Shown here piece after piece: positions 1 through 61,821 of a DNA stretch of 61,821 nt. The position numbers and the translations under genes are program-made. The notes under the pieces were generated by a model. It saw nothing but the letters and a program-made list of their open reading frames with translations, was not told the DNA's origin and did not search any database. The stretch's first letter is position 1. Each line of letters starts with the position of its first letter. The stretch comes from an uncultured Gammaproteobacteria bacterium (lineage in GTDB: Bacteria; Patescibacteriota; Microgenomatia; UBA8517; UBA10165), in NCBI GenBank assembly GCA_964472675.1, contig CAYYLO010000005.1, positions 1 to 61,821 on the forward strand. The letters run 5' to 3'.

Positions 1-614
1 TCTTTTAAGGTTGGGCCAGTCGTCCAGACATCGTCGAATAGGATTATCTTGTTAAACTGCTTTATTGTTATATTGCTGGCAAGCGAGAAAATCCCCTGCA
101 CGTTTTCTTGGCGCTGCCTCCCTTTAAGCCCCACTTGATGTTTGGTATTTTTGGTGCGAATCAATATCTCTTTAAATTCCCAACCCATTTGTTCCACAAT
201 TAATTCCCCCGCACTTTTGACTTGATTAAACCCCCGCCAGTTTTCGCGTTTCCAATATAAAGGTATGGGCACCAAAGTGTTTTGGCCTTTTAACCAGGAG
301 GGGTAAGATTTAGACAGTTCTGGAAACACGCCGTGCGCCAAATCATAGGCTGCCTCCTCCACAAACCTGTATTTAAGCTGAACAATAAGTTTTCTTGGGA
401 CGCCTGTATATTCCCAAACTGAAAATAACCCTTCGGGAGCAATTCTGCTTTTACATCTGATGTGGGTTATCCCGTCAATTGAAGCCCGTTCACAAATTGG
501 ACACACATGCGGAAAGGTACGCTTTGCCTGCGCTGCACAATTTTGGCAAAAATATGTGCCATTTTTACCACACCCCACACAACGTTTGGGAAACAAAAAA
601 TCAAAAATACCCAC
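1..614 (-). CDS. comF: ComF family protein (zinc ribbon + phosphoribosyltransferase-like), 3' end runs off the window
   Basis: Manual translation from GTG at 614: CVGC/CQNC/CPIC zinc motifs, RGFNQ motif and IILFDDVWTTGPT PRT motif; not in the ORF track. Confidence 0.9.
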   Translation of the reverse strand, partial: MGIFDFLFPKRCVGCGKNGTYFCQNCAAQAKRTFPHVCPICERASIDGITHIRCKSRIAPEGLFSVWEYTGVPRKLIVQLKYRFVEEAAYDLAHGVFPELSKSYPSWLKGQNTLVPIPLYWKRENWRGFNQVKSAGELIVEQMGWEFKEILIRTKNTKHQVGLKGRQRQENVQGIFSLASNITIKQFNKIILFDDVWTTGPTLK

Positions 615-619
615 AATTT

Positions 620-627
620 AGTATACT
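620..627. promoter_or_regulatory. Palindromic AGTATACT giving a TATACT -10 box on both strands
   Basis: Lies in the 21-nt gap between the divergent comF and smpB start codons. Confidence 0.6.
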
Positions 628-635
628 TGTCATAT

Positions 636-1082
636 ATGAAAATATTAAATAGACGTGCCCGACGCGATTATCAAATTTTGGAAACATTCGAGGCTGGTGT
701 TTCTTTGCTGGGAGCAGAGGCCAGGGCGTTAAGAGATGGTCGCGGAGATATCAACGCCGCTTACGGCAGAATCAAAGATAATGAGGCCTATTTGATTGGA
801 GCCAACATTCCTGCGCATATTACCACCTCAGTAAAAGATTACGATCCGCTGCGCACAAGAAAACTTTTACTACACAGAAGAGAGCTTCTCGCTTTAGGCA
901 CAAAAATAAAGCAGCAAAACTTGAATTTGATACCTCTTTCGGTGTACAATAAAGGACCTTTGGTAAAGGTTCAATTAGCCTTAGCTAAAAGCAAAAAGCA
1001 GTTCGAGAAAAAGGAGGCTAAAAAGCGCCGCGACATAGCGCGCGAGGCTGAAATTGAAGCCAGAGGTAAATGGCGAGTTTGA
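636..1082 (+). CDS. smpB: SsrA-binding protein
   Basis: NRRARRDY, EAGVSLLGAE, RTRKLLLH and KVQLALAKSKK motifs; adjacent to tmRNA; start moved to ATG 636. Confidence 0.97.
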   Translation: MKILNRRARRDYQILETFEAGVSLLGAEARALRDGRGDINAAYGRIKDNEAYLIGANIPAHITTSVKDYDPLRTRKLLLHRRELLALGTKIKQQNLNLIPLSVYNKGPLVKVQLALAKSKKQFEKKEAKKRRDIAREAEIEARGKWRV

Positions 1083-1102
1083 TGTTTCGTCTGTTTGTCA
1101 AC

Positions 1103-1125
1103 CAAAATTTGCAAAGCAAATTTTG
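1103..1125. repeat. Perfect hairpin CAAAATTTGC-AAA-GCAAATTTTG between smpB and ssrA
   Basis: 10-bp inverted repeat read directly; further small hairpins (TTGCGAAAGCAA) follow. Confidence 0.6.
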
Positions 1126-1190
1126 AGAGGAAACTCACACGAAAGCCGGAAGTTGCGAAAGCAACGAAGGCGGAAGTGTAGAGTTGACGA

Positions 1191-1556
1191 GGGGATGATA
1201 GGCATCGACGGGAAAGTACTTTGACACGTTGCAAGCCGAGGATGACTAAGCACTCGTTAAATCATAGTCAAAAATATAAAAGGCACGGATTATTCCGCAG
1301 CCCGAGTCACAACTTACGCATACGCGTACGCTTAAACTCGCATCCACACTTAGTGCGTCTGGTTGCTCAAGTGCTGGGTGTCAACTTTTACCAGAACGCA
1401 ACCGGTTATCTGATCAGTACCGGCCAAGATTTGATCTTTGCAGGGAAACCAACTTTGGTTTGCTAAAGGGTTTCTTGCGAGAAAAAATAGCAAAATAAGC
1501 TTGTAGATACGTTTAAAGATCTTGCTCGGATGAGGGTTCAATTCCCTCCATCTCCA
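1191..1556 (+). ncRNA. ssrA: tmRNA (one-piece)
   Basis: 5' GGGGATG pairs with 3' CATCTCC-A including G3.U70; T-arm GGTTCAATTCC; internal tag ORF 1282-1335 GTDYSAARVTTYAYAYA*. Confidence 0.95.
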
Positions 1557-1559
1557 CAC

Positions 1560-2097
1560 TTAAAGCCTCTGTTGGAATCTTAGGTTAATCAAATTGAAGT
1601 CAGGACGTATTAGAGAAATCGTATAACATCTGGTCTTTTTACCTCTGTCTTGAAAAATAACAGGTAAGTATTCAACTTCGTGGAATAATGACCAGGGAAA
1701 ATCCCTGCTGTTGGCAGTCATTATTAACGAACCAGTCAATATTGCAGTGGAAGCTATAAACTTATCACCGTGGTCGACGCTATTAACTTCAGCTCCTTCT
1801 GCTTTCATTATGTTATCAAGTCGCGCAGCAGCAACCACGACGTTTTCATCTAAATAATATCTTAAGTATGGTTTTAGAATATTTAGCATTTTATCTTCTT
1901 TGCTGGCCGTGTTTCCTCTTAGTAGTTCATATAAAGTGATATCTGAGTAAGCAAATCCAAATCCTCTCTTTAATAAATCTTCTGTAGGAAATTATATGCG
2001 GGCCTAGTTCTTTTTCACCAAGATAGGAAAAAACGTTAGTGTCAAGAATAACTCTTTGCTTAGGTGAATTTGCGTCAGAAGATTCGTCAGGAGACAT
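1560..2097 (-). pseudogene. PIN-domain (VapC-like) toxin, frameshifted
   Basis: ATG 2097 frame gives VILDTNVFSYL and then stops; a second frame continues EDLLKRGF...ITLYELLRG...DKFIASTA...LIMTANSRDF; shift near 1975-1990. Confidence 0.75.
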
Positions 2098-2287
2098 CGT
2101 AATTCAGTGGGGAAGGGAAAATTCTCTTCCCAGAAGCTTTTTTAAGAGTTTCAATAAACTCTCTGTCAGATTTCTCACTTTCATTGTTCTCGACGGCCTG
2201 CTTATTTATTTTTACAACAGGGACGCTAGGTAAAGATACTGTACCTCCAACCTTTTCTGGTTTAACTTTGTTTTCCTTGCCGACCAT
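2087..2287 (-). CDS. Small charged protein, putative antitoxin
   Basis: 66 aa, overlaps the PIN start by 11 nt, TAAAAT 5 nt upstream of the ATG. Confidence 0.5.
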   Translation of the reverse strand: MVGKENKVKPEKVGGTVSLPSVPVVKINKQAVENNESEKSDREFIETLKKASGKRIFPSPLNYDVS

Positions 2288-2327
2288 AGCTTATTTTAGC
2301 ACATCAAGCCACACCAAACCTCAGTAC

Positions 2328-4106
2328 TTACCTTTTTAGAGGAATTGAGAAAATTTTGTTGTTAACAAGAAGAAAAATCTTTTTGTCAGAGCTGGAAACT
2401 ACCATTCCACTGGCCTGCCTGGCCTCGTCAACCACATATTCAAATTTATAACTGCCGGTTTTATCAAGCTCTACAATACGCCCCAAACCCCTGTCCAACA
2501 CATACAATGAATCCAACGATGGATCAGTGTAAATAGCTGTGGCTTCCCCAAAAGGACGGGGAAGGTCTAAAATACGGAAAGAGTCTTTTGTCCCCCTTGC
2601 ATACCTGGTAATATTTCCATCAGAACCCAAAACATATATTGACCCGTCTATCGTCCAGCTTTTGGTTTCCCTCACCAAATCCAGGGAATCACTTTTAAGC
2701 CACTCCTGTTTGTCTCCAAAACCGTTCGTTATCCCAGGATACTTCCAAATAACTCCGCCCTTTTCCAACAAATAAAGATTTGAGCCAAAAGCCGCAATCT
2801 TTACAGGAGAATTCCACTGGCTGTCTGCCGGAATAATTACTTTCCCTCCGGTTTTATCAACTTCCGAAACCCCATCTTTGCCTAGAACATATGTCCTCCC
2901 GTCAACATTTGACACAGACAAAGGACTTGTTGCCTTGCCCGAAACCGTAGTTTCTTTATTTTTGCTGCCCACAAACACAACACGCTCACCTTGAATATCT
3001 AAAACGGCCATTGTCCTGTTGCTAAACGCTAAATCAGAGGCGCTAATATCCTGTCTAAAAATGGTCAGGTCGGTAAAGGGTGTGGCAGGAACATGAGATT
3101 GTCCCAAAATCTCCGATTCTTGAGAATCAAGTTCACTTTTAAGTTGATCTAGAGCTGGATCGTCAACCCCTTCTTCTTTCAGGGAAGTCAGAATTGCCTT
3201 AGCTTGCGTAAAAAAATCACGGGACTGTAAGATGTTTGACCCTTTTAAGGAGACAGCATCACTATAAAGCACTTGTGCACGGCTTAAACGGTCCTGATAT
3301 GAGGCTTTGTAATCCCGAACTCCTTTTTGTTTTATCCCAAAAAAGATACTGACACTCAATAAAACTAAAAGTACTGTGCCAACATAAAAAGCCGTTCTTC
3401 GGGAGGCCGAGGGAATGCCTGGCGTAAATTCACGCTCAGGCAGCATGTAAGCAAATTTAACCAATAGCTTCTTAAAAATACTTGGCTCTGCACAAGTTTT
3501 GACGGCAAGAACAGGCATGGTTTGTACTTCTTCAGCAGAAACTGACACAACTTTAGCTTTAACCACTACTCCTCCGGCTTTAGGGTCATCACTTCTGTGG
3601 ATAAGGGGACTTATGGCGTCAGCAACTTCATCAGCCGTACTTTTACCCTCAAATATTTCTTCTAAATTTCCCACTAAAGCTCTATTGAAGAATTCAGCCG
3701 TACCCAACAGGAACAAATCTCCAGAATCTAAACGTCCCGAGAAATTGTCAGAATTCAGACGATAAGGTTTTTGGCCCCTGACCGCCCAGATTTCAGCCAA
3801 ACCCCGCTTGGCAAAATAAATGTGGTCACCTGAAACTATGCAAGCAGCAAAACCCGGATTGTTGCTTCTAAATGTTGAGTATAATCTTTCTACTATCGAA
3901 GATGTATTTTGAGCTATGCTACTTGATGATAAGCACTCCGCCTGAAGAAGAGAGAGAGCCTCGTGGCCACTTTCGATTGCGGATGTAGCATCAGCTTCCC
4001 CACCTGCTTCCAAGGATAACAAAACTACCAGCCCATCCTTTTCATAAACCTGCGTCCAGGCACGCCTTGTAGCATTTAGAAGAATCTTGGCAGTGAGAAC
4101 GGGCAT
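2328..4106 (-). CDS. Membrane protein: degenerate PP2C-like N-domain, TM, extracellular beta-propeller
   Basis: GDLFLLGTAEF resembles the PP2C core; TM AFYVGTVLLVLLSVSIFFGI; repeated IDGSIYVL/NLYLL/SLYVLD blades. Confidence 0.6.
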   Translation of the reverse strand: MPVLTAKILLNATRRAWTQVYEKDGLVVLLSLEAGGEADATSAIESGHEALSLLQAECLSSSSIAQNTSSIVERLYSTFRSNNPGFAACIVSGDHIYFAKRGLAEIWAVRGQKPYRLNSDNFSGRLDSGDLFLLGTAEFFNRALVGNLEEIFEGKSTADEVADAISPLIHRSDDPKAGGVVVKAKVVSVSAEEVQTMPVLAVKTCAEPSIFKKLLVKFAYMLPEREFTPGIPSASRRTAFYVGTVLLVLLSVSIFFGIKQKGVRDYKASYQDRLSRAQVLYSDAVSLKGSNILQSRDFFTQAKAILTSLKEEGVDDPALDQLKSELDSQESEILGQSHVPATPFTDLTIFRQDISASDLAFSNRTMAVLDIQGERVVFVGSKNKETTVSGKATSPLSVSNVDGRTYVLGKDGVSEVDKTGGKVIIPADSQWNSPVKIAAFGSNLYLLEKGGVIWKYPGITNGFGDKQEWLKSDSLDLVRETKSWTIDGSIYVLGSDGNITRYARGTKDSFRILDLPRPFGEATAIYTDPSLDSLYVLDRGLGRIVELDKTGSYKFEYVVDEARQASGMVVSSSDKKIFLLVNNKIFSIPLKR

Positions 4107-4110
4107 ATTT

Positions 4111-4326
4111 TTACAGCAAGATAAAGGCAAGAACTAGTACTGCCAACGCAAAAATAAAATGCGCCCAGGATAACGTGCGCACTAAACTTTCAAGGCCAAT
4201 TTCTAGAGTTTGGGTCATGAGGTATGTCTGTTTTACTGTAACCGCAGCAAAAACAACATACACAGAAAATGCGACAAGATAAAAAACTTTCACCAAAAGC
4301 CAAATTGATGCTGATTCAAATATCAT
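4111..4326 (-). CDS. Small 2-TM protein (DUF5657-like)
   Basis: 71 aa, two hydrophobic helices around VKQTYLMTQTL. Confidence 0.6.
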   Translation of the reverse strand: MIFESASIWLLVKVFYLVAFSVYVVFAAVTVKQTYLMTQTLEIGLESLVRTLSWAHFIFALAVLVLAFILL

Positions 4327-4919
4327 ATGTTTCCCTTATTGCGCTGCAAATCTTGCAAGATGTTTGTTACTTGCGCCGGATTAGGAACATTTTCAAAATT
4401 AAAGTTAGGAAGGGCTCCGGCCGTTTGGATTTCAACATTGCCAAAGTGGAAAAACGTCCCAAGCAAACCTCCCACTTTATAAGTTATTTCCTGAATGTTA
4501 TCCAAGCGAGCGTCGGAGATTTCCCTATAAATAAGGGTATAGAAGTCAACATCCACTATCCTTCTGTTTGTAATGATATTCACGTTAAAAAACCAAGTGA
4601 GCGCGCCCTGGATAAAAACAGCAGTTGTAAACAGATACCAAAGCACAACTGTTGCTAGTTGAAACCTTCCCGGAAACGCAGATATCCCGGGAAAAAAATT
4701 TAGAAGTGTGGGGGCAAGCGCAAGAAGAATAACTAGTAAAATCCAGGGGAGGTTGGTTATCGGGTGGCGACGAAGCAATAGAATTACCTGCTCGTCATCA
4801 TCCTGGTTCTCAAATTTTGCTTTTTTGGGAAGATAAAAAAATGCAGACAAAGGATTTCCTCCTTTTTTTACTGCGCTTCCGTTTGTATTCTTTTGTTCAG
4901 AAACGTAAAGATCAGGCAT
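4323..4919 (-). CDS. Membrane protein with bacterial PH domain
   Basis: LRRHP, 2 TM, ITNRRIVD, LDNIQEI, FHFGNVEIQTAG, VPNP motifs. Confidence 0.8.
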   Translation of the reverse strand: MPDLYVSEQKNTNGSAVKKGGNPLSAFFYLPKKAKFENQDDDEQVILLLRRHPITNLPWILLVILLALAPTLLNFFPGISAFPGRFQLATVVLWYLFTTAVFIQGALTWFFNVNIITNRRIVDVDFYTLIYREISDARLDNIQEITYKVGGLLGTFFHFGNVEIQTAGALPNFNFENVPNPAQVTNILQDLQRNKGNI

Positions 4920-4960
4920 GGGTTTATGTTATTCTACACCACTACAAGCCTTCGATACAA

Positions 4961-6667
4961 TTAGCGCCTCTCGATATTAAAAAGCGGTCCGACGATTTGA
5001 ATATTTCCCGGCGCACGCAAATTGAAGAAAGTCTTAAACTCATCTCCCGAGAAAGTATCGGCTCCGGCATCTCCGGAAACGGAAACAGAGTTTGTTTTGC
5101 CCATACCAGTATCCCAATCAGAAACTGAAACGCTGCTTATAGAGTTGTATGGAGTAATTCCCCGCGAGGAAAGTTCCTGTTTGACTTTACCCTGGTCCCA
5201 AGTGTCACTGTCTGCTTTATCAGGTTGAGAAAGATGGGGTTGCGTCCCAGAATCGGCTTTGGCTAATTTTAAGCTGTTTACAATATCTGCAACCTCATCA
5301 CTTTTTAGCCAGGCGCTCTTGTTGTACTCTTTCCGGTAACCTTGAGCGGCATAAAAACAAGGCGAATCTTTGTCATAGGCTAGGCTGTTAAGATCCCCAA
5401 AGCTGCCCACGTCGCCTGATGTGTCTCGCATCCTTTTGGTCCAGGAAGTTGGGGACCACCCAATATCTGCAGAGGCCAGCTCATACCCGCCAAAAGTCGA
5501 AGCATACCATGCTGTAATCGGCGACCCTCCCGATGTTAGTATTTCTCCTTCGGTTGCCCTAACTGCCTGCTCCCAGTTTCCCCCGCGGTTTGAACCTTTG
5601 TAGACCTGGCAAGCCTGTGTTGTACAAATAGATTTTGCTCCCCCATTTGTGTAAGACCACGCATAAGAACGGGCAGCTACTGCCTGGGCCTTCAGAGCCT
5701 CAATCGGCCAATCCCCCGGCATTTCGGCAATACCTAAAAGATAAGTCTCCATAGTCAAATTCCCGTATCCATTGACCGAAATTGTAATATTGCCTTTATT
5801 CTCAAAACTTACACCCTGGTAATAAACATTTAAAATATCTTTATAATTTTGACCGGCTTTTGCCCTCCCATAAGCTCCATATTGATTTAAACCAACACGG
5901 TGCGGAATGCCATATGTATAGAAAGCAAAGCCTGGTGAAAATCCCGGGTCAATTTTTCTGTCATCCGTACACAACAAAGGACCGGCGCCTAAAGAGGTTG
6001 GCAGACGAAGACTAGCCAACTTTGCCGCAATTAAGTTTTTCTGCTTTTGGGTTAAACCTTGGATATATTTTTCAACCTTAGCCACTTCCCCTGCTAAAAA
6101 GTCCGCGTTTTTATTTAAAGAACTTTGGGCTGTTTGAAGAGAAGTTCGATTTTGAGTCAATGTCTGCTTATCCTTTTCCAAATCATTTATTTCCTGGGCA
6201 ATTTTTATAATATCCTGTTGGTCCTGGGCAATAACTCTTGAACGGATGGCAATTTGCTGTAAAAGATCTGTGGCTGTATCAGCTAGCAAAAATGGGACCA
6301 GAGGATCTTGTTGGCGCAAAACCATATAGTGGCGTTTAGTTTTTTCTTCAAACAACTGCTGGCGAACCGCCAAACTCGTTTCCCTGTCTTCTAGGTTTTT
6401 CTCAACCGTATCCAGCTGGCGCGACAGGCTACTTATTTTTGCGTTCAAGCTGTTTATTTTAGTACGAAGACTGGCCAGTTCTGCTTTGTTTTTATCATGC
6501 GCCGGCTTTATTTGGTCAATTTCTCTTTGAATCTGGTCAATTTGGCATTGAAAAGATTCGGCATTGTTGGCATTGGCGCAATCAGCATGCGCAGAAGAGG
6601 AAACAAAAAGCAAAAAACAAAAAGCAAAAATAGGAGTTAATAAAGACAGGTAAAATCGGTTTTTCAT
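4961..6667 (-). CDS. Secreted coiled-coil + SpoIID/LytB peptidoglycan hydrolase
   Basis: Signal peptide, long heptad region, EMPGDWPIEALKAQAVAARSYA, HRVGLNQYGAYGRA. Confidence 0.85.
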   Translation of the reverse strand: MKNRFYLSLLTPIFAFCFLLFVSSSAHADCANANNAESFQCQIDQIQREIDQIKPAHDKNKAELASLRTKINSLNAKISSLSRQLDTVEKNLEDRETSLAVRQQLFEEKTKRHYMVLRQQDPLVPFLLADTATDLLQQIAIRSRVIAQDQQDIIKIAQEINDLEKDKQTLTQNRTSLQTAQSSLNKNADFLAGEVAKVEKYIQGLTQKQKNLIAAKLASLRLPTSLGAGPLLCTDDRKIDPGFSPGFAFYTYGIPHRVGLNQYGAYGRAKAGQNYKDILNVYYQGVSFENKGNITISVNGYGNLTMETYLLGIAEMPGDWPIEALKAQAVAARSYAWSYTNGGAKSICTTQACQVYKGSNRGGNWEQAVRATEGEILTSGGSPITAWYASTFGGYELASADIGWSPTSWTKRMRDTSGDVGSFGDLNSLAYDKDSPCFYAAQGYRKEYNKSAWLKSDEVADIVNSLKLAKADSGTQPHLSQPDKADSDTWDQGKVKQELSSRGITPYNSISSVSVSDWDTGMGKTNSVSVSGDAGADTFSGDEFKTFFNLRAPGNIQIVGPLFNIERR

Positions 6668-6747
6668 CGATGCTTGATGTTTCTGCTTACTTAAGTATAC
6701 CAGCACAGTTACAGTCTAAGTTCGCAGTCCAAGTACAGGAGTTTGAA

Positions 6748-7113
6748 CTATTCTTTTAGTTCCGTGGTCAGTGGTGAAACATCTTCATCGTGCGCTCTCA
6801 AAACTACGATTTTCCCCGCCATATCTTCGTCTTTTCTAAGCAATCTATCAAACGCCAGTGTCAATGTAGAAGCCTTACTTTGTGGAACCTTTAGAAGAAC
6901 AACTGCGTAAATCGTGTTTTTTGCATAGTCTTCAAAATCAGAGTCGTTGGTAACCAAAACGCGCTTTTCTTTTTTAGAAATCGCTGCTAATTTGGAGTCT
7001 GGAGCTGATTTTGGCGCCAAGAGTACATCAAAACCGCCTGCTTTTAAAAAACGGGCAAGGTCAATTCTTACATTCTCATCGAGAAGAAATCGCCGATTGG
7101 GTGTTGACAACAA
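6748..7113 (-). CDS. DUF5615 family PIN-like toxin
   Basis: FLLDENV, RVLVTNDSDF. Confidence 0.85.
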   Translation of the reverse strand: MLSTPNRRFLLDENVRIDLARFLKAGGFDVLLAPKSAPDSKLAAISKKEKRVLVTNDSDFEDYAKNTIYAVVLLKVPQSKASTLTLAFDRLLRKDEDMAGKIVVLRAHDEDVSPLTTELKE

Positions 7114-7333
7114 CGTAACCTTCTCGAGTTATAGAACTGGCATAGTCAAGTGCAGCTTTTATATGTTTGGGGTTGAGCGCCGGGAAGGCTTCAATTATTT
7201 CCTTCTCTCCTGCCCCTTCAGCCAACATCTCCAAAACTTGCCAAACCATTATCCTCGTTCCTTTAAGTGTGGGCTTACCATGGCAAATTTTCGGATCAGC
7301 CACGATGTATTTATTAATTACAACTTTTTTCAT
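7076..7333 (-). CDS. DUF433 family antitoxin
   Basis: DPKICHGKPTLKGTRIMV...IKAALDYA; overlaps the toxin gene. Confidence 0.9.
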   Translation of the reverse strand: MKKVVINKYIVADPKICHGKPTLKGTRIMVWQVLEMLAEGAGEKEIIEAFPALNPKHIKAALDYASSITREGYVVVNTQSAISSR

Positions 7334-7430
7334 GCTTACATTGTAGCACAAAAATTCAAATCAGCTCGCAGAAAACGGGTCTATTGTGGTACACTTTGCA
7401 CAAACCTCTTCAAAAAGAGGGCCTGTTTGT

Positions 7431-8462
7431 ATGAAAAAAATATTATCTTCACTTTTTATTGCCCTGCTTCTCCTGTCTATTTGGTCACCAAGGCAAATTT
7501 ATGCTGCTACATGCACCTATGAATTTGAACCCAAAGGACCCACAGCCGACAGGCCAGTTAAATTTATTATTTCCAACCCAGAAGGTTTTAACCAGGCCGA
7601 TCGATATCGTTTGAGGCTGACAAATACTTTTGGGGCAGATGACTGGATATCGGGTTTCTTTACTCCAATTAATGGAAAACTTGAGTTCCAGGCGGGAGGA
7701 CGAAGGGATGAAACCAAGGCAGGCACACACACCATCTCTGTTCGTGCAGAATCAGACAATCAAGATAGATGCACTTTCACTTACACCATTAAACCTCAAG
7801 AGCAAGGATGTAATGTGGTAAGAGAACCCAAAGGACCTGGCGTAGGCCAGTCAGCAAAATTAACTTTTTCTAATCTTGCCTTAAAACAAGGCGTAAACGC
7901 CGGCTGGGGCAGATGGTTTGCAGAAATAACCCCCCGAAGTAGTGGCTCCATAAAGGCTGTCAACGAAAAAGCAGGCGGTGTCGAAGTGGTGACAGGAGAC
8001 TTCAAGTCAGAAGGTAGCTACACAGTTACTCTTAAAGGACGCAGTGGTCTAAGTACTAAGGTGTTCTGCCAAACCATAGTCCGTGTTGCCCAAAATCCTG
8101 GGGATCAGTCTGCTTACACACTACAGCCGGGCGAATCCCAACCCACCTCTCCCAGCGAAATTAAACGCTGTGGAGATGATAACTCGGGCCTTTCCACTGC
8201 GCTCGGCTGCATACCAGTTGGAGATACTAATTCTTTTGTTGGGTGGTTTTTGAAGTGGGCACTTGGAATTTCTGGAGGAGTAGCGTTTTTATTGATTATT
8301 TTCGCAGGGTTTCAAATTATGTCTTCGACAGGCAATCCGGATAAAATTCAAGGTGGGAAGGAGCTCCTAAACGCAGCGATATCCGGTTTAATTTTGATAA
8401 TCTTTTCTGTCTTCTTGTTAAAATTAATTGGAGTAGATATATTAGGTCTACCGGGATTCTAA
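7431..8462 (+). CDS. Secreted tandem Ig-like domains fused to a C-terminal T4SS pilin
   Basis: Signal peptide, two C..PKGP...C beta-rich repeats, TALGCIP and GFQIMSSTGNPDKIQGGKELLNAAISGL pilin motif. Confidence 0.75.
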   Translation: MKKILSSLFIALLLLSIWSPRQIYAATCTYEFEPKGPTADRPVKFIISNPEGFNQADRYRLRLTNTFGADDWISGFFTPINGKLEFQAGGRRDETKAGTHTISVRAESDNQDRCTFTYTIKPQEQGCNVVREPKGPGVGQSAKLTFSNLALKQGVNAGWGRWFAEITPRSSGSIKAVNEKAGGVEVVTGDFKSEGSYTVTLKGRSGLSTKVFCQTIVRVAQNPGDQSAYTLQPGESQPTSPSEIKRCGDDNSGLSTALGCIPVGDTNSFVGWFLKWALGISGGVAFLLIIFAGFQIMSSTGNPDKIQGGKELLNAAISGLILIIFSVFLLKLIGVDILGLPGF

Positions 8463-8464
8463 AA

Positions 8465-8803
8465 ATGGAACTTGCGCAAGCAGTTACACCAGCAATAAAT
8501 TTTGATGTCTTGCAAGACAACTTAAACCAAACAGGTTACAATCCCCAGTTGAACACGCTCGGTGGAATCGTGAGCGCTTTTGTACCTTATGTTTTTGGTC
8601 TGGCTGGTATAGTTTTGTTTCTTTACTTCATCTGGGGAGGGTTTGGAATCATGATGTCCCATGGTGATCCAAAAGCCACCGCCGCCGGAAAAGACAGGAT
8701 AACCCACGCCGTCATTGGCTTTGTAATTATTTTTGCTGCCTTTTGGATTGTGCAAATATTAGGCTTGATATTAGGCATTCCGCAGTTTAGAAATCTCTTT
8801 TAA
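8465..8803 (+). CDS. VirB2/TrbC-like T4SS pilin
   Basis: GGFGIMMSHGDPKATAAGKDRITHAVIGF between two TM helices. Confidence 0.8.
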   Translation: MELAQAVTPAINFDVLQDNLNQTGYNPQLNTLGGIVSAFVPYVFGLAGIVLFLYFIWGGFGIMMSHGDPKATAAGKDRITHAVIGFVIIFAAFWIVQILGLILGIPQFRNLF

Positions 8804-8829
8804 GTTTGTGATACAATCTGAAACCTGAC

Positions 8830-9609
8830 ATGGCAAAACCTACCCCGTCTCCAAACGGTGTTCCTAATCATGTGGCCATAATTATGGATGGCAACCGCCG
8901 CTGGGCTGCAAAACATGGACTTGGCGCAGTTGACGGACACAGGGTCGCTGCTGAAAAGACGATAAAGCCGGTTGTCGAACACGCCATAAAACGTGGGATT
9001 GGTCACCTAACTTTTTGGGCATTCTCTACAGAAAACCAAAAACGTGACACTCTCGAGCTTCAGGGACTTTTTAAAATCTTCCGGGATGCTTTAAAAACTA
9101 ACCTTTTGGAACTTGCGGAGTTGGGAGTTAAAATAAGAATAATAGGCAACATCGACTGGTTCCCAAAAGATATTGCCACATTGGCCAAAAAAATTGTTGA
9201 AAAAACCAGAGACAACAAAAAAATCACCGTTTCTTTTGCTCTAAATTATGGCGGTCGCGATGAAATCCTGCGGGCTATCTCCCGCCTTTTGGACAAAATC
9301 CAAACTCACAATCGCTCTGTAGAAACTCCTATAACTGAAGAGGAGTTTTCAAGCTACATGGATACCGCTGGCATACCTGATCCTGATCTGATTATTAGAA
9401 CCGGCGGGGACAAAAGGCTTTCGGGGTACTTCCCCTGGCAGGCGGTCTATAGCGAACTTTACTTTACAAAAACTTTGTGGCCTGATTTTTCGCCTTCAAA
9501 ATTTGAGTTGGCTTTGAAAAACTTTGCCCAACGCACCAGAAGATTCGGGAAAGGCAAGTTTATAGATTACCTCAAGAACGCAGCCAAAAAAGTGGCAGTT
9601 GGACATTAG
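8830..9609 (+). CDS. uppS: Undecaprenyl/polyprenyl diphosphate synthase
   Basis: HVAIIMDGNRRWA, AFSTEN, LNYGGRDEI, DPDLIIRTGG, RLSGYFPWQ. Confidence 0.97.
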   Translation: MAKPTPSPNGVPNHVAIIMDGNRRWAAKHGLGAVDGHRVAAEKTIKPVVEHAIKRGIGHLTFWAFSTENQKRDTLELQGLFKIFRDALKTNLLELAELGVKIRIIGNIDWFPKDIATLAKKIVEKTRDNKKITVSFALNYGGRDEILRAISRLLDKIQTHNRSVETPITEEEFSSYMDTAGIPDPDLIIRTGGDKRLSGYFPWQAVYSELYFTKTLWPDFSPSKFELALKNFAQRTRRFGKGKFIDYLKNAAKKVAVGH

Positions 9610-9617
9610 CCACACCG

Positions 9618-9699
9618 TGTCATTTCGAACGGAGTGAGAAATCTAGTTATTCTGCACTTCAACGAGATCTCTCGTCAGTTACACCTCCTCGAGATGACA
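9618..9699. mobile_element. Palindromic MITE/REP-like element
   Basis: Terminal inverted repeats TGTCATTTCGA...TCGAGATGACA with internal GAGAAATCT/AGATCTCTC. Confidence 0.75.
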
Positions 9700-9752
9700 A
9701 CTATCACCGCTTTTCTTGCAAAGCTACGCTTCTGCCTGATACACTTAGAACT

Positions 9753-10163
9753 GTGAAAATAATAAAAAGTAACTCGTCAGCTCGCAACATAGTAACTAGT
9801 TTCGCAAAGTGCACAATTGCCGCCCTCTTTACTCTAATCATTAATCACAAGTTACTAGTCACCTCTGCCTTAGCTGTCGATATAGGCGCCGAGTACAATT
9901 CTCCTGTAAAAAATATCACCGACATGGGAGGTTTGGTCTCGACCGTAGCCGGGAATCTTTATCTTATCGCCGGCGTTATAGTCTTCATCCTTTTCCTGTG
10001 GGGCGGGTTTGAATACATCCGTGGCGCAGGCTCTGATGACAGGGATGCCATTGGCCGCGGGAAAAAGATTATTTTCTCGGCAATTACCGGTTTCTTGATT
10101 ATCTTCGTCTCATATTGGATAATTCTACTTATTGAAATGTTGACCAACGTTAAAATATTTTAA
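9753..10163 (+). CDS. VirB2/TrbC-like T4SS pilin
   Basis: GGFEYIRGAGSDDRDAIGRGKKIIFSAITGF. Confidence 0.8.
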   Translation: MKIIKSNSSARNIVTSFAKCTIAALFTLIINHKLLVTSALAVDIGAEYNSPVKNITDMGGLVSTVAGNLYLIAGVIVFILFLWGGFEYIRGAGSDDRDAIGRGKKIIFSAITGFLIIFVSYWIILLIEMLTNVKIF

Positions 10164-10164
10164 T

Positions 10165-10680
10165 ATGAGAAATCTCATCTTTGCTTTGATACTCTTTTTA
10201 TCTATTGTCTTTTTTGGTGCATCTCCAGCTTTTGCTCAAGCAGGCAGTACCTTCGACAGCGAAGTGGAGTGTCGACTTTCCGGATGTTCAGGCACCTGTA
10301 ATGATATAACTGTGGGCGATCAACCCACGTTTGTCTGTTACACCTCCACTGGCGGGACTGGAGCTTTATTTGGAAAAATTAAACCACCCGCTAAAGTAAC
10401 TTCAGACGTTTCAGGCTTAGGTAATTTTATTGGCGCAATTTTAAGACTCTTAGTTATTGCTGGTGGAGTTTGGGCTCTGTTTAACTTTATAATTGCAGGG
10501 TATCAGTTCATTCAAGCCGGCGGGGATGCAAAAGCAGTTAGTGCCGCCTGGGCAAGAATTTGGCAAAGTCTTGTAGGTATAGTCATAATTGCTGCGTCTT
10601 TCCTGTTTGCAGCTATCATTGGGCAAATATTCTTTGGAAGTCCAACAGCAATTCTTTCGCCAAAACTTATAACACCATGA
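10165..10680 (+). CDS. VirB2/TrbC-like T4SS pilin with Cys-rich N-terminal extension
   Basis: Signal peptide, CRLSGCSGTC...C, AGYQFIQAGGDAKAVSAAWARIWQSLVGI. Confidence 0.8.
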   Translation: MRNLIFALILFLSIVFFGASPAFAQAGSTFDSEVECRLSGCSGTCNDITVGDQPTFVCYTSTGGTGALFGKIKPPAKVTSDVSGLGNFIGAILRLLVIAGGVWALFNFIIAGYQFIQAGGDAKAVSAAWARIWQSLVGIVIIAASFLFAAIIGQIFFGSPTAILSPKLITP

Positions 10681-11042
10681 TAGAACTAATCGCAGACACA
10701 AGCCTTGGAGAATTAAAAGGACTTGGTCCTTTGGGTGACCCCGCCTCCTTTTCAGAAGGCACAGGCGGACTTTTGGAGAAGTTATTGTCCAATATTATTG
10801 GCTTTTTAACTGTGGGGGCTATCTTGTGGTTTGTTGTTCAAATCGTCATTGGGGGTTACAGCTTAATGACAGCAAGCGGAGATCCTAAAGGAGCAGCTGA
10901 TGCAAGACAAGGGATCACAAATTCAATAATCGGGTTGGTTGTTGTTTTTGTAGCATTAATTTTTGTTTCCGTTATCGGATTCCTATTGGGGGTTGATGTT
11001 TTGAAAATTGGCGATTTTGTTAACAACTTAAGTATTAAATAG
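10677..11042 (+). CDS. VirB2/TrbC-like T4SS pilin
   Basis: GGYSLMTASGDPKGAADARQGITNSIIGL; ATGA overlap with the previous gene. Confidence 0.8.
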   Translation: MIELIADTSLGELKGLGPLGDPASFSEGTGGLLEKLLSNIIGFLTVGAILWFVVQIVIGGYSLMTASGDPKGAADARQGITNSIIGLVVVFVALIFVSVIGFLLGVDVLKIGDFVNNLSIK

Positions 11043-11049
11043 AACACAC

Positions 11050-11382
11050 ATGTACCTGGCAGATATCTCAAACCCAATAACACCTAGACTAAATCCTACA
11101 GCAGGAACTTCTGTTGGTTTGTTTAGCTCAGTCATTGCTGTAATTATCAAAACTCTATTTGTTGCCGGATTTGTACTATTTATCGTTTACTTTTTAATTG
11201 GAGGTCTGCAGTGGATTACATCCGCAGGAGATGCAAAAGCCCTTGAAAAAGCCCGCAATAGTGTAACCCAGGCAATTTTTGGCATTGTAGTTATGCTTGC
11301 CCTCTTTGCAATCATAAGGCTTATTGAAGCTGTCTTTGGCGTCAACATTTTACAAATTGATCTTGGCGCGATTAAAATATAA
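11050..11382 (+). CDS. VirB2/TrbC-like T4SS pilin
   Basis: GGLQWITSAGDAKALEKARNSVTQAIFGI. Confidence 0.85.
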   Translation: MYLADISNPITPRLNPTAGTSVGLFSSVIAVIIKTLFVAGFVLFIVYFLIGGLQWITSAGDAKALEKARNSVTQAIFGIVVMLALFAIIRLIEAVFGVNILQIDLGAIKI

Positions 11383-11407
11383 TTACATACGGTGAGGGGG
11401 TGAAAAC

Positions 11408-11806
11408 ATGACAAAACAAACTTTAAATTTTCTTTGGGCGTCTAGCGTAGCTTTGGCTCTTTCTGCAACACCAATTGCAGCTCAAGAATCAGCAAAAATT
11501 AATGTGGGTACAGGTGCTCCATCCACAACCGTTGCTAACCTAACAATTGGAGCAATCGTCTCAACAGCTATTAAAATTTTAGTCGTTGTTGCAGCTGTCT
11601 TGTTCTTCTTCTGGTTGGTATTAGGTGGTATTAAATGGATCACCTCAGGTGGAGATAAAAACAAAACCGAAGAAGCTCGCCAACAAATAACGTCAGCTTT
11701 GGTTGGTTTGGTTGTAGTCTTTTCAGCCTGGGCAATTGCCCAACTTATAAGGATATTGTTCGATGTCGACTTGTTCAATCTTACGATTAGCAGAGTTGGT
11801 GTCTAA
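11408..11806 (+). CDS. VirB2/TrbC-like T4SS pilin
   Basis: GGIKWITSGGDKNKTEEARQQITSALVGL; signal peptide. Confidence 0.85.
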   Translation: MTKQTLNFLWASSVALALSATPIAAQESAKINVGTGAPSTTVANLTIGAIVSTAIKILVVVAAVLFFFWLVLGGIKWITSGGDKNKTEEARQQITSALVGLVVVFSAWAIAQLIRILFDVDLFNLTISRVGV

Positions 11807-11904
11807 CAGCAAAAGTGATAGGGATTAGTGATAGCGATTTTAGGTGTCTATCCTGATCCCTTTCGCATTTTGCCCCATCGCTGCTTTTCTGATACACTTG
11901 CAAT

Positions 11905-12243
11905 ATGGCAAGCTGGTTGGGAACTGCATGTGTTGGCACAAAGATAAGCGACACAGTTGATGCGTCGGATGTCGCAACAATTGCTGGTTTGGAGTGCGCT
12001 TTTGGGAACGTCATTGGTGTCGTTTTGGCTCTTTCCGGTGTGGTAGTTTTCGTTACGTTTTTGATAGGAGGTTTTAAATATCTAACCTCAGGATCTGATC
12101 CAAAGGCAGTAGAATCAGCAAAACATACTCTAACAGCAGCCATTGCGGGGCTAGTTGTTTTGGTTTTGGCATTTGCGGTTTTATTGGTTATTCAAGCTGT
12201 AACAGGAGTGCAGGTAACTCAATTTAAAGTAACGACTCCATAG
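11905..12243 (+). CDS. VirB2/TrbC-like T4SS pilin
   Basis: GGFKYLTSGSDPKAVESAKHTLTAAIAGL. Confidence 0.85.
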   Translation: MASWLGTACVGTKISDTVDASDVATIAGLECAFGNVIGVVLALSGVVVFVTFLIGGFKYLTSGSDPKAVESAKHTLTAAIAGLVVLVLAFAVLLVIQAVTGVQVTQFKVTTP

Positions 12244-12254
12244 GAATGGAGTAA

Positions 12255-12310
12255 TTTCTAATTTTCAATTTACAATTTTCAATCAATTATCAAATTACAA
12301 TTTTTAAATT
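12255..12310. repeat. AT-rich 7-mer (AATTTTC-like) microsatellite
   Basis: aatttct aattttc aatttac aattttc ... aaattac aattttt. Confidence 0.7.
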
Positions 12311-12321
12311 AGAAACTCTTC

Positions 12322-13431
12322 ATGATCCGCTTCTTATCATTCTTATCACTATTTCCCTTCTTTTTGATTCTGTTCACACAAACCACGCACGCTGCTGATA
12401 CTACTCCCGATTCTTATGGAACCGAAAAGGGCCAGCAGCTATTTAGCCCTGAAAACGCCCAGAAATTAATTCCTTATAAAGGAGATTCTCCAACCATTGC
12501 TGACTTCGGAAAATCTGCGGAGTTTTTCCGTGACTCAACCAATGCCTATGCTCCCACACCCTCTCCCCAAGCACAAATTGATCCAAACTCTAAAGTGTTA
12601 GGCAGTTCCATTTTTGAAAACTTCTTTAATGCCCTCAGGGGTCTGTTTGATGAAGTTTTCGCCAGGCTTTTTTCTGGCGGCATACCTTTCTTTGGGACTA
12701 TTTACACCAATGGAACAAATGCTCCTAAGCTGACCGAAACAGAAGAAACAAAGAACGAGTTTAACCGCGGAGTTGACGAATATATCGACTCACTAAACCC
12801 ATTCAACGCTAATCCCTTCAGAATAACCTCAGGAATCGCCTCAGCCTTCAATATGCAATCCGAAAATCTTAAGGGAATCATAAATAGTGCAGCCGAAGCA
12901 ACTGAAGTTCCAGCCCCTCTTTTATTGGCTATCTCCCAAACCGAAGCCCCGGGAGCTTTTAGCTACACAGATGAGGACGTGAAGTTTTTTAGCACGGACA
13001 ATTGGTGGGCTGGTTCGCCATACGACACCCTCAAAAAGGGGTATTGCTACAATACCTGTTCTGATCCGTCATTGGGTTGTCCAAACAACGACGTCCGTGG
13101 AGCAACACAATTCGAGGCCGCCACATGGAGAAGTTTAATAAACGATAACGCCTCTCGTGGTTTAGTAGGTATCCAAAGCGTGTTGCAATCAAAATTTGGA
13201 TTGAACAAGACCATCACTGCCGACGACCGGTGTAATGTGGCTGCAGCTTTTGTTGGCACAGCTGTTAAAATAAAAAGGGACGCCGGAGCAACACCAGCTT
13301 GGGACGAGCCAACTATAAGAAAGGTTGCTGGGGCCTACTGTGGAACATGCAACCCAAGTCGTGCGTGTGGGCCTGATTACTGTGGAACCGTATGGAGGCT
13401 TTTTAAGTCATATTCTTCCCAATCACAATGA
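12322..13431 (+). CDS. Secreted lytic transglycosylase/lysozyme-like protein (VirB1-like)
   Basis: Signal peptide; VPAPLLLAISQTE (catalytic Glu position), GATQF, AYCG. Confidence 0.65.
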   Translation: MIRFLSFLSLFPFFLILFTQTTHAADTTPDSYGTEKGQQLFSPENAQKLIPYKGDSPTIADFGKSAEFFRDSTNAYAPTPSPQAQIDPNSKVLGSSIFENFFNALRGLFDEVFARLFSGGIPFFGTIYTNGTNAPKLTETEETKNEFNRGVDEYIDSLNPFNANPFRITSGIASAFNMQSENLKGIINSAAEATEVPAPLLLAISQTEAPGAFSYTDEDVKFFSTDNWWAGSPYDTLKKGYCYNTCSDPSLGCPNNDVRGATQFEAATWRSLINDNASRGLVGIQSVLQSKFGLNKTITADDRCNVAAAFVGTAVKIKRDAGATPAWDEPTIRKVAGAYCGTCNPSRACGPDYCGTVWRLFKSYSSQSQ

Positions 13432-13838
13432 AATACCTTACTGCCATAGGCCAGTTTTTTACCAGGAGTAAAAAAAGAATTGCTGTCTTGTTGATTGTTA
13501 TCTTGTTAGCAGCAGGCTATGTGTTTACCAGCAACAACCAGGCTCCCGCTACACAAACCACCTCACCTCTTCCAACACCAACCAAAGCCCTAACCATACA
13601 GGAACAAAACGCTTTACAGCAAAACAAGCAGCGTTTAATTTCTCAACTGCCCTTCAGTTCGGAGCAATTCACAGTCCAGTACTTCCCTGACCAGGACTAT
13701 TTCTTAATCTCTATTCAGAGGCAGCCATACGAAAATAATAAAGCCTTAGCGGAAAGTTGGATGAGACAAAATGGAGTTGATCCAGGGTATGTAACAATCC
13801 AATGGAGCGCCGTCCGCGGCGCCGGCCCCAGACAATAA
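13428..13838 (+). CDS. Bitopic membrane protein, hypothetical
   Basis: TM IAVLLIVILLAAGYVF, Thr/Pro linker, small alpha/beta domain; ATGA overlap. Confidence 0.7.
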   Translation: MKYLTAIGQFFTRSKKRIAVLLIVILLAAGYVFTSNNQAPATQTTSPLPTPTKALTIQEQNALQQNKQRLISQLPFSSEQFTVQYFPDQDYFLISIQRQPYENNKALAESWMRQNGVDPGYVTIQWSAVRGAGPRQ

Positions 13839-13864
13839 CCAGTTTTCGTCCGCGGCTTCGCTCC

Positions 13865-14233
13865 CTAACGAAGAGGAACCAGTCTCACTTCAAGCTTGGC
13901 ATTGAGTGCCCTTGCAACTTTTTCTAAAGTTTTGTGGGTATAGCCTGTATAGTCCGCTGCTTCAATCCGAGCAATGTTGGATTGAGTAGTTCCAACCAAT
14001 TTTGCCAACTGCGTTTGAGTAAGACCCGCTTTTTTGCGAAGATCATAAATCTGAAGAGCAATACCCCAAGCAGCCCCTGCTTGGTCAAGCTCGTACTGAA
14101 AAGCAGGATCCTCCTTGAGAATTTTTTCTATTGTTCTATCAAGATCGTCTTTTTTTCTTTTCATTTTCCTCCTTGTGATAAACTCTACTTCTAAGTTCAA
14201 GTTGTCCTGGTAGTAACTAATTTCAAATTCCAT
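13865..14233 (-). CDS. XRE/HigA-like HTH regulator (possible alternative start at 14164)
   Basis: LRKKAGLTQTQLAKLVGTTQSNIARIE. Confidence 0.9.
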   Translation of the reverse strand: MEFEISYYQDNLNLEVEFITRRKMKRKKDDLDRTIEKILKEDPAFQYELDQAGAAWGIALQIYDLRKKAGLTQTQLAKLVGTTQSNIARIEAADYTGYTHKTLEKVARALNAKLEVRLVPLR

Positions 14234-14238
14234 AGTGG

Positions 14239-14258
14239 TTATATCAAAGTTGATATAA
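14239..14258. promoter_or_regulatory. Operator-like inverted repeat inside the XRE promoter
   Basis: TTATATCAA-AG-TTGATATAA; minus-strand TTGACA (14260-14265) and TATAAC (14238-14243) flank and overlap it. Confidence 0.65.
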
Positions 14259-14351
14259 ATGTCAAGAAGTGCAATTGATTTTTAAGGTGGTTTTTTGACA
14301 AGTTACTTAGTATGGTATATGCTTGTTTTTAGGCTAAACCATATTAAGTAT

Positions 14352-15314
14352 ATGTCGTACTTATCCAAAATATTGATTGATAGAATAGAAAGCAAACTAA
14401 AATTTCTTCAGAAACTAAGGCCTTTGCCCCCTTCTGCCGTAAAAAAACTCCAAGAACAGTTTGAAATTGAAATGACTTACAACTCAAACGCCATCGAGGG
14501 AAACAGCCTTACTCTAAAAGAAACTTATCTTGTTATCCAAGAAGGTTTAACTATAAAAGGAAAACCCCTTAAAGACCATCTAGAAGCAAAAGATCATCAT
14601 GAGGCTTTGGAATTTTTGCATGAGACCGTCGAACACGGCTCGCAACCAACCCTCTCTGAGCACTTAATACGAACGCTCCATCAAATCGTTATGAAGAAAA
14701 CCGACGAAGAGTATGCAGGAAAATATAGGAATAGCAAGGTTTTTATAGGAGGAGCCGATCATGTTCCTCCCGACGCGCTTCTCGTACCGAAACAGATGCC
14801 TGATCTTATTCGTTGGTTTTCCAAAAACATAAAGCGCCTTCACCCAATAGAACTTGCAGCTCTGTTGCACCACAAACTCGTTTACATACATCCATTTTTT
14901 GACGGAAACGGCCGGACAGCACGATTAGTTATGAATATTATACTGATGAAGGCCGGATATCCGTTGGTTATTATACTGAAAAACGATAGAAAAAAATACT
15001 ATCGAGCTTTAAGCCAAGCAGATAGCGGAAAATATTCTCTTCTCGTTCAAGTTATTGCTCAAGCAGTAGAACGTTCTCTGAATATTTACTTAAAGACCCT
15101 TACACCAATAAACCAACGCAGGGAAAAGTTTGGTTCGCTTAGGCAGATGAGTAGAAAAGCTCCATATTCAACTAAATATTTAAACTTGTTAGCGCGAACT
15201 GGCAAGCTTGAAGCCCACAAACAAGGCCGAAATTGGTTAACAAGCTATGAGGCAATTAGAAGATATATTGGCCAAAGAGAAAGAGCACGAAAATTTGTTA
15301 GATTGAAAAAGTAA
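14352..15314 (+). CDS. Fic family protein (N-terminal inhibitory motif) with C-terminal HTH
   Basis: SNAIEGN, HPFFDGNGRTAR, LARTGKLEAHKQGRNWLT. Confidence 0.92.
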   Translation: MSYLSKILIDRIESKLKFLQKLRPLPPSAVKKLQEQFEIEMTYNSNAIEGNSLTLKETYLVIQEGLTIKGKPLKDHLEAKDHHEALEFLHETVEHGSQPTLSEHLIRTLHQIVMKKTDEEYAGKYRNSKVFIGGADHVPPDALLVPKQMPDLIRWFSKNIKRLHPIELAALLHHKLVYIHPFFDGNGRTARLVMNIILMKAGYPLVIILKNDRKKYYRALSQADSGKYSLLVQVIAQAVERSLNIYLKTLTPINQRREKFGSLRQMSRKAPYSTKYLNLLARTGKLEAHKQGRNWLTSYEAIRRYIGQRERARKFVRLKK

Positions 15315-15357
15315 GGCTTTTTGTGCTAAGATCGTGTTAGAGTACAAAACGTAATCC

Positions 15358-16770
15358 ATGAAACTCTTCAAGCCTGCTCGCAATCTAATTCGCAGCGTTG
15401 CCCGCCACCCAAAGTTTTTTGTCTTTATTCTTTTCTGTGCTCTTGTGGCCGCCCCCGCAGCCTATGCCCAATATTCTCTGGATACCCACCAAGAAGCCCT
15501 CAATGCATCTGGACAGAATTTACAAAAATTTTCTGAGCAAAATTTTGCTGGTTTTGTTAATTCAGTCAACACCGCTTTACTTGGCTGTCCGAAATGTAAC
15601 GACTCAGACCTAAAAGTAGGAGTAATGCCATTTACCGTAAATATGATTGCTGGGTTGTACAGCAATCCCCCTGCTTCAGGGATTGCTTATCTTGACGATG
15701 TGGCCCAACGTTTTAATCCAGTTCGCCCAGCTTATGCCCAAACAGGTACTGGTTTTACTGGACTAGCACCACTTCTACCTCTGTGGAAAGCATTTAGAGA
15801 TTTTGCATATGCGTTTTTTGCCATATTATTTGTAGGAATTGGCTTAGCCATAATGTTCCGCATGAAGCTAGATCCTCGAACCGTATTGACCATTCAATCT
15901 GCCATACCAAGAATCGTTATTGCTCTATTACTTGTTACTTTTTCTTACGCAATTGCAGGCTTAATGATTGATCTTTTATATGTAATGATATCCTTAGCAA
16001 TTCTCATATTTGGTCGAGCCGGAGCCGACGTACCTCATTTTCAAGAAATGTACCTAACTGGGGGATTTGGAGCTTTGTGGGGAAGCTTGTGGGGAGTTGT
16101 TGGAGGAGGAAAAACAGCCGTAGTTTCAGGGCTTACTTCAATTGCTGGCCTTTTAGGTTTTTTGCTTTTACCAACTATTCCTGTTCTCTCGGGTGCATTG
16201 TTTGGAATTGGCTTAGGTGCCGGTTTATTTTTGTTGCTTTTAGTCGTCATAATAATTTATGTTCTTTTCAAAATTTTTATGGATCTACTTCGAGCATATA
16301 TTGGTATTATTATTGCTGTGGTGTTGGGCCCTCTCCAGATAGCTTTAGGTGTTATACCAGGCTTCCCGGGGTTCGGGTCTTGGCTGAAAGGGCTCTTTAC
16401 TAATGTATTAATCTTTGTTGGTGTAGCATTTGTACTAATGTTGGGTCAAACCATAATTGGTTTAGGTTTTGCAACTAACCTTTGGCACCCTCCTTTGTTG
16501 GTAGGAGGCGGATTAGTTGGAACTGTTATTCCCGTGCTTATCTCTATTGGAATTCTCCAAATAGTTCACCAAGTCCCCGAGGCAGTCAGACAAATAATGG
16601 CTGGAAGACCGCCCGAATTTGCACCTGGCCAAGCAGTAAATACACTTGTTGGATCACCTGCATCTGGAGCAATGGAGGATAGAGCTAGAAGATCAACTGG
16701 GTTCTTTGAAGCTGCTGCTTGGAGAGTTGGAGGAGGAATTTTGGGAAGCGGGGGGGGTCGGAGAAGATAA
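15358..16770 (+). CDS. Polytopic membrane protein, VirB6/TrbL-like
   Basis: LWKAFRDFAY...IPRIVIALLLVTFSYAIAGLMID, many TMs, YIGIIIAVVLGPLQIALGVIPG, Gly-rich tail; T4SS context. Confidence 0.65.
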   Translation: MKLFKPARNLIRSVARHPKFFVFILFCALVAAPAAYAQYSLDTHQEALNASGQNLQKFSEQNFAGFVNSVNTALLGCPKCNDSDLKVGVMPFTVNMIAGLYSNPPASGIAYLDDVAQRFNPVRPAYAQTGTGFTGLAPLLPLWKAFRDFAYAFFAILFVGIGLAIMFRMKLDPRTVLTIQSAIPRIVIALLLVTFSYAIAGLMIDLLYVMISLAILIFGRAGADVPHFQEMYLTGGFGALWGSLWGVVGGGKTAVVSGLTSIAGLLGFLLLPTIPVLSGALFGIGLGAGLFLLLLVVIIIYVLFKIFMDLLRAYIGIIIAVVLGPLQIALGVIPGFPGFGSWLKGLFTNVLIFVGVAFVLMLGQTIIGLGFATNLWHPPLLVGGGLVGTVIPVLISIGILQIVHQVPEAVRQIMAGRPPEFAPGQAVNTLVGSPASGAMEDRARRSTGFFEAAAWRVGGGILGSGGGRRR

Positions 16771-16795
16771 ACATTAGTAGATGATTGAATCTTCC

Positions 16796-18853
16796 TTATG
16801 TGTCAGGATCCAATCCAACCTTAGAACGAAACCACTTTCTAAAACCAACACCCGCTTTCATGGGACCACCTAACTCACGCGCTACTCCCCTCACCCCATA
16901 CAACTCTCGTCTTAGCCTGCTAGATTGAGCCCTTTCATCCTCTATTGATATCCTTGAAGGATCCATAAGCCTATCCTTCGTTGCGTCAGAAAGCTTTCTC
17001 TTGACGTCAAGTATACCAGCGTCTTTGTCCATTGTCTTTCTTATAGCTTCAAGCCTTTCACCGTAACGCAACCTACCTCCCTCGGGTCCTCGACCGCTCC
17101 TGTAAGCATTTATGGTATTTACAAGGTCTTCTAACCTCTTGTAATCTGCCCAATCACGCCTATCTTTGCCTGATGGGTATCGAGCTCCAATTAACGCACT
17201 TGCAAACTCATCAATACCGTAATTTGCCAACACTCTATCTAAACGATCTCCGGTTTGTGTATCAGAATTTCTCTCGATTATTGGCCTTATGTCGGAGTAT
17301 TCTAAATCTCCTGTCCGTGTTTGAGGATCATATAGCTTACCGTACAACTCTTTAAACTTTTCGTTTTGATGAGGAAATCCGAAATACCTAAATATGGTAT
17401 AAGCCAATCTTACTACGCCTTTATCTGTCCCAACAGCTTGTTGAACAGCTAAAAGATAGGCATCTATCTCTTGGTTTGTAATACCAATATCACCCTCTCC
17501 GCGATAGTTTGTACCCCTGCCACCTAACACATCAGAAAATCTATGGGTTGTTCCTTCAAGTATGTAAGAAGAAGAGTGTTCAGCATATATATAATTGTTG
17601 TTTCTCCCAACTCGTCTCAAACCTGGAATAATAGTAGTGGGGTCTTCATATTCTCCTTCCGCCCCACCTTCCCTGTGAACTCTATAACCTTGAAGTTGGA
17701 ATAATAGAGACAGGCACCTTCTTGTCTCCGAATCAGCCCTCAACCAAGTACCTATTCCCCCAGGAAAAGGACCTTGTTGTTCAATGTGTGCAGCCACATC
17801 ATCAATGCGGCTGGAATCCATAGTAAAGTTAAGCAAGATCAACCTTTGCATGGTATCGTAACTTAAGCGAAATAGTCGGTCGCGGGAAGCTCGTAAAACC
17901 AAATTAAGTTCGGCAGCAATCGCGTCAGTACGACCTCCATCCATAACATCGCTTAAAACCTGAAAGGACCTGACATCCAATGGAATTCCCTGATAATCGT
18001 TTGCGCCGATCAAATCAGGCAACTGGTGAAGTCGAGCCCACCGTCTCGAGAAAGTACTCCCATTTGAGGGGTCAGGTTCGTCTACTCTCCACTCGATTCG
18101 GCGTACAGCATAAGTTCTATCAATATCTGGTTGTGCTCCCCCCGGATTGGCGGGTTGTGGTTCCGAGCGAGCTGCCCGAGCGGCTTCCGCCGCAAGCCTC
18201 CTTTGTTCTTCGATAAACGCTCTCTGTTCCTCAGCCGCTTGGCGTTGGGCTTCTGCTGCCGCCAGTTGAGCTTCTCTTACTCTTGCCGCTTCTTCATCCC
18301 GCACGGGTGGTCTGGCTGGCTCGGGTTCTGTAACCCTCGCTGCAGCTGCTTCAGGAATAAGTTTCTGCCACTTCCAAGATTCGTCTGTATATCTTTCTAA
18401 TTCTTCCTCGGGAATGGTTCCTGGTTCAGCACGATTGTACATTTCCTGCATAACTCGCTGGAGTCCATGTTCATACCTCCATCCTGCCAACCCTTCAAAA
18501 AGAGTTCTGTTGGCGCCATTCAAGGTGAGTGAGCTAGCACGATCTATTTGTGCGGATCTGTCCATTTTTTCAGAAATTGCCAGCGCTTGGCTGGGAAGGT
18601 CGGGCAAGGTTGCAATTTCTGCCGCATCCGCATCTAACTGTCGGTCACCAATAACAAACAATCGTAAACTTTCTGCACGAGCTGCAAGTCTAGAACGTTC
18701 ATCAATAAGCTGACTTCTCCTCTCGCGGTCAGCAATTGTGGGAGCAGCACTTGCTTCTACTGCATCAATTTCACCTTGGACGACTCTAAAAGGACGAAGC
18801 TCAACCCGATCTACTGCAGCCTCGCGGGGTGCTCCTGGTATTTCTGGTGCCAT
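16796..18853 (-). CDS. Hypothetical 685-aa soluble protein with E/A/R coiled coil
   Basis: Long ORF, TATAAT 7 nt upstream of the ATG, no recognised family. Confidence 0.75.
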   Translation of the reverse strand: MAPEIPGAPREAAVDRVELRPFRVVQGEIDAVEASAAPTIADRERRSQLIDERSRLAARAESLRLFVIGDRQLDADAAEIATLPDLPSQALAISEKMDRSAQIDRASSLTLNGANRTLFEGLAGWRYEHGLQRVMQEMYNRAEPGTIPEEELERYTDESWKWQKLIPEAAAARVTEPEPARPPVRDEEAARVREAQLAAAEAQRQAAEEQRAFIEEQRRLAAEAARAARSEPQPANPGGAQPDIDRTYAVRRIEWRVDEPDPSNGSTFSRRWARLHQLPDLIGANDYQGIPLDVRSFQVLSDVMDGGRTDAIAAELNLVLRASRDRLFRLSYDTMQRLILLNFTMDSSRIDDVAAHIEQQGPFPGGIGTWLRADSETRRCLSLLFQLQGYRVHREGGAEGEYEDPTTIIPGLRRVGRNNNYIYAEHSSSYILEGTTHRFSDVLGGRGTNYRGEGDIGITNQEIDAYLLAVQQAVGTDKGVVRLAYTIFRYFGFPHQNEKFKELYGKLYDPQTRTGDLEYSDIRPIIERNSDTQTGDRLDRVLANYGIDEFASALIGARYPSGKDRRDWADYKRLEDLVNTINAYRSGRGPEGGRLRYGERLEAIRKTMDKDAGILDVKRKLSDATKDRLMDPSRISIEDERAQSSRLRRELYGVRGVARELGGPMKAGVGFRKWFRSKVGLDPDT

Positions 18854-18913
18854 ATACCAAATTATACAAGAAAAGTTGTTCTACTCCAAGCTTATTGCTA
18901 TTATTAGTAAGTT

Positions 18914-20272
18914 ATGGCTGAAACTGCTCCAATATCCGAAGGTCCAAGACCAGAAATTAGCCCTTTTGACAGCTTAAGAAAAAATTTTGGTGCAGCTGCT
19001 CGACAGATAAGAGGAATTGAGAGTGGGAACGAAGCCGAAATGCGCGCAGCTGTTCACGATCCTGAAGTTTGGAAAAAGACATTTCAACGTCTAGCCGTCC
19101 CGGGAGAAAGTGTGGATACTTGTCATCAAAATTACTGTAGGGAACTTGCCCAGACAGCCGTGCAACTTGGAGCCAGTAATGAACAAGTTCAAAGCTTTGA
19201 AAGTTTTTTAGGGCTCCCCGAGGGGAAAATTGATTACTATTCGGCTTTTATGGATGCTACGAGTTGGCAAAAAGCTGCCACTGGCGGAACCCCGGGTGGC
19301 GTAGAAAGAAAAGCTGAACCAGTTGATCTTTTTCAAGCACACCCACCCGAAACTGGAGAAAAACTGCCGCGCTATAGAGATAGAGATGAGCAAATTGCTT
19401 ACAGAACTTACCAGGAAGCCTGGAACCCCAACCCGTTAATGGCAAACCGTGTTGATAACTGGTTTGAGAACGAACGGGCCAGGTTAAGAGCGCGCGGTGA
19501 AGTAGGACAATCTTCTGAAAAAAGAGAAGTAAGGCCTCCATTGAGGTGGTTGTTGGATGAAATTAATACGTCACTGAAAGATAGAAATGTCGACCTAAAC
19601 GACCGTACACAAGTTGAGGCTCAAATAAGAAACGAAGCATTTTGGCTGGGAACTCCTGAGAGCTTTTGGGAAAAACTGGCAGTAGGTTCTAAGCAAAGGC
19701 CGGAGGATTTCCAGGAGGAAAAATGCAGGGAAGTTTTAGAAGATATCCGAACAAGGAGAGGAGGGCATGACGATAGAGCCGAACTGCGCACCCTATTTGG
19801 GCTGCCCCCAGGTTACAGGTTTGATCTTTATGATTTAATTGACATAACAAATGGTTTTATCACCAACTCCCAACTTGTGGAACAAGAGGCTCGCCAATCA
19901 AGTGCCGCCAGCCAGATACCTACATCAGAAGTACCAATTCAAGAACTGATTAATCAAGGAGACAAAGATGACAGTACCCCAAGAAGATGGCAGAGATTCC
20001 GTGGCTCACTCAACCCCTTGGGTGGCGCCACTATGGCTACCCAAATCACTACACCAGAAGAGCCTGAAGCAGTCCAGGTGGAAGAGGTTGAGACACCTGT
20101 GGCCAGTGAAGGTTTAACTGGTGGCCTTCGCGAAGCGTTCCAAAAAGCGCAACAAGAACAAGCCCGGGAAGATAAGACTGGCAACAATGATAAAAGAGCG
20201 CAAAGAAGACAAAAGAGAGACGAACAGATCCGCCGCGCCCGAGAGCTCCGCAGAAAATACAGCGGCGGGTAA
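18914..20272 (+). CDS. Hypothetical 452-aa charged protein with Arg-rich C-terminus
   Basis: Long ORF, no TM or signal, no recognised family. Confidence 0.75.
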   Translation: MAETAPISEGPRPEISPFDSLRKNFGAAARQIRGIESGNEAEMRAAVHDPEVWKKTFQRLAVPGESVDTCHQNYCRELAQTAVQLGASNEQVQSFESFLGLPEGKIDYYSAFMDATSWQKAATGGTPGGVERKAEPVDLFQAHPPETGEKLPRYRDRDEQIAYRTYQEAWNPNPLMANRVDNWFENERARLRARGEVGQSSEKREVRPPLRWLLDEINTSLKDRNVDLNDRTQVEAQIRNEAFWLGTPESFWEKLAVGSKQRPEDFQEEKCREVLEDIRTRRGGHDDRAELRTLFGLPPGYRFDLYDLIDITNGFITNSQLVEQEARQSSAASQIPTSEVPIQELINQGDKDDSTPRRWQRFRGSLNPLGGATMATQITTPEEPEAVQVEEVETPVASEGLTGGLREAFQKAQQEQAREDKTGNNDKRAQRRQKRDEQIRRARELRRKYSGG

Positions 20273-20395
20273 TTCCCGTGTTTTGTGAAAAATCCTCCGA
20301 GTTGCAAACCCGTTTTCATATGTTAAGTTTGAAATAGAGAGACTTTTGAAGTATATTGTTTAACTCTCCTGGTTTTGCTTGATTTTTATACCCTT

Positions 20396-21367
20396 ATGCC
20401 TTTAGAACAACATCCAGTACCACAAGAGATTTCATCCTACGAATTCCGCTTAGTCGGAGATATGACTTTGAAGCAATTTTTACAACTTGCCGGCGGGGTA
20501 GGAGTTGCCTTTTTGATTTTCGTTACTCCCCTTCCTGCTTTTATTAAATGGCCGGTAGTCGCATTCGCAGCAATTTCAGGTGCCGCTTTGGCTTTTTTGC
20601 CCATTGAAGAAAGGCCTTTGTCTTTCTGGTTTTTCTCATTTATTAAAGCCGTTTACTCACCAACACTTTATTCTTGGGAAGATGGGACATCACAAGACGT
20701 TTTTGCAAAAGAAAGCGCAGCAGTAACACCCGCAATTATTGCCCCCCAAGGCCAGGAAAAAGCCGAAGAGTATCTACGCTCTGTTCCGCAAACAGAAGTT
20801 GTAAACCGGCTTGAAGAAATAGAAAAAGGGTTTTTCAAAAAAATCTTTGGCCTGTTCCAAACGCCAACTCCCTCAGGCACGCCAACCCCAACTCAAGTCT
20901 CACCACAAGTTACATCCTTGCCTACTCCGGCTATTATTAATCCCAACGCACCGCTGGCTCCACCCACAGAATCAATTAAAATTGAACACCAACAAGCTGA
21001 ACACAATCCCACTCCGATTACTCCTGTTTATGGCAGCAATATACAACCCGCCCGACAAGCCGCACAAGCCCAGTTTGCATTGCAGGCTGCTCCTCCCAAT
21101 CCTCCCGTACAGCCCAACATTATTGTCGGCCAAGTAATCACCAATGACGGCAAAATCATTGAGTCGGCAATTTTGGAAATCAGAGAAGTTGGCGGCACAC
21201 CAGTCAGAGCTTTGCGCACCAACAAAATTGGACACTTTATGACAGTTACTCCCATAAAAGACGGGGAATATGAAATTTTAACAGAGAAAGAGGGATTAAC
21301 TTTCGATGTAATTAAAATAACAGCCAGCAGCAATATTATTCCACCGATACTAATAAAGGCGAAGTGA
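20396..21367 (+). CDS. PrgI (VirB3-like) family protein with C-terminal carboxypeptidase-regulatory-like beta domain
   Basis: HPVPQEISSYEFRLVGDMTLKQF, LAFLPIEERPL; VRALRTNKIGHF. Confidence 0.85.
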   Translation: MPLEQHPVPQEISSYEFRLVGDMTLKQFLQLAGGVGVAFLIFVTPLPAFIKWPVVAFAAISGAALAFLPIEERPLSFWFFSFIKAVYSPTLYSWEDGTSQDVFAKESAAVTPAIIAPQGQEKAEEYLRSVPQTEVVNRLEEIEKGFFKKIFGLFQTPTPSGTPTPTQVSPQVTSLPTPAIINPNAPLAPPTESIKIEHQQAEHNPTPITPVYGSNIQPARQAAQAQFALQAAPPNPPVQPNIIVGQVITNDGKIIESAILEIREVGGTPVRALRTNKIGHFMTVTPIKDGEYEILTEKEGLTFDVIKITASSNIIPPILIKAK

Positions 21368-21406
21368 AATTTACAATGTAAATTGGAAATTGAGAATTGA
21401 AAATTA
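21366..21406. repeat. 7-mer (AATTGAA-like) microsatellite
   Basis: aattgga aattgag aattgaa aatt; reverse complement of the 12255 tract type. Confidence 0.7.
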
Positions 21407-21411
21407 TTTAT

Positions 21412-22056
21412 ATGTCTACTATTGTTCCCATAAAAGCATCCTCTCAACAGCACGTCATTGTTGCTGATATTGCTGAAGATATAGTTTTGACTAAAGACGG
21501 CGGAGCGGCATTGGTTTTGCGCTCCTCGGCTTTAAACTTTTCGCTTTTATCTGAAAAAGAGCAGGAGGCAGTAACGGTTTCTTATGCTGCTCTTTTAAAT
21601 TCTTTATCCTTTCCTATCCAAATTCTTGTCCGCTCTCAAAAAAAGGATATTACCCGCTACCTGGCGTTTTTGGATACTCAAGAAAAACTCCAAACCAATC
21701 CGCAACTAAAAAGCCTTATGGTCGTTTACAAAAATTTCGTTTCCCAAATGGTAAAAAAAAGGAATGTTTTAGAAAAAGAATTTTATATAGTCATACCTTT
21801 CTCGCCGCTTGAACTGGGTATAACCACAGGCGGTTTTATCGATTTATTTACTCCTTCAGTTAGAACAAAAAAGGCAAAAAGCTTGCCTTATTCAAAAAGT
21901 TATATTATCAAAAAAGCAAAAACGGTTCTTTATCCAAAACGTGATCATTTAATCCGCCAAGTAGGCCGCTTAGGAATTAAAATGGATCAGTTGACAACGG
22001 AAGACTTGGCCACCTTGTTTTTTAAAATATACAACTCAAGCTCTCCGACCACCTAA
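21412..22056 (+). CDS. VirB4/TraC N-terminal-like conjugation accessory protein
   Basis: LNFSLLSEKEQEA...LLNSLSFPIQIL, KEFYIVIP, RLGIKMDQLTTEDLATLF. Confidence 0.7.
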   Translation: MSTIVPIKASSQQHVIVADIAEDIVLTKDGGAALVLRSSALNFSLLSEKEQEAVTVSYAALLNSLSFPIQILVRSQKKDITRYLAFLDTQEKLQTNPQLKSLMVVYKNFVSQMVKKRNVLEKEFYIVIPFSPLELGITTGGFIDLFTPSVRTKKAKSLPYSKSYIIKKAKTVLYPKRDHLIRQVGRLGIKMDQLTTEDLATLFFKIYNSSSPTT

Positions 22057-22063
22057 AAAACTT

Positions 22064-23938
22064 ATGCAATTACCAAACACAATTCCCGATTTGAAACCAA
22101 AAAGCCAGGTCGAACCACCAGCGGTAAGCAAACCCGCTTCCTCCAAATCTATCCAGGACATTATTGCCCCGCAAAAAATAGAGGTCGATTTTAACTACAT
22201 AAAAATCGACGGCCGGTACTTTAGAACTCTTTTTGTTTCAGGCTATCCAAGATTTGTTTATCCTGGATGGCTTGACCAAGTTATTAACTTTGACCACTCA
22301 TTAGACATCTCCTTTTTCACCTATCCAGTTGCCGGAAAAACAGTCCTTGATGATTTAAGACGCAAGATAACTGAAATGGAGGCAGAACTTGCTACCGACT
22401 TACAACGCGGGAAGGTGCTAAATCCTTCAACACAGGCAAAATTAGAAGATGCTCGAGATTTGCAAGACCAATTAGTAAAAGGTGCAGAGCGCTTTTTTCA
22501 GTTTTCTTTTTATATCACCATTCCGGCTTCAAACCTGGAAGAGTTAAACAATATTACCGCCCAAGTTGAATCAACTTTGGGGTCATTGTTGGTTGTAGCT
22601 AAAAAAACAACATTACGTATGGAAGACGGTTTCTTAACAAGCCTACCTTTAGGAGAAGACCGGCTTTCTATAACCCGCAATATGGATACAACTTCTCTTT
22701 CAACTACGTTTCCATTTTCTTCAGCTGAACTCTCCTCAGATAGCGGAGTTTTATATGGAATCAACGAAGATAACGATTCGTTGGTTGTTTTTGACAGATT
22801 TTCCCTCGAGAATTACAACTCGGCAGTTTTTGCAACTTCGGGATCCGGCAAAAGCTACAGCGTGAAGTTAGAAGCACTGCGATCCTTAATGTTGGGGGCG
22901 GAGGTTTTTATTATTGATCCCGAGCAGGAATATAAAAAGCTGGCCGAAGCAGTAGGCGGTGAATTTATTTCATTTTCCTTTAACTCGACTGCAAAAATTA
23001 ACCCTTTTGATTTGTCCAACATTGTCGACCAGGACGAAAATCAGTTGGGCTTAAAAATTCTTTCTTTGCATTCTTTGTTTGGAGTAATTATGGGCGCTCT
23101 AAATCCTTCCGAACAGGCAGTTTTAGACAGGGCTTTAATTGCGACATACAAAGCAAAAGGAATCACTCCTGACCCGGCTACACAAACCAAAACTCCCCCC
23201 TTAATGGAAGATCTTTATAAAACACTAATCGGTATGGAAGATGCCGTCTCCCGCTCTCTTGCCGACCGGATTGAAAAGTTTGTTAAGGGCTCTTTTGCCG
23301 GAATTTTTGATCAGCACACAAACATAAGTCTTAAAAACCCGTTTACTGTTTTTTCTGTCCGCGACCTGGAAGAATCATTGCGGCCGATTGCGATGTTTGT
23401 AGTTTTGGATTTTATCTGGACCCGCGTCAAAGAAAACTTGAAAAAGCGCATTTTAATCGTTGATGAGGCGTGGCATATGATGCGCTATCCGGATACTGCT
23501 CAATTTCTCTTCTCTATCGCCAAACGCTCGCGCAAATATTATTTGGGTTTAACAACTATAACTCAAGACGTAGAAGACTTTTTATCCTTAGATATTGGCA
23601 AGGCTATTGTTACTAACTCAGCCTTGAAACTTCTGATGAAACAGTCCCCTACGGCTATAGATAAGGTTGGTGAGGTTTTTAAACTTTCCCAGGGAGAAAA
23701 ACAGCTGTTATTATCTGCTGACGTGGGAGAAGGAATTTTCTTTGCCGGACCAAATCATGTTGCTATCCGTGTCGTGGCCTCAGACGAAGAACATAAATTA
23801 GTTACCACCAACCCTGCAGAAACACTTAAAAATCCCACACCAACAACCCCTACTTCCCCAAATACACCCATTACCCCAACTCCTACCTCACCCCCAGTTA
23901 ATTCAGGTCCTATCCTTCGCGTCGAAGAAGCTCAGTAA
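22064..23938 (+). CDS. VirB4-like conjugation ATPase
   Basis: Walker A ATSGSGKS, IIDPEQEY, Walker B ILIVDEAW, RSRKYYLGLTTITQ. Confidence 0.92.
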   Translation: MQLPNTIPDLKPKSQVEPPAVSKPASSKSIQDIIAPQKIEVDFNYIKIDGRYFRTLFVSGYPRFVYPGWLDQVINFDHSLDISFFTYPVAGKTVLDDLRRKITEMEAELATDLQRGKVLNPSTQAKLEDARDLQDQLVKGAERFFQFSFYITIPASNLEELNNITAQVESTLGSLLVVAKKTTLRMEDGFLTSLPLGEDRLSITRNMDTTSLSTTFPFSSAELSSDSGVLYGINEDNDSLVVFDRFSLENYNSAVFATSGSGKSYSVKLEALRSLMLGAEVFIIDPEQEYKKLAEAVGGEFISFSFNSTAKINPFDLSNIVDQDENQLGLKILSLHSLFGVIMGALNPSEQAVLDRALIATYKAKGITPDPATQTKTPPLMEDLYKTLIGMEDAVSRSLADRIEKFVKGSFAGIFDQHTNISLKNPFTVFSVRDLEESLRPIAMFVVLDFIWTRVKENLKKRILIVDEAWHMMRYPDTAQFLFSIAKRSRKYYLGLTTITQDVEDFLSLDIGKAIVTNSALKLLMKQSPTAIDKVGEVFKLSQGEKQLLLSADVGEGIFFAGPNHVAIRVVASDEEHKLVTTNPAETLKNPTPTTPTSPNTPITPTPTSPPVNSGPILRVEEAQ

Positions 23939-23956
23939 ATACGGTACAATACAAAT

Positions 23957-25903
23957 ATGGCTACAAAACCTGGTGGCTTTTTTAGCGTCTTCTCCAATAT
24001 TGTTTCCGACCTACAACAGCGCGTAAACCGGACTTTGTTTCGTTCTCAAAACCCTGCACATGGGGTTCCCCCAACCACAGCTGTTCCGCCAACCACAAGA
24101 ATCCAACAAAGTCCTCCTTGGATATCAGATGACTCGGACAAGCTAGTTTATCAGCAAACTAAAACAGAACTTAAGGAAATTCCCCAGGGAGAAAAGCAAC
24201 GTATCAAATCCCAATCGCCACTTGAGCAGGCGCTTGAAAAAGGCACCCAACTTGAACAATGGCAAGAATTACAAAAACAAACACCGGTTACGCCAGAAAC
24301 GACAGAAAACCCCATAAAAGTTCCGTTTATTCCCATATCCCGCCCAGTAAGGCCTATATCAATACAAACAGAGAAAGTTGCAACACCCGACATAAGCCGG
24401 GAACAATATCTTTTAGCCTTAGTTTCCCGCCCTAAAAGTTGGCAGGACCGTATTGTTGATGGTTTAAAAGATGCTATTCCCTTTCTCCCAAAATCACACA
24501 CCTCAGAAGAGAGACTGGAAGATGCTATCAATCAACTTATTGCCCAAAATCCCGAATTTGCCAACTCCGAGGAAGTTAGGGTTGTTAAAGATTCTAAAAA
24601 AGGAATCCTTGAGGAAGTTGAAACCTTAACCGGACAAGTAAAAGATGTCCGATTTGTGCCCCCAAAAAGCTACGACTATGAACAACCCCGCATAGGCTCC
24701 GGCGATCATGTTTTTAACTTAAATATCAGCCCCTCCTCAAATATTGTTCGCATCGCCCAAGAACCCTTTAATCGGTTTATTTCTCCCAAATTTGCCCCTG
24801 TTTTGAAACAGTTTGCGGGCAGTGCAGCCCAAAACGCCGCTTCCCAATCAGCAATTCTGGGGAGAGGTCTGATTTCGGGAGCAGCTCGCGGATTGAGTTC
24901 TGGATTATTGAGGACAGCCATGGGTGCTGGAAGATTGCTGGCTATCTTTGCTGGAGGCGGACAAGCAGCAGCCATCGGCGGGGGCGCTTTGGCTTTAATA
25001 CTAATTCTGGTTATCGCTTTACCTTTGGTTCTCAATAACACCGGTCCTATTTTTACTCAGCGCGCAGCCTTAAGTAGTGCTGGCGGTACAGGAGACGTAC
25101 TTGCCAAAGGCAACCAATATATTTCAATTGAAATCTCTTCTTCTAAAAATACGCTTAAAAATGAAGAGTTGCCTCAAGATGTAACTTTTACTGTTACAGT
25201 CAAACCAAAAAAGCAGCCATTTCAGGAAGATCCTAATATTTCAGCAACTATAACTGCATCAGGTAAAGATGGCACAAAAACCCTGGTAAGTGAAAGTTGG
25301 TCGGAAGAAACTCACCAAATCAATCTAAAGCTGGAAAACTTGGAAGACGTCAATGTTATCCTGGCCGTTAGTGTTAGTGCTAGAGTCGAAGAACAACCAG
25401 ACAGCCAAACCGCTGCCAACAACGCTTCAATTAGGGTGGGAAACCCACCTGATGATTGCCCCAGTGGTTGGGCAACAACTTATGGAACCATAACCTCCGA
25501 ACCAAATGATTCAGTCGTCTCAACCCACCGAACCGCAGAAGCGATCGATATCGGCAACAGCCCGAAAGGTAGAATTCAGGGCGCGCCAATTTACGCAACC
25601 AGCCGTGGTGTGACCTCGTTTAACTGCTACAGCTCTTTATATGGAAACTGTGTTCGGATAACAACTTCCTGCAACGGTAAAACAGTCGAAATAATATATG
25701 CCCACATGATGAACAGAAGTGTCCAGGACGGCCAAGGTGTTTCTTCAGGAACTCAAATTGGAAGTGTTGGAGCAACAGGTAACGTCTTTGGCAGCGATCC
25801 AAACCATTTGCATTATGAATTCTTAAAAATTAGTGGTTCTGTTACAATTCCAATGGCACCACCATATATACCCTTGCACGGAAAACGCGGAACTACATGG
25901 TAA
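23957..25903 (+). CDS. Membrane-anchored M23 family peptidase
   Basis: HRTAEAIDI (HxxxD) and HLHYE (HxH); Gly/Ala-rich TM region. Confidence 0.85.
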   Translation: MATKPGGFFSVFSNIVSDLQQRVNRTLFRSQNPAHGVPPTTAVPPTTRIQQSPPWISDDSDKLVYQQTKTELKEIPQGEKQRIKSQSPLEQALEKGTQLEQWQELQKQTPVTPETTENPIKVPFIPISRPVRPISIQTEKVATPDISREQYLLALVSRPKSWQDRIVDGLKDAIPFLPKSHTSEERLEDAINQLIAQNPEFANSEEVRVVKDSKKGILEEVETLTGQVKDVRFVPPKSYDYEQPRIGSGDHVFNLNISPSSNIVRIAQEPFNRFISPKFAPVLKQFAGSAAQNAASQSAILGRGLISGAARGLSSGLLRTAMGAGRLLAIFAGGGQAAAIGGGALALILILVIALPLVLNNTGPIFTQRAALSSAGGTGDVLAKGNQYISIEISSSKNTLKNEELPQDVTFTVTVKPKKQPFQEDPNISATITASGKDGTKTLVSESWSEETHQINLKLENLEDVNVILAVSVSARVEEQPDSQTAANNASIRVGNPPDDCPSGWATTYGTITSEPNDSVVSTHRTAEAIDIGNSPKGRIQGAPIYATSRGVTSFNCYSSLYGNCVRITTSCNGKTVEIIYAHMMNRSVQDGQGVSSGTQIGSVGATGNVFGSDPNHLHYEFLKISGSVTIPMAPPYIPLHGKRGTTW

Positions 25904-25928
25904 CAAAGAAGGTGTCATCCCAAAAACT

Positions 25929-26906
25929 ATGTTAAATTTTTTCAAAAACCACTGGCTTCTAATAATGCTGGCTGTAATTGCTACCCTGCTGGCCATAGTC
26001 TGGGTTCAGGGGGAAAGCAACAAAACTGCCAAACAATCTCTCCCCAACCTACCCGCGATTACTTATCCAAACCTGACGGGCCAGAACGTTCCTCCCGCGA
26101 TTACTTTCAATCTCACAGGGGTAGATCTGCCAACCCAGGTTTCTCTTTATCAAATATCTCCCAAGAGTTTAAATTCCACCCAGGCTAAAGCTTTGGCTAG
26201 AAATTTTGGCTTTCCTGAAAATCCGTCTAATATTTCAACCGACAGCGCTTTGGGAGATTATTATCTTTGGCTTTCAGGGTCAAAAAGTTTATCAGTTAGA
26301 CTCTCGCCATTAGATATCAACTTCGTCCAAGACCCAGGCAGTTCCCCACCGCCTTCCGAAGGAGAATTGCCCAATAAACAAACAGCATTCACTTTTGTCC
26401 AAAACCTTCTATCGACCAATGATCTAAACCTGATTGGAACAACTTTGGCCGTTAGTGGTTCCCGCAAAACATCGGAAGATAATATTCTTGAGTTAAAACT
26501 TGACCCAATAATCGGGCAAACAAAAGTTGTCGATAATAACACCACAACCTCCCTGGTCACTTCCTATTTGGGGAAAGACGGCAAAGTTTATTCTCTGCTT
26601 TACAAAGCAGGTTTTACAAATCCCCATAATCCAACCGGCTACCCTTCCAAAACTCTAGAACAAATTAAAGAGTCTTTGGTAAAAGAAGGTAAAATTGTCA
26701 CACTTGGGGCACCAACCACTGAGCCTGCGCTTTATGTCCCTGTTTCAGTCAATATTATAAGGATTGAAAGTGCCTTACTTTTTTACCCTACACAGCCAGA
26801 CGCTTTATACCCAATTTATATTCTTACGGGCACATCCAAAACCAACGAAGGAGACCAGCCAGTCTATATTTATACTCCAGCCATAAACTCAAAGTATGTG
26901 CGTTAA
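25929..26906 (+). CDS. Membrane-anchored extracellular hypothetical protein (possibly YycH/YycI-like fold)
   Basis: N-terminal TM, soluble domain ending LYPIYILTG...YIYTPAI. Confidence 0.55.
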   Translation: MLNFFKNHWLLIMLAVIATLLAIVWVQGESNKTAKQSLPNLPAITYPNLTGQNVPPAITFNLTGVDLPTQVSLYQISPKSLNSTQAKALARNFGFPENPSNISTDSALGDYYLWLSGSKSLSVRLSPLDINFVQDPGSSPPPSEGELPNKQTAFTFVQNLLSTNDLNLIGTTLAVSGSRKTSEDNILELKLDPIIGQTKVVDNNTTTSLVTSYLGKDGKVYSLLYKAGFTNPHNPTGYPSKTLEQIKESLVKEGKIVTLGAPTTEPALYVPVSVNIIRIESALLFYPTQPDALYPIYILTGTSKTNEGDQPVYIYTPAINSKYVR

Positions 26907-28003
26907 ACCCTTACGGGCATAATGATGTGTTTATATGTGGGATCTTGTGGATCGCAGAAAACTCCTGGAGAGGTCGGACCTTGTGTCTCTATAAGAACTG
27001 TATCCCCATCTATTGAATTCAAAAAATCTAAAAGATATTTATAGTTAAAAGCTACAGTCGTCTCATCGCCCTCAGTTTTTGCTTCAATTTGTATCTCTTC
27101 TTTACCATACTGGTTGCTTTCAGATGTCAAAACCAACCCGTCTTTGTTGAAGTTTATCCTAACAATACTAGCCGATTCCCGCGCAAAAACTGAGGTAGCT
27201 TTAACAGCCTGAAAAAACTCATCTCTTCCTAATGCTGTTTTGGTCGTCCATGCTTTAGGCATTACCCTGTTGTAGTCCGGATACTCACCATCTATTAAAC
27301 GACTGGTTAATATTGTATTTTCTGATTGAAAAATTATCTGACCTTCTTTTTCTAAAACAGCAACTTTTACATCTTCTGTCTTTGTGCCTAATGTCTTATT
27401 TAATTCTTCAATAACTCTTGCCGGAAGAAGAAATTTAGATCCGGCTGCGTCAAAACTTACTCCATCAAGCTCTTTATATGACATTCTAAAACCGTCTGTG
27501 GCCACAGCAATAACCTTATCACCAACTATCAGGTTAACCCCTGTTAGAATTGGCCTGGTGTCGTCTGTTGCTGCAGAAAATGTAACATTATCAGTTAATG
27601 CCTCCAGTGTTTCTTTTTTTAAAGAAAATGTTGCATTTTCTAAAAAGTCTGGAATATTCGGGAACTCTGTTGCCGGTAATCCGGAAATATTGGCTGAAAA
27701 GTTGTTGCAGGAAATTTTTAACTGATCTTTATCTGTTTCTAATAAAACCTTACCAGCAGGCAAATGGTTTACAAGATCAACTAAAATTTTTGCAGGAACT
27801 GTAATACTTCCTTCTACTTCTACTTTTACACCTGTTGAAATATGGATTCCTGTTTCAAGATTGGTAGCCGACAAAGACAATTTGCCATTTTCGGCTTTTA
27901 GTAAAATATTTGAAAGTACCGGAAGTTGTGCACGCGTTGAAACAAATTTCGAAGCAAATGTGGTATTACTGGACAAGTCTTCCTGTAATATTGAGAGTTT
28001 CAT
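26903..28003 (-). CDS. dnaN: DNA polymerase III beta clamp
   Basis: LPVLSNILL, ATNLE, TRPILTGV, ATDGFRM, SRLIDGEYPDY, HIIMPVR. Confidence 0.98.
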   Translation of the reverse strand: MKLSILQEDLSSNTTFASKFVSTRAQLPVLSNILLKAENGKLSLSATNLETGIHISTGVKVEVEGSITVPAKILVDLVNHLPAGKVLLETDKDQLKISCNNFSANISGLPATEFPNIPDFLENATFSLKKETLEALTDNVTFSAATDDTRPILTGVNLIVGDKVIAVATDGFRMSYKELDGVSFDAAGSKFLLPARVIEELNKTLGTKTEDVKVAVLEKEGQIIFQSENTILTSRLIDGEYPDYNRVMPKAWTTKTALGRDEFFQAVKATSVFARESASIVRINFNKDGLVLTSESNQYGKEEIQIEAKTEGDETTVAFNYKYLLDFLNSIDGDTVLIETQGPTSPGVFCDPQDPTYKHIIMPVRV

Positions 28004-28084
28004 AGACTATAGTTAAAACAACATACAACATAAGACAAGTAAAGACAAGAAGTTCATCTTCTTAAGATTGTGCGCCCTCTGTTG

Positions 28085-28236
28085 TTTATTGTATTTTAAT
28101 TAGTTGTAGTAGTAGGTATTGTTGATATGTGTAAAATGAACCTGAATTCTGTTTATAACAGGTATAAGCATTTTGCTGATAAATTGTACACTTGTTACAC
28201 ACAAGGGTGTTGTAAAATTGAATTAATACACAAGTT
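28085..28236. other. oriC: Replication origin, dnaA-dnaN segment with basal unwinding element
   Basis: Minus strand TTTTACACA-TATCAACA-ATAC-CTACTACTACAACTA followed by an AT-rich tract; more degenerate boxes to 28230. Confidence 0.8.
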
Positions 28237-28237
28237 A

Positions 28238-29605
28238 TCAGGAAATGGTTTTTTTAATCCCCAGGATATCCTCATGCAATCCACCTTTTTCTAAAATATT
28301 TTTAGATATCTTATCCACAGCATGCATAACTGTAGTATGATCTCTTCCGCCAACCAACCTGCCTACCTCCTGAAGTGAAAGGCCTAAATCTATACGTAAA
28401 ATATACATTAATATTTGTCTTGGTAAGGCTACTGTTTGAACTCTACTATCACCCAGTAAGCTTCGTTTACCTAATGAATAATAATTTGAAACGGCATTAA
28501 TCACAGATTGTGGGGAAACAGGTTTTTTATACGGTTGTATATCTCCGTTTGATGTTCCTAGGAGTTTATTAACCAGTTCAATGGTTAAAGTCTCGTGTGT
28601 TAAGGTAAAGTGGCTATTGAGTTTGGTTAAAAAACCCTCAATTCTTCTGGGGCTATCAATATTGGCGGCAATAACTTGAGCTATTTCTGTTGGAAGCTCC
28701 AATCCCCTTTCTTGAGATTTAATCAAAGTGATAGCGGCACGCAATTCAAAATCTGGTGGCGCAATATCTACTATTAATCCAGCCTCAAACCTGCTTTTTA
28801 GACGTTCTTCCAGGCGTTCAATCTCATGTGGTGGTCTGTCAGAAGTAAGAATTACCTGTCCACCTTCCCTTTGAAGGGTGTTAAAGGTATGAAAAAACTC
28901 TTCCTGTACGGCTGTTTTTCCAGCAATAAATTGAATATCATCAACCATCAACAGTTTTAGTTTGCGGTATCTGTTTTTAAACGCAGGCGTTGTCTTGTTT
29001 CTTATGGCATCAACTATCTCGTTGGTAAATTCTTCTCCCATACAGTAAAGCATGGGGGTCTCAGAATCTTTTTTTAATAATTCGCAAGCAACAGATAGCA
29101 TTAAATGTGTCTTGCCTACCCCTACTCCTCCATATAAAAACAACGGGTTATATGCATACCCTGGGTTTTTACTTACTGCTTCTGCTGCAGCATGGGCCAT
29201 TTGGTTAGTTCCGGAGACTGCAAAGTTTTCAAAAGTAAAACCCGGCCTTATTCTTACCCTTTTTAAAGCATCGGAAACTAAAGCTGAACTTTGGGGCTGC
29301 AGGTTGGCAAACAATGGCTCCTCCCTCTTATTATCTGTTTTTATCTTTTGGCGTACAATAAAGGTAATATCATTTTTCAAGTTTGTAGTTTGGTTTAAAG
29401 CATCTTGCAAGATGTCGAAATACCTTTTCTCAATTCCATCGGCTATAAACGAGGACGAACAACCAATTTCAATAGCTTGCCGTATGTCTGAAATTTTCTT
29501 TATAGAAACGATAAAAGTTGAAGAAAACCATGTTTGAAAGTTAGCTTGAGAAAGCGATAATTTTAAGGTTGATAAAACATTTTTCCACACTTGATCTTGT
29601 TCCAT
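28238..29605 (-). CDS. dnaA: Chromosomal replication initiator
   Basis: YNPLFLYGGVGVGKTHL, LMVDDIQF, RLKSRF, GGRDHTTVMHA. Confidence 0.99.
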   Translation of the reverse strand: MEQDQVWKNVLSTLKLSLSQANFQTWFSSTFIVSIKKISDIRQAIEIGCSSSFIADGIEKRYFDILQDALNQTTNLKNDITFIVRQKIKTDNKREEPLFANLQPQSSALVSDALKRVRIRPGFTFENFAVSGTNQMAHAAAEAVSKNPGYAYNPLFLYGGVGVGKTHLMLSVACELLKKDSETPMLYCMGEEFTNEIVDAIRNKTTPAFKNRYRKLKLLMVDDIQFIAGKTAVQEEFFHTFNTLQREGGQVILTSDRPPHEIERLEERLKSRFEAGLIVDIAPPDFELRAAITLIKSQERGLELPTEIAQVIAANIDSPRRIEGFLTKLNSHFTLTHETLTIELVNKLLGTSNGDIQPYKKPVSPQSVINAVSNYYSLGKRSLLGDSRVQTVALPRQILMYILRIDLGLSLQEVGRLVGGRDHTTVMHAVDKISKNILEKGGLHEDILGIKKTIS

Positions 29606-29702
29606 GTTTTGTTTCCACATTAAAGAGTTATCCACAATTAGTGTCAACCCCTAAAAAGGACGAAACGCTCCCTGTTGTTTTACACGACATTGTTGTGTAA
29701 AA
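29581..29702. promoter_or_regulatory. DnaA-box cluster upstream of dnaA
   Basis: TTTTCCACA 29581, GTTTCCACA 29611, TTATCCACA 29628, TGTGTAAAA 29694. Confidence 0.75.
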
Positions 29703-29735
29703 TAATACAACTCGTTTCAAAACAGCTTCATAACG

Positions 29736-29879
29736 ATGTCTACCAAAAGAACTTATCAACCTAGTAAAACCAGAAGAATAAGGGTTAGTGGGTATAGAGC
29801 CCGTGCAAAGAGTAGATCAGGTAAAAAAGTAATATCAAGAAGGCAAAGGAAAGGTCGCAGAATTATTGCCCATAGCTAA
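29736..29879 (+). CDS. rpmH: 50S ribosomal protein L34
   Basis: Manual translation MSTKRTYQPSKTRRIRVSGYRARAKSRSGKKVISRRQRKGRR (47 aa). Confidence 0.95.
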   Translation: MSTKRTYQPSKTRRIRVSGYRARAKSRSGKKVISRRQRKGRRIIAHS

Positions 29880-30211
29880 TGCTCCCCCGTCAACACAGGC
29901 TCACTTCAAAGAAGGATTTTCAAGAAGTTTTTTTAAAAGGTAAGAACATTAGTGGCAGGTTTTTTAATATTGTTATACTACACAGTGATTCGGGCAAAAA
30001 AAGCAAGTTTGGAATAATTGTTTCAAACAAAGTTTCAAAAAGAGCTGTTTTGCGCAATCGAATCAAGAGGGTGGTTAGGTCATTTATACAAGATCACATA
30101 TTAGAATTGGAAAATGGTATAAATATTTTAGTTGTTGCCAGAAATAATTCATCTTTCCAGGAAAACACTGTACTTGCAGAAGACCTTAAAAGTTGTTTCG
30201 ATAGATTGTAA
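29879..30211 (+). CDS. rnpA: RNase P protein component
   Basis: RLTSKKDFQEV, KFGIIVSNKV, AVLRNRIKR. Confidence 0.95.
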   Translation: MLPRQHRLTSKKDFQEVFLKGKNISGRFFNIVILHSDSGKKSKFGIIVSNKVSKRAVLRNRIKRVVRSFIQDHILELENGINILVVARNNSSFQENTVLAEDLKSCFDRL

Positions 30212-30224
30212 ATCATTTTTGATA

Positions 30225-30446
30225 ATGTTAAAAAAATTTGTTTGTTTCCTGATCCGGACTTACCAGGTAATACTTGGTGGAAGGAATGGTTTTTTGTCTT
30301 TTGTTGTCGGGGGTGGCTGTCCTCAATCCCCCAGCTGTTCAGAGTATACATACCAGGCAGTTGGGAAGTTTGGAGTTGTTAAAGGGTTAAAGCTGGGGAC
30401 AATGCGTATTATTAAGTGTAGCCGCTCTATTCTGTTATGGAACTGA
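30225..30446 (+). CDS. yidD: Membrane protein insertion efficiency factor
   Basis: CPQSPSCSEY...GVVKG...RIIKC; conserved position. Confidence 0.85.
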   Translation: MLKKFVCFLIRTYQVILGGRNGFLSFVVGGGCPQSPSCSEYTYQAVGKFGVVKGLKLGTMRIIKCSRSILLWN

Positions 30447-31225
30447 TTACTCAACCATTATTAAATCTCTTAATAATTTTCTACCATTTATTATTTAGTA
30501 ATTTGGGTTTGGCTATTATTGGTTTTACTGTTTTTGTTCGGCTTTTGCTTACCCCATTAACTTTGCCGTCAATGAAAATGATGCAAAAAATGAAGGAGTA
30601 CACTCCGGAGTTAAACAAAATTAAAGCTAAATATAAAGATGACAAAAAGAAGTTGTTACAGGCACAAACCGATTTCTATAAAGAAAAAGGTATTAATCCT
30701 GCATCGGGATGTTTACCACAAATAGTAAGTATTGTAATTCTTATTGCGTTATTCAACGGCTTTTCTCAAGTTTTTCAAGGATCCAATATAACTCAACAAT
30801 TAAATAAGGTTCTTTACCCTGTTTTACAAATTAACGGAGAAATTAATCATTTTTTCTTTGGCCGCGATTTAACGCGGCCCGACGTTCTTAATATTAGCGG
30901 TATACCCTTTGCGCTCCCGGGTTTGTTTTTAATTGTGGTGGCGTTGGTTCAGCTACTTTCCTCTAAAATGATGATGCCTAACGTTCAAGCTGCTGAGAAA
31001 GTAGCCAAAAAGACCGAAGAAGGGTTTGATGATATTGCAGCCTCTATGCAATCACAAATGACATATATTTTCCCCCTAGTTACCTTGTTTATTGGCTTAA
31101 ATTTCCCTCTAGGGGTAGTTTTATATTGGGGCACCTTCTCTCTTTTTCAAGCAGTCCAGCAGTATTTTGTGTCCGGTTGGGGAGGTTTGGCCCCTTGGGT
31201 TAATAAGTTTAGGAAAGTTGTCTAG
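30437..31225 (+). CDS. yidC: Membrane protein insertase YidC/Oxa1
   Basis: GLAIIGFTVFVRLLLTPL, GINPASGCLP, GVVLYW. Confidence 0.95.
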   Translation: MELITQPLLNLLIIFYHLLFSNLGLAIIGFTVFVRLLLTPLTLPSMKMMQKMKEYTPELNKIKAKYKDDKKKLLQAQTDFYKEKGINPASGCLPQIVSIVILIALFNGFSQVFQGSNITQQLNKVLYPVLQINGEINHFFFGRDLTRPDVLNISGIPFALPGLFLIVVALVQLLSSKMMMPNVQAAEKVAKKTEEGFDDIAASMQSQMTYIFPLVTLFIGLNFPLGVVLYWGTFSLFQAVQQYFVSGWGGLAPWVNKFRKVV

Positions 31226-31273
31226 AAAACCTCTCTTTGTCAGATTCAAACAAAACTGGTACAATACCTGAAC

Positions 31274-31735
31274 ATGGTTGCTAAAAAACAGGATTTAATC
31301 AAGGAAATTGTTGAGGAGTTGTTAAGGCTCGCGGGTATTGAGGGGTCAGCTGAAGTTGCTGAAGATAAGGAAAATGGATTTTTTAATGTTCAAATAGAAA
31401 CGGAACAAGCAGGGGTTTTAATTGGACACCGTGGAGAAACCCTTTCCTCTCTTCAAACGGTTGTAAGGCAGATTGCTTTTAACAAACTGGGTGAGAATAC
31501 AAATATACTTATAAATGTTGGAGACTGGAAGACAAAGCGCGAAGAAACTTTGAAAAATATTGCCCAAGTGGCAGTAAATAAAGTTAAAAACACAGGTGTT
31601 GCTCAACATGTTTACGATTTAACACCAGCAGAGCGCAGGTTTGTACATGTATTATTAGAAGATGATGGTGAAGTTGTAACTGAATCAGAAGGTGAAGGAC
31701 GGGAGCGCCATTTAGTTATTAAACCTAACGTATAA
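31274..31735 (+). CDS. jag: Jag/KhpB RNA-binding protein (KH + R3H)
   Basis: LIGHRGETLSSLQ, AERRFVH, SEGEGRERH. Confidence 0.93.
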   Translation: MVAKKQDLIKEIVEELLRLAGIEGSAEVAEDKENGFFNVQIETEQAGVLIGHRGETLSSLQTVVRQIAFNKLGENTNILINVGDWKTKREETLKNIAQVAVNKVKNTGVAQHVYDLTPAERRFVHVLLEDDGEVVTESEGEGRERHLVIKPNV

Positions 31736-31890
31736 AAGAAAGCAGAATTTCTCTTCGGCTACGCGTAAAAGAAAGCAGAATTTCTCTTCAACTTCGTATA
31801 AAAGAAATCTGAATTTCTCATCCTGTCAGAGCGTATACACTTCGTATATTGAAAATTAGAATTTTCTCAAACTTCGTATAAATTTCTCCA
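31729..31890. repeat. Degenerate tandem repeat tract (33-nt period)
   Basis: TAAAAGAAAGCAGAATTTCTCTTC identical at 31733 and 31766; degenerate copies follow; CTTCGTATA recurs. Confidence 0.8.
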
Positions 31891-31909
31891 TATTTGTTAC
31901 AATAGCTTT

Positions 31910-33199
31910 GTGGATATTGGACGTTTAATTTTTAAGAATGCCTCTTTTCAGGTAATTGGTAAAGTAATTACTATTTTCTCCTCGCTCCTCCTCACTTGGT
32001 TTTTGCGAGATAGGCTTGGCAATGAAGGGTACGGCGTTTACGTTTTTGTTACAGCATTTGTTTTGTTTTTTGGCAATATTGCCGATTGGGGTACCAATTT
32101 GATCGTGGTCCGCGAAGCATCAAGAGTAAACCAGGAAAATCAAAACACCATCTTTACAAGTAGTATAAGTTTTCGTCTGCTTCTCTCTTTCATTGCTGTT
32201 ATTCTGGTCAATATTTTTATTCGTGCCAACCTTGAGTGGCAGCCTTTTGTTTTACCAGCAACTATCGCGTCTTTTGTTCTGTTGGCCCTTTCCCTAAAGA
32301 ATTCCCTGGCGATCATTCTCCAGACAATTATGCGATTTGGGCTGCTTACAATGATGGAGGTTTTATTGTCCATTTCCTTTTTGTTACTTTCTGTTGCTTT
32401 TTTAATTAACAACTTTAATGTGCACTATGTAATGCTTGCCTGGGTTGTGGCTACAGCTATTTCAGCATTTTTGGGTTTTTGGTTTACCAGACAACACCTG
32501 AAAAGATTTTCCTTTGACTGGAATGTGAGCAAAAAAATAATTAAGGAGGCGTTGCCTACAGGAACACTACTTATCGTTTTTTCCATTTACAACAGAATAG
32601 ACATTCTTATTTTGCAGCATTTTTGGGGAACGGACAGCGTTGGTGTCTATGGACTTTCTTACAAGATTTACGAGACTTTAATAACTGGCGCCGCTTTTAT
32701 CGTTAGTGCCGCCTATCCCCTTTTGTCTTCCTTAAAACACACAGAAGATGTTCGACACGTTTATCAAAAAACCTTTAATATTCTTGCTGCCACCTGTCTA
32801 GTATTATTTTTGGTAACTTTTATTTTAGCCCCATCAATAAAATTACTTTGGGGTGAAAGCTCTCTCGCCTCTGTTTTGCCGCTGCGAATTTTATCTGTTG
32901 CTTTAATTTTTTCCTACCTTAACCATTTAACTGGTTATTCCTTAATTGCTTTAGGCAAACAAAAAATATCATTGTTAATTGGAGTATTTGCTTTACTTTT
33001 AAATTTGTCTCTTAACTTTCTGTTAATTCCCCACTATTCTTATCAGGCTGCCTCAGTAATGACTGTTGTGACAGAGGGTTTTGTTTTTGTGTGTTCCTCT
33101 GTTGCCCTTTATCAACTGACAGATCTTCGTCCCTCTTTTCTTTCTTTTCCCAAAACCATATACTCACTCTTGTTTGCAAGGAGAAAAAATGGAAAGTAA
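31910..33199 (+). CDS. Oligosaccharide flippase (Wzx/RfbX family)
   Basis: 12+ TM, LGNEGYGVY, IADWG, RIDILIL, VGVYGLSYK. Confidence 0.9.
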   Translation: MDIGRLIFKNASFQVIGKVITIFSSLLLTWFLRDRLGNEGYGVYVFVTAFVLFFGNIADWGTNLIVVREASRVNQENQNTIFTSSISFRLLLSFIAVILVNIFIRANLEWQPFVLPATIASFVLLALSLKNSLAIILQTIMRFGLLTMMEVLLSISFLLLSVAFLINNFNVHYVMLAWVVATAISAFLGFWFTRQHLKRFSFDWNVSKKIIKEALPTGTLLIVFSIYNRIDILILQHFWGTDSVGVYGLSYKIYETLITGAAFIVSAAYPLLSSLKHTEDVRHVYQKTFNILAATCLVLFLVTFILAPSIKLLWGESSLASVLPLRILSVALIFSYLNHLTGYSLIALGKQKISLLIGVFALLLNLSLNFLLIPHYSYQAASVMTVVTEGFVFVCSSVALYQLTDLRPSFLSFPKTIYSLLFARRKNGK

Positions 33200-33617
33200 T
33201 TCGCTTAAGGTTTTTTCAGATGGAGGGGCTCGCGGCAACCCCGGTCCTGCTGCCAGTGCTTTTGTAGTTAAAGATTTTCAGGACAATATAATTTATAAAA
33301 GTGGCAAAACAATTGGCAACACCACAAACAATATTGCAGAGTATACAGGAGTGAAAATGGCAATGGATTGGCTAGTTGAAAACAATAAAGAGAATTTTAA
33401 AATAAATTTTTTTTTGGATTCTCAACTAGTTGTTAATCAATTAAAAGGACTTTTTAAAATTAAAAATGAAAACTTAAGGAAAATAGTTTTATCAATTAAA
33501 GTGCTGGAAAACAAACTAAAAGCGGGAGTAACTTATCAACATATACCCCGCGAACAAAATAAGGAGGCAGATCTTTTAGTGAACATGGCACTTGATGGCT
33601 CTCCAATACTTTCATAG
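33189..33617 (+). CDS. rnhA: Ribonuclease HI family protein
   Basis: SDGGARGNPGPA, TNNIAEY, DSQLVV, NKEADLL. Confidence 0.9.
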   Translation: MESNSLKVFSDGGARGNPGPAASAFVVKDFQDNIIYKSGKTIGNTTNNIAEYTGVKMAMDWLVENNKENFKINFFLDSQLVVNQLKGLFKIKNENLRKIVLSIKVLENKLKAGVTYQHIPREQNKEADLLVNMALDGSPILS

Positions 33618-33735
33618 TTTCACAATAAAATTTTACTTTTGCAACTGACTTTCACGTCTCGCTAACACAAAATTTACTCATTTTTTATTTTGGAAGTTTC
33701 TTGCATTAATTTGTGAATTTGCCTACCATTAAAGC

Positions 33736-36570
33736 ATGTACCCACTGCCGGAATTTTTTTTTGATGGCAACTCTCCCATATCCTTAGTTTTTGGTGGAGC
33801 AAGTTTTATTGGTAGTCATCTATGTGAAGAACTTTTAAAAAAAAATATCCGTGTAATTTGTATTGACGACTTTGAGATTTTACCTGAAGAAAATATTTCT
33901 CATTTAAAAGGCAATTCTCAATTTGTTGCTGTTGATAGTAAAAATATTGAAAGACTTTTTGAAAGTATTGAAAGAGTTAATTATGTTGTTGATATTTATG
34001 GCGTTGATAATAAATGTACAAAATTATTAATCAAACTGGCAGACAAATTTAACTCACGTTATTTGTACGTCTCATCTTTTTTGAGTGAAGAATCAGAATT
34101 TAGTTTTGTTCATAAAAATGAACAAGAAGAAGATTTTCTAAGAAACCTAACCACTGAATATTCAAAACAAAAATTCAACTTCCGCATTGTCCGCCTGGGT
34201 GATGTCTACGGACCGCGGATGCATTTATTAGATGACAACCCCCTTTCTTTTTTGGTTGGAGAATATACCAGAGAGCGAAAGGTCAAAGTTCACGGAGATG
34301 AGTCATACGTGTACCCCTTATTTATTGATGATGCGATATGGGGGATTGTCAAAACATTATTATCACCTGGCACAAAGGGGTCGGTAATTTCTTTAACCGG
34401 AGACCGGTTAACATTTTCGGAGACTGCAGAGACTATAAAGTCTCTTAAAAGTGGTACTCCTGTTGAATATATAAGTCAGGACAAATTTCCAAACCGGCAA
34501 AAATTTTTGGGTGAGGGGTTTTTGCGAAAAGGAAGAGAACTTATCAACTGGGAGCCGCATACCACACCAACAGAGGGTTTGGCACATACACTCGAGTGGT
34601 TGGATAAAAATAAGAAAAAACTTAGTTTTACCAAAGTTGCACAAAAGAAGGAGAAAACAACTCTTGTTAACAAGCCAGCACCAGTCAGGAAGACTATGCC
34701 CCTAAAAGTTGTAAAGGCATATACCGGGTTTTGGCAGGACACCTTATCTAAAGAAAAAGAAGTAACTCCTCCCAAAAAGGCTATTAAAAAAAATGTTTTT
34801 ATTAAACCAATCCTTGCTGGAATTTTTTCGCTTACTATTTTTATATTGTGGTTTTTGGCTTTTCCGTTTGTTGAATTGTTTTTGGGACTGGCTAATTTGC
34901 AAATAGCCCAAAGCAAAATGGGCCAAAAAGATTTTCGTGATGTTGAAACTTGGGCAAGTATCTCAAGCTTTTGGTTTAAAAACTCTCAGGAAAGTTTCTT
35001 AAGATGGTCATCGCTGCCTCTTTTAAAAGCATATTCCACCAATATGGCCCAAAAGGGGAGAATAATGGATCGGGTTGTTGATATTGTCAAAAAGAAAAAA
35101 GACATAAGAGAATCTTCTGATGAGTTATTTGAAAAAGTTTTAGGTGAAGACTCTTACTCAATTGCGCCCTTTGCCAGTTCACTTTCAGTGCAAAGCTCTT
35201 CACTAGATCAAGGTTTGGCCTTTTTGGCCACAGAGATACAGGACGACAAAAACTTATTAAGTATGGTGACGAAGCGGTTGGGTGACTCAAGCGCCCAACT
35301 GTCTGATTTACGGGGACAAGCACGAATTATTTCAGGCCTGGCAGCAAATTTAGGAGATATTTTAGGATCTAAGACTAGGAAGTCTTATTTGGTACTTATT
35401 CAAGACAATACTTATGCAAGGCCAGGTGGGGGTTCTATTTTAGGATATGGAGTCCTCACTCTTGATAAAGGCAGGCTAATCTCAGGAGAATTTTTTAAAA
35501 CAGTTGTTGCAGATGGTCAGCTTAAAGGCAGAGTAGATCCGCCCCAACCGCTTGCAAAATACAAAAACCAGAATACATGGATGCTTAAGGATGTTTCTTG
35601 GGATCAGGACTTTTCAGTAGTTGCCAAAAGGGCAATTTGGTTTGCAGACAAAGAATTGGATCAAAAAATGGATGGGGTGATCTCTGTTGACCTGGATTTT
35701 TTGGCGGACGTTGTTAAAGAATCTGGTCCAATAGCAATAGAAGGGACAAAGGTTGATTCTAAAAATTTATACAAGCTGGTTTTAAGTAAAGATGGTGAGG
35801 AGAAGCAAGCGGTTGTGGTAAACATTTTTAATCAAATTTACGATAGTCTAATCAAAAACCCAGGTAAAATAGGGGATGTGTTGGGTGTAAAAAGTTTGGA
35901 AAACTTGGACCAAAAACACATCATGCTCTATGTTAACAACGCTCAAGTACAAAACATATTAGCCGAAGGTGGATGGGGGGGCTCAACTAAATATACAACC
36001 TGCACGGAGGGAGAGTCCTGTTTTGCTGATTACCTTAATTTCGCAGACGCCAACATGGGCGAGGGGAGTGTGAACTATTACCTAAAAAGATCTTTCTCTT
36101 TGGATGTTTTTATACAAAACGGGAAAGTTTTAAGAAAGCTGACAGTATTTTATAAAAGTAGCTCAAAAAACGGCTACAAGAATTATTTTAAAATTCTTAT
36201 CCCATCAGGTGCTGTAAACTCTAAAGCTTTTTTAGTAGATCAAAAGAAGGGTACACAAGAGAGCGTAAGCTTAGATATTCAAAACCAAAATAACAAAAGC
36301 TTACTCGGAGGATACATGGTTATACCAGGCGGAGAGGAACGGCAACTTATGCTTTCCTGGGAATCTGACCAAGGCGCTCTTTCTGACTATACGCTGGTGT
36401 GGCAAAAACAACCCGGCACTTCAAAAGAAGCCTTTTGGCTGACCGTAAACAACCCAAAATCAAGCTTAAAAGAGGCAAAACCGACTCCTTCATTGACAGG
36501 CTCAGGGTCAGTTGGGTACAATAGCACATTAGTAAGAGATTTCTTGCTAACAACCAAATGGCAAAAATAG
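33736..36570 (+). CDS. Degenerate NAD-dependent epimerase domain + TM + DUF4012 extracellular domain
   Basis: GGASFIGSHL, RLGDVYGP; TM near residue 360-390; YLVLIQDN..RPGGG, DGVISVD, DANMG. Confidence 0.8.
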   Translation: MYPLPEFFFDGNSPISLVFGGASFIGSHLCEELLKKNIRVICIDDFEILPEENISHLKGNSQFVAVDSKNIERLFESIERVNYVVDIYGVDNKCTKLLIKLADKFNSRYLYVSSFLSEESEFSFVHKNEQEEDFLRNLTTEYSKQKFNFRIVRLGDVYGPRMHLLDDNPLSFLVGEYTRERKVKVHGDESYVYPLFIDDAIWGIVKTLLSPGTKGSVISLTGDRLTFSETAETIKSLKSGTPVEYISQDKFPNRQKFLGEGFLRKGRELINWEPHTTPTEGLAHTLEWLDKNKKKLSFTKVAQKKEKTTLVNKPAPVRKTMPLKVVKAYTGFWQDTLSKEKEVTPPKKAIKKNVFIKPILAGIFSLTIFILWFLAFPFVELFLGLANLQIAQSKMGQKDFRDVETWASISSFWFKNSQESFLRWSSLPLLKAYSTNMAQKGRIMDRVVDIVKKKKDIRESSDELFEKVLGEDSYSIAPFASSLSVQSSSLDQGLAFLATEIQDDKNLLSMVTKRLGDSSAQLSDLRGQARIISGLAANLGDILGSKTRKSYLVLIQDNTYARPGGGSILGYGVLTLDKGRLISGEFFKTVVADGQLKGRVDPPQPLAKYKNQNTWMLKDVSWDQDFSVVAKRAIWFADKELDQKMDGVISVDLDFLADVVKESGPIAIEGTKVDSKNLYKLVLSKDGEEKQAVVVNIFNQIYDSLIKNPGKIGDVLGVKSLENLDQKHIMLYVNNAQVQNILAEGGWGGSTKYTTCTEGESCFADYLNFADANMGEGSVNYYLKRSFSLDVFIQNGKVLRKLTVFYKSSSKNGYKNYFKILIPSGAVNSKAFLVDQKKGTQESVSLDIQNQNNKSLLGGYMVIPGGEERQLMLSWESDQGALSDYTLVWQKQPGTSKEAFWLTVNNPKSSLKEAKPTPSLTGSGSVGYNSTLVRDFLLTTKWQK

Positions 36571-37298
36571 AAGACAAAAAGGCTCCGGTTTCTAAAAAGT
36601 CTCAATTTGAAAATAGTTTGCAAGCTGAAAAGCGCGAGATTTTTGGCAGAAAGATAAAAAAGCTAAGGAAAAATGGCATTATTCCTGCGAATGTTTCCGG
36701 AAAACATATAAAGTCTTTTTCTATACAGGTGAAAGCCGATGAGTTTAAAAAGGTTTTTTCCGAGGCAGGGGAAACCGGAGTTGTAGGCTTGACTGTTGAC
36801 GGAGCAGTCCATCCGGTTTTAATCCACGAAATACACAAAGATCCAGTTTACGATTCTGCTCTTCATGTTGACTTTCTAGAGGTTAACCTGTCTGAAAAGG
36901 TAACTGCTACAGTTCCGGTTGAAATTGTGGGTGAATCTCCAGCTGTAGCTTCAGAAACGGGAGTTTTGGTTACTCAAATGCATGAAGTTGAGGTTGAAGC
37001 ATTGCCGACCGATCTTCCAGACAGCATCCAGGTTGATATTTCCGGCCTTACCGCGGTTGATGATGCCATAAAAGTTTCTGACCTTAAAGTTGACCGGTCG
37101 AAGGTAGAAATTAAGGAGGAAGACCCAGAAAGAATTGTCGTTTCTATCGCTGAACCAGCCAAAGAAGAAGTTGAAGAAGTAGCTCCTAGTGCCGCCGAAG
37201 GCGAAGAAGGTGCTCCAGCGGAAGGCGAGACAGGGGAAGGGGAAACCCCAGCTGAAGGTGCAGAGGAGAAGCCTGTGGAAGAAAAAAACCAGGAATAA
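36558..37298 (+). CDS. rplY: 50S ribosomal protein L25 (Ctc form)
   Basis: IPANVSG, HVDFLEV, LPTDLPDSIQVDIS, acidic tail. Confidence 0.95.
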   Translation: MAKIEDKKAPVSKKSQFENSLQAEKREIFGRKIKKLRKNGIIPANVSGKHIKSFSIQVKADEFKKVFSEAGETGVVGLTVDGAVHPVLIHEIHKDPVYDSALHVDFLEVNLSEKVTATVPVEIVGESPAVASETGVLVTQMHEVEVEALPTDLPDSIQVDISGLTAVDDAIKVSDLKVDRSKVEIKEEDPERIVVSIAEPAKEEVEEVAPSAAEGEEGAPAEGETGEGETPAEGAEEKPVEEKNQE

Positions 37299-37303
37299 AT
37301 CTT

Positions 37304-38281
37304 CTAGATTCTTATTAATTTTTCCAGCCACGGAATATTCTCATTCTTCCTTTTCCACCATAAATTTTCCCAAATGTAATGTACCGCAAGTTGTTGGTAA
37401 GGAGCATATTTTTCAAAATGCTCGATTAGCTTTTCAACAGGAACGGGGTTTTCCGGGTCGCTGCCAAAGAAGACTTTTGAGTAGATCTTTTGCTCCCAAG
37501 GTGAGATGTGGTTGAAAAAATCAAAGTGGTGAAAAACATCAAACAGTAGGTACCAGACGGTAGCCGGGCCTACGCCGTAGATTTTCAAAAGCTCTTTCAT
37601 TTTGGCATCCCGATCTTTGTTTCTCAGCTTTGTTTCATCAATTAATCTCGCACCAAATTGTTCGTCAATGATTTTTATAGATTTAGCTCGATAGCCAAGC
37701 TTCAAATCTCTCAGTTCTTGCTCTGAAACATCTTTTAAACCTCCCGGGTTCCAAAAACAGTAAAGTTCTTTGTCGACAAACTCCAGCTTTGTTCCGTAGT
37801 TCTCAAAAAGAGTTTTAAGCATGGAGATAGATCTCTTAACTGTGGTGTTTTGCAGGATAATACCGATTATTAAGTAAGTGTACAAGTTGCCTGGATGTCC
37901 AGGCCTCATGCCGCGCCATTTTTTAATAATCGGTCCAAGAATCTTGTTGTTTTCGAACTTGCCATAAAAATCTCTTAGATCGAGGTCAAGATTGTATCTG
38001 TATTTAACTTCTTCGGTTAATTCTTTCAGCATGCTTTCTGGTAGTGGTTCTGGGGAATAAACAGACATTTCGATTTTTGGATTATTTGTGTTTCCGACTT
38101 CCTGAAACTCTAATCCCAGACATTCACCTTTAAAGTTCCATGTTTGCCACTTTTTGCCTGGTTCCCAGTAATTATCATCAGAGGGGAAATGGTCTGGTTT
38201 GTGGAAGGTTGAGTCAAAATGAAACGGGGAAGTAGGGACAATTTCTACTATCTGCCTAAACTTTAGCTTTTTACTTTTCAT
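37304..38281 (-). CDS. HhH-GPD DNA glycosylase (AlkA/Ogg-like)
   Basis: IILQNTT, LGYRAK, LLKIYGVGPAT. Confidence 0.8.
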   Translation of the reverse strand: MKSKKLKFRQIVEIVPTSPFHFDSTFHKPDHFPSDDNYWEPGKKWQTWNFKGECLGLEFQEVGNTNNPKIEMSVYSPEPLPESMLKELTEEVKYRYNLDLDLRDFYGKFENNKILGPIIKKWRGMRPGHPGNLYTYLIIGIILQNTTVKRSISMLKTLFENYGTKLEFVDKELYCFWNPGGLKDVSEQELRDLKLGYRAKSIKIIDEQFGARLIDETKLRNKDRDAKMKELLKIYGVGPATVWYLLFDVFHHFDFFNHISPWEQKIYSKVFFGSDPENPVPVEKLIEHFEKYAPYQQLAVHYIWENLWWKRKNENIPWLEKLIRI

Positions 38282-38675
38282 TATTTCCGATCAAGTGAAA
38301 CTCAAGAGGCATGCCGTCGGGATCTTGCGTAAATATCGCAGTTCCGCCGTAGCCGTCGTCTGTAACACCACCGTCTTCCATCTCAATACCCCCATGCTTT
38401 AAGTGTTGTTCAATCTCTTTTAGGTCTTCCATTGAAGCAACACTGAAAGCCCAATGGTCGAGGCCGACATTGCCTCTGCGATTAAAAGGAACAGCTCCCT
38501 CACTGTTGTTCGGTGGAGACAACCACAAGGAATCAAGCCCTGCACCACTTAGCCCGTATGCGCCACCTTCTTCGGAAAAGATCTTCATACCACATGCTTT
38601 AACATAGAAGTCAGCAGATTTTTTCGGATCTTTAACTTTAAGAACTATATGGTGGACGCCAGTTACTTTAACCAC
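38271..38675 (-). CDS. VOC/glyoxalase family protein
   Basis: VHHIVLKV, GLDHWAFSV, DPDGMPLE. Confidence 0.9.
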   Translation of the reverse strand: MVKVTGVHHIVLKVKDPKKSADFYVKACGMKIFSEEGGAYGLSGAGLDSLWLSPPNNSEGAVPFNRRGNVGLDHWAFSVASMEDLKEIEQHLKHGGIEMEDGGVTDDGYGGTAIFTQDPDGMPLEFHLIGNNEK

Positions 38676-38722
38676 GCCTTAATTATATCGCAGATTGAAG
38701 CGAAATTATGATTTCAATTATA

Positions 38723-41017
38723 CTACTCTTGTGGAGTTGGCCAGGGGGCCAGCATGATGGACTCACTCTTTTCCAGTTTCTCCAACCACAACTCTTCAGT
38801 TAAGAAGGGTATAAAGGGATGGAGCAGTCTAAGTATAGAGTCTAGTACATACTCTAAAGTAGGCTGAGCGCCCTCGCGGCGGGATTTGGAATTTTCAATA
38901 TAGACATCGGCAAATTTATGCCATATAAAGTCATAGAGCTCCTCTGTCGCTAAATGCAGCTGAAAACCTTCGATATTTTTAGTTACTTCTTGGGTGGTTT
39001 TCTCCAATTCTTCCAGAATCCACATATCATCTTGGTGTAAGTTGTCATTCTGAGCCAGGTTACCGGACGGTACCTGGCTCAGAATCTCTGCTGTCGGAGC
39101 GTGTACACTTGTCCCAGGTTCCCCAGGACTCGCATGCGCGAGAGACCTTTCGGCCGATTGCCTCAGGGTGACACCATTTGGTCTTAAGTCAACAATAAAA
39201 CGGGCGATGTTCCGGAGCTTATTGCCGAAATTGCGAAAGTTTTTGGCACGCTCATCCATTAACTGCTTTGAAGTGCGGGAGTCGCGGCCAGGGGCGGCAT
39301 AGGTGTAAAGAGTCATTCTCACACTGTCAGTTCCCCAAGCATCGCGCAGCTCGTTAGGGTAAACTGCGTTCCCCAAAGATTTGGAAAACTTAGCGCCAGT
39401 TAGAGGGCGCAACATTCCATGGAAAAACATATGTTTGAATGGAATTTCGTCTTTAAACCACAACGAAAGCATAATCATGCGAGCAATCCATAAATATTTA
39501 ATTTCGGGAGCAGTGATCTCAAAATCCCAAGGGAAGTAGGCTTTAAAATCTTTAGATTTTTCAGGGCCGCCTTCGCCTTCAGTTTCGTCGAGCCAAGGCC
39601 AGCCGAGGGTAGTGATTGGCCACATGCCGGATGAAAACCATGTATCAAAAACCTGCTCGTCCTGTGCCCAGTGCTTTTTACCGCAAGAGGTACACTCCCG
39701 GGTTGGCTCTTCGAAAGAAACCATTATTTCTTTGTCCTTACCCACAAGCTTTCCGTGGTTACATTTTATACAGTACCAAACAGGAATTCTGTGCCCCCAC
39801 CAAAGCGAGCGGGAAATGCACCAGTCATGAATATTTTCCAGCCAGTCGGTGAGAATTTTTTGATAATTTTCAGGATAGAAGTTAATTTCTCCAATGTGCT
39901 CTAAAGCCTTTTTGGCCAAAGGCTCCATTTTGATAAACCATTCTTCAGAGATCAAAGGCTCAACTGTTGTTTTGCAGCGCTCGCAAATCGGGACAGAATG
40001 GGTATAATTTTCAACTTTCTCCAAAGCATCCAGACTTTCTAATTTTTGGGCTGCTTTTTCTCTTGCTTCTTCAATTTTTAAGCCGGACAAATCTTGTGCC
40101 AGTTCTGTTGTGCGGCCTGTTTTGTCAATAGCGTGTAGAATCGGAAGATTGTGGTCTTTGCCAATCTGGTAATCCAAAGGATCGTGGCCTGGTGTGATTT
40201 TTAATGCTCCTGTTCCAAACTCCGGATCAACCCTTTCATCTTCAAAAATGGGGACATACTCTCCGGTCAAGGGGTTTTTGGCTTTTTTGCCAATAAATTG
40301 GGCGTACTTAGGGTGGTTGGGGTAGACTGCAATACCCGTATCGGCGTAGATTGTTTCCGGACGAGCAGTGGCAATGACAACACAATCGCCTTCGGCTTGG
40401 CTTTGTTCAATTTGATATCTCACAAAGTAGAGCTTTTCTTCCTTTTCCAGATATTCCATCTCCACATCTTCAATAGCGGTTCCGCATTTTGGACACCATT
40501 GGACGATGTAGGCGCCTTTATATAAAAGGCCCTGTTCCCAAAAAGTTTTAAACTCGGTAAAAACAGCTTTTTGGATCTTAGGCTCAAAAGTAAACACCTC
40601 TCGTAACCAGTCGGCAGAAATTCCGAGTACTGTCCAGGTGTTATGGAAGGATTTATAAACCTCGTCTTTAAACTTCCAAGCTCGTTTCAACCATTCTTCG
40701 CGGCCTAGTTTGTGTTTTGACAAACCTTCTTTTTCAAGGATTTTGTTAAACGTGCCCTCAAATTGAATTCCTGCATGGTCGACTCCGGGAAGCAGTAAAA
40801 CGTCGTAGCCTTGCATACGTTTATAGCGGGCTAAAGCATCTAAAATTGCGTGCTGCATTGCATGACCCAAATGAAGGTCACCGGTTAAGTTGGGTGGAGG
40901 CATTAATAGGGAGTAGCGGGGTTTGTCAGATTCTGGATTGGCACGAAAAAGCCTCGAGGCTTCCCAGGCCTCGTATATTTCTTTTTCTTTGTTTAGTTGT
41001 TGCTGGTTATTGTTCAC
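38723..41017 (-). CDS. valS: Valyl-tRNA synthetase, short form
   Basis: PPPNLTGDLHLGH, DWCISRSLWWGHRIP, DTWFSSG, KFSKSLGN; start set to GTG 41017 (TATAAT 7 nt upstream). Confidence 0.95.
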   Translation of the reverse strand: MNNNQQQLNKEKEIYEAWEASRLFRANPESDKPRYSLLMPPPNLTGDLHLGHAMQHAILDALARYKRMQGYDVLLLPGVDHAGIQFEGTFNKILEKEGLSKHKLGREEWLKRAWKFKDEVYKSFHNTWTVLGISADWLREVFTFEPKIQKAVFTEFKTFWEQGLLYKGAYIVQWCPKCGTAIEDVEMEYLEKEEKLYFVRYQIEQSQAEGDCVVIATARPETIYADTGIAVYPNHPKYAQFIGKKAKNPLTGEYVPIFEDERVDPEFGTGALKITPGHDPLDYQIGKDHNLPILHAIDKTGRTTELAQDLSGLKIEEAREKAAQKLESLDALEKVENYTHSVPICERCKTTVEPLISEEWFIKMEPLAKKALEHIGEINFYPENYQKILTDWLENIHDWCISRSLWWGHRIPVWYCIKCNHGKLVGKDKEIMVSFEEPTRECTSCGKKHWAQDEQVFDTWFSSGMWPITTLGWPWLDETEGEGGPEKSKDFKAYFPWDFEITAPEIKYLWIARMIMLSLWFKDEIPFKHMFFHGMLRPLTGAKFSKSLGNAVYPNELRDAWGTDSVRMTLYTYAAPGRDSRTSKQLMDERAKNFRNFGNKLRNIARFIVDLRPNGVTLRQSAERSLAHASPGEPGTSVHAPTAEILSQVPSGNLAQNDNLHQDDMWILEELEKTTQEVTKNIEGFQLHLATEELYDFIWHKFADVYIENSKSRREGAQPTLEYVLDSILRLLHPFIPFLTEELWLEKLEKSESIMLAPWPTPQE
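39043..39173. mobile_element. Palindromic MITE/REP-like element inserted in frame in valS
   Basis: TIR TGTCATTCTGAG...CTCAGGGTGACA; internal 13-bp stem TTCTGAGCCAGGT/ACCTGGCTCAGAA. Confidence 0.85.
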
Positions 41018-41040
41018 CAATTCAATTATATGACATTTGG

Positions 41041-41194
41041 AGCGCAGAATGAATTTTTGTAGTAGCGCACTTTTAAGATTGTTCAAGAAGTCCCGCTTAG
41101 CGGGATGAATTGAACAAGATCGAACTCGCCAGAGGCGAAGTCGGCGAAGCCGAAGGATACCACGGCGCCAGGAGTGGTAGTTCATGTGTGCGCT
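41041..41194. mobile_element. Palindromic MITE-like element between tsaD and valS
   Basis: Imperfect TIR AGCGCAGAATGAA / TTCATGTGTGCGCT; nested hairpin TTGTTCAA..TCCCGC-TTA-GCGGGA..TTGAACAA. Confidence 0.6.
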
Positions 41195-41197
41195 GTT

Positions 41198-42223
41198 CTA
41201 TGTGGTGGTGATGGTTAGACTTGGGTTGGTTGTAACTTCTTGCCAGGGGATAGGGTGGTAATTGAATTCTGCAGCAGCAGCAATCATAGCGGCATTGTCG
41301 GTGCACAACTTCGGAGAAGGAATATGGAGATTAATGTCCAATGATAAATGACCAATGCTAAATTCAAACTTTTCGCAGAGGCGGGAGTTCGCGGCGACCC
41401 CACCTGACACTAGAATTGTTTTAACGCCACACCTTTGTGCAGCTTTTAAAGTTTTGGCTACCAACACATCAGTGATAGCTTCCTGTACCTCGTAAGCAAT
41501 CTGATTTATTGCTTGATTGCTTAACTGGTTTGCTTCTTTAAGTTGATTTACTTCTCGGAGTACTGCTGTCTTTAAACCACTGAAAGAAAAGTCAAAATTA
41601 TTTTGATCCAACAAAGGCCTCGGAAGTTTAATTGGAAATTGAAAATTGGAAATTGGAAATTTTGCTGCTGAGGCAGCAATCGCTGGTCCGCCTGGATAGC
41701 CCAACGTGAGAAGCCGTGCCGCTTTGTCAAAGGTTTCTCCGGCAGCGTCATCGCGTGTGCCGCCGATCCATTCAACTTCTCTGTGGTCTTTCAACAAAAC
41801 AATATCTGTGTGACCGCCAGAGACCACTAGCGCAATTGCTGGAAGCGTTGGGGGGTTATCTAGCCAATTGGCGTAAATATGTCCCAAAAGGTGGTTTATG
41901 GGGACAATAGGCTTATCCCAAACCCAAGAAAGAGTCCTGGCGGTTTCTACGCCAACCAACAGGGAACCGATTAAGCCCGGGCCATAAGTGACCGCTATTG
42001 CGTCCAAATTTTCAATTTTCAATTTACAATTTCCAATGGCCTCGTTGATAACAGGAATTATGGATTTGACTTGTTCGCGGGCTGCCTGTTCGGGAATAAT
42101 ACCTCCGGTTTTTGCATGCATTTCAACCGAGGAGGCAATCGCGTTGGAGAGTATTTCTTTCCCATCTTTTACAACTGCGGCTGCTGTTTCGTCGCAACTG
42201 GTTTCGATACCTAGAATAGTCAT
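41198..42223 (-). CDS. tsaD: tRNA N6-threonylcarbamoyladenosine biosynthesis protein
   Basis: LGIETSCDETA, GPGLIGSL, HLLGH, VSGGHT, DDAAGETFDK, GGVAANS, CTDNAAMI. Confidence 0.98.
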   Translation of the reverse strand: MTILGIETSCDETAAAVVKDGKEILSNAIASSVEMHAKTGGIIPEQAAREQVKSIIPVINEAIGNCKLKIENLDAIAVTYGPGLIGSLLVGVETARTLSWVWDKPIVPINHLLGHIYANWLDNPPTLPAIALVVSGGHTDIVLLKDHREVEWIGGTRDDAAGETFDKAARLLTLGYPGGPAIAASAAKFPISNFQFPIKLPRPLLDQNNFDFSFSGLKTAVLREVNQLKEANQLSNQAINQIAYEVQEAITDVLVAKTLKAAQRCGVKTILVSGGVAANSRLCEKFEFSIGHLSLDINLHIPSPKLCTDNAAMIAAAAEFNYHPIPWQEVTTNPSLTITTT

Positions 42224-43332
42224 ATTTTTTGGCTTTCGCGAATTTTTTCCATAAGTATTGAATAGAAGCGCAAATTGTGAATTGTGGCGAGTCTAAGTGC
42301 AGTTGACTCTTCAATTCTGAAAAGGTGAGCCAAATAGGCGCGGGAGTAGCGGGTACACAATAGGCAGTCGCACGCGGTTGAAACCGGTTCTGTATCGTTG
42401 TAATAGCGCTCTTTGTCGGGGACGTAGTAGCTAGAAAATTTATCTTCCTCGATGCTTATTTTGTCCATAGAAGGCGCATTGTAAACATATAGTCGCTTGT
42501 GTCTAGCATCGCGGGTAGGGAGTACGCAATCAAAAATGTCATAGCCTAATTTGCAAAGTGCTACGACCTCATGCGGCTTACCAATACCTAAGCCGTAGAG
42601 CAGGTAGTCTTTTGGAGAATTGTCGGCAATGGTTTGAGCGACTGCATAGTTGAATAATCCTTCAGAATCAATCGGCCAACCGCCGTAACCCAGACCATCA
42701 AAGCCAATTCTTGCAAGTTTTTGGGTACATTCAGCGCGAAGATCCAAATAATCTCCTCCTTGTACCACACCCAAAAGATAAGGACGAGACTTGTTTCCCA
42801 GTTTTTCCTTATCGCAAATTCTTTCAAATTCATACTTGCTTCTTGTTGCCCAGGCTAATGTCCTGGTAACGGTATCTTTTGCCTCTTCAAAGCTTGCGTT
42901 TTGGGGAGTAAAGTCATCCAAAACTACAACCATATCGGTTTTTAGAGACATTTGAAATTCTATCGATTCCTCGGGGGTAAGTGAAACCTTTTTGCCGTTT
43001 TGGGTAAAAGTTACACCCCGATCAGTGATTGCCTTTCTGCCGCTTATCTTTTTGGCAATTGACATGACTTGAAATCCTCCTGAGTCAGAAATTACTGCAC
43101 CATTCCAGGACATAAAATTCCTTACACCTTCATGGCTTTTTATTACTTTGCTACCCAGTTCGCGCATGAGGTGATAGGTGTTCACTAAGATTCCAGGAGT
43201 GTTAGTGTTTTCAATATCTTTGCTATCTATTGTTTTGACAATAGCGCGGGTGGCATCGGGGAAAAAGACTGGCAAGGGAACGCTCCGGCCATCAATCATT
43301 TTAAACTGTTTAGAATTTGTGCTTTTGGCCAT
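42220..43332 (-). CDS. tgt: tRNA-guanine transglycosylase family protein
   Basis: NTYHL, DSGGFQ, GVVQGG, FDCVLPTRDARH, CDCLLC..H zinc site. Confidence 0.9.
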   Translation of the reverse strand: MAKSTNSKQFKMIDGRSVPLPVFFPDATRAIVKTIDSKDIENTNTPGILVNTYHLMRELGSKVIKSHEGVRNFMSWNGAVISDSGGFQVMSIAKKISGRKAITDRGVTFTQNGKKVSLTPEESIEFQMSLKTDMVVVLDDFTPQNASFEEAKDTVTRTLAWATRSKYEFERICDKEKLGNKSRPYLLGVVQGGDYLDLRAECTQKLARIGFDGLGYGGWPIDSEGLFNYAVAQTIADNSPKDYLLYGLGIGKPHEVVALCKLGYDIFDCVLPTRDARHKRLYVYNAPSMDKISIEEDKFSSYYVPDKERYYNDTEPVSTACDCLLCTRYSRAYLAHLFRIEESTALRLATIHNLRFYSILMEKIRESQKI

Positions 43333-43374
43333 TGTAATTTGTTTGGGATTTAGAAATTAGGATTTGGAATTTAC

Positions 43375-45141
43375 CTAGGGGGTTACGCCCCGCAAGTATA
43401 TTGCTTGCCAGGAGCGGTAATTTGAATAGAAGGTTCTGTTTTGCAAAACCTCACCATTTCTGGTGACTTTATAGTCAAACGCCGCTTTTGTCCCCGGGGC
43501 GGCAAAGTCTACCTGTTTTATCACACCTGGCGCAAGTGTGGGGTCATCCTGATAAAGGGGTGGGGGAGCAGAGACGACGTCCCAAATTCTGTGATTTAAA
43601 ATCTGAGACACTCTTCCGTCAGAAGTTCCATAGAGCTCAAATACAAGCGCCATCTTTTTTGTATCAGTTGAAGTTTGAATAAGAATGTTAGCCGGCGTAT
43701 CGTTTTGAATTCTTAGGTCGGTACCGGGAGAATAAACCGTGGCGTCGATACCGGGCTTAGTATCTTCTTCGTAATAATGAACACGATAGGCGTGAGGATG
43801 GCGTTCGGTTATGGGAAGTCCTGCATTTAAGGCTGCACGGAAAAGTGTGGTTGAAACCTGGCAAACACCGCCGCCATCACCCAAAACTGTTTTTCCGTCT
43901 TTTATGACATAAGCCTGTTGGTAGCCTGTGTAAGCGGACACGTCTCCAAGGGCGTTATTAAAAGAAAAGGTTTCTCCTGGCTTTATTAAAAGCCCATTAA
44001 GTCTGCTTGCGGCCAGCGTTACATTGTGTACTCTTCCGGGTATAGAGCCGGCAAAAAGCGAAGTGCCGCGACCAATAAGCTCTTTTATCCCCAAATTGTT
44101 TACCTCACTGGTTCCCACCTGAGGCTCTTTTCGATTAACCGGAATTTCGACTTTGGTTGCTTTTGCCTCACTGACTATTAGGTTTTCCACACCTGCCTTT
44201 AATCTGTTGCCCAATTCAACTTTGTTGGTTTCCAACCCGTCTTTTCCGGGCGCAAATTCTTTCACTTTTCCATCCTCAAACACCAGGCGGGCGTTTTGTG
44301 GTTCTGTATCAACTGAAGAGGCAATGTTATTAATTAATGAAGCCAGCTTTTCTTCTTTGACACCATTCGGGGTCAAAAGAGGCAAAATATCCGCAGCTTT
44401 GTAGGTAAAATCTTTGTAGTCGACTGAAAGCTGTAGCGATTTGCCGACTATATTTTGCGCCCTCACCTTAATTTCTTCTGCTTCAGTATCAGAAAGTTGA
44501 GCTTTAGTCTTTTTTAGTGGAATGCTAATAGAGTTACTGTTTTTATACTTTAAACTTTCCAGAACTTGCTCTCTAAGCTTTACCTGGTCAACTTCAATAC
44601 CATCTTTACCTTTGTTGACAATGATTGCGTTTTTTTCAATTATCAGAGTAGGTTCTGTGGGTGGAACACCAATCTGGTCGGCTATGTCGGCCAAACTTTT
44701 ATCAAGGGCCTCCTGGCGTAAGGAGTATGCATAAGGCAGGTTGGGTTTCTGAACTAAGGAGGACACTTTAGCCAAAAGTCTATCCTCAAAACTGCCAGTG
44801 CGGCCAACAGCGTATGCTGCCTCTACGGATTGTTCATAATTGTAATTAACTTCCACGTCCAGTGACATTTGGATTTTAGGGTCATCAGCCACCAAAGTCA
44901 GGCCGGGGGGCTTGTTCTCGGGTAATAGTAGTTTTAGAGCCTGCTCTTTGGTTTTTCCTGATAAGTTAATTCCTGCCAGCTGTACGCCGGGGAAGATTTT
45001 ATTAAAGAAATAAATAGTGTAGACGGCAGTTAAAATTGCCAGGAATAAAAATGTCCAAAAAAGAGTTTTCAAAACAAGCGCTTTGATAGAAGATGGAACG
45101 ACATCTTCCTTTAATGGCGGAATACTAATTGGCACACCCAT
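43375..45141 (-). CDS. VanW family protein with peptidoglycan-binding repeats
   Basis: N-terminal TM, ETFSFN, GGGVCQVSTTLFRA, DATV. Confidence 0.92.
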   Translation of the reverse strand: MGVPISIPPLKEDVVPSSIKALVLKTLFWTFLFLAILTAVYTIYFFNKIFPGVQLAGINLSGKTKEQALKLLLPENKPPGLTLVADDPKIQMSLDVEVNYNYEQSVEAAYAVGRTGSFEDRLLAKVSSLVQKPNLPYAYSLRQEALDKSLADIADQIGVPPTEPTLIIEKNAIIVNKGKDGIEVDQVKLREQVLESLKYKNSNSISIPLKKTKAQLSDTEAEEIKVRAQNIVGKSLQLSVDYKDFTYKAADILPLLTPNGVKEEKLASLINNIASSVDTEPQNARLVFEDGKVKEFAPGKDGLETNKVELGNRLKAGVENLIVSEAKATKVEIPVNRKEPQVGTSEVNNLGIKELIGRGTSLFAGSIPGRVHNVTLAASRLNGLLIKPGETFSFNNALGDVSAYTGYQQAYVIKDGKTVLGDGGGVCQVSTTLFRAALNAGLPITERHPHAYRVHYYEEDTKPGIDATVYSPGTDLRIQNDTPANILIQTSTDTKKMALVFELYGTSDGRVSQILNHRIWDVVSAPPPLYQDDPTLAPGVIKQVDFAAPGTKAAFDYKVTRNGEVLQNRTFYSNYRSWQAIYLRGVTP

Positions 45142-45161
45142 ATGATACCATGTAACAAGCT

Positions 45162-46592
45162 ATGGAGCCTCAAGAATTAGTGGAAAGTGACGAGGGGGAA
45201 GTGATGAATCAAAATACGGGAGAGGGTGTGGCGCCGCCTGCAACGCCACCTGCGCCTGTTTTGGGGCAAGCCCCAAAAAGAAAACTTCCCATATTTCTGG
45301 TTTTGGGGGTAATTACCGGGTTAGTTCTAGTTTTGGCTTCTACCTGGGGAGTTAAATACTTTTTAACAAAGCAAAACAATACAAAGAATAAACCTGTTGA
45401 GATTATATGGTGGGGGACAGAGCTTGAGCAAGCGGCAGTTGCCCCCATAATTGAAGAGTATGAGAAGAAAAATAATGTCAAAGTGGTTTATGCGAAACAG
45501 GACGCGCAAGACTACAAAGACAGGCTAAAAAGTTTACTAAACAAAGAGAATGGGCCTGATATTTTTGAAATACACAACACTTGGGTGCCGATGTTTACCA
45601 CGGATTTAGATCCGTTGCCGGCAATCACGATGGCGCCTGACGTCTACAAAAAGACATTCTACCCCGTTGTTGTGCGCGATCTAACTTTGGGCTCAGCCTT
45701 TGCTGGCATCCCCCTCAATTTTGACGGTTTGGCTTTATTGACAAATACAGCGATTTTAGAAGAGAAAAATGCTTTACCCCCAAAAGATTGGAATGAACTT
45801 GTCGCTTTGGCGAAAACTTTGACGATAAGAGATGAAAATAAAAGAATAACAAGAGGTGGAATAGCTATGGGTACTACTCAGAATGTTAACCATTGGGAAG
45901 ATGTGCTTTCCTTGATGTTTTTACAAAGTAAGATTGATCCAAAAGACCCTAATACCGCAGGCACAATAGGCGTTTTGGAAACTTTTTTAAATTTCAGTGG
46001 GGAAAATGGTTATTGGGATAGTTCTCTGCCAAACTCGCTTGATGCTTTTTCTCAAGGGAGAGTAGCTATGTATATTGCTCCAGCTTCTGAGGTTTTTAAA
46101 ATTGTTAAAACAAACCCGGCTCTTGTATTCAAAGTTAGTATGGTGCCTCAGTTGCCGAAAATTAATACTACCCCTCAGGATATAAATTTTGCGTCATATA
46201 AGGTAGAAAGTGTTTCAAGTAAAAGTAAACACAAAAAGGAAGCCTGGGAATTTTTAAATTTTGCAACGTCAGTTTCTGTTTTGCCTGTTTTACAAGCTAA
46301 TCAAAAAATAGCCGGAGGCAGGGCATTTCTTCCTTCAAGAGTAGATTTGGCAGGGAATTATTCAAGTGACCCTATTCTGGGAGTTTACACACAGGAGGCA
46401 TTAAGTGCCCATTCTTCTTATCTGTCCTCAAATACCAACGATGGTTTTTCCGGTATCAACTCAAAATTTTCTGCTGCTTATAAGGTTGCCCTAGAAGAAG
46501 TGGAGAAACGTTATACTATAGAAAATATTTTAAGTAGCTTGACTGGCAAAATTGGTCAAATTTTAGCTTCCTATCCGGCTCCAAATAAATGA
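45162..46592 (+). CDS. Membrane-anchored extracellular solute-binding protein (carbohydrate-type)
   Basis: TM, GPDIF, IPLNFDGLALLTN, PPKDWNE, FSQGRVAM, AWEFLNF. Confidence 0.85.
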   Translation: MEPQELVESDEGEVMNQNTGEGVAPPATPPAPVLGQAPKRKLPIFLVLGVITGLVLVLASTWGVKYFLTKQNNTKNKPVEIIWWGTELEQAAVAPIIEEYEKKNNVKVVYAKQDAQDYKDRLKSLLNKENGPDIFEIHNTWVPMFTTDLDPLPAITMAPDVYKKTFYPVVVRDLTLGSAFAGIPLNFDGLALLTNTAILEEKNALPPKDWNELVALAKTLTIRDENKRITRGGIAMGTTQNVNHWEDVLSLMFLQSKIDPKDPNTAGTIGVLETFLNFSGENGYWDSSLPNSLDAFSQGRVAMYIAPASEVFKIVKTNPALVFKVSMVPQLPKINTTPQDINFASYKVESVSSKSKHKKEAWEFLNFATSVSVLPVLQANQKIAGGRAFLPSRVDLAGNYSSDPILGVYTQEALSAHSSYLSSNTNDGFSGINSKFSAAYKVALEEVEKRYTIENILSSLTGKIGQILASYPAPNK

Positions 46593-46599
46593 AGTTCAT

Positions 46600-46654
46600 T
46601 GTGGATAAGTATGTTGAAATGTGGTGGAAAGCGTTCTTTGCAGGCTGTGGATAT
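46600..46654. promoter_or_regulatory. Co-oriented DnaA-box cluster between convergent genes
   Basis: TGTGGATAA 46600 (perfect), TGTTGAAAT 46612, TGTGGATAT 46646. Confidence 0.55.
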
Positions 46655-46662
46655 TTTGTTGA

Positions 46663-47061
46663 CTACTTGAGTTTCTTTTCAAACGAGACAACTCCGCCGG
46701 ACTTTAATGTAAAGTCGACATTTAGTCTAACACCTGTTACGTTTTTGTGATAAGTACACACATTTTTAGAACATGTCCCAAACAACAGACTTCGGGATAA
46801 TGATTTGGTTCCGGACTTTACTTTTATCGTTCCACTAGCTCCCTGTGGTCCGCCTTTTGAGTCGTAGGTTAGGGTGTAGCGAATGGATTTTGTATTAGTC
46901 AGGTTTGTAAATTTAACTGAGGCCGACTTGCGGTTTTTGGTGATGGAGGCAGAAACCGTGGGGGATTTACCTCTGGTGCTGGATTTGGTTTGTGCAGAGG
47001 CAGTTTGCGATAGCAAGAGAAAACAAACAATAAAGGATAGAAAAACCAGGAGGAGTTTCAT
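46663..47061 (-). CDS. Secreted basic hypothetical protein
   Basis: Signal peptide; LLFGTCSKNVCTYH. Confidence 0.75.
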   Translation of the reverse strand: MKLLLVFLSFIVCFLLLSQTASAQTKSSTRGKSPTVSASITKNRKSASVKFTNLTNTKSIRYTLTYDSKGGPQGASGTIKVKSGTKSLSRSLLFGTCSKNVCTYHKNVTGVRLNVDFTLKSGGVVSFEKKLK

Positions 47062-47840
47062 CTTAGCAGTAGTTGGAATACGACAGTGACTGTTTTGCCT
47101 GTGGTTGTGGATCCCGGCTCTGTGGGTATTCCGCCTCCACCTATCCCTTCTCTTGCAAACAAGGGTGTTGTGGAGGATTGAAAGCCTTCTGTGACACTAA
47201 TTACCTTTCCAAGTTTACCGCCTGAGGACGTGGCAACTGTGGCGGCTTTTTTCTTTGCGTCTTCGATTGCATCTTGCAATAGCTGGTTTTCAGCATCTTT
47301 AGAGTTTTCCAGGGAGAAATTTGGTCCATACACATTATTTGCTCCGCTGGAGGTTAACAAATTCGCCAGTTCCGAAGCGCGGTTTATGTCGCGCAAGGTC
47401 ACTTGAATGGAATTAGAAACCTGCCATTGGCCTGGCCTGGTTTTTTGTCTGCCATCTGTGTCGTAATAGCTTTCCTGGTTTTGGTAAACACTTATGTTTT
47501 GAGTCTGAATATCCTCACTTTTAATACCAAAATCTTTAACAGACTTGATAATACTTTCCATTTTTTTATTAACCTCTTCTACTGCCTTGTCTTTATCGTC
47601 ATTGGTTACGCTCACGCCCGCTGTAAAGTTGGCCACCTGGTTCTTTTGGCTTGTTTGTGATTGCCCAAGAACAGTAATAGTTTTTCCGGGAGTAAAGTGG
47701 ATATTGCCCCAGTCAATTCGGCTTAGAGGCAAAATAAAAAGCGCAGCAAAGAAGACGCCAACGCCAATCACAAAACCCAAAAGTGCGCGATTTTCCATGG
47801 GGACTAATATAGAGCGTAGCATAATTTGATTGTTTGTCAA
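47058..47840 (-). CDS. SIMPL/DUF541 family protein
   Basis: ITVLG, DIQTQNISV, AIEDAKKKA, LGKVISVTE. Confidence 0.9.
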   Translation of the reverse strand: MTNNQIMLRSILVPMENRALLGFVIGVGVFFAALFILPLSRIDWGNIHFTPGKTITVLGQSQTSQKNQVANFTAGVSVTNDDKDKAVEEVNKKMESIIKSVKDFGIKSEDIQTQNISVYQNQESYYDTDGRQKTRPGQWQVSNSIQVTLRDINRASELANLLTSSGANNVYGPNFSLENSKDAENQLLQDAIEDAKKKAATVATSSGGKLGKVISVTEGFQSSTTPLFAREGIGGGGIPTEPGSTTTGKTVTVVFQLLLR

Positions 47841-47912
47841 ATTGCGGCTTTACATTTCTCACACATTTCTTATAATTTTAGTCTAATATCGGGACAATAG
47901 CCTGTAAATATT

Positions 47913-48584
47913 ATGGTTTCTAAAATACTTTTAGTTGAGGATGATAAGGATCTCCAGGATTCCCTGAAGGAACTTTTTACAGCAGAAGGATTTTTTGTAA
48001 AAACAGCCTCTGATGGTGTTGAAGCGCTCAAAGTTATAAACAAGGGAGAATTTGATTTGCTAATTCTGGATTTGGGTTTACCTGTAATGAGCGGAGAGAG
48101 TGTTTTGATGGAGGTACGGAAAAAGTATCCTGAGATTCCTGTTGTTGTTCTCACGGCTCGTGATACCACCTCTGATGTGATTAGAGGATTAAATTTGGGT
48201 GCCGACGATTATGTAACTAAACCTTTTGTGGCTGATGAGTTAATAGCGCGGGCCAAAGCCAGGCTAAGGTCTCGTCAGTCCGGAGAGCAAAAGATGAAAG
48301 TGGGAGATTTGGAGCTTGACCCAACTACATTTGAAGTCAAGCGAGGTGGAAGGCTTATTAGTTTAACACCTCAGGAATTTAAATTATTACAATACCTTAT
48401 GGCCAACCAAGGGCGAGTGCTGACGCGTGACGCTATATTAAACCGGGTGTGGTTCTATTCCCCTGAAGTTGAAACCAGAGTTGTAGATGTCTATATCGGT
48501 TATCTTCGCAAAAAGGTAGATAAAGGTTTTAAAAGAAAACTTCTTTCGTCGGTACGCGGTTTTGGGTATGTCCTTAAGGAGTAG
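47913..48584 (+). CDS. OmpR/PhoB family response regulator
   Basis: ILLVEDD, LDLGLP, LTARD, GADDYVTKPF, winged HTH VDVYIGYLRKK. Confidence 0.97.
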   Translation: MVSKILLVEDDKDLQDSLKELFTAEGFFVKTASDGVEALKVINKGEFDLLILDLGLPVMSGESVLMEVRKKYPEIPVVVLTARDTTSDVIRGLNLGADDYVTKPFVADELIARAKARLRSRQSGEQKMKVGDLELDPTTFEVKRGGRLISLTPQEFKLLQYLMANQGRVLTRDAILNRVWFYSPEVETRVVDVYIGYLRKKVDKGFKRKLLSSVRGFGYVLKE

Positions 48585-48601
48585 AAATTAAAAAAAAGCC
48601 C

Positions 48602-48631
48602 AAAGGTTTTTGAGTTTGGAGACCTTTTTTT
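48602..48631 (+). terminator. Probable intrinsic terminator
   Basis: AAAGGTTTTT/GGAGACCTTT stem (G.U pairs) running into a T tract. Confidence 0.45.
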
Positions 48632-48692
48632 CTTAAATTTCAAAAAACATCTAGGGCGGACTTCGTTCGCTATATATACCCATAAGGCTTGC

Positions 48693-48995
48693 TTATTCGA
48701 CAGGTGCAGTAAAAAGGTTATACAAATGTTCCGCTAGAGTGCCCTTAAGGAGATTGCGAACCCTGTTTGTTTTTCCGGGTGAATTGTTTGTATCCAATGT
48801 CTGGTTGTAGTTGTTTGGCTGGTAAGAGGCGGGGTGGATAAAGGGTTGGATTGGTTTTATTTGCGAGTGGTAAACCCTTTTTACAGAAGAGTGTAGAGCT
48901 ACACTATTTTGAACGACCACCATCTCATAGGGAAAGTAGGCGATATGAGTTGATGGATTCAAACTAATTTTATGTCGTCCGGGCAGAAATTTCAT
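48693..48995 (-). CDS. Hypothetical protein
   Basis: 100-aa ORF filling the gap, no motif recognised. Confidence 0.45.
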   Translation of the reverse strand: MKFLPGRHKISLNPSTHIAYFPYEMVVVQNSVALHSSVKRVYHSQIKPIQPFIHPASYQPNNYNQTLDTNNSPGKTNRVRNLLKGTLAEHLYNLFTAPVE

Positions 48996-49054
48996 AAGCT
49001 ATATAAGTTGTAAGCGAATACTACTTCTAAATTTTTAAAGTAGTGGTAAAATTC

Positions 49055-49131
49055 GGTAAGAACCTGGTAAACCAGAACCTTGTTGTTCGCAGATTCACAA
49101 TAAGAACCTTGGAAGAAGACTTATGAGAACC
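49055..49131. repeat. AGAACCT-rich repeat, copy 1
   Basis: 49055-49109 matches 49805-49859 with 2 mismatches in 55 nt. Confidence 0.85.
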
Positions 49132-49135
49132 TTTT

Positions 49136-49384
49136 TTAGGTGTTTTTGGGGTTTTTGAGAGATTTTCGTATTGTTGTTGCAAAATCACTTAGAAGGTCCA
49201 GAGCTCGATCGAGGTTGGATTGGATTTTGCCAACATAATTTATACAGGCTTCTGCGTCCGGGTTTTTTTGAAGTTGTAATGTCAAAAGATGGCTGAAAGT
49301 TTTTACGTTTGTTAGTGGTGTTTTTAAGTCATGAAGAGCCTGGTCGAAAGTTTCTGCATCAAGTTGATCTTGTTGGTTAGACAT
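49136..49384 (-). CDS. Stand-alone HisKA (DHp) domain protein
   Basis: ALHDLKTPLTNV H-box and two helices; no HATPase domain. Confidence 0.75.
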   Translation of the reverse strand: MSNQQDQLDAETFDQALHDLKTPLTNVKTFSHLLTLQLQKNPDAEACINYVGKIQSNLDRALDLLSDFATTIRKSLKNPKNT

Positions 49385-49478
49385 TTTACTTTAACTAGTA
49401 TACCTGGTAAAAATACCCTCGACCACACCCTTCCTCCTTGCGCTTAACAAGCACACTTGGTGGCCTGGACAGTTTTCC

Positions 49479-49730
49479 TCAGGCTCGCGAGAGCGTCCGT
49501 CCCACGAACAGCAATACTAATGCTCCGCCAATTGCTACCAAAATGGAAGGCATATCAAAACCCGTAATTCCCCGACCTAGTAACATGCTTCCTAAAAATC
49601 CTCCCACAAGCGCACCTACAACACCTAAAACAATTGATCCCAACAGCCCGCCCTTGGAAGGTCTACGGTCAATTATGTTAGCTATGGTTCCTACAATAAG
49701 GCCAAAAGCTACCCAACCCAAAATACCCAT
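49479..49730 (-). CDS. GlsB/YeaQ/YmgE stress-response membrane protein
   Basis: WVAFGLIVG...LGVVGALVGG...AIGGALVLL; AGGAGGTGA upstream. Confidence 0.9.
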   Translation of the reverse strand: MGILGWVAFGLIVGTIANIIDRRPSKGGLLGSIVLGVVGALVGGFLGSMLLGRGITGFDMPSILVAIGGALVLLFVGRTLSRA

Positions 49731-49804
49731 ATGTTTTTATTAAAAACTCACCTCCTTTTATTAAAAGATGGTGACACCCGAGGGTTAAAACCCTGGCAAT
49801 AACA

Positions 49805-49877
49805 GGTAAGAACCTGGTAAACCAGAACCTTGTTGTTCGCAGCCTCACAATAAGAACCTGGTAAACCAGAACCTTGT
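49805..49877. repeat. AGAACCT-rich repeat, copy 2 with internal duplication
   Basis: TAAGAACCTGGTAAACCAGAACCTTGT at 49807 and 49851 (44-nt period). Confidence 0.85.
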
Positions 49878-49881
49878 GTGG

Positions 49882-51282
49882 CTAAATATTTGCCAAAGTT
49901 TGAAGTGTCTGGGTAAGTTGGGAAGCGGGGATAGTCTTGACGTTTTTGAGATGGCTTGGGTTGTCCAAATAACGCCACAGGATTTTATACGTGTCAAAGT
50001 CAAATGTATTTTTGCAGTTTTTATCCAAAAGACACCAGTCATTAACTATAAGTGTGGCAAACTTTTCCAAAGTGGGGTGCTTTTCTTCTATGGCAACTGG
50101 TCCGGCAAAAGGCCAGGGTTTAACTTTTGTTTTGGAAAAACTTTGAGCAAAACGTATGTTGTAGCGCAAAGCATCTTCGCGTCCGCAACAAGCACCCTTA
50201 CACCAACCTAAACTATAAGCAAAACAGGACCCTCTGGGGTTTTCCAGCCCTAAGAGTTTATGGCAAAGGTTATGCTCGCGCGAGAGTTGATGTAAAAACT
50301 CTTTGGCCTGGTGGTGAGATCTGAAGACAGACAAGACCCCTTGCGCTTTGTGGGGTTGAAGTTTATCGACAGTTTCCAAAACGACTGTGTCAAAACCGCC
50401 AAAGGTGGAATGTTTTGCTACAACAAGCTGGCGGGTTATTCTTAGCTTGCGGTTGTATACGGGTTGAATTTTCTTAACCAGTGACGCCTCGCAAATTAGA
50501 GCTGAAAGTTCTCCGGCTGTGGGAATGACCTCAATTCTATGGGTTTGCTGGCAGATTTTCATTTCTCTGGGAGAGGTGTGGTCATTGGAAAAGTGAGAAA
50601 GCACGCGGTTTTTGATGTTTATGCTTTTGCCAACATAAAGCGGCATATCATTTTCGCCATAGAAAATGTATACTCCTGGCGCAGAAGGTAGATTGCCCAC
50701 AAGAGAATCTTTCAGGTGGGGTGGTAGGGCTGGTCTGGCCGAGATCTTTTTAACAGCCTCGACCAGTTTTTTTCTTCCGTGCTCTTTGGTTAGCAACTGA
50801 TAGAAGTTCCAAAGCACTCCAGCATCTCCCAAAGCTCTGTGGCGGGCAGAGCAGGCGATGTTAAATTTTTCAATAATACTATCCAGGTTGTGGTACTTTC
50901 GTCTGGGGTAGAAATATCTTGACAACTTAACGGTGCAAAAATGTTTTGAGCGAAAATTAATCCCGAAGCGCTTAAACTCGTTTCTTAAAAAGCCGTAATC
51001 AAACCGGACGTTGTGGGCAATAAATATAGAACCTTGAAGATGGCTTAATATCACTTCTTTGACTTGAGAAAATGTGGGGGCTTTTTCAAGTTCTTGGGTG
51101 TTTATGCCAGTTATACCCTCAATAAAGGCAGGAAGGTATGTTTCAGGATTAATAAGTGTAGAGTATGTATTTACCAGCTTGCCATTTTCTACACGCAAAA
51201 TCCCAACCTCGATAATGCGATCATTGTAAATACTTGTTCCAGTAGTTTCTATGTCGACAAAAGCTAGTTTGGACAGATCCAT
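49882..51282 (-). CDS. DEDDh exonuclease fused to GIY-YIG (Cho/UvrC-like) nuclease
   Basis: FVDIETTG, HNVRFD, HRALGDA; PGVYIF..LYVGKSINIKNRVLSHF. Confidence 0.92.
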   Translation of the reverse strand: MDLSKLAFVDIETTGTSIYNDRIIEVGILRVENGKLVNTYSTLINPETYLPAFIEGITGINTQELEKAPTFSQVKEVILSHLQGSIFIAHNVRFDYGFLRNEFKRFGINFRSKHFCTVKLSRYFYPRRKYHNLDSIIEKFNIACSARHRALGDAGVLWNFYQLLTKEHGRKKLVEAVKKISARPALPPHLKDSLVGNLPSAPGVYIFYGENDMPLYVGKSINIKNRVLSHFSNDHTSPREMKICQQTHRIEVIPTAGELSALICEASLVKKIQPVYNRKLRITRQLVVAKHSTFGGFDTVVLETVDKLQPHKAQGVLSVFRSHHQAKEFLHQLSREHNLCHKLLGLENPRGSCFAYSLGWCKGACCGREDALRYNIRFAQSFSKTKVKPWPFAGPVAIEEKHPTLEKFATLIVNDWCLLDKNCKNTFDFDTYKILWRYLDNPSHLKNVKTIPASQLTQTLQTLANI

Positions 51283-51342
51283 TTAAAAAAGGCAACAAAA
51301 AGTTAATGCGCGAGAATTGTAGCACACAGTCTGGAAAACCAC

Positions 51343-51379
51343 TTGACACAAATTGGCACTCGTGTTATGTTATTGCTAA
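51343..51379 (+). promoter_or_regulatory. Sigma70 promoter overlapped by a CIRCE (HrcA) operator
   Basis: TTGACA 51343, TATGTT 51366; TTGGCACTC-N9-TATTGCTAA 51353-51379; SD AGGAGGT 51391. Confidence 0.75.
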
Positions 51380-51405
51380 CTAGTAACAAAAGGAGGTGAG
51401 AAATA

Positions 51406-51846
51406 ATGGCATTGATTCGCTGGAATCCTTGGAACTTGTCTTCGCTTCTTGAAGAAGACTGGGATTTGCCCACCATTCCTGGACTGTCCCGCTTGGGGCA
51501 GGGCTTAAACATTTACGAGACAGAAAACGAGTTAGTTGCCGAAGCAGCTCTTCCGGGAGTACCTGAGGACAAAGTTGACGTAAGTGTTGATGACAACATT
51601 GTTCGTATAACTGCATCTGTTCGGGATAAGCAGGAAGAAAAGAGCGATAGGCGTTATTTTATGACGTCCATGGCTTCGAATTACAACTACTCCTTCCGCT
51701 TGCCGGAGGGAATAGTGGCAAATACAGAACCAGGTGCAGAACTTGGGAATGGAGTCTTGACCCTCCGCTTTGCAAAAGTAAAAAAGGCTCCTCCAAAAAA
51801 GATTCAAGTTAAGCCTCGTGCAAAAGAGGCGGTAGTGAAAGAGTGA
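51406..51846 (+). CDS. Hsp20/alpha-crystallin small heat shock protein
   Basis: LNIYETENE..AALPGV, YSFRLP, NGVLTLRFAK, KIQV. Confidence 0.92.
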   Translation: MALIRWNPWNLSSLLEEDWDLPTIPGLSRLGQGLNIYETENELVAEAALPGVPEDKVDVSVDDNIVRITASVRDKQEEKSDRRYFMTSMASNYNYSFRLPEGIVANTEPGAELGNGVLTLRFAKVKKAPPKKIQVKPRAKEAVVKE

Positions 51847-51873
51847 GTAGCTCACACAAGAAAAGCGCAAGCG

Positions 51874-51895
51874 AACCCGAGGCCGGCCTCGGGTT
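51874..51895. terminator. Bidirectional terminator-like palindrome
   Basis: Perfect 22-nt AACCCGAGGCCGGCCTCGGGTT between convergent genes. Confidence 0.65.
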
Positions 51896-51968
51896 TCTTG
51901 TGGGATTATTTGGTTCCATCCAAACTCTTGCTTCTTCAATTCTCCACAAATACGCTAATAAGTAGATT

Positions 51969-52553
51969 TCAAATAGCTCTCAAAACGAAACCTTTTGACT
52001 GGCCGAATTGAAGAAAACCGGAGATATCCAAAATTGTGTTTTTGATATTCGATTGTTCAAATACAGTTCTGTCAAGATTTGTATCCGACAAGTTGGTTCC
52101 CTCAAGATTACATTTTTCAAAAACAGTTTCTTCTAAGTTTGATCCATGATAATCGACACCTGCCAGGTCACAAGATATAAACACAGTTCTTGCGAGATTT
52201 GTTTTTACAAAAGTACAGGATTTTAAGTCGAAATTTTTCCTTGCGCCTTTATTGCTAGCTTTAAATTTTTGGAAAATGCAGTTGACTAAGGAAGAACCTG
52301 TAAGGTCACATTTCTCAATACTAGCTTGGGCAAAATTCAGGTTGCTAAAACTACATTCCTTAAAGGTACATTGGGAAAGGTTAGTAATCTCAAAAAGATC
52401 GCCCTGAAATTCGCAAGCAGAAAAAGTACAGCTGTCAAAATTTACAAAATGTAGACTAATGTTTACAAACTTGCAGTTGGTAAAAGTGTTCTGCGCAAAA
52501 TCTTGTCCACTCAACTCTTTTGTCGTAAACACCTGGTTTTTATATTGGTTCAT
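51969..52553 (-). CDS. Pentapeptide repeat protein
   Basis: FTNCK/FSACE/FKECS/LEGTN/LDRTV five-residue repeats. Confidence 0.9.
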   Translation of the reverse strand: MNQYKNQVFTTKELSGQDFAQNTFTNCKFVNISLHFVNFDSCTFSACEFQGDLFEITNLSQCTFKECSFSNLNFAQASIEKCDLTGSSLVNCIFQKFKASNKGARKNFDLKSCTFVKTNLARTVFISCDLAGVDYHGSNLEETVFEKCNLEGTNLSDTNLDRTVFEQSNIKNTILDISGFLQFGQSKGFVLRAI

Positions 52554-52629
52554 GGACAAACTGTAGCAAACATTCGTATTTGGGGGATACAATTAGGTGC
52601 AGAGTGGGGACAACAGAAAGGAGGAGAAA

Positions 52630-52722
52630 ATGGCAAAATACACGAGCGGAAGGGGTGTTTCAGGTGGCGCTTACGGTTTGGCTTTTATCGGCGCGGCCGT
52701 TTATTATCTACAACAGGCATGA
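52630..52722 (+). pseudogene. Truncated small membrane protein
   Basis: SD AGGAGG then MAKYTSGRGVSGGAYGLAFIGAAVYYLQQA*; appears to stop after one TM. Confidence 0.45.
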
Positions 52723-53020
52723 TGGACCCAGTAATTTGAGAGGTAATATTGTTGTGAGCATGTGGCTTAAAGTTCCTTGATTGGCACCAAACATTACATT
52801 GCTGGGGGGGCGTTGCACTCATTATTCTTGAGCTCTTTCACCAGGAGAAAGAACAAGATGTAAAGAAAGTCGGGGATTTAAGTTTAAAACAATCTTTTCC
52901 AATCGAAGTTTGTCAGTCTTTACCTGTGGTTCCCGGGGTGTTCAGAACCGCAGCTACTATTGGGGGGCTTTTTGTGGGGGCAGACAAAAAGGTTAAGTAT
53001 AATGATATATTTATTAATAC

Positions 53021-53350
53021 ATGCTTGATATCGAACTCTTGTTGGGATCAGTACTGATTTTAAGTTTTGGCTTTTATGGATTAATAGGAGCAATAAATAA
53101 AGAGATATACCTTCCGAGAGGCGCAACCTCAGGTAGTTTTGCAAAATTTACAGGTAAAAAGGCAATCCGGGCGGGGTTACTAACATTTGTAGGGATGGGT
53201 GTTTTTTCAGGAGGGGTACTCGCCAGCCTGTTTAAAAATACTGATATCTTTACAATTGTATTATACGTAGGTTTTATAATCTTGGCATCTTTTTTATTAA
53301 GTTTAGTGGAATATAAGACAAAGCTGTTTCACTGGTACCCTAAAAAATAA
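53021..53350 (+). CDS. Small 3-TM hypothetical protein
   Basis: 109-aa hydrophobic ORF. Confidence 0.65.
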   Translation: MLDIELLLGSVLILSFGFYGLIGAINKEIYLPRGATSGSFAKFTGKKAIRAGLLTFVGMGVFSGGVLASLFKNTDIFTIVLYVGFIILASFLLSLVEYKTKLFHWYPKK

Positions 53351-53468
53351 TAGTAATCCTGCAAGCCGTAAATACTATATCTAATTTAATGGTTCAATTT
53401 GGGTAGAAATTTGACAAGGGTTAGCTATTGATGTTTAACTGGAAAGCGTAACCATTTTAACTGCTCTA

Positions 53469-56400
53469 GTGAACAAGAAACCTGTTTTTTCTGTTCCGCA
53501 AATTGCTAGGGGAGGAGTAATTTCTCTCTTGCTGTTAGGGGTTTGCGCGTTTTTTCCCGGATTCGCTCTAGCGTCTTCTCAAAAATCTTCTTATTACGAC
53601 TTTGGGCCATACTATGGTCGAAGTCAGGTGCTAGGTTATTCTTTTTCCAGTCTGGAAAATTTGCCTGTTCCTAAAATTCCGGACAATCTTTTGCCCAAGG
53701 AAGCTGGCGGTATTACTCCAGGAAGTATTTTTTACCCGCTTGAGCGTGCGGCGGAAAATCTACAACTTACTTTTACATTTAACCCCATTAAGAAGGAGGA
53801 GTTAAGGCTTGAGTTTGCTACGGAGAGGTTTTCGGAGGCAAAAACCTTAGTTGATCAGGGCAAAACCGAGGCGGCCTCGCAAGCCTTAAGTGATTATCAA
53901 AAGGGCATAAAGGATATTGCTGAGGCTTTATCGAACTTAACCCAACAAGGTGATTCTTCGTTGTCAGTGTTAGTTGATAAGGTGGGAGAGGTTGTGGGCA
54001 GTCAGGCAATAGTTGGGCAAACCTTAAGTTTGGACATTGCTCCCGCACAAGCGGAAAGCTGGACCGCGGCGAGCAGAGAAGGCCAAAGGCTATTGGATGA
54101 GGTAGCGGAAACAAGAGGGGAGTCTCCAATACCTCAAGACTTGTCTTCCAGAATTCAAAAACTCAAGGATCAGGGGTTGTTGGGTGAAGAAGAGAGCAAC
54201 AAATTGTATAGCTTTAAAACTCGGTCTGAAGTAAGAAGCGAGATGGAGAAGCTAGCTTCTTCGGGCCAGCTCCCGGCTTCTGAGCTTAGCTGGCTTGATA
54301 CAGTAATAACACAGGAATTTCCGGATGTCCAACAGGCATTAAGAGCCAATTTTCAAGTAGCAGAGTTGCGCACCTACCAGGCGTTGCCCCAACCGTCAAA
54401 GGAAGTGTTAGCAGAAATTAAAAAGTGGCAAGGGGATACTTCTGTCCCTGTACCAAACGAGATTAAACCATACTTGTGGTATAGCAGAGCCCAGGAAATT
54501 GCACAGGGTGTTGACCTTTCAAATTTTTCGGCAGATCAACAGTTTGAGGTCGCAAAGGCGTATCCGCAAGTTGCAACAGAAAACCCCACTTACTCATATG
54601 TTCCTCTACCTTCGCCAACTCCGTCTATTAGCCCCGAGCTCACAGAACAAGTCCCTTCCACGGTTCCCTTACCATCTCCAACACCTTCGGTTGCCCAAGT
54701 TTCAGCGGAACCTTATCTTGCTGATTCTAGCGGGGCTTTGCCCGGGCAGCCGACCTACTTTCTAAAGCAATTCGGAGAGCAGCTTGCATATACTTTCGCT
54801 TTTAGCTCGACTGACAGGGTGCAGCTTAAGATGCAATATGCCGAGCGGCGCTTGGCAGAAGCTAGGCGATTGTCGGAGGATCCCGGCAAGGCTTCTTTGT
54901 ACAAGTCGACGATTGAAAACTACCGCAAGACCTTGGAAGACGCCTCTATCTTGCTTAAAAATAGTGCTGGTGATGATGGGCAAAAAACTTTAGTTGCAGA
55001 AAGGCTTGAGGCTCAAGCAGGAAGGCATGAAGTTTTATTAGAAAAAGGCCTCTTACCTTCAGGAGAAGATCCACAACTAATTCGGGGAGCCATACGTGCC
55101 ACAGAGGATGCGATGGACAGAAGCGCTGACGTTTTGGAAAGGAGCGCACTACCTGCTTCTTTGTCTCAAAGGTTAGGAGACCTTAAGGCTCAGGGTTTGA
55201 TACTTGCCGAGGAGGCGGAAGATTTGGTTAGATCAAGCTCTCGTGAGGAGGTCAGAGAAAAGGTGCGCAAGCTTGTGGAACTAAATACGATTCCGTTGGC
55301 TGATGCCAAGAAGATGGATGAGAGTCAGGTTTTAACCTCTCCTTCGGATTATAGTCAACTGGTTGAGGTTAGAAAAATCGAAGAGCTGCAAAATTTAAGA
55401 TCGGTTCAAGCCGATTTGGCTCAAACTCCTGCCTTAAAATCCAACCTAACCACTCTAGCCCAAAAAGAGACAGCCTTAGCTAGCTCTTTTGATCCTGCAT
55501 TTGTCAAACTGGAAGATTTGGGGGGCAGGGAAGACCTGGCCAAAACCTATGAAAGACTGGCATCGGTTCCCCGTCCTATTAATGGCGGTCAGTTTGGAGC
55601 AGAAGCAACGCCTGGCGCTCAGCCCGCAGTTGTTACCCCCCAACCCCAGGACGCAGTCTTATCTGCTTGTCCTGAGGGGGCTATTTTTAAGCAATTTGAA
55701 GGTTGTGTTTGGGCTGACAATGGAAGAAGAATTAATGATTATGATCAGTATAAGTGCGAGGGCCCCAGACAGTATTATTCTTTTGCTGTCGGAAAATGTG
55801 TAGCCAGTGATCAAAAAGGGGGCGCTGTGGAGGATGCTCAACCCATTTGTCCAATAGGCTATAGTTGGAGTTGGCAAAACCAGAGTTGCCAAGCCTATAC
55901 TGGTGGGGGGTCATTGCCCCTGCCCACCCCTCCTGTGGAACCCGAGCCAAAGGATGATCAAGAGCGCGAGAAAAGAGCAAAGAGTTGCCCGGAAGGGTCT
56001 TCTTATCAGACGCCTAATGGCTGTGTTTGGGATAAAAGCGGCAAATCGGTCTATGATTCCGAACAGTACCGTTGTGGACGGCGTCAATATTATTCATTTG
56101 AGGAAGGGGGATGTGTTGCCTCTCCCGAAGAAGGACAGCCTTATCCTAAAAATACCAACCCTGTTTGCAAAGAAGATGGTACCTTTTGGAGTTGGAATGA
56201 AGGGAAATGTATTAGTGCTATTTTCCCGTTAAAACAAGAGGACGGGAATACTTCTAAGATAATTATTGATGATTTTAGGTCTCCTTTTATAGCTCCTGGT
56301 AGTCCATTTTATATTTTCAAGCAGGCGGCAGAGAGGGCACAACTGGCTCTATCATTTACTGCACCAGCCAGAGAACGGGTTAGCCTGTCTCAAGCTAAAG

Positions 56401-58985
56401 AGAGATTGGTTGAAGCTGCTGATGCTTTAAAGAAAAATGACGAGAAAACTGTTAAAAAAGCTTTGGAAGCTTACACCTCTGCGATGCAGGGTATTGTGGC
56501 CGATGTGTCCCGGGAACAACTGAGCGAGGGGGCCAGGAAGGAAATCTCAAAACTGCTGGCTGAGGAGTCAGCTGAACAAAATTTATTGCTTGAGAGATTG
56601 TCAGCTTGGGCTCCTAAGGAGCATGATATTGCCATCAACGCTGCTGTATCAGCCACTATTTTGGGAGTTGATAAGGCGGCAGACATAGCTGGCGAGCCTC
56701 CGGTTCCTGATGAAGTTAGAAGCAAAATTGAGTCCTTGCCAGAAAAGATGATTTCTGAGGAGGACAAGAAAGCTCTTCTCGATATGGATTCCCGTGTAGA
56801 AGCCAGACTCAAACTAGGAGGATTAGTGACAAGTGGCGTTTTGACCCAAGTTGACGCAGCTTTCTTAAACGAGGATTTTGAGGCTGTAGACGAAACGGCC
56901 AAGATCAAAGTAGAAGAACTGAAAAAGCTGGAGGAGATTACTAGTGCTTCCGATAGCATTGACAAAATAGAAGAAAGGATAGGAAAGAATGAAGAAGTTG
57001 TTCAAAAACTGGAGGAATTTAAAAAGACTTTCGAGGTTGGAGAAGTGGTAGCAGACGAGATCCGTTCTTATGTTAAATTAACAAGGATTGACGAGGTGAC
57101 TGGGACCATAAGGCCCGATATTGTCAAGCTGGAAGATTTTTCAAACCGTAAAGATGTTGTTTTGGCGGTTGCCACCTTGCAAGAAGAATTTCGTCCTACA
57201 AAAGAGGCTTTTTCGAAGGTAGAAGATTTTAGGAGAAGAAACCCCAACGTCATTTTGCCTCCTGACCTGGCAAGAATTGAAGCACTCTCTTATAGCCTTG
57301 GAGTTAGGGGGCAGGCAAGCTCGTGCTTCTTGCCTTCTCCACCATTCCCAGTCGGCACTCCGTGTCCGGCGCCAGGAGCAGCAATACCGATTGCATCGTA
57401 TTACGACTACAATACAGCTAACTTGTTTGGAACGAACGCAGTTGGCGGACAAGGGGTTGGGGCAACCGCACCATCACTTGACAAGGATGGTAAACCTTTG
57501 GTTTATGGTCAAGGCCCAAAAGCTGAGAGCGCAGGTGTCTGTTCTTCGGGATATCATTGGATGTACGACAGCGGGGGGTGGTGCATGTCCAACAGTGGCA
57601 GTTATAGCCCTTCTTACACTTATACGCCAACTGGCACTGGTTCAGGCTATACTCCTTACAGCCCCTATTACACTGCCCCTGGTGCCCCTCCTGCTACTTA
57701 TGGTTATCCTGGAAATAACAACTACCCTGCCTCGCCTTACTCATACAGCCCGCCAAGTTACTATGGTACTGCCCCCACTTATTACACCACCAATCCGCCT
57801 GCCGGAACTGTTCCAGGTTCAGGACCTAAGCCTACGGCTCCTGGTCAATGTCCTTCGGGATACCACTGGATGAGTGACAGTGGAGGCTGGTGTATGTCTG
57901 ATGGCCCAACTTATGTGCCGGCAGGAACCACCACAGACAGCACGCCTCCATCAGGAGGATATAACTGTGGTAGCCAGCCTTATGATCCAGTTACGAAAAA
58001 ATGTAAAGACGGAGCTTGTCCTGGTGGTTATAACTGGGATGGTAGTAAGTGTGTGACCAGTGGGGGTTATTCGGGAGGAGGGAGTGCTCCTGGCTCATAC
58101 CAGTATGGTTGCACTCCGGGCTATTACTGGGACGGCAGTAAATGCGTAGCAGGCAGCTATTCTGGCGGAGGCTGGTCAGATGCAGCTGCCAGATCCCAAT
58201 CCTGGTGTCAACCACCCTCAGGCGGCTGTGGCTCCAATTCTTATTGGGATTATGGAAGCTGTTACTGCCGAAGCTCAAGCAATTATTATGGAGGTAGCGG
58301 TCCCTCGCCAAGCAATCAATGCCAAGGTCTAAGCTGTGGCGGAGGTGCCTGGTTAGATTACTCAACCTGTAGTTGCAAGTATTCAGGATCAACTTCTGGC
58401 AACTCAGGCGGTCTAACTTGTTACCCTCCTTCTGCAGGTTGTCCAGGCGGCTGGTATGATTATGGCACTTGCTCTTGTAAATCCTCTTCATCTAGCACAG
58501 GCTCGAGCGGAGGAAGTAGTTATTGTTCTCCTCCCTCAGGCGGGTGTGGATCAGGCTGGTGGGATAGCGGATCGTGTTCGTGCAGACAGGCTTCCTCACA
58601 AGGCTGTTACAATGTATCGGCTTCAAGTTGCGGAGCAGGATGGTATTTTGATGCAGGTTTGTGTACTTGCCGACAAAACTCTGAAAGCAGCACAACTACT
58701 ACATCTGGAGGAACTTCCGGTGGATCATCCTCTTCTGGCTCCTGCCCATCTGGATACCACTGGATGAGTGACAGTGGAGGCTGGTGTATGTCTGATGGCA
58801 GTAGTGGGTCTGGTGGCTCTTCTTCATCTACCACTACAACCACCACAGAGCCTGCGCAAACTACTACGCCGACAACAACTACTACAACCGAGACGAGTTC
58901 ACAGCCTGCGCCAGCGCCGACTGAAAATACCACTACCACTACAACCACCACAGAGCCTGCGCCAGCGCCGACAACATCTCCATGA
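53469..58985 (+). CDS. Giant secreted/surface protein: three DUF5667-like modules, Cys-rich repeats, Thr/Pro tail
   Basis: PGSIFYPLERAAE / PGQPTYFLKQFGE / PGSPFYIFKQAAE; CPSGYHWMSDSGGWCM repeats; identical 48 nt at 57858 and 58752. Confidence 0.85.
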   Translation: MNKKPVFSVPQIARGGVISLLLLGVCAFFPGFALASSQKSSYYDFGPYYGRSQVLGYSFSSLENLPVPKIPDNLLPKEAGGITPGSIFYPLERAAENLQLTFTFNPIKKEELRLEFATERFSEAKTLVDQGKTEAASQALSDYQKGIKDIAEALSNLTQQGDSSLSVLVDKVGEVVGSQAIVGQTLSLDIAPAQAESWTAASREGQRLLDEVAETRGESPIPQDLSSRIQKLKDQGLLGEEESNKLYSFKTRSEVRSEMEKLASSGQLPASELSWLDTVITQEFPDVQQALRANFQVAELRTYQALPQPSKEVLAEIKKWQGDTSVPVPNEIKPYLWYSRAQEIAQGVDLSNFSADQQFEVAKAYPQVATENPTYSYVPLPSPTPSISPELTEQVPSTVPLPSPTPSVAQVSAEPYLADSSGALPGQPTYFLKQFGEQLAYTFAFSSTDRVQLKMQYAERRLAEARRLSEDPGKASLYKSTIENYRKTLEDASILLKNSAGDDGQKTLVAERLEAQAGRHEVLLEKGLLPSGEDPQLIRGAIRATEDAMDRSADVLERSALPASLSQRLGDLKAQGLILAEEAEDLVRSSSREEVREKVRKLVELNTIPLADAKKMDESQVLTSPSDYSQLVEVRKIEELQNLRSVQADLAQTPALKSNLTTLAQKETALASSFDPAFVKLEDLGGREDLAKTYERLASVPRPINGGQFGAEATPGAQPAVVTPQPQDAVLSACPEGAIFKQFEGCVWADNGRRINDYDQYKCEGPRQYYSFAVGKCVASDQKGGAVEDAQPICPIGYSWSWQNQSCQAYTGGGSLPLPTPPVEPEPKDDQEREKRAKSCPEGSSYQTPNGCVWDKSGKSVYDSEQYRCGRRQYYSFEEGGCVASPEEGQPYPKNTNPVCKEDGTFWSWNEGKCISAIFPLKQEDGNTSKIIIDDFRSPFIAPGSPFYIFKQAAERAQLALSFTAPARERVSLSQAKERLVEAADALKKNDEKTVKKALEAYTSAMQGIVADVSREQLSEGARKEISKLLAEESAEQNLLLERLSAWAPKEHDIAINAAVSATILGVDKAADIAGEPPVPDEVRSKIESLPEKMISEEDKKALLDMDSRVEARLKLGGLVTSGVLTQVDAAFLNEDFEAVDETAKIKVEELKKLEEITSASDSIDKIEERIGKNEEVVQKLEEFKKTFEVGEVVADEIRSYVKLTRIDEVTGTIRPDIVKLEDFSNRKDVVLAVATLQEEFRPTKEAFSKVEDFRRRNPNVILPPDLARIEALSYSLGVRGQASSCFLPSPPFPVGTPCPAPGAAIPIASYYDYNTANLFGTNAVGGQGVGATAPSLDKDGKPLVYGQGPKAESAGVCSSGYHWMYDSGGWCMSNSGSYSPSYTYTPTGTGSGYTPYSPYYTAPGAPPATYGYPGNNNYPASPYSYSPPSYYGTAPTYYTTNPPAGTVPGSGPKPTAPGQCPSGYHWMSDSGGWCMSDGPTYVPAGTTTDSTPPSGGYNCGSQPYDPVTKKCKDGACPGGYNWDGSKCVTSGGYSGGGSAPGSYQYGCTPGYYWDGSKCVAGSYSGGGWSDAAARSQSWCQPPSGGCGSNSYWDYGSCYCRSSSNYYGGSGPSPSNQCQGLSCGGGAWLDYSTCSCKYSGSTSGNSGGLTCYPPSAGCPGGWYDYGTCSCKSSSSSTGSSGGSSYCSPPSGGCGSGWWDSGSCSCRQASSQGCYNVSASSCGAGWYFDAGLCTCRQNSESSTTTTSGGTSGGSSSSGSCPSGYHWMSDSGGWCMSDGSSGSGGSSSSTTTTTTEPAQTTTPTTTTTTETSSQPAPAPTENTTTTTTTTEPAPAPTTSP

Positions 58986-59338
58986 CGAGGAACACTTTAT
59001 TCTTTTTTGTTTTAGGGGTTGTTACGGGTTTGGTGGCTTTTAGGTTATTTTCCGAATTTCCCCAAAAGCACATGATAGTTTATGATGGTCTTACTTTTAA
59101 TCCTGTGCTTTTAGTAATTGACCTAGGTGACTCGGTTACTGTTTCTAATAAATCGAATAAAGTTATGGAGGTTGCCGCGGGAAAGCATGATGACCACAAA
59201 AACTTAAAAGGTTTTGAGGAAAAAATTGTTAAAGCGGGTGAAACCTATTCATTTATCCCAGAGGAGAAGGGAATATTTGATTTGCATGACCATTTGAATC
59301 CCAAAAAATTGGGGGTACTTGTTATCGATGGAAAATAA
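58982..59338 (+). CDS. Cupredoxin-fold protein
   Basis: FNPVLLVIDLGDSVTVSN, GETYSFIPEEKGIFDLHDHLNP; ATGA overlap. Confidence 0.7.
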   Translation: MTRNTLFFFVLGVVTGLVAFRLFSEFPQKHMIVYDGLTFNPVLLVIDLGDSVTVSNKSNKVMEVAAGKHDDHKNLKGFEEKIVKAGETYSFIPEEKGIFDLHDHLNPKKLGVLVIDGK

Positions 59339-59399
59339 GAGACAGGTGTTTGAAAATCTTCCGGAAGATAAATAGTTTGCTACAAATCATCCATTTATT

Positions 59400-59669
59400 T
59401 CAACGATGGGGGCAACCGACCCAACAACAAGGCCTGCGCATTCCACCCTTAAGCTTTGAGATGGCCTTCTTAATGCGGATACTCCTCGTCTCCGCTTTCT
59501 TGCCGGAAGTTACCCGGCAAATCCATTCTTTTTCAGCCAGTTCTAGTCGTTCGTGGAGTTCTTTATCAGATACATGATCACGGACTTGCTTGAGGATATC
59601 GGCAAATCCGGCTTCATCAACCTTAAAAACCTTTTTGCATTGTGGACATACAATATCGTTCATAGTCAT
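59400..59669 (-). pseudogene. DUF2130-family N-terminal fragment
   Basis: IVCPQCKKVFKVDEAGFADILKQVRD...LHERLELAEKE followed by unrelated sequence. Confidence 0.65.
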
Positions 59670-59689
59670 TTACATTTATTTTTGTTTAT

Positions 59690-60718
59690 CTATTTATTTC
59701 GTTTACTTTCTCCCTTGATTAGCTTCTTCACCACCCGATCAAAGTCAGACTCAATTGGCTGAATCTTGTTGAACTCTCTATACTCAGCCAAGGCTTTCTT
59801 ATCAGCATCATCCTTTGAAACTTTTCCCTTACCGTCCAAAATTCTGTACTCATTGAACGTCAGGAATTTATTAACACTTTCAGCGAACTCTTCCATGTTG
59901 AATGTCTGTCGGTTTTCAATCAGATTTTCGATGTAGTCAAAGAACCCAGTAACAGTTCGTTCAAGTTTTTTAATCTGTTCTTCTGGCAAATAATTTTTAG
60001 CTACCATAACATCAGCAGATAAAATTCTGCCGGCTGGTGCTTGTTTCCAAGTGGTCAAGCCCATGTGAGGTTGGCGACGATCTGCCCGCTTATCGATCAA
60101 CTCAGCTGCAGTGTGACCAGTGATGGCGTAATGGAACTTGTTTTGAACAGTAGCAAAGAAATCTTTAGTGGTTTGGGAGTGAGGATCGTAATCTATGCTA
60201 CATTCTGCAAAGATATCAGTTATTTGCTGATAAATACGACGTTCGCTTGACCGGATCGAACGAACCCTTTCCAGCAATTCACGAAAATAATCCTGACCAA
60301 AAACTTTCTCTCCTTGCTTAAGACGATCATCGTTCAAGGCAAAACCCTTGATTATGTATTCTCGAAGCACTTGGGTAGCCCAGATTCTGAATTGTGTGGC
60401 TCTTTGTGAGTTAACCCGATAGCCAACCGCAATAATGGCATCAAGATCATAAAAAACGACTTCTCTTGAAACCTCTCTGCCACCCTCATTTTGAACTATT
60501 CGAATTTTTCGAATGGTTGAATTTTCTGATAATTCGCCACTCTTAAACACTTCCTTTAAGTGGTAGTTAACTGTATTCACTTCTACACCGAACAGATCCG
60601 CCATCATTTTCTGAGTCAACCACAATGTTTCGTCTTGAATAAACACATCCAGCTTTATATCTCCACCTGGGGAAGTGTAAAGAATGAATTTAGATGTTTG
60701 CGTCAGTTCATTTACCAT
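59690..60718 (-). CDS. Virulence RhuM family protein
   Basis: TLWLTQKMMADLF, YDLDAIIAVGYRVNSQRATQFRIWAT, AKNYL. Confidence 0.92.
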   Translation of the reverse strand: MVNELTQTSKFILYTSPGGDIKLDVFIQDETLWLTQKMMADLFGVEVNTVNYHLKEVFKSGELSENSTIRKIRIVQNEGGREVSREVVFYDLDAIIAVGYRVNSQRATQFRIWATQVLREYIIKGFALNDDRLKQGEKVFGQDYFRELLERVRSIRSSERRIYQQITDIFAECSIDYDPHSQTTKDFFATVQNKFHYAITGHTAAELIDKRADRRQPHMGLTTWKQAPAGRILSADVMVAKNYLPEEQIKKLERTVTGFFDYIENLIENRQTFNMEEFAESVNKFLTFNEYRILDGKGKVSKDDADKKALAEYREFNKIQPIESDFDRVVKKLIKGESKRNK

Positions 60719-60719
60719 A

Positions 60720-60905
60720 TTACTTCTTCTTTATAAACTTCTTAATATCCTCAAGGCGATAGCGTCTGATTTTCTTCTCACCAATACGCACCGCTACCAA
60801 AATACCCTTACTGTCCCAAAGCCGAAGGGTGTTTGAGTGAACACTCAATATCTCCGCCGCTTCCTTGAGTTTTAAGAGTTTTTCCATAAGTACATTACCT
60901 ACCAA
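60720..60905 (-). CDS. MerR/excisionase-like HTH protein
   Basis: LKEAAEILSVHSNTLRLWDSKG..RRYRLEDI. Confidence 0.85.
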   Translation of the reverse strand: MVGNVLMEKLLKLKEAAEILSVHSNTLRLWDSKGILVAVRIGEKKIRRYRLEDIKKFIKKK

Positions 60906-61255
60906 TTGATGACACTAGCATACAAAATAATTGGCTATTTATCAATCCCTTTTGCGAGGAAGTTTTCTATGATAGTTAACTATAATAGAGAGGCGCGAAG
61001 GGGTAATTTCCAGGCTAAAAGCAGTAAGTTTTCTATTTTGATTTTTCAGTAATCTGGAATTTTCGGACAATAGTTGTCAAGAATTCCTTGACAACTGCAC
61101 CTACTGCAAACTCATAAACACGAGCACTGACACCACGTGGCCGCTTTGGGGGGGCATTTGCTGCCTGGTTGGGCTCGTTACCCTGGGAATAGAATCAGGA
61201 AAATTTAGAGGATTTTGAAAAAGAAACTTCCGAACATAAAGAATTGCCCGACAGA

Positions 61256-61594
61256 TCAATAGTCCCAAAATACTAAAATAGTCTTTTGCCCTTGTTCTTT
61301 ATAATCTTCTGAAGGCTCGGAAGCCTTTAAGAAAGAGAAAATTTCTTGTCTTTTTGTAGAATCTTCTGGGAGTTCTACAATCAACTCGTCGGCGTAAGGT
61401 CGATCTGGCTCATTTTGACTATACCCTTTAACTTCTCCAACAAGAACTTTCGTTGCACCGAGCTCATAAAGCTTGTCAACAAAGTTTAAAGCATCTTCTT
61501 TTGTGTCAAAGACATGCCCAGCAAAAGCGCCATCTTGGGTTTCTTCTAATCCTACCCAGTTTTCTATAATCCACTTTTTAGCTTCTAGCTCCAT
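61256..61594 (-). CDS. Hypothetical acidic protein
   Basis: 112-aa ORF, FVDKLYELGATKV..YADELIVELP..FWDY. Confidence 0.65.
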   Translation of the reverse strand: MELEAKKWIIENWVGLEETQDGAFAGHVFDTKEDALNFVDKLYELGATKVLVGEVKGYSQNEPDRPYADELIVELPEDSTKRQEIFSFLKASEPSEDYKEQGQKTILVFWDY

Positions 61595-61614
61595 ATATAA
61601 GATGTCAGCGCATT

Positions 61615-61821
61615 TTATTGCTTCGGCGACAACAACTCCTTAAACTGCTTTTCATTTTCTTCCCTTTTCCTCTTTGTCTCTTTGTCGTCATTATAAAAAC
61701 GTTCTTCAATCATAGCCTTGTCCAAGGCCGCTGCTTGTTGGGCTAATGCTTGAATGTTACCTAGGAGCTTTTCTCTAGTTAATTGGTGTCCTGGTGTGTA
61801 TGCAATCTGTAAGAGTGAATT
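61615..61821 (-). CDS. 3' end of a hypothetical protein (5' end outside the window)
   Basis: Open frame NSLLQIAYTPG...ELLSPKQ* reaching the window edge. Confidence 0.5.
   Translation of the reverse strand, partial: NSLLQIAYTPGHQLTREKLLGNIQALAQQAAALDKAMIEERFYNDDKETKRKREENEKQFKELLSPKQ

Follow-up and report, generated by a model that had tools for sequence, protein, structure and literature searches.

The valyl-tRNA synthetase (ValRS) gene in the 61.8-kb stretch of DNA analysed here (the window) contains a member of a dispersed repeat family, which is absent from the closest relatives and has been kept in frame. The comparative data indicate that this segment is probably composed of hairpin repeats of the NTS/SRM type, which form a non-autonomous composite and have become established, with the frame preserved, in a permissive loop between two ValRS domains. 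Ssn nucleases, which are small GIY-YIG enzymes, bind repeats of this type as single-stranded DNA (ssDNA) hairpins and cut them (Chenal et al., Nat Commun 2025, PMC11893778).

The ValRS gene (38723..41017, minus strand) encodes 764 residues from a GTG start, within an open frame that reaches upstream to 41185 (ORF 38723..41185, minus strand). It matches the Pfam families tRNA-synt_1 (E 2e-107) and Anticodon_1 (E 6.5e-34), and the signature motifs of the enzyme are intact, with a HIGH-type HLGH at residue 49 and a KMSKS-type KFSKS at residue 543. The host is a groundwater CPR bacterium, and ValRS is an essential gene. The insert lies in the linker that joins the catalytic core to the anticodon-binding domain, where the protein reads ...ARFIVDLRPN-GVTLRQSAERSLAHASPGEPGTSVHAPTAEILSQVPSGNLAQND-NLHQDDMWILEEL. 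The initial annotation had described a 131-nt element bounded by terminal inverted repeats and translated in frame after ARFIVDLRPN; the reading frame indeed runs through and adds 43 residues, and the terminal inverted repeats are present in imperfect form, but the natural boundaries of the element lie at 39044..39172 (minus strand), which makes it 129 nt or 43 codons long (V616-D658, GTC...GAC). Across the whole element, only the +0 and -0 frames are free of stops. Four groundwater metagenome runs, drawn from two studies and assembled independently, yielded both junctions between the element and ValRS, which rules out an assembly chimera.

In its architecture, the composite would consist of two GTCAT-plus-hairpin modules placed face to face, with an internal hairpin and a variable spacer between them. 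The apparent terminal inverted repeats (GTCAT...ATGAC) arise because these two oriented modules face each other. Specifically, the left terminus TGTCATTCTGAG (39043..39054, plus strand) and the right terminus TGTCACCCTGAG (39162..39173, minus strand, read as the reverse complement of 39162-39173) are identical at 10/12 positions, and both fit the oriented SRM 5' motif HGTCWY upstream of a hairpin, with TGTCAT at 39043-39048 (+) and TGTCAC at 39173-39168 (-). The NTS/SRM-like module C (39044..39086, plus strand) is composed of GTC, the hairpin ATTCTGAGCCAGGT/ACCTGGCTCAGAAT and a final C, and its GTC strand is the plus strand, that is, the template strand of ValRS. A hairpin with a 13-bp stem had been proposed here; the hairpin is real, but its perfect stem measures 14 bp (39047-39060 / 39072-39085) around an 11-nt loop, and in the computed fold it reaches about 17 bp, interrupted by a single bulge. 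Like published SRMs, module C is an inverted repeat within the 20-50 nt range followed by RNCYNB (the 14-bp stem, then ATCTCT). Its tip is formed by an apical sub-hairpin, CCAGGT-TACCGGACGGT-ACCTGG (39055..39077, no strand assigned), and the same 21-23 nt hairpin tops unrelated outer stems in three related genomes (L081, L082 and L083), and in L083 its loop is inverted compared with that of the window. By this comparison, the apical sub-hairpin looks like an insertion nested in the loop of module C. The middle segment (39087..39128, minus strand), with the small hairpins GTCCTGGGGAACCTGGGAC and GTGTACAC, differs between copies. Hairpin B, TCTCGCGCATGCGAG (39129..39143, minus strand; stem CTCGC/GCGAG), is kept in both L083 copies (TCTCGCGAATGCGAG) and shows compensatory changes in L037 (CCCAC-GAAT-GTGGG). 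Module A, GTCACCCTGAGGCAATCGGCCGAAAGGTC (39144..39172, minus strand), is a partly decayed homologue of GTCATCCTGAGGCGTAGCCGAAGGATC, which is present in L083 copy 2 and in L037, and its stem is reduced to a short ACC/GGT. The overall layout is what would be expected for a miniature derivative of an IS-like unit of the form SRM-ssn-SRM.

The site that harbors the element has a revealing history across the clade. We compared 79 related Microgenomates ValRS genes, in which the linker was located by anchored tblastn. The ground state of the linker is 13 aa, with a site of 39 nt in 27/79 species; the closest ValRS relative (L001, 82% identity) has 15 aa or 45 nt at this position, and the ValRS of T. 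thermophilus has about 6 residues. These lengths bear out the claim that ordinary ValRS proteins carry only a short loop here, and the predicted empty site in relatives is found both in L001 and in the 13-aa ground-state species, all of which lack the segment. From this distribution, the segment is best read as an insertion and not as an ancestral feature. In 37 of the 79 species, the linker is expanded to 51-162 nt, every one of these 37 expansions is a multiple of three and stop-free, and most are built of modules of the form GTCAT plus hairpin. Since at least 15 unrelated insert sequences are dispersed over the ValRS tree, the linker of this clade appears to have taken in such elements repeatedly. 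An apparent 1-kb 'insertion' in the ValRS of L078 proved to be an adjacent IleRS paralogue and was set aside. In the source population, contigs from the four metagenome runs contained no joints that skip the site, as an empty-site allele would produce, and these contigs speak to the presence of alleles, not to their absence.

Because the frame is conserved, the insert is presumably translated. In the AlphaFold model, residues 619-658 form a coil with pLDDT < 50 that is flanked by helices at 584-610 and 662-683, and the model thus predicts that the 43 added residues are a disordered loop on the surface, with a helix on either side. The permissive nature of this loop would explain why the insert is tolerated. 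The conserved part of the module leaves five of six reading frames open in our own reading of the sequence, and in an essential gene survival would be limited to in-frame, stop-free copies. None of the RNA-seq runs searched contained this locus. The RNA fold of the element is very strong (z = -4.75; 0/200 shuffles fold as well), which could be expected of an intron-like or bypassed intervening sequence that is removed before or during translation and leaves a mature ValRS without the 43 residues. Such an explanation is extremely unlikely: the uniform preservation of an open frame at all expanded sites would be needless if the segment were removed, 129 nt is far smaller than self-splicing introns, the element is found in genes in both orientations, and an Rfam scan of 38900-39320 returned no family, only two hairpin-noise matches to miRNA models (E 2.5 and 4.6). 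The related suggestion that the palindrome acts as an RNA-level element is likewise disfavoured by the in-frame, stop-free sites and by the even split of module orientations described below.

That linker lengths of aminoacyl-tRNA synthetases differ among lineages would also be compatible with an ordinary lineage-specific insertion at the protein level, in which the palindrome is coincidental. The chance of this is close to negligible, because at the nucleotide level the segment is homologous both to intergenic copies and to one that lies in the opposite orientation in another gene, and a search of 1.84 billion representative proteins revealed no true homologue of the 43-residue peptide. That search had a single hit, a repeat protein whose score was spuriously added up from 18 weak matches. 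The composition of the element further opposes coincidence, as its GC content is 0.59 compared with 0.42 for the window, and the window contains one perfect hairpin of at least 14 bp, compared with 8 among 200 Markov shuffles. The initial annotation had contrasted its reading with a segment conserved at the protein level that has no repeat copies elsewhere; the data give the reverse, a peptide without homologues and a repeat with further copies.

These copies are dispersed over several genomes. Within the 61.8-kb window, no second copy was found by exact, 3-mismatch, blastn-short or nhmmer searches. A profile search of the related genomes identified full-length composites in the window, twice in intergenic DNA of L083 (104 and 100 nt) and once in L037, where a copy of about 95-97 nt lies in frame in TsaD in the opposite orientation, so that the proposed search for other in-frame copies was productive. 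The hairpin core of the window also turns up, with different flanks, on other contigs of the source metagenomes (four runs), and one such contig tracks the genome depth from run to run (38 vs 37.9; 25.6 vs 30.3; 5.5 vs 6.0). The shared 32-nt unitig has about twice the genome depth (80), and further copies of the interior of the composite are present. At the level of the single module, we took every 7-mer that occurs 30 or more times in 1.4 Mb of related genomes and ranked it by how often a perfect hairpin of at least 7 bp followed at offset 3: GTCATTC came first and GTCATCC joint second with ACCTCCG, with hairpin rates of 19% after GTCATTC and 10.5% after GTCATCC against a background of 0.39%. 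Single modules also occur alone, without a partner. Under stringent criteria, 24/37 modules lie inside reading frames of at least 150 aa, with an orientation relative to the coding strand of 12:12. Scans of viral contigs gave 0 matches to the internal signature of the composite and 1 match to a second module, and neither was informative.

The small size of the element, its multiple copies, its lack of coding capacity of its own and its imperfect terminal inverted repeats are also traits of a classical MITE, that is, a deletion derivative of a DDE-transposase insertion sequence that is moved by cut-and-paste. Miniature elements of this kind (intragenic ERIC, Correia/NEMIS; PMC10969869) are similarly small, non-coding and bounded by terminal inverted repeats, and they are sometimes translated in host proteins. 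However, none of the four full composites has a direct repeat of at least 3 nt at its ends, and hence none shows a target-site duplication. In addition, the element has no DDE-transposase parent, its 'TIRs' are two facing, autonomous hairpin modules that also exist singly, and the sole gene found between the same ends is a GIY-YIG nuclease gene, which together make a MITE origin very unlikely.

The link to NTS/SRM repeats rests on both the hairpins and the genes they enclose. NTS have as their core the dRS3 repeat of Neisseria, ATTCCC-N8-GGGAAT (PMC11893778), and the exact 24-nt published NTS core GTCATTCCCGCGAAAGCGGGAATC is present in three of the related genomes (L001, L031 and L059) as well as in 109 IMG/VR stretches. 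The modules studied here share with NTS/SRM repeats an oriented 5' motif, (C/T)GTCAT, a hairpin directly after it and then ATC; they appear to be multi-copy and clustered, and they enclose genes of about 100 aa that encode a single GIY-YIG domain in an IS-like layout. In L107, an SRM(+) is followed by a GIY-YIG ORF (PF01541, E 2.6e-15) and an SRM(-), and six CPR ssn loci (L030, L194, L195 and L197-199) follow the order SRM(+), about 20 nt, SRM(-), ssn, SRM(-), the last SRM(-) overlapping the 3' end of ssn. The published criterion for ssn is E < 1e-10 against N. meningitidis SsnA, with a cd10448-type single-domain GIY-YIG (PMC11893778), whereas the CPR genes were called ssn from their GIY-YIG domain and flanking modules, not from alignment to that protein. 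Two divergent GIY-YIG ORFs (in L003 and L010) had no obvious flanking modules and were therefore not counted as ssn. At least 7,980 GIY-YIG homologues of 94-110 aa exist, many of them from Patescibacteria, and a translated SRM forms the end of many of these proteins; no NCBIfam model covers this small family. The window itself encodes no ssn homologue detectable by tblastn or profile search.

The modules also depart from their published counterparts. Just 2% of the NTS in N. meningitidis are located within genes (PMC11893778), in contrast to the mostly intragenic stringent modules observed here, which sit in frame in essential genes. The window modules have another stem (ATTCTGAGCC..., not ATTCCCGCG) and a nested apical hairpin, and the published SRM pattern, HGTCWYN(0-2)YYVSBRHN(0-5)WNVSBRGN(0-2)RNCYNB, which was hand-built from 29 genomes (PMC11893778), has 0 literal matches in the window. 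In 1.36 Mb of relatives, it has 6 matches compared with 0-4 in Markov controls, which we judged to be no excess; these include matches at homologous insertion sites, namely the L030 ValRS linker, L021 ValRS site 2 and L031 TsaD. The published regular expression is too narrow for these genomes.

Several of these features are equally known from another family of palindromes, and the modules might accordingly be REP/BIME-like sequences that are spread by a RAYT or IS200/IS605-type HUH enzyme and not by a GIY-YIG Ssn nuclease. Such enzymes likewise recognise hairpins in ssDNA that carry a short, conserved motif on the 5' side, and their insertion leaves no target duplications, as would suit the hairpin after a conserved oriented motif in each module, the inverted module pairs reminiscent of BIMEs or REPINs and the missing target-site duplications. 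The 5' motif of REPs is of the GTAG type, compared with GTCAT here. In the REP/BIME/REPIN and RAYT (Y1/HUH) system (Nunvar et al. 2010, PMC2817692), short imperfect palindromes oriented by their 5' motif form inverted pairs and mosaics, and the enzyme is encoded by a single-copy gene flanked by repeats; the analogy was drawn in the Ssn paper itself (PMC11893778). Yet REPs are extragenic by definition, a location that the majority of the stringent modules do not share, and the enzyme that goes with them is an HUH transposase of the tyrosine type. At all CPR loci examined, the gene bracketed by modules encodes a GIY-YIG protein and not a Y1 transposase, the SRM flanking ssn in L030 is identical to the SRM in the ValRS linker of the same genome at 27/29 positions, and the exact NTS core occurs among the modules. 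On the loci examined, a RAYT-type origin is unlikely.

How NTS/SRM-type modules reach and occupy such sites can be modelled from the published activity of the nuclease. With less confidence than for the identity of the repeats, we infer that an Ssn nuclease supplied in trans spreads the copies, renews them and keeps them homogeneous. The only role described for Ssn is that of a nuclease modulating Neisseria transformation, with no transposition or homing activity reported (PMC11893778), and mobilisation of the element by Ssn, like transposition itself, is here read from the distribution of copies. In this model, a nick made by Ssn in ssDNA immediately 5' of a module would lead to repair or gene conversion with other copies as the source. 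This would account for a single linker that holds many module variants across the clade, for composites that grow by nesting and for shared inserts that are better conserved than the surrounding coding DNA. Specifically, shared inserts are identical between species at 64/65, 48/50 and 37/38 positions, far closer than the flanking ValRS DNA with 67-83% identity and 44-56% at third codon positions.

The same conservation could instead reflect selection on hairpin function. The hairpins might be kept for a host function at the level of nucleic acids, with the peptide as a by-product, for example by limiting recombination or transformation near essential genes, a role suggested for the NTS of Neisseria, or by forming an mRNA structure that slows the ribosome at a domain boundary. 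Beyond the excess of conservation over neighbouring synonymous sites, compensatory changes in stems and the placement of insertions in domain linkers and loops are in line with this explanation. Conversely, about half of the clade has a 13-aa linker without a hairpin, the occupants of the site vary in sequence, number and orientation, the 12:12 ratio extends to the direction of transcription, the same composites also occur in intergenic DNA, and the conservation is accounted for just as well by gene conversion between copies of the repeat. A host function as the reason for their upkeep is thus improbable, and the preferred model remains that of selfish NTS/SRM-type repeats served by Ssn.

The phenomenon that the initial annotation had invoked, the Rickettsia palindromic elements (RPEs; Ogata et al. 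2000, summarised in the review PMC10969869), finds support as a parallel in CPR, although the family involved is that of NTS/SRM hairpin repeats tied to GIY-YIG Ssn. Both concern palindromic repeats of about 100-150 bp in bacteria with reduced genomes, which lie in frame in unrelated housekeeping genes and add peptide segments where the fold allows, and which have intergenic copies too; the composites in ValRS, TsaD and intergenic DNA described above show this combination of size and location. The host phylum is different, and RPEs are likened here by description, not by sequence. Furthermore, the building block in the present case is a module of about 25 nt that is also found alone, and one ValRS linker serves as a recurrent hot spot. 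RPEs and SRMs may be related, as Rickettsia is named among the SRM-rich genomes (PMC11893778). A literature search yielded no paper that links RPEs with GIY-YIG, a search on palindromic, MITE or REP elements in CPR yielded nothing relevant, and a search with the module sequence as a string returned only unrelated primers. CPR/Patescibacteria and in-frame copies go unmentioned in the Ssn paper (PMC11893778).

Taken together, the findings join two literatures that were unconnected in the papers searched, that on the translated palindromes of Rickettsia, a 25-year-old puzzle, and that on the Ssn system described in 2025. The in-frame palindrome phenomenon thereby gains a candidate enzyme of about 100 aa that is open to in vitro testing, and NTS/SRM-Ssn systems are extended to CPR/Patescibacteria, where the repeats are mostly intragenic. 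For the study of these organisms, length variation and 'low-complexity' loops in core proteins such as ValRS and TsaD can derive from repeats, and such loops affect alignments, the trimming of phylogenomic markers and structure prediction, while the hairpins break short-read assemblies within essential genes. A broader and more speculative possibility, which we regard as doubtful at present, is that Ssn/SRM constitutes a general engine of 'protein-coding palindromes', in which modules colonise permissive loops of essential proteins in the reduced genomes of CPR and perhaps Rickettsia, and established sites become permanent landing pads that are rewritten by nuclease-triggered gene conversion. 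Reduced genomes of this kind have almost no intergenic space. If this were true, ValRS, TsaD and other core proteins would carry fast-changing, DNA-templated loops in which a selfish pair of nuclease and hairpin, not the function of the protein, determines the sequence.

The valyl-tRNA synthetase (ValRS) gene of the window is a single open frame on the reverse strand (38723-41185; the database form starts at 41017 and has 764 aa) that encodes a class-I enzyme with both the HLGH and KFSKS motifs intact. Within it lies an element that reads GTCACCCTGAGG ... CTCAGAATGAC on the coding strand (39044-39172), spanning 129 nt or 43 codons, V616-D658. The initial annotation had described a palindromic element inserted in frame at this place, and the same translation and hairpin are seen here, with the boundaries each moved by one nucleotide and the hairpin lengthened from 13 to 14 bp. 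Specifically, a perfect 14-bp inverted repeat on the forward strand (39047-60 / 39072-85) encloses an 11-nt loop and grows to ~17 bp with one bulge on folding. The termini, TGTCATTCTGAG and TGTCACCCTGAG, are identical at 10 of 12 positions, the GC content is 59% against 42% for the window, and the fold reaches z = -4.75 relative to shuffles. Perfect hairpins of at least 14 bp occur once in the window and eight times among 200 shuffled windows. Both element-ValRS junctions are found in contigs of four metagenome runs from two studies. Pfam places the insert between the catalytic core, which ends at about residue 637, and Anticodon_1, which starts at residue 720 (both in the 820-aa frame); ValRS of T. 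thermophilus (1GAX) aligns on either side with ~6 residues in the gap (591-598); and AlphaFold, run with 36 homologues, models residues 619-658 as coil with pLDDT below 50, flanked by confident helices (584-610 and 662-683). Together, these three lines suggest that the 43 extra residues form a surface loop at the domain boundary.

The best ValRS matches belong to Ca. Blackburnbacteria and Daviesbacteria, which places the organism in the Microgenomates part of the CPR. Among 80 ValRS loci from species representatives, anchored tblastn located the homologous linker site in 79. The linker measures 39 nt (13 aa, e.g. PEDAATSSDFSHE) at 27 of these sites, 27-45 nt at 14 and 51-162 nt at 37, and one further site (L071) is apparently frameshifted; all 37 expanded sites are multiples of three and without a stop. 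The closest relative (L001, 82% identity) has 45 nt, and the 150-nt site of the window is thus a lineage-specific expansion. Expanded and unexpanded linkers are intermixed on a tree built from the flanking protein sequence, at least 15 unrelated insert sequences occur, and the ValRS linker is an insertion hot spot throughout the clade.

As DNA, no fewer than 21 of the 37 expanded linkers hold short modules built as GTC + ATTC...GAAT + C (variants: ATCC...GGAT, ATTGC...GCAAT), which occur singly or as a facing pair that gives GTCAT...ATGAC "terminal inverted repeats". The link between module and hairpin is not a selection artefact: when every 7-mer that occurs 30 times or more in 1.4 Mb is scored, without presupposing a hairpin, for a perfect stem of at least 7 bp at offset 3, GTCATTC ranks top (19%) and GTCATCC joint second with ACCTCCG (10.5%), versus 0.39%. 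Modules are dispersed over intergenic DNA, a second ValRS site, two to three TsaD sites and a ~410-aa membrane protein, and the genic copies are all read through. Identical 25-nt modules lie in different genes of different species, such as GTCATCCCGAATTTATTTCGGGATC in L026, L045 and L074. The second ValRS hot spot, at about residues 205-260 before ITIATARPET, carries in-frame modules in five species (L003 10622-10652, L006 10620-10651, L016 9967-10002, L021 10624-10647, L074 10592-10614), and the window's ValRS is unexpanded there. Recurrent in-frame sites in TsaD are found at L037 8408-9673, L029 7561-7597, L074 8854-8877, L031 8409-8539 and L005 390-428; the TsaD of the window (41198-42223), the neighbour of ValRS, has 341 aa and that of L037 421 aa with three separate inserts. 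The predicted membrane protein (~406-416 aa) accommodates in-frame modules in one shared loop (L003 20801-20833, L026 9357-9409, L035 16078-16101; e.g. ...VILSLSQDLRSRNKFGMT...). A second, unrelated palindrome family, CACCTCCGAGG...CCTCGGAGGTG, of which ACCTCCG is the 7-mer, is translated as ...TSEV.../...SSEV... (L026 30-63, L040 9612-9645, L042 5223-5256) and also fills the ValRS linkers of two Curtissbacteria (L057 and L058).

The element of the window belongs to a composite sub-family. A metagenome scan recovered its 21-nt hairpin apex in three contigs, and the element in one fetched locus, L083, is arranged like that of the window, with module A followed by hairpin B (TCTCGCG-A/C-ATGCGAG), a variable middle and a module C ending CTCAGAATGAC. 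The first L083 composite lies between divergent genes, and the second, 10 kb away, takes up nearly all of the 120 nt that separate two large ORFs. A profile built from the window and L083 copies revealed a fourth copy inside TsaD of L037, which is in frame and has the reverse orientation. Between copies, the stem of hairpin B has changed in a compensatory way (CTCGC/GCGAG versus CCCAC/GTGGG), and none of the four composites has a target-site duplication. The metagenome assembly graph breaks at the hairpin, and other contigs have the core in common with different flanks; across three runs, the coverage of one such contig follows that of this genome, and the shared unitig is covered about twice as deeply. 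The interior of the L083-type composite has matches in further metagenome contigs. Additionally, metagenome runs X1-X3 hold a locus homologous to L083 (3241-3594; flanks ~93% identical) in which 253 other bases replace a stretch of 352 nt that takes in the intergenic composite and the beginning of the downstream gene, a presence/absence-type polymorphism at the composite site. The 21-23-nt apex CCAGGTTACCGGACGGTACCTGG (window 39055-39077) also tips different, longer GC-rich hairpins that adjoin tRNA-Tyr (L081 2208-2237) and tRNA-Ile (L082 90-125) in unrelated metagenome contigs. Elsewhere in ValRS, 44 nt of the conserved WHKFADVYIE region (38892-38935) are matched at 90-95% identity by contigs up to 7 times as deep as this genome, so that the samples also contain related Microgenomates populations of higher abundance.

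The locus turned up in no RNA run, and indirect evidence favours a model in which the 129-nt element is translated and not removed. If frame were irrelevant, the chance of at least 15 independent inserts all being in frame would be ~(1/3)^15 by our calculation. Just two frames of the element, those beginning GTC, are free of stops, and the ValRS frame is one of them. Module orientation relative to the coding strand is balanced (12:12) and the composite is present in both orientations within genes, which speaks against a signal specific to one RNA strand; the element matches no Rfam model. As we read the module, a stop (GAA-TGA-C) closes just one of its six frames and leaves the other five open, which partly explains the persistence of such repeats inside genes. 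The sole curated RNA family found in the window is a standard tmRNA gene (1191-1559, forward strand; Rfam RF00023, 133.8 bits).

The exact 24-mer GTCATTCCCGCGAAAGCGGGAATC recurs in L001, L031 and L059 and in 109 IMG/VR stretches. Tandem arrays with a 77-nt period and an exact NTS core per unit are found in L141 (2071-2431), L109, L134 and L151, which are IMG/VR proviral stretches from isolate genomes; these arrays resemble Neisseria intergenic mosaic elements. In L107, an inverted module pair brackets a 97-aa ORF whose product is a GIY-YIG protein (PF01541, E 2.6e-15). The Neisseria Transformation Sequence (NTS) of Chenal et al. (2025; PMC11893778) is CGTCATTCCCGCGMAVGCGGGAATCYRG and includes the dRS3 repeat; their Ssn-related motifs (SRM) are a broader class of hairpins. 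Ssn, a small single-domain GIY-YIG protein (cd10448), binds the hairpin only as single-stranded DNA and cuts a few nt upstream; the motifs usually sit on both sides of the ssn gene in an IS-like arrangement, and SRM-rich genomes include Rickettsia and Wolbachia (PMC11893778). That paper makes no mention of the CPR or of in-frame copies. The oriented flanks of the window's modules fit (TGTCAT / TGTCAC upstream, ATCTCT downstream). The published SRM regex does not match these modules; it is narrow, with only 6 sites matched across all Microgenomates loci fetched. The 61.8-kb window encodes no ssn homologue.

Genes of the ssn type (GIY-YIG) in relatives have these modules as their flanking repeats. 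In L030 (Daviesbacteria), one such gene specifies a 105-aa homologue that shares 53% identity with the L107 protein; three of the locus's four modules bracket it, and the 3' module TGTCATCCCCGACTAGATCGGGGATCCAG matches the ValRS-linker module of the same genome at 27 of 29 positions. The Ssn-like family has at least 7,980 matches of 94-110 aa, many of them labelled Patescibacteria, Woesebacteria or Wildermuthbacteria. Many members end in ...WIPD.VGDDK, the translated module. In many CPR proteins of this kind, the 3' flanking module supplies the codons for the final ~10 residues, W-I/M-P-D-x-V-G-D/H-D-K (P0122, P0124, P0135 and P0154 of protein set A3; L030 2062-2098), so that the gene overlaps the nuclease's own recognition repeat. 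The loci of three further CPR homologues, in a complete Woesebacteria genome (L194), L195 and L197-199, share the order forward module, ~20 nt, reverse module, ssn, reverse module over the stop, and the forward module in CPR ssn loci is often an exact NTS. The 5' doublet of this unit is an object of the same kind as the ValRS-linker doublets. In L197, L198 and L199 (about 1175-2800 and 3001-3306), the same ssn gene (protein P0190) lies downstream of a phosphoglycerate mutase gene, and its right-hand neighbours differ in two contigs from a single sample. In L197 and L198 the mutase is called as two to three fragments, in L199 as a single 540-aa gene; this fragmentation could be repeat-associated disruption or assembly error.

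Inserts shared between species pairs are identical at 64/65, 48/50 and 37/38 positions, versus 67-83% for the flanking ValRS DNA and 44-56% for third codon positions. The shared insert is better conserved than the surrounding gene, the opposite of what is expected of a disordered loop. This excess could reflect nucleotide-level selection on the hairpins, recent re-insertion at the exact same position or gene conversion from other genomic copies. We favour conversion coupled to nuclease nicking, which would also account for hot-spot persistence, for module variants replacing one another and for an apical hairpin that is nested or flipped. The element belongs to a repeat family and entered a permissive loop in this lineage, keeping the frame. 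It would be a miniature, non-autonomous derivative on which an Ssn from elsewhere in the genome acts in trans; translation would turn it into a 43-residue loop, and nicking with recombinational copying would maintain it.

The kinds of repeat involved are known, namely NTS/SRM repeats (2025, PMC11893778) and the in-frame palindromic repeats of Rickettsia (2000; reviewed in PMC10969869). The searchable literature yielded no account of an NTS/SRM-Ssn system in the CPR, of a mainly intragenic, in-frame lifestyle there, of recurrent hot spots in essential genes, of excess conservation of inserts, or of a link between "protein-coding palindromes" and a GIY-YIG nuclease. Compared with Neisseria, 24 of 37 stringent CPR modules are intragenic, versus 2% of NTS in N. 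meningitidis (PMC11893778), although the CPR figure is somewhat inflated because the loci were chosen around ValRS.

Follow-up and report, generated by a model that had tools for sequence, protein, structure and literature searches.

A very large secreted protein of Microgenomates bacteria that combines three DUF5667 helical modules with conserved cysteine hairpins

We used sequence searches, orthologue comparison and structure modeling to characterize one gene of a 61,821-nucleotide stretch of DNA (the window). Its product is real and conserved, a secreted protein of very large size that belongs to ultra-small bacteria of groundwater (Candidatus Daviesbacteria and relatives). The 1838-residue open reading frame (ORF) described in a first-pass annotation was confirmed along with all of the features listed there, and the parts of the gene are collected in Table 1. 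Given that the cysteine positions and motifs are kept across 30 full-length orthologues, which are 44 to 65% identical over their full length, these features are not due to chance.

Table 1. Features of the gene and its downstream neighbor, with window coordinates
Feature	Residues (aa)	Position	Strand	Basis
Whole gene, secreted protein, GTG start	1838 in all	53469..58985	+	ORF, Pfam, orthologues
Signal peptide	1-36	53469..53576	+	Hydrophobicity, orthologue comparison
Mature N-terminal motif YYDFGPYY..QVLG.SFSSLENLP	37-80	53577..53708	+	Orthologue alignment
Module 1, DUF5667 helical bundle and distal short helices	81-375	53709..54593	+	Pfam, model
Module 2, DUF5667 helical bundle and distal helices	416-700	54714..55568	+	Pfam, model
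Internal Cys block	733-915	55665..56213	+	Regex scan, orthologues, model
Module 3, DUF5667 helical bundle and distal helices	941-1283	56289..57317	+	Pfam, model
Pro-rich loop C1286-x12-C1299, CFLPSPPFPxxTPC		57318..57398	+	Regex scan, orthologues
HWM hairpin 1, CSSGYHWMYDSGGWCM	1358-1373	57540..57587	+	Regex, orthologues, model
Tyr/Pro-rich linker	1381-1458	57609..57842	+	Sequence, model
HWM hairpin 2, CPSGYHWMSDSGGWCM	1461-1476	57849..57896	+	Regex scan
Three 2-Cys hairpins, including two GYxWDGSKCV	1500-1559	57966..58145	+	Regex, model
Array of five 4-Cys units	1580-1734	58206..58670	+	Regex, orthologues, model
HWM hairpin 3, CPSGYHWMSDSGGWCM	1759-1774	58743..58790	+	Regex, orthologues
Ser/Thr/Pro tail, EPAPAP-type repeats	1778-1838	58800..58985	+	Sequence, orthologue tails
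118-aa ORF on the 3′ side, overlapping the gene's stop codon (ATGA)		58982..59338	+	Homologue searches

Only one hydrophobic segment is present in the whole protein (aa 5 to 38). The signal peptide has a basic n-region and a hydrophobic core of about 19 residues that ends in FALA/SS (the slash marks the cleavage site). In the orthologues, this segment ends in P-x-x-x-[FVS]-A/S, a canonical signal-peptidase site, and we therefore consider the protein to be secreted rather than anchored at its N terminus. Of the signal peptide or transmembrane (TM) segment proposed earlier, the hydrophobic stretch thus stood and the TM anchor did not, and the signal peptide supports the extracytoplasmic location that had been claimed. 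A lipoprotein is not indicated, as the site reads FA/S and no orthologue has a cysteine after the signal peptide. The mature protein opens with a motif that is 0.58 identical among orthologues and has many invariant residues, in a region where the confidence of the structure model is low. At the opposite end, the orthologue tails terminate in EPAPAPSP, and the protein has neither an LPXTG motif nor a C-terminal hydrophobic window, which speaks against a sortase anchor and agrees with the earlier description of a Thr/Pro tail devoid of a C-terminal anchor. Because no anchor motif is recognizable, retention at the cell surface is assumed.

The helical part consists of three modules of roughly 300 residues each. 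DUF5667 (PF18915) was matched in three stretches (E value, 3.8e-47; 159.2 bits, with the cut-off at 27), and module 1 alone scored 82.3 bits against the Pfam model. The modules are 23 to 28% identical to one another (E values, 1e-12 to 1e-18) and are anciently triplicated. AlphaFold models them as helical bundles (pLDDT, 85 to 95; 85 to 90 for module 3), and an all-helical domain following a signal peptide or membrane anchor is what characterizes DUF5667. While the three DUF5667-like and helical modules were upheld by both methods, the helical "stalk" of the first-pass annotation was not; the helices are 13 to 46 residues long and are packed in compact bundles rather than in a long coiled coil. 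Querying with module 1 for further homologues brought up partial orthologues only, with no new architectures or names. PDB sequence searches yielded no solved structure for DUF5667, and we found no paper that mentions the domain. In scans of the whole protein and five subregions against Pfam and NCBIfam (E values up to 10), DUF5667 alone passed its threshold; HHH_2 fell below it.

DUF5667 also occurs in some membrane-anchored regulatory proteins, and this is the one reason to consider that the protein might be an extracytoplasmic sensor or regulator, with DUF5667 as the signaling ectodomain. We regard this as highly improbable, given that there is no TM segment past the signal peptide, no cytoplasmic domain and no regulator among the conserved neighbors.

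The protein contains 47 cysteines, one in the signal peptide and 46 in the mature protein, an even number that is in keeping with a disulfide-bonded secreted protein and would allow 23 pairs. Outside the variable 4-Cys array, nearly all are conserved (0.9 to 1.0) in the orthologues, and those within each unit are kept or lost jointly. The count and the conservation of units as sets support, at the level of sequence, the claim that the protein is disulfide rich. The cysteines fall into 17 short units (about 20 tiny hairpins in round figures), each with one 2-Cys or 4-Cys set and each modeled as a two-strand beta-hairpin (pLDDT, 60 to 82); the hairpins are separated by disordered linkers rich in Pro, Ser, Thr and Tyr, and model confidence is low between units. 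All of the cysteine motifs listed earlier were recovered by regex scan, namely CPxG..GCVW (two copies; aa 734 and 840), C.SGYHWM.DSGGWCM (three; aa 1358, 1461 and 1759), GY.WDGSKCV (two; aa 1520 and 1551) and C..W/Y..C.C (five; aa 1587 to 1734). The first of these belongs to the internal Cys block, a duplicated 80-residue, 6-Cys unit in which each half (43% identical to the other) holds three C-x11-13-C beta-hairpins. Ten of its 12 cysteines are invariant in the orthologues, and the remaining two are kept in 93%. With this block of 180 residues placed between modules 2 and 3, the cysteine-rich part is not simply a tip, as had been supposed. Both cysteines of the Pro-rich loop are likewise invariant.

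The HWM hairpins (CPSGYHWMxDSGGWCM) are the most conserved part of the protein, with identities of 0.82 to 0.83. The His, the Trp, the Cys and the two Met never vary (83 of 83 16-residue units), and the three units of the window protein account for three of the five His and six of the 13 Met in its mature part. All three copies, as well as the internal Cys block, are present in essentially every orthologue, which is at odds with the earlier statement that the protein is recently expanding. The identity over 48 nucleotides that had been noted between two HWM repeats was confirmed for copies 2 and 3 (57858-57905 and 58752-58799), and the DNA identity of this pair is 0.83 here versus 0.64 to 0.71 in the orthologues. 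Since the HWM copies all arose before the family diverged, the near-identical pair is, judging from sequence comparison, a product of gene conversion between two ancient copies in the window lineage (local homogenization) and not of a new duplication.

The 4-Cys array (unit consensus, CxPPsgGCGsNsYWDygSCSC) is the most variable part of the protein (0.42 identity; 36% gaps). The first-pass annotation had suggested looking for repeat-number variation among strains; between full-length orthologues, the number of units does vary, from two to seven. The unit also occurs in N-terminal arrays of 7 to 20 copies in proteins that a C-terminal TM helix anchors, and the array would accordingly be placed at the membrane-distal end in those proteins, which favors an outward position of the array. 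In groundwater metagenomes, contigs covering the gene are tangled in the 4-Cys region, which stands at 10 to 20 times the baseline depth; several of the contig joints are not multiples of 3, which points to related sequences from other genomes and allows no assignment to strains.

The variable unit number, the tangled and deep array and the 48-nucleotide run are what favor the earlier reading of the C-terminal part as a recently expanding, eukaryote-like adhesin tip that binds chitin or other glycans through repeats of the CXCXC or peritrophin type. We find this improbable, because no profile or structure resembled CXCXC, CBM14 or any eukaryotic module. The CXCXC repeat (PF03128) gave no Pfam match at an E value of ≤10 in the Cys regions, where the units end in C-x-C only, and none at ≤1 in a relative (P0041) that carries at least 15 4-Cys units. 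Peritrophin-A/CBM14 (PF01607) also gave no Pfam match, the units here being 13 to 21 residues long with two or four cysteines. RANK_CRD_2, the best of the eukaryotic small disulfide modules, remained below threshold (E value, 0.18), and DUF5874 (PF19202), with its best score in the internal Cys block, stopped at 21.1 bits where 27.1 are required. When the family profile and the Cys regions were searched against PDB sequences, nothing meaningful was returned. Of the AlphaFold and Foldseek analysis proposed earlier, the models gave confident helical bundles for the modules, yet Foldseek found no relative at an E value of ≤1e-3, whether both half-models were compared with the PDB or the C-terminal half was compared with BFVD; the sole matches were generic designed helical repeats. 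Furthermore, a single-sequence query with the C-terminal region found only 21 matches among 1.84e9 representative proteins, all of those with a source name being from Microgenomates and the others being unnamed proteins of metagenomes. The hairpins themselves are the most conserved parts, and the HWM copies are older than the family's divergence. This reading is therefore largely refuted with regard to both homology and recency, and the protein is neither eukaryote derived nor recently expanded. A part in adhesion or glycan capture may be envisaged.

The family is present in at least 40 Microgenomates genomes (41 loci among GTDB species genomes), with a single locus in each genome, among them the complete 820-kb chromosome CP066688.1. 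It reaches Daviesbacteria, Levybacteria, Blackburnbacteria, Gottesmanbacteria and Woykebacteria, and all informatively titled family records are from Microgenomates; some orthologues already bear the NCBI label "DUF5667 domain-containing protein." In the literature, searches on cysteine-rich proteins or adhesins of Daviesbacteria and on disulfides in Patescibacteria gave nothing specific. At no fewer than 10 loci, the gene lies between rplA and rplJ. Together with the single copy and the uniform identity of 50 to 65% along the length of the protein, this placement is more reminiscent of a housekeeping envelope protein than of a host-range adhesin that evolves fast.

An alternative is that the protein is a structural component of the envelope or coat (a wall-associated scaffold or matrix) that serves envelope architecture and not host or glycan capture. 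Full-length, single-copy conservation in five Microgenomates lineages, retention in an 820-kb genome and the recurrent rplA-rplJ placement would all suit such a role, as would the Tyr/Pro-rich linker, which is predicted to be disordered and is still 0.70 identical across orthologues. However, the Pfam and NCBIfam scans detected no S-layer, SLH or wall-binding domain, a cysteine-rich composition is unusual for S-layer proteins, and the variable length of the 4-Cys array is better suited to an avidity or spacer array than to a lattice. On balance, a purely structural role seems rather unlikely, albeit a serious contender.

The stop codon of the gene overlaps a 118-residue ORF whose product has a TM anchor and a weakly cupredoxin-like domain (17.7 bits, short of the cut-off of 27; PDB E value, 5.5e-5). 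Its GxHxxH and HxHxxP motifs are invariant, and a homologue lies directly 3′ of the large gene at eight other loci. It is possible that this product is a partner of the large protein. Across the orthologue loci no conserved operon was found; there is no universal partner, and the neighbors differ, with two partial patterns only. No candidate for a thiol-disulfide oxidoreductase or thioredoxin-like CxxC protein is encoded in the 62-kb window, so the presence of DsbA/B, which the first-pass annotation had proposed to check, was not borne out there. Oxidative folding machinery of the MdbA/VKOR type is enriched in CPR bacteria (PMC6744442).

The recurrent neighbor raises the prospect that the large protein binds or handles extracellular metal, specifically copper, in partnership with the membrane-anchored cupredoxin-like protein. 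His and Met, rare elsewhere in the protein, are invariant in the HWM units, as is Trp; the DSSP strand register pairs M1365 with W1371 and H1363 with M1373, and from this register the H, M, W and M side chains are predicted to lie on one face of the hairpin. Yet the single-module relatives P0043 and P0051 have not retained the Met residues, the cupredoxin matches are weak, the neighbor is missing at about three quarters of loci, and faces of aromatic, His and Met residues would equally suit glycan binding or hairpin packing. We consider a copper-handling protein improbable, and the narrower proposal that the HWM hairpins are miniature Cu(I)-type His/Met/Met/Trp sites, on a scaffold that works with the adjacent cupredoxin-like protein, marginally more so. 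Were it true, the putative metal sites and their neighbor would equip these ultra-small cells with an exposed device for metal capture or redox chemistry, of a kind not described before.

The explanation that we favor, with moderate confidence, is that of a Sec-secreted, extracellular, disulfide-stabilized, single-copy protein, found lineage wide in Microgenomates, whose hairpins form multivalent binding sites. From its sequence features, it is probably a binding or coat protein at the cell surface. After export, an MdbA/VKOR-type system may staple each hairpin, the helical bundles and linkers would act as spacers, and the hairpins would expose their invariant aromatic, His and Met residues for multivalent binding to a conserved ligand. 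Candidates for this ligand are a glycan or a polymer of the envelope, belonging either to the cell itself or to a host. The protein could be held at the surface noncovalently, by way of the invariant N-terminal YYDFGPYY motif, the Pro-rich tail or both.

The genomes of CPR bacteria are tiny, and the bacteria are believed to live in attachment to other cells. To our knowledge, almost all of their surface proteins are unannotated. The gene described here occupies roughly 0.65% of an 820-kb genome, and several Microgenomates lineages have retained it; it is therefore likely to be central to how these cells present themselves outward. The analysis removes the misleading label of a eukaryote-like, recently expanding protein and provides testable handles in its place: an uncurated 4-Cys repeat of 21 residues, a hairpin of 16 residues with invariant His, Trp and Met, and a recurrent cupredoxin-like neighbor.

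With regard to known systems, large cysteine-rich extracellular proteins with a proposed role in attachment have been described in Peregrinibacteria (PMC4736985). These share with the present protein a large size, a signal peptide, a cysteine-rich composition and the lack of annotation; this likeness is one of description, the proteins come from a different phylum, and they average about 7% Cys (PMC4736985), whereas the content here is 2.6% overall, concentrated in two regions, and reaches 8 to 10% only in aa 1500 to 1800. Sortase-anchored Gram-positive adhesins of the MSCRAMM type have an N-terminal signal peptide and modular repeats in common with it, and its Pro/Thr-rich C-terminal segment resembles their wall-spanning region. 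However, it lacks their LPXTG motif, C-terminal hydrophobic segment and charged tail, and its modules are helical rather than Ig-like. Other DUF5667 proteins likewise have an up-down helical bundle after the signal peptide, but the present protein carries the module three times, lengthens it by about 150 to 200 residues of further helices and joins it to arrays of Cys hairpins. In CusF, Cu(I) is bound by one His and two Met, with a Trp as the cap. These residue types are all invariant in every HWM hairpin, where they may share one face, although CusF is an OB-fold barrel and the 16-residue disulfide hairpin is without homology to it. As for the eukaryotic small disulfide modules (CXCXC, peritrophin-A/CBM14, EGF, furin-like and TNFR-like CPxG[YF]), the CXCXC repeat reads C-x-C-x-C, whereas the units here pack their two or four cysteines into 13 to 21 residues with a C-x-C ending, and peritrophin-A/CBM14 has six conserved cysteines in a much longer domain of about 65 residues. 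What the present protein has in common with these modules is a design principle only: short, disulfide-closed beta-hairpins that display aromatic residues and are strung together in arrays.

Three Pfam matches to DUF5667 (E 3.8e-47, 159 bits against a cut-off of 27) bear out the three modules that the first-pass annotation had assigned to the product of the large gene; no other Pfam family scored above threshold in this protein, and an NCBIfam scan gave no match. Every cysteine motif listed there was likewise reproduced by a regular-expression scan: two CPxG..GCVW, three C.SGYHWM.DSGGWCM (the HWM hairpins), two GY.WDGSKCV and five C..W/Y..C.C units, the 47 cysteines being divided between the signal peptide (1) and the mature chain (46). 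The Cys-rich material is not confined to a tip, as had been proposed, because the CPxG..GCVW motifs are part of a duplicated 6-Cys block at aa 733-915 (halves 43% identical), which sits between modules 2 and 3.

AlphaFold2 was run with the family alignments as two half-models, aa 1-935 (mean pLDDT 71.8, pTM 0.59) and aa 925-1838 (mean pLDDT 60.3). Instead of the helical stalk that had been envisaged, the models show three compact bundles of 13-46-residue helices (pLDDT up to 85-95) and no coiled coil. Each Cys unit is predicted to form a two-strand beta-hairpin (pLDDT 60-82) flanked by disordered linkers; in 2-Cys units, the first Cys would lie ~4 residues ahead of strand 1 and the second inside strand 2. 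Foldseek searches of PDB and BFVD found no match at E<=1e-3.

The sole hydrophobic window of the protein, aa 5-38, agrees with the N-terminal position of the "signal/TM" assignment, but a retained transmembrane segment does not fit the orthologues, which carry a textbook signal peptide (M-x-x-PKK, ~17 hydrophobic residues, Pro at about -6 and [FVS]-A at -2/-1) followed by a nearly invariant mature N-terminus, YYDFGPYY..QVLGFSFSSLENLP. On these two features the protein is exported, most probably with cleavage. The orthologues have no lipobox Cys after the signal peptide, and the window protein has no LPXTG motif, which speaks against a lipoprotein and a sortase substrate, respectively; Meheust et al. 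2019 (PMC6744442) report sortase from nearly all Microgenomates. The lack of a C-terminal anchor was correctly called, there being neither LPXTG nor a hydrophobic window beyond aa 5-38. Because neither end bears a recognisable covalent or transmembrane anchor, surface retention is presumed. Two orthologues, P0025 and P0027, have an extra conserved segment past the Pro-rich tail, QG[VA][HS]TEKNILQF[AI]L[ED][MI]L[FL]G[NK]LR, missing from the window protein and most orthologues, which might form an amphipathic helix or serve as another means of attachment.

The closest homologues are 44-65% identical over their full length, the named ones coming from MAGs of Candidatus Daviesbacteria, Levybacteria and Blackburnbacteria, and the window sequence itself was found in groundwater metagenomes. 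A pattern-seeded scan of 185,579 GTDB species genomes recovered 41 loci, a single one per genome (the complete 820,589-bp chromosome CP066688.1 included); the window holds no paralogue of the gene. Informatively titled loci are all Microgenomates (Daviesbacteria, Levybacteria, Blackburnbacteria, Gottesmanbacteria, Woykebacteria and "Microgenomates group"). Orthologue-bearing TPA metagenome-assembled genomes are often titled "uncultured Gammaproteobacteria" (loci L009, L016, L018, L019, L022 and others), with one Planctomycetia and one Dehalococcoidia; since both the genes present and the protein itself indicate Microgenomates, these are likely placeholder or mis-binned labels. Mean column identity in a 30-sequence orthologue alignment was 53%, and, the variable array apart, the cysteines show little or no variation. 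Modules 1-3 are only 23-28% identical pairwise, a split well beyond that separating the orthologues, so the triplication is ancient. The three-module form seems to have arisen by internal expansion from a single-module architecture (P0043, P0044, P0051 and P0053), because the 812-aa P0043 aligns collinearly, first with the signal peptide, the N-terminal motif and the beginning of module 1, then with module 3 and the C-terminal Cys region.

Orthologue identity to the window protein was 0.82-0.83 in the HWM hairpins, 0.74 in the C1286-C1299 loop, 0.70 in the Tyr/Pro linker (though predicted disordered), 0.63-0.68 in the internal Cys block, 0.47-0.65 in the helical modules, 0.42 with 36% gaps in the 4-Cys array (aa 1580-1734) and 0.32 in the tail. 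Across 83 HWM units the 16-residue consensus is C-P-S-G-[YF]-H-W-M-[SY]-D-[SN]-G-G-[WY]-C-M, in which H, W, M, C and M never vary; those of the window protein account for 3 of the mature chain's 5 His and 6 of its 13 Met. The protein had been described as recently expanding, a view at odds with the presence of all three HWM copies in most orthologues. The reported 48-nt identity is real, between copies 2 and 3; their overall DNA identity is higher in the window (0.83) than in the two measurable orthologues (0.64-0.71), so the run reflects lineage-specific gene conversion between old copies and no new duplication.

On repeat number, for which a comparison among strains had been proposed, full-length orthologues vary from 2 to 7 4-Cys units; contig depth and joints are not assignable to strains. 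Contig word depth in four runs from groundwater metagenomes rose over the array to 10-20 times that of the flanking gene, with tangled joints (several not multiples of three) and many variant contigs, so closely similar repeat-coding DNA is common to many co-occurring genomes. The excess shows many related sequences sharing the samples and does not count as evidence of copy-number variation among strains.

Features of the window and their coordinates
Feature	Position (nt)	Strand	Remarks
tmRNA gene	1191-1557	+	Rfam 133.8 bits; tag peptide GTDYSAARVTTYAYAYA
Large ORF	12322-13431		Flanks PrgI/VirB4 cluster; no Pfam match
Fic/DOC protein	14295-15314	+	
Large ORF	15358-16770		As 12322-13431
Large ORF	16796-18853	-	As 12322-13431
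Large ORF	18914-20272		As 12322-13431
PrgI-family protein	20375-21367		
VirB4/TraG-type P-loop ATPase	22064-23938		
M23 peptidase domain protein	23957-25903		648 aa
dnaN and dnaA	26903-29647	-	
yidC	30437-31225		Near dnaN/dnaA
Polysacc_synt flippase	31910-33199		
Epimerase/DUF4012 ORF	33736-36570	+	944 aa; N-terminal NAD-dependent epimerase/dehydratase fragment
Pentapeptide-repeat protein	51969-52592	-	
Large Cys-hairpin gene	53469-58985	+	1838 aa; GTG start
HWM copies 2 and 3, identical run	57858-57905, 58752-58799		48 nt
4-Cys array, excess contig depth	58076-58495		
Small downstream ORF	58982-59338	+	118 aa; overlaps the large gene's stop codon as ATGA
RhuM-family protein	59690-60718	-	E 1e-108

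The PrgI, VirB4/TraG and M23 genes form a type IV secretion or conjugation-like cluster (~18900-26900). dnaN and dnaA adjoin a low-GC stretch (28000-34000), at 0.35-0.37 compared with some 0.42-0.45 in the rest, and the chromosomal origin region is probably here. The epimerase/DUF4012 fusion is unusual and lies in a cell-envelope polysaccharide neighbourhood. The RhuM, Fic/DOC and pentapeptide-repeat genes close to the large gene are possibly mobile or defence-associated.

No neighbour of the large gene is universal across loci, and two partial patterns were seen. rplJ lies just downstream in 10 loci (7 same-strand) and a 296-aa protein matching Dockerin_1 just upstream in 9; in many Daviesbacteria the gene therefore lies inside the secE-nusG-rplKA / rplJL region. 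There the orthologue stands between rplK-rplA and rplJ-rplL, breaking the conserved secE-nusG-rplKAJL cluster (L001, L002, L007, L010, L011, L014, L023, L039, L046 and others). A few kb from the L001 orthologue (Daviesbacteria contig CAZCNP010000001.1, 19590-21517 and beyond) is a called gene whose 5984-aa product matches Hint/intein, NYN and Peptidase_S74. The ribosomal-cluster location, together with single-copy status and uniform conservation along the protein, pulls toward a housekeeping coat or scaffold and away from a fast-evolving host-range adhesin; we nevertheless consider the coat or scaffold role, a rival to our main reading, rather unlikely.

The second pattern is a ~115-145-aa protein directly 3' of the gene in the window and eight other loci (L017, L020, L022, L027, L037, L041, L043 and L047; Blackburnbacteria and others). 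It combines a TM helix with a domain of weak cupredoxin similarity (Cupredoxin_1 at a sub-threshold 17.7 bits; PDB 9cck_A at E 5.5e-5), lacks Cys and carries GxHxxH and HxHxxP motifs that are invariant; the L022 version is fused to a ~340-aa Cys-rich C-terminal domain. This recurring His-rich neighbour, and a modelled DSSP register pairing M1365-W1371 and H1363-M1373 that would line up His, both Met and Trp along a single face, suggest that the HWM hairpins might bind metal extracellularly. However, the Met residues are not retained in single-module relatives and the neighbour is missing at most loci, and we regard metal binding as improbable. The Cu(I) site of CusF consists of His, Met, Met and Trp, the same set as on the predicted hairpin face.

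For an exported, modular protein with conserved paired cysteines, helical bundles and hairpin beads, our best reading, to which we give about an even chance, is that each hairpin would be stapled by oxidative folding, with bundles and Pro-rich linkers as spacers; the HWM faces, with their invariant aromatic, His and Met, would bind a conserved ligand, perhaps a polymer of its own envelope or a target on a partner cell, and the variable 4-Cys array would add reach or avidity. No gene for a thioredoxin-like oxidoreductase lies in the window; Meheust et al. 2019 (PMC6744442) report CPR enrichment of VKOR and of MdbA-like oxidoreductases. The protein is real, conserved and experimentally tractable, and its general kind, the bacterial secreted repeat surface protein, will not surprise a CPR specialist.

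The description "eukaryote-like" found no support. Even with the limit relaxed to E<=10, the Cys regions gave no Pfam match to CXCXC, CBM14, EGF or similar families, which removes the CXCXC and peritrophin/CBM14 identities; the best matches were DUF5874, below threshold (21.1 bits against 27.1) and also rejected, and RANK_CRD_2 (E 0.18), and PDB sequence searches were empty. Of 1.84 billion representative proteins searched exhaustively by phmmer, only 21 matched the C-terminal 511 aa at E<=1e-3, namely orthologues and two other architectures; relatives with a source name are Microgenomates. In one of these two architectures, P0041, P0050 and P0054 consist of a signal peptide, 7-20 tandem 4-Cys units (no Pfam match), Cys-containing helical repeats, a Big_13-like Ig domain (weak, sub-threshold) and a C-terminal TM helix. 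The array is membrane-distal in this TM-anchored class, which supports an outward-facing role for the units. The 162 4-Cys units in the 48 proteins gathered share the consensus C-x-P-P-s-g-G-C-G-s-N-s-Y-W-D-y-g-S-C-S-C; these and the HWM units, absent from Pfam and NCBIfam, appear to be uncurated repeats. By the Pfam test the protein belongs to DUF5667, a family of no known function that lacks a solved structure and figures in no paper that we could find. By description only, it resembles the large Cys-rich extracellular proteins noted in Peregrinibacteria (PMC4736985).
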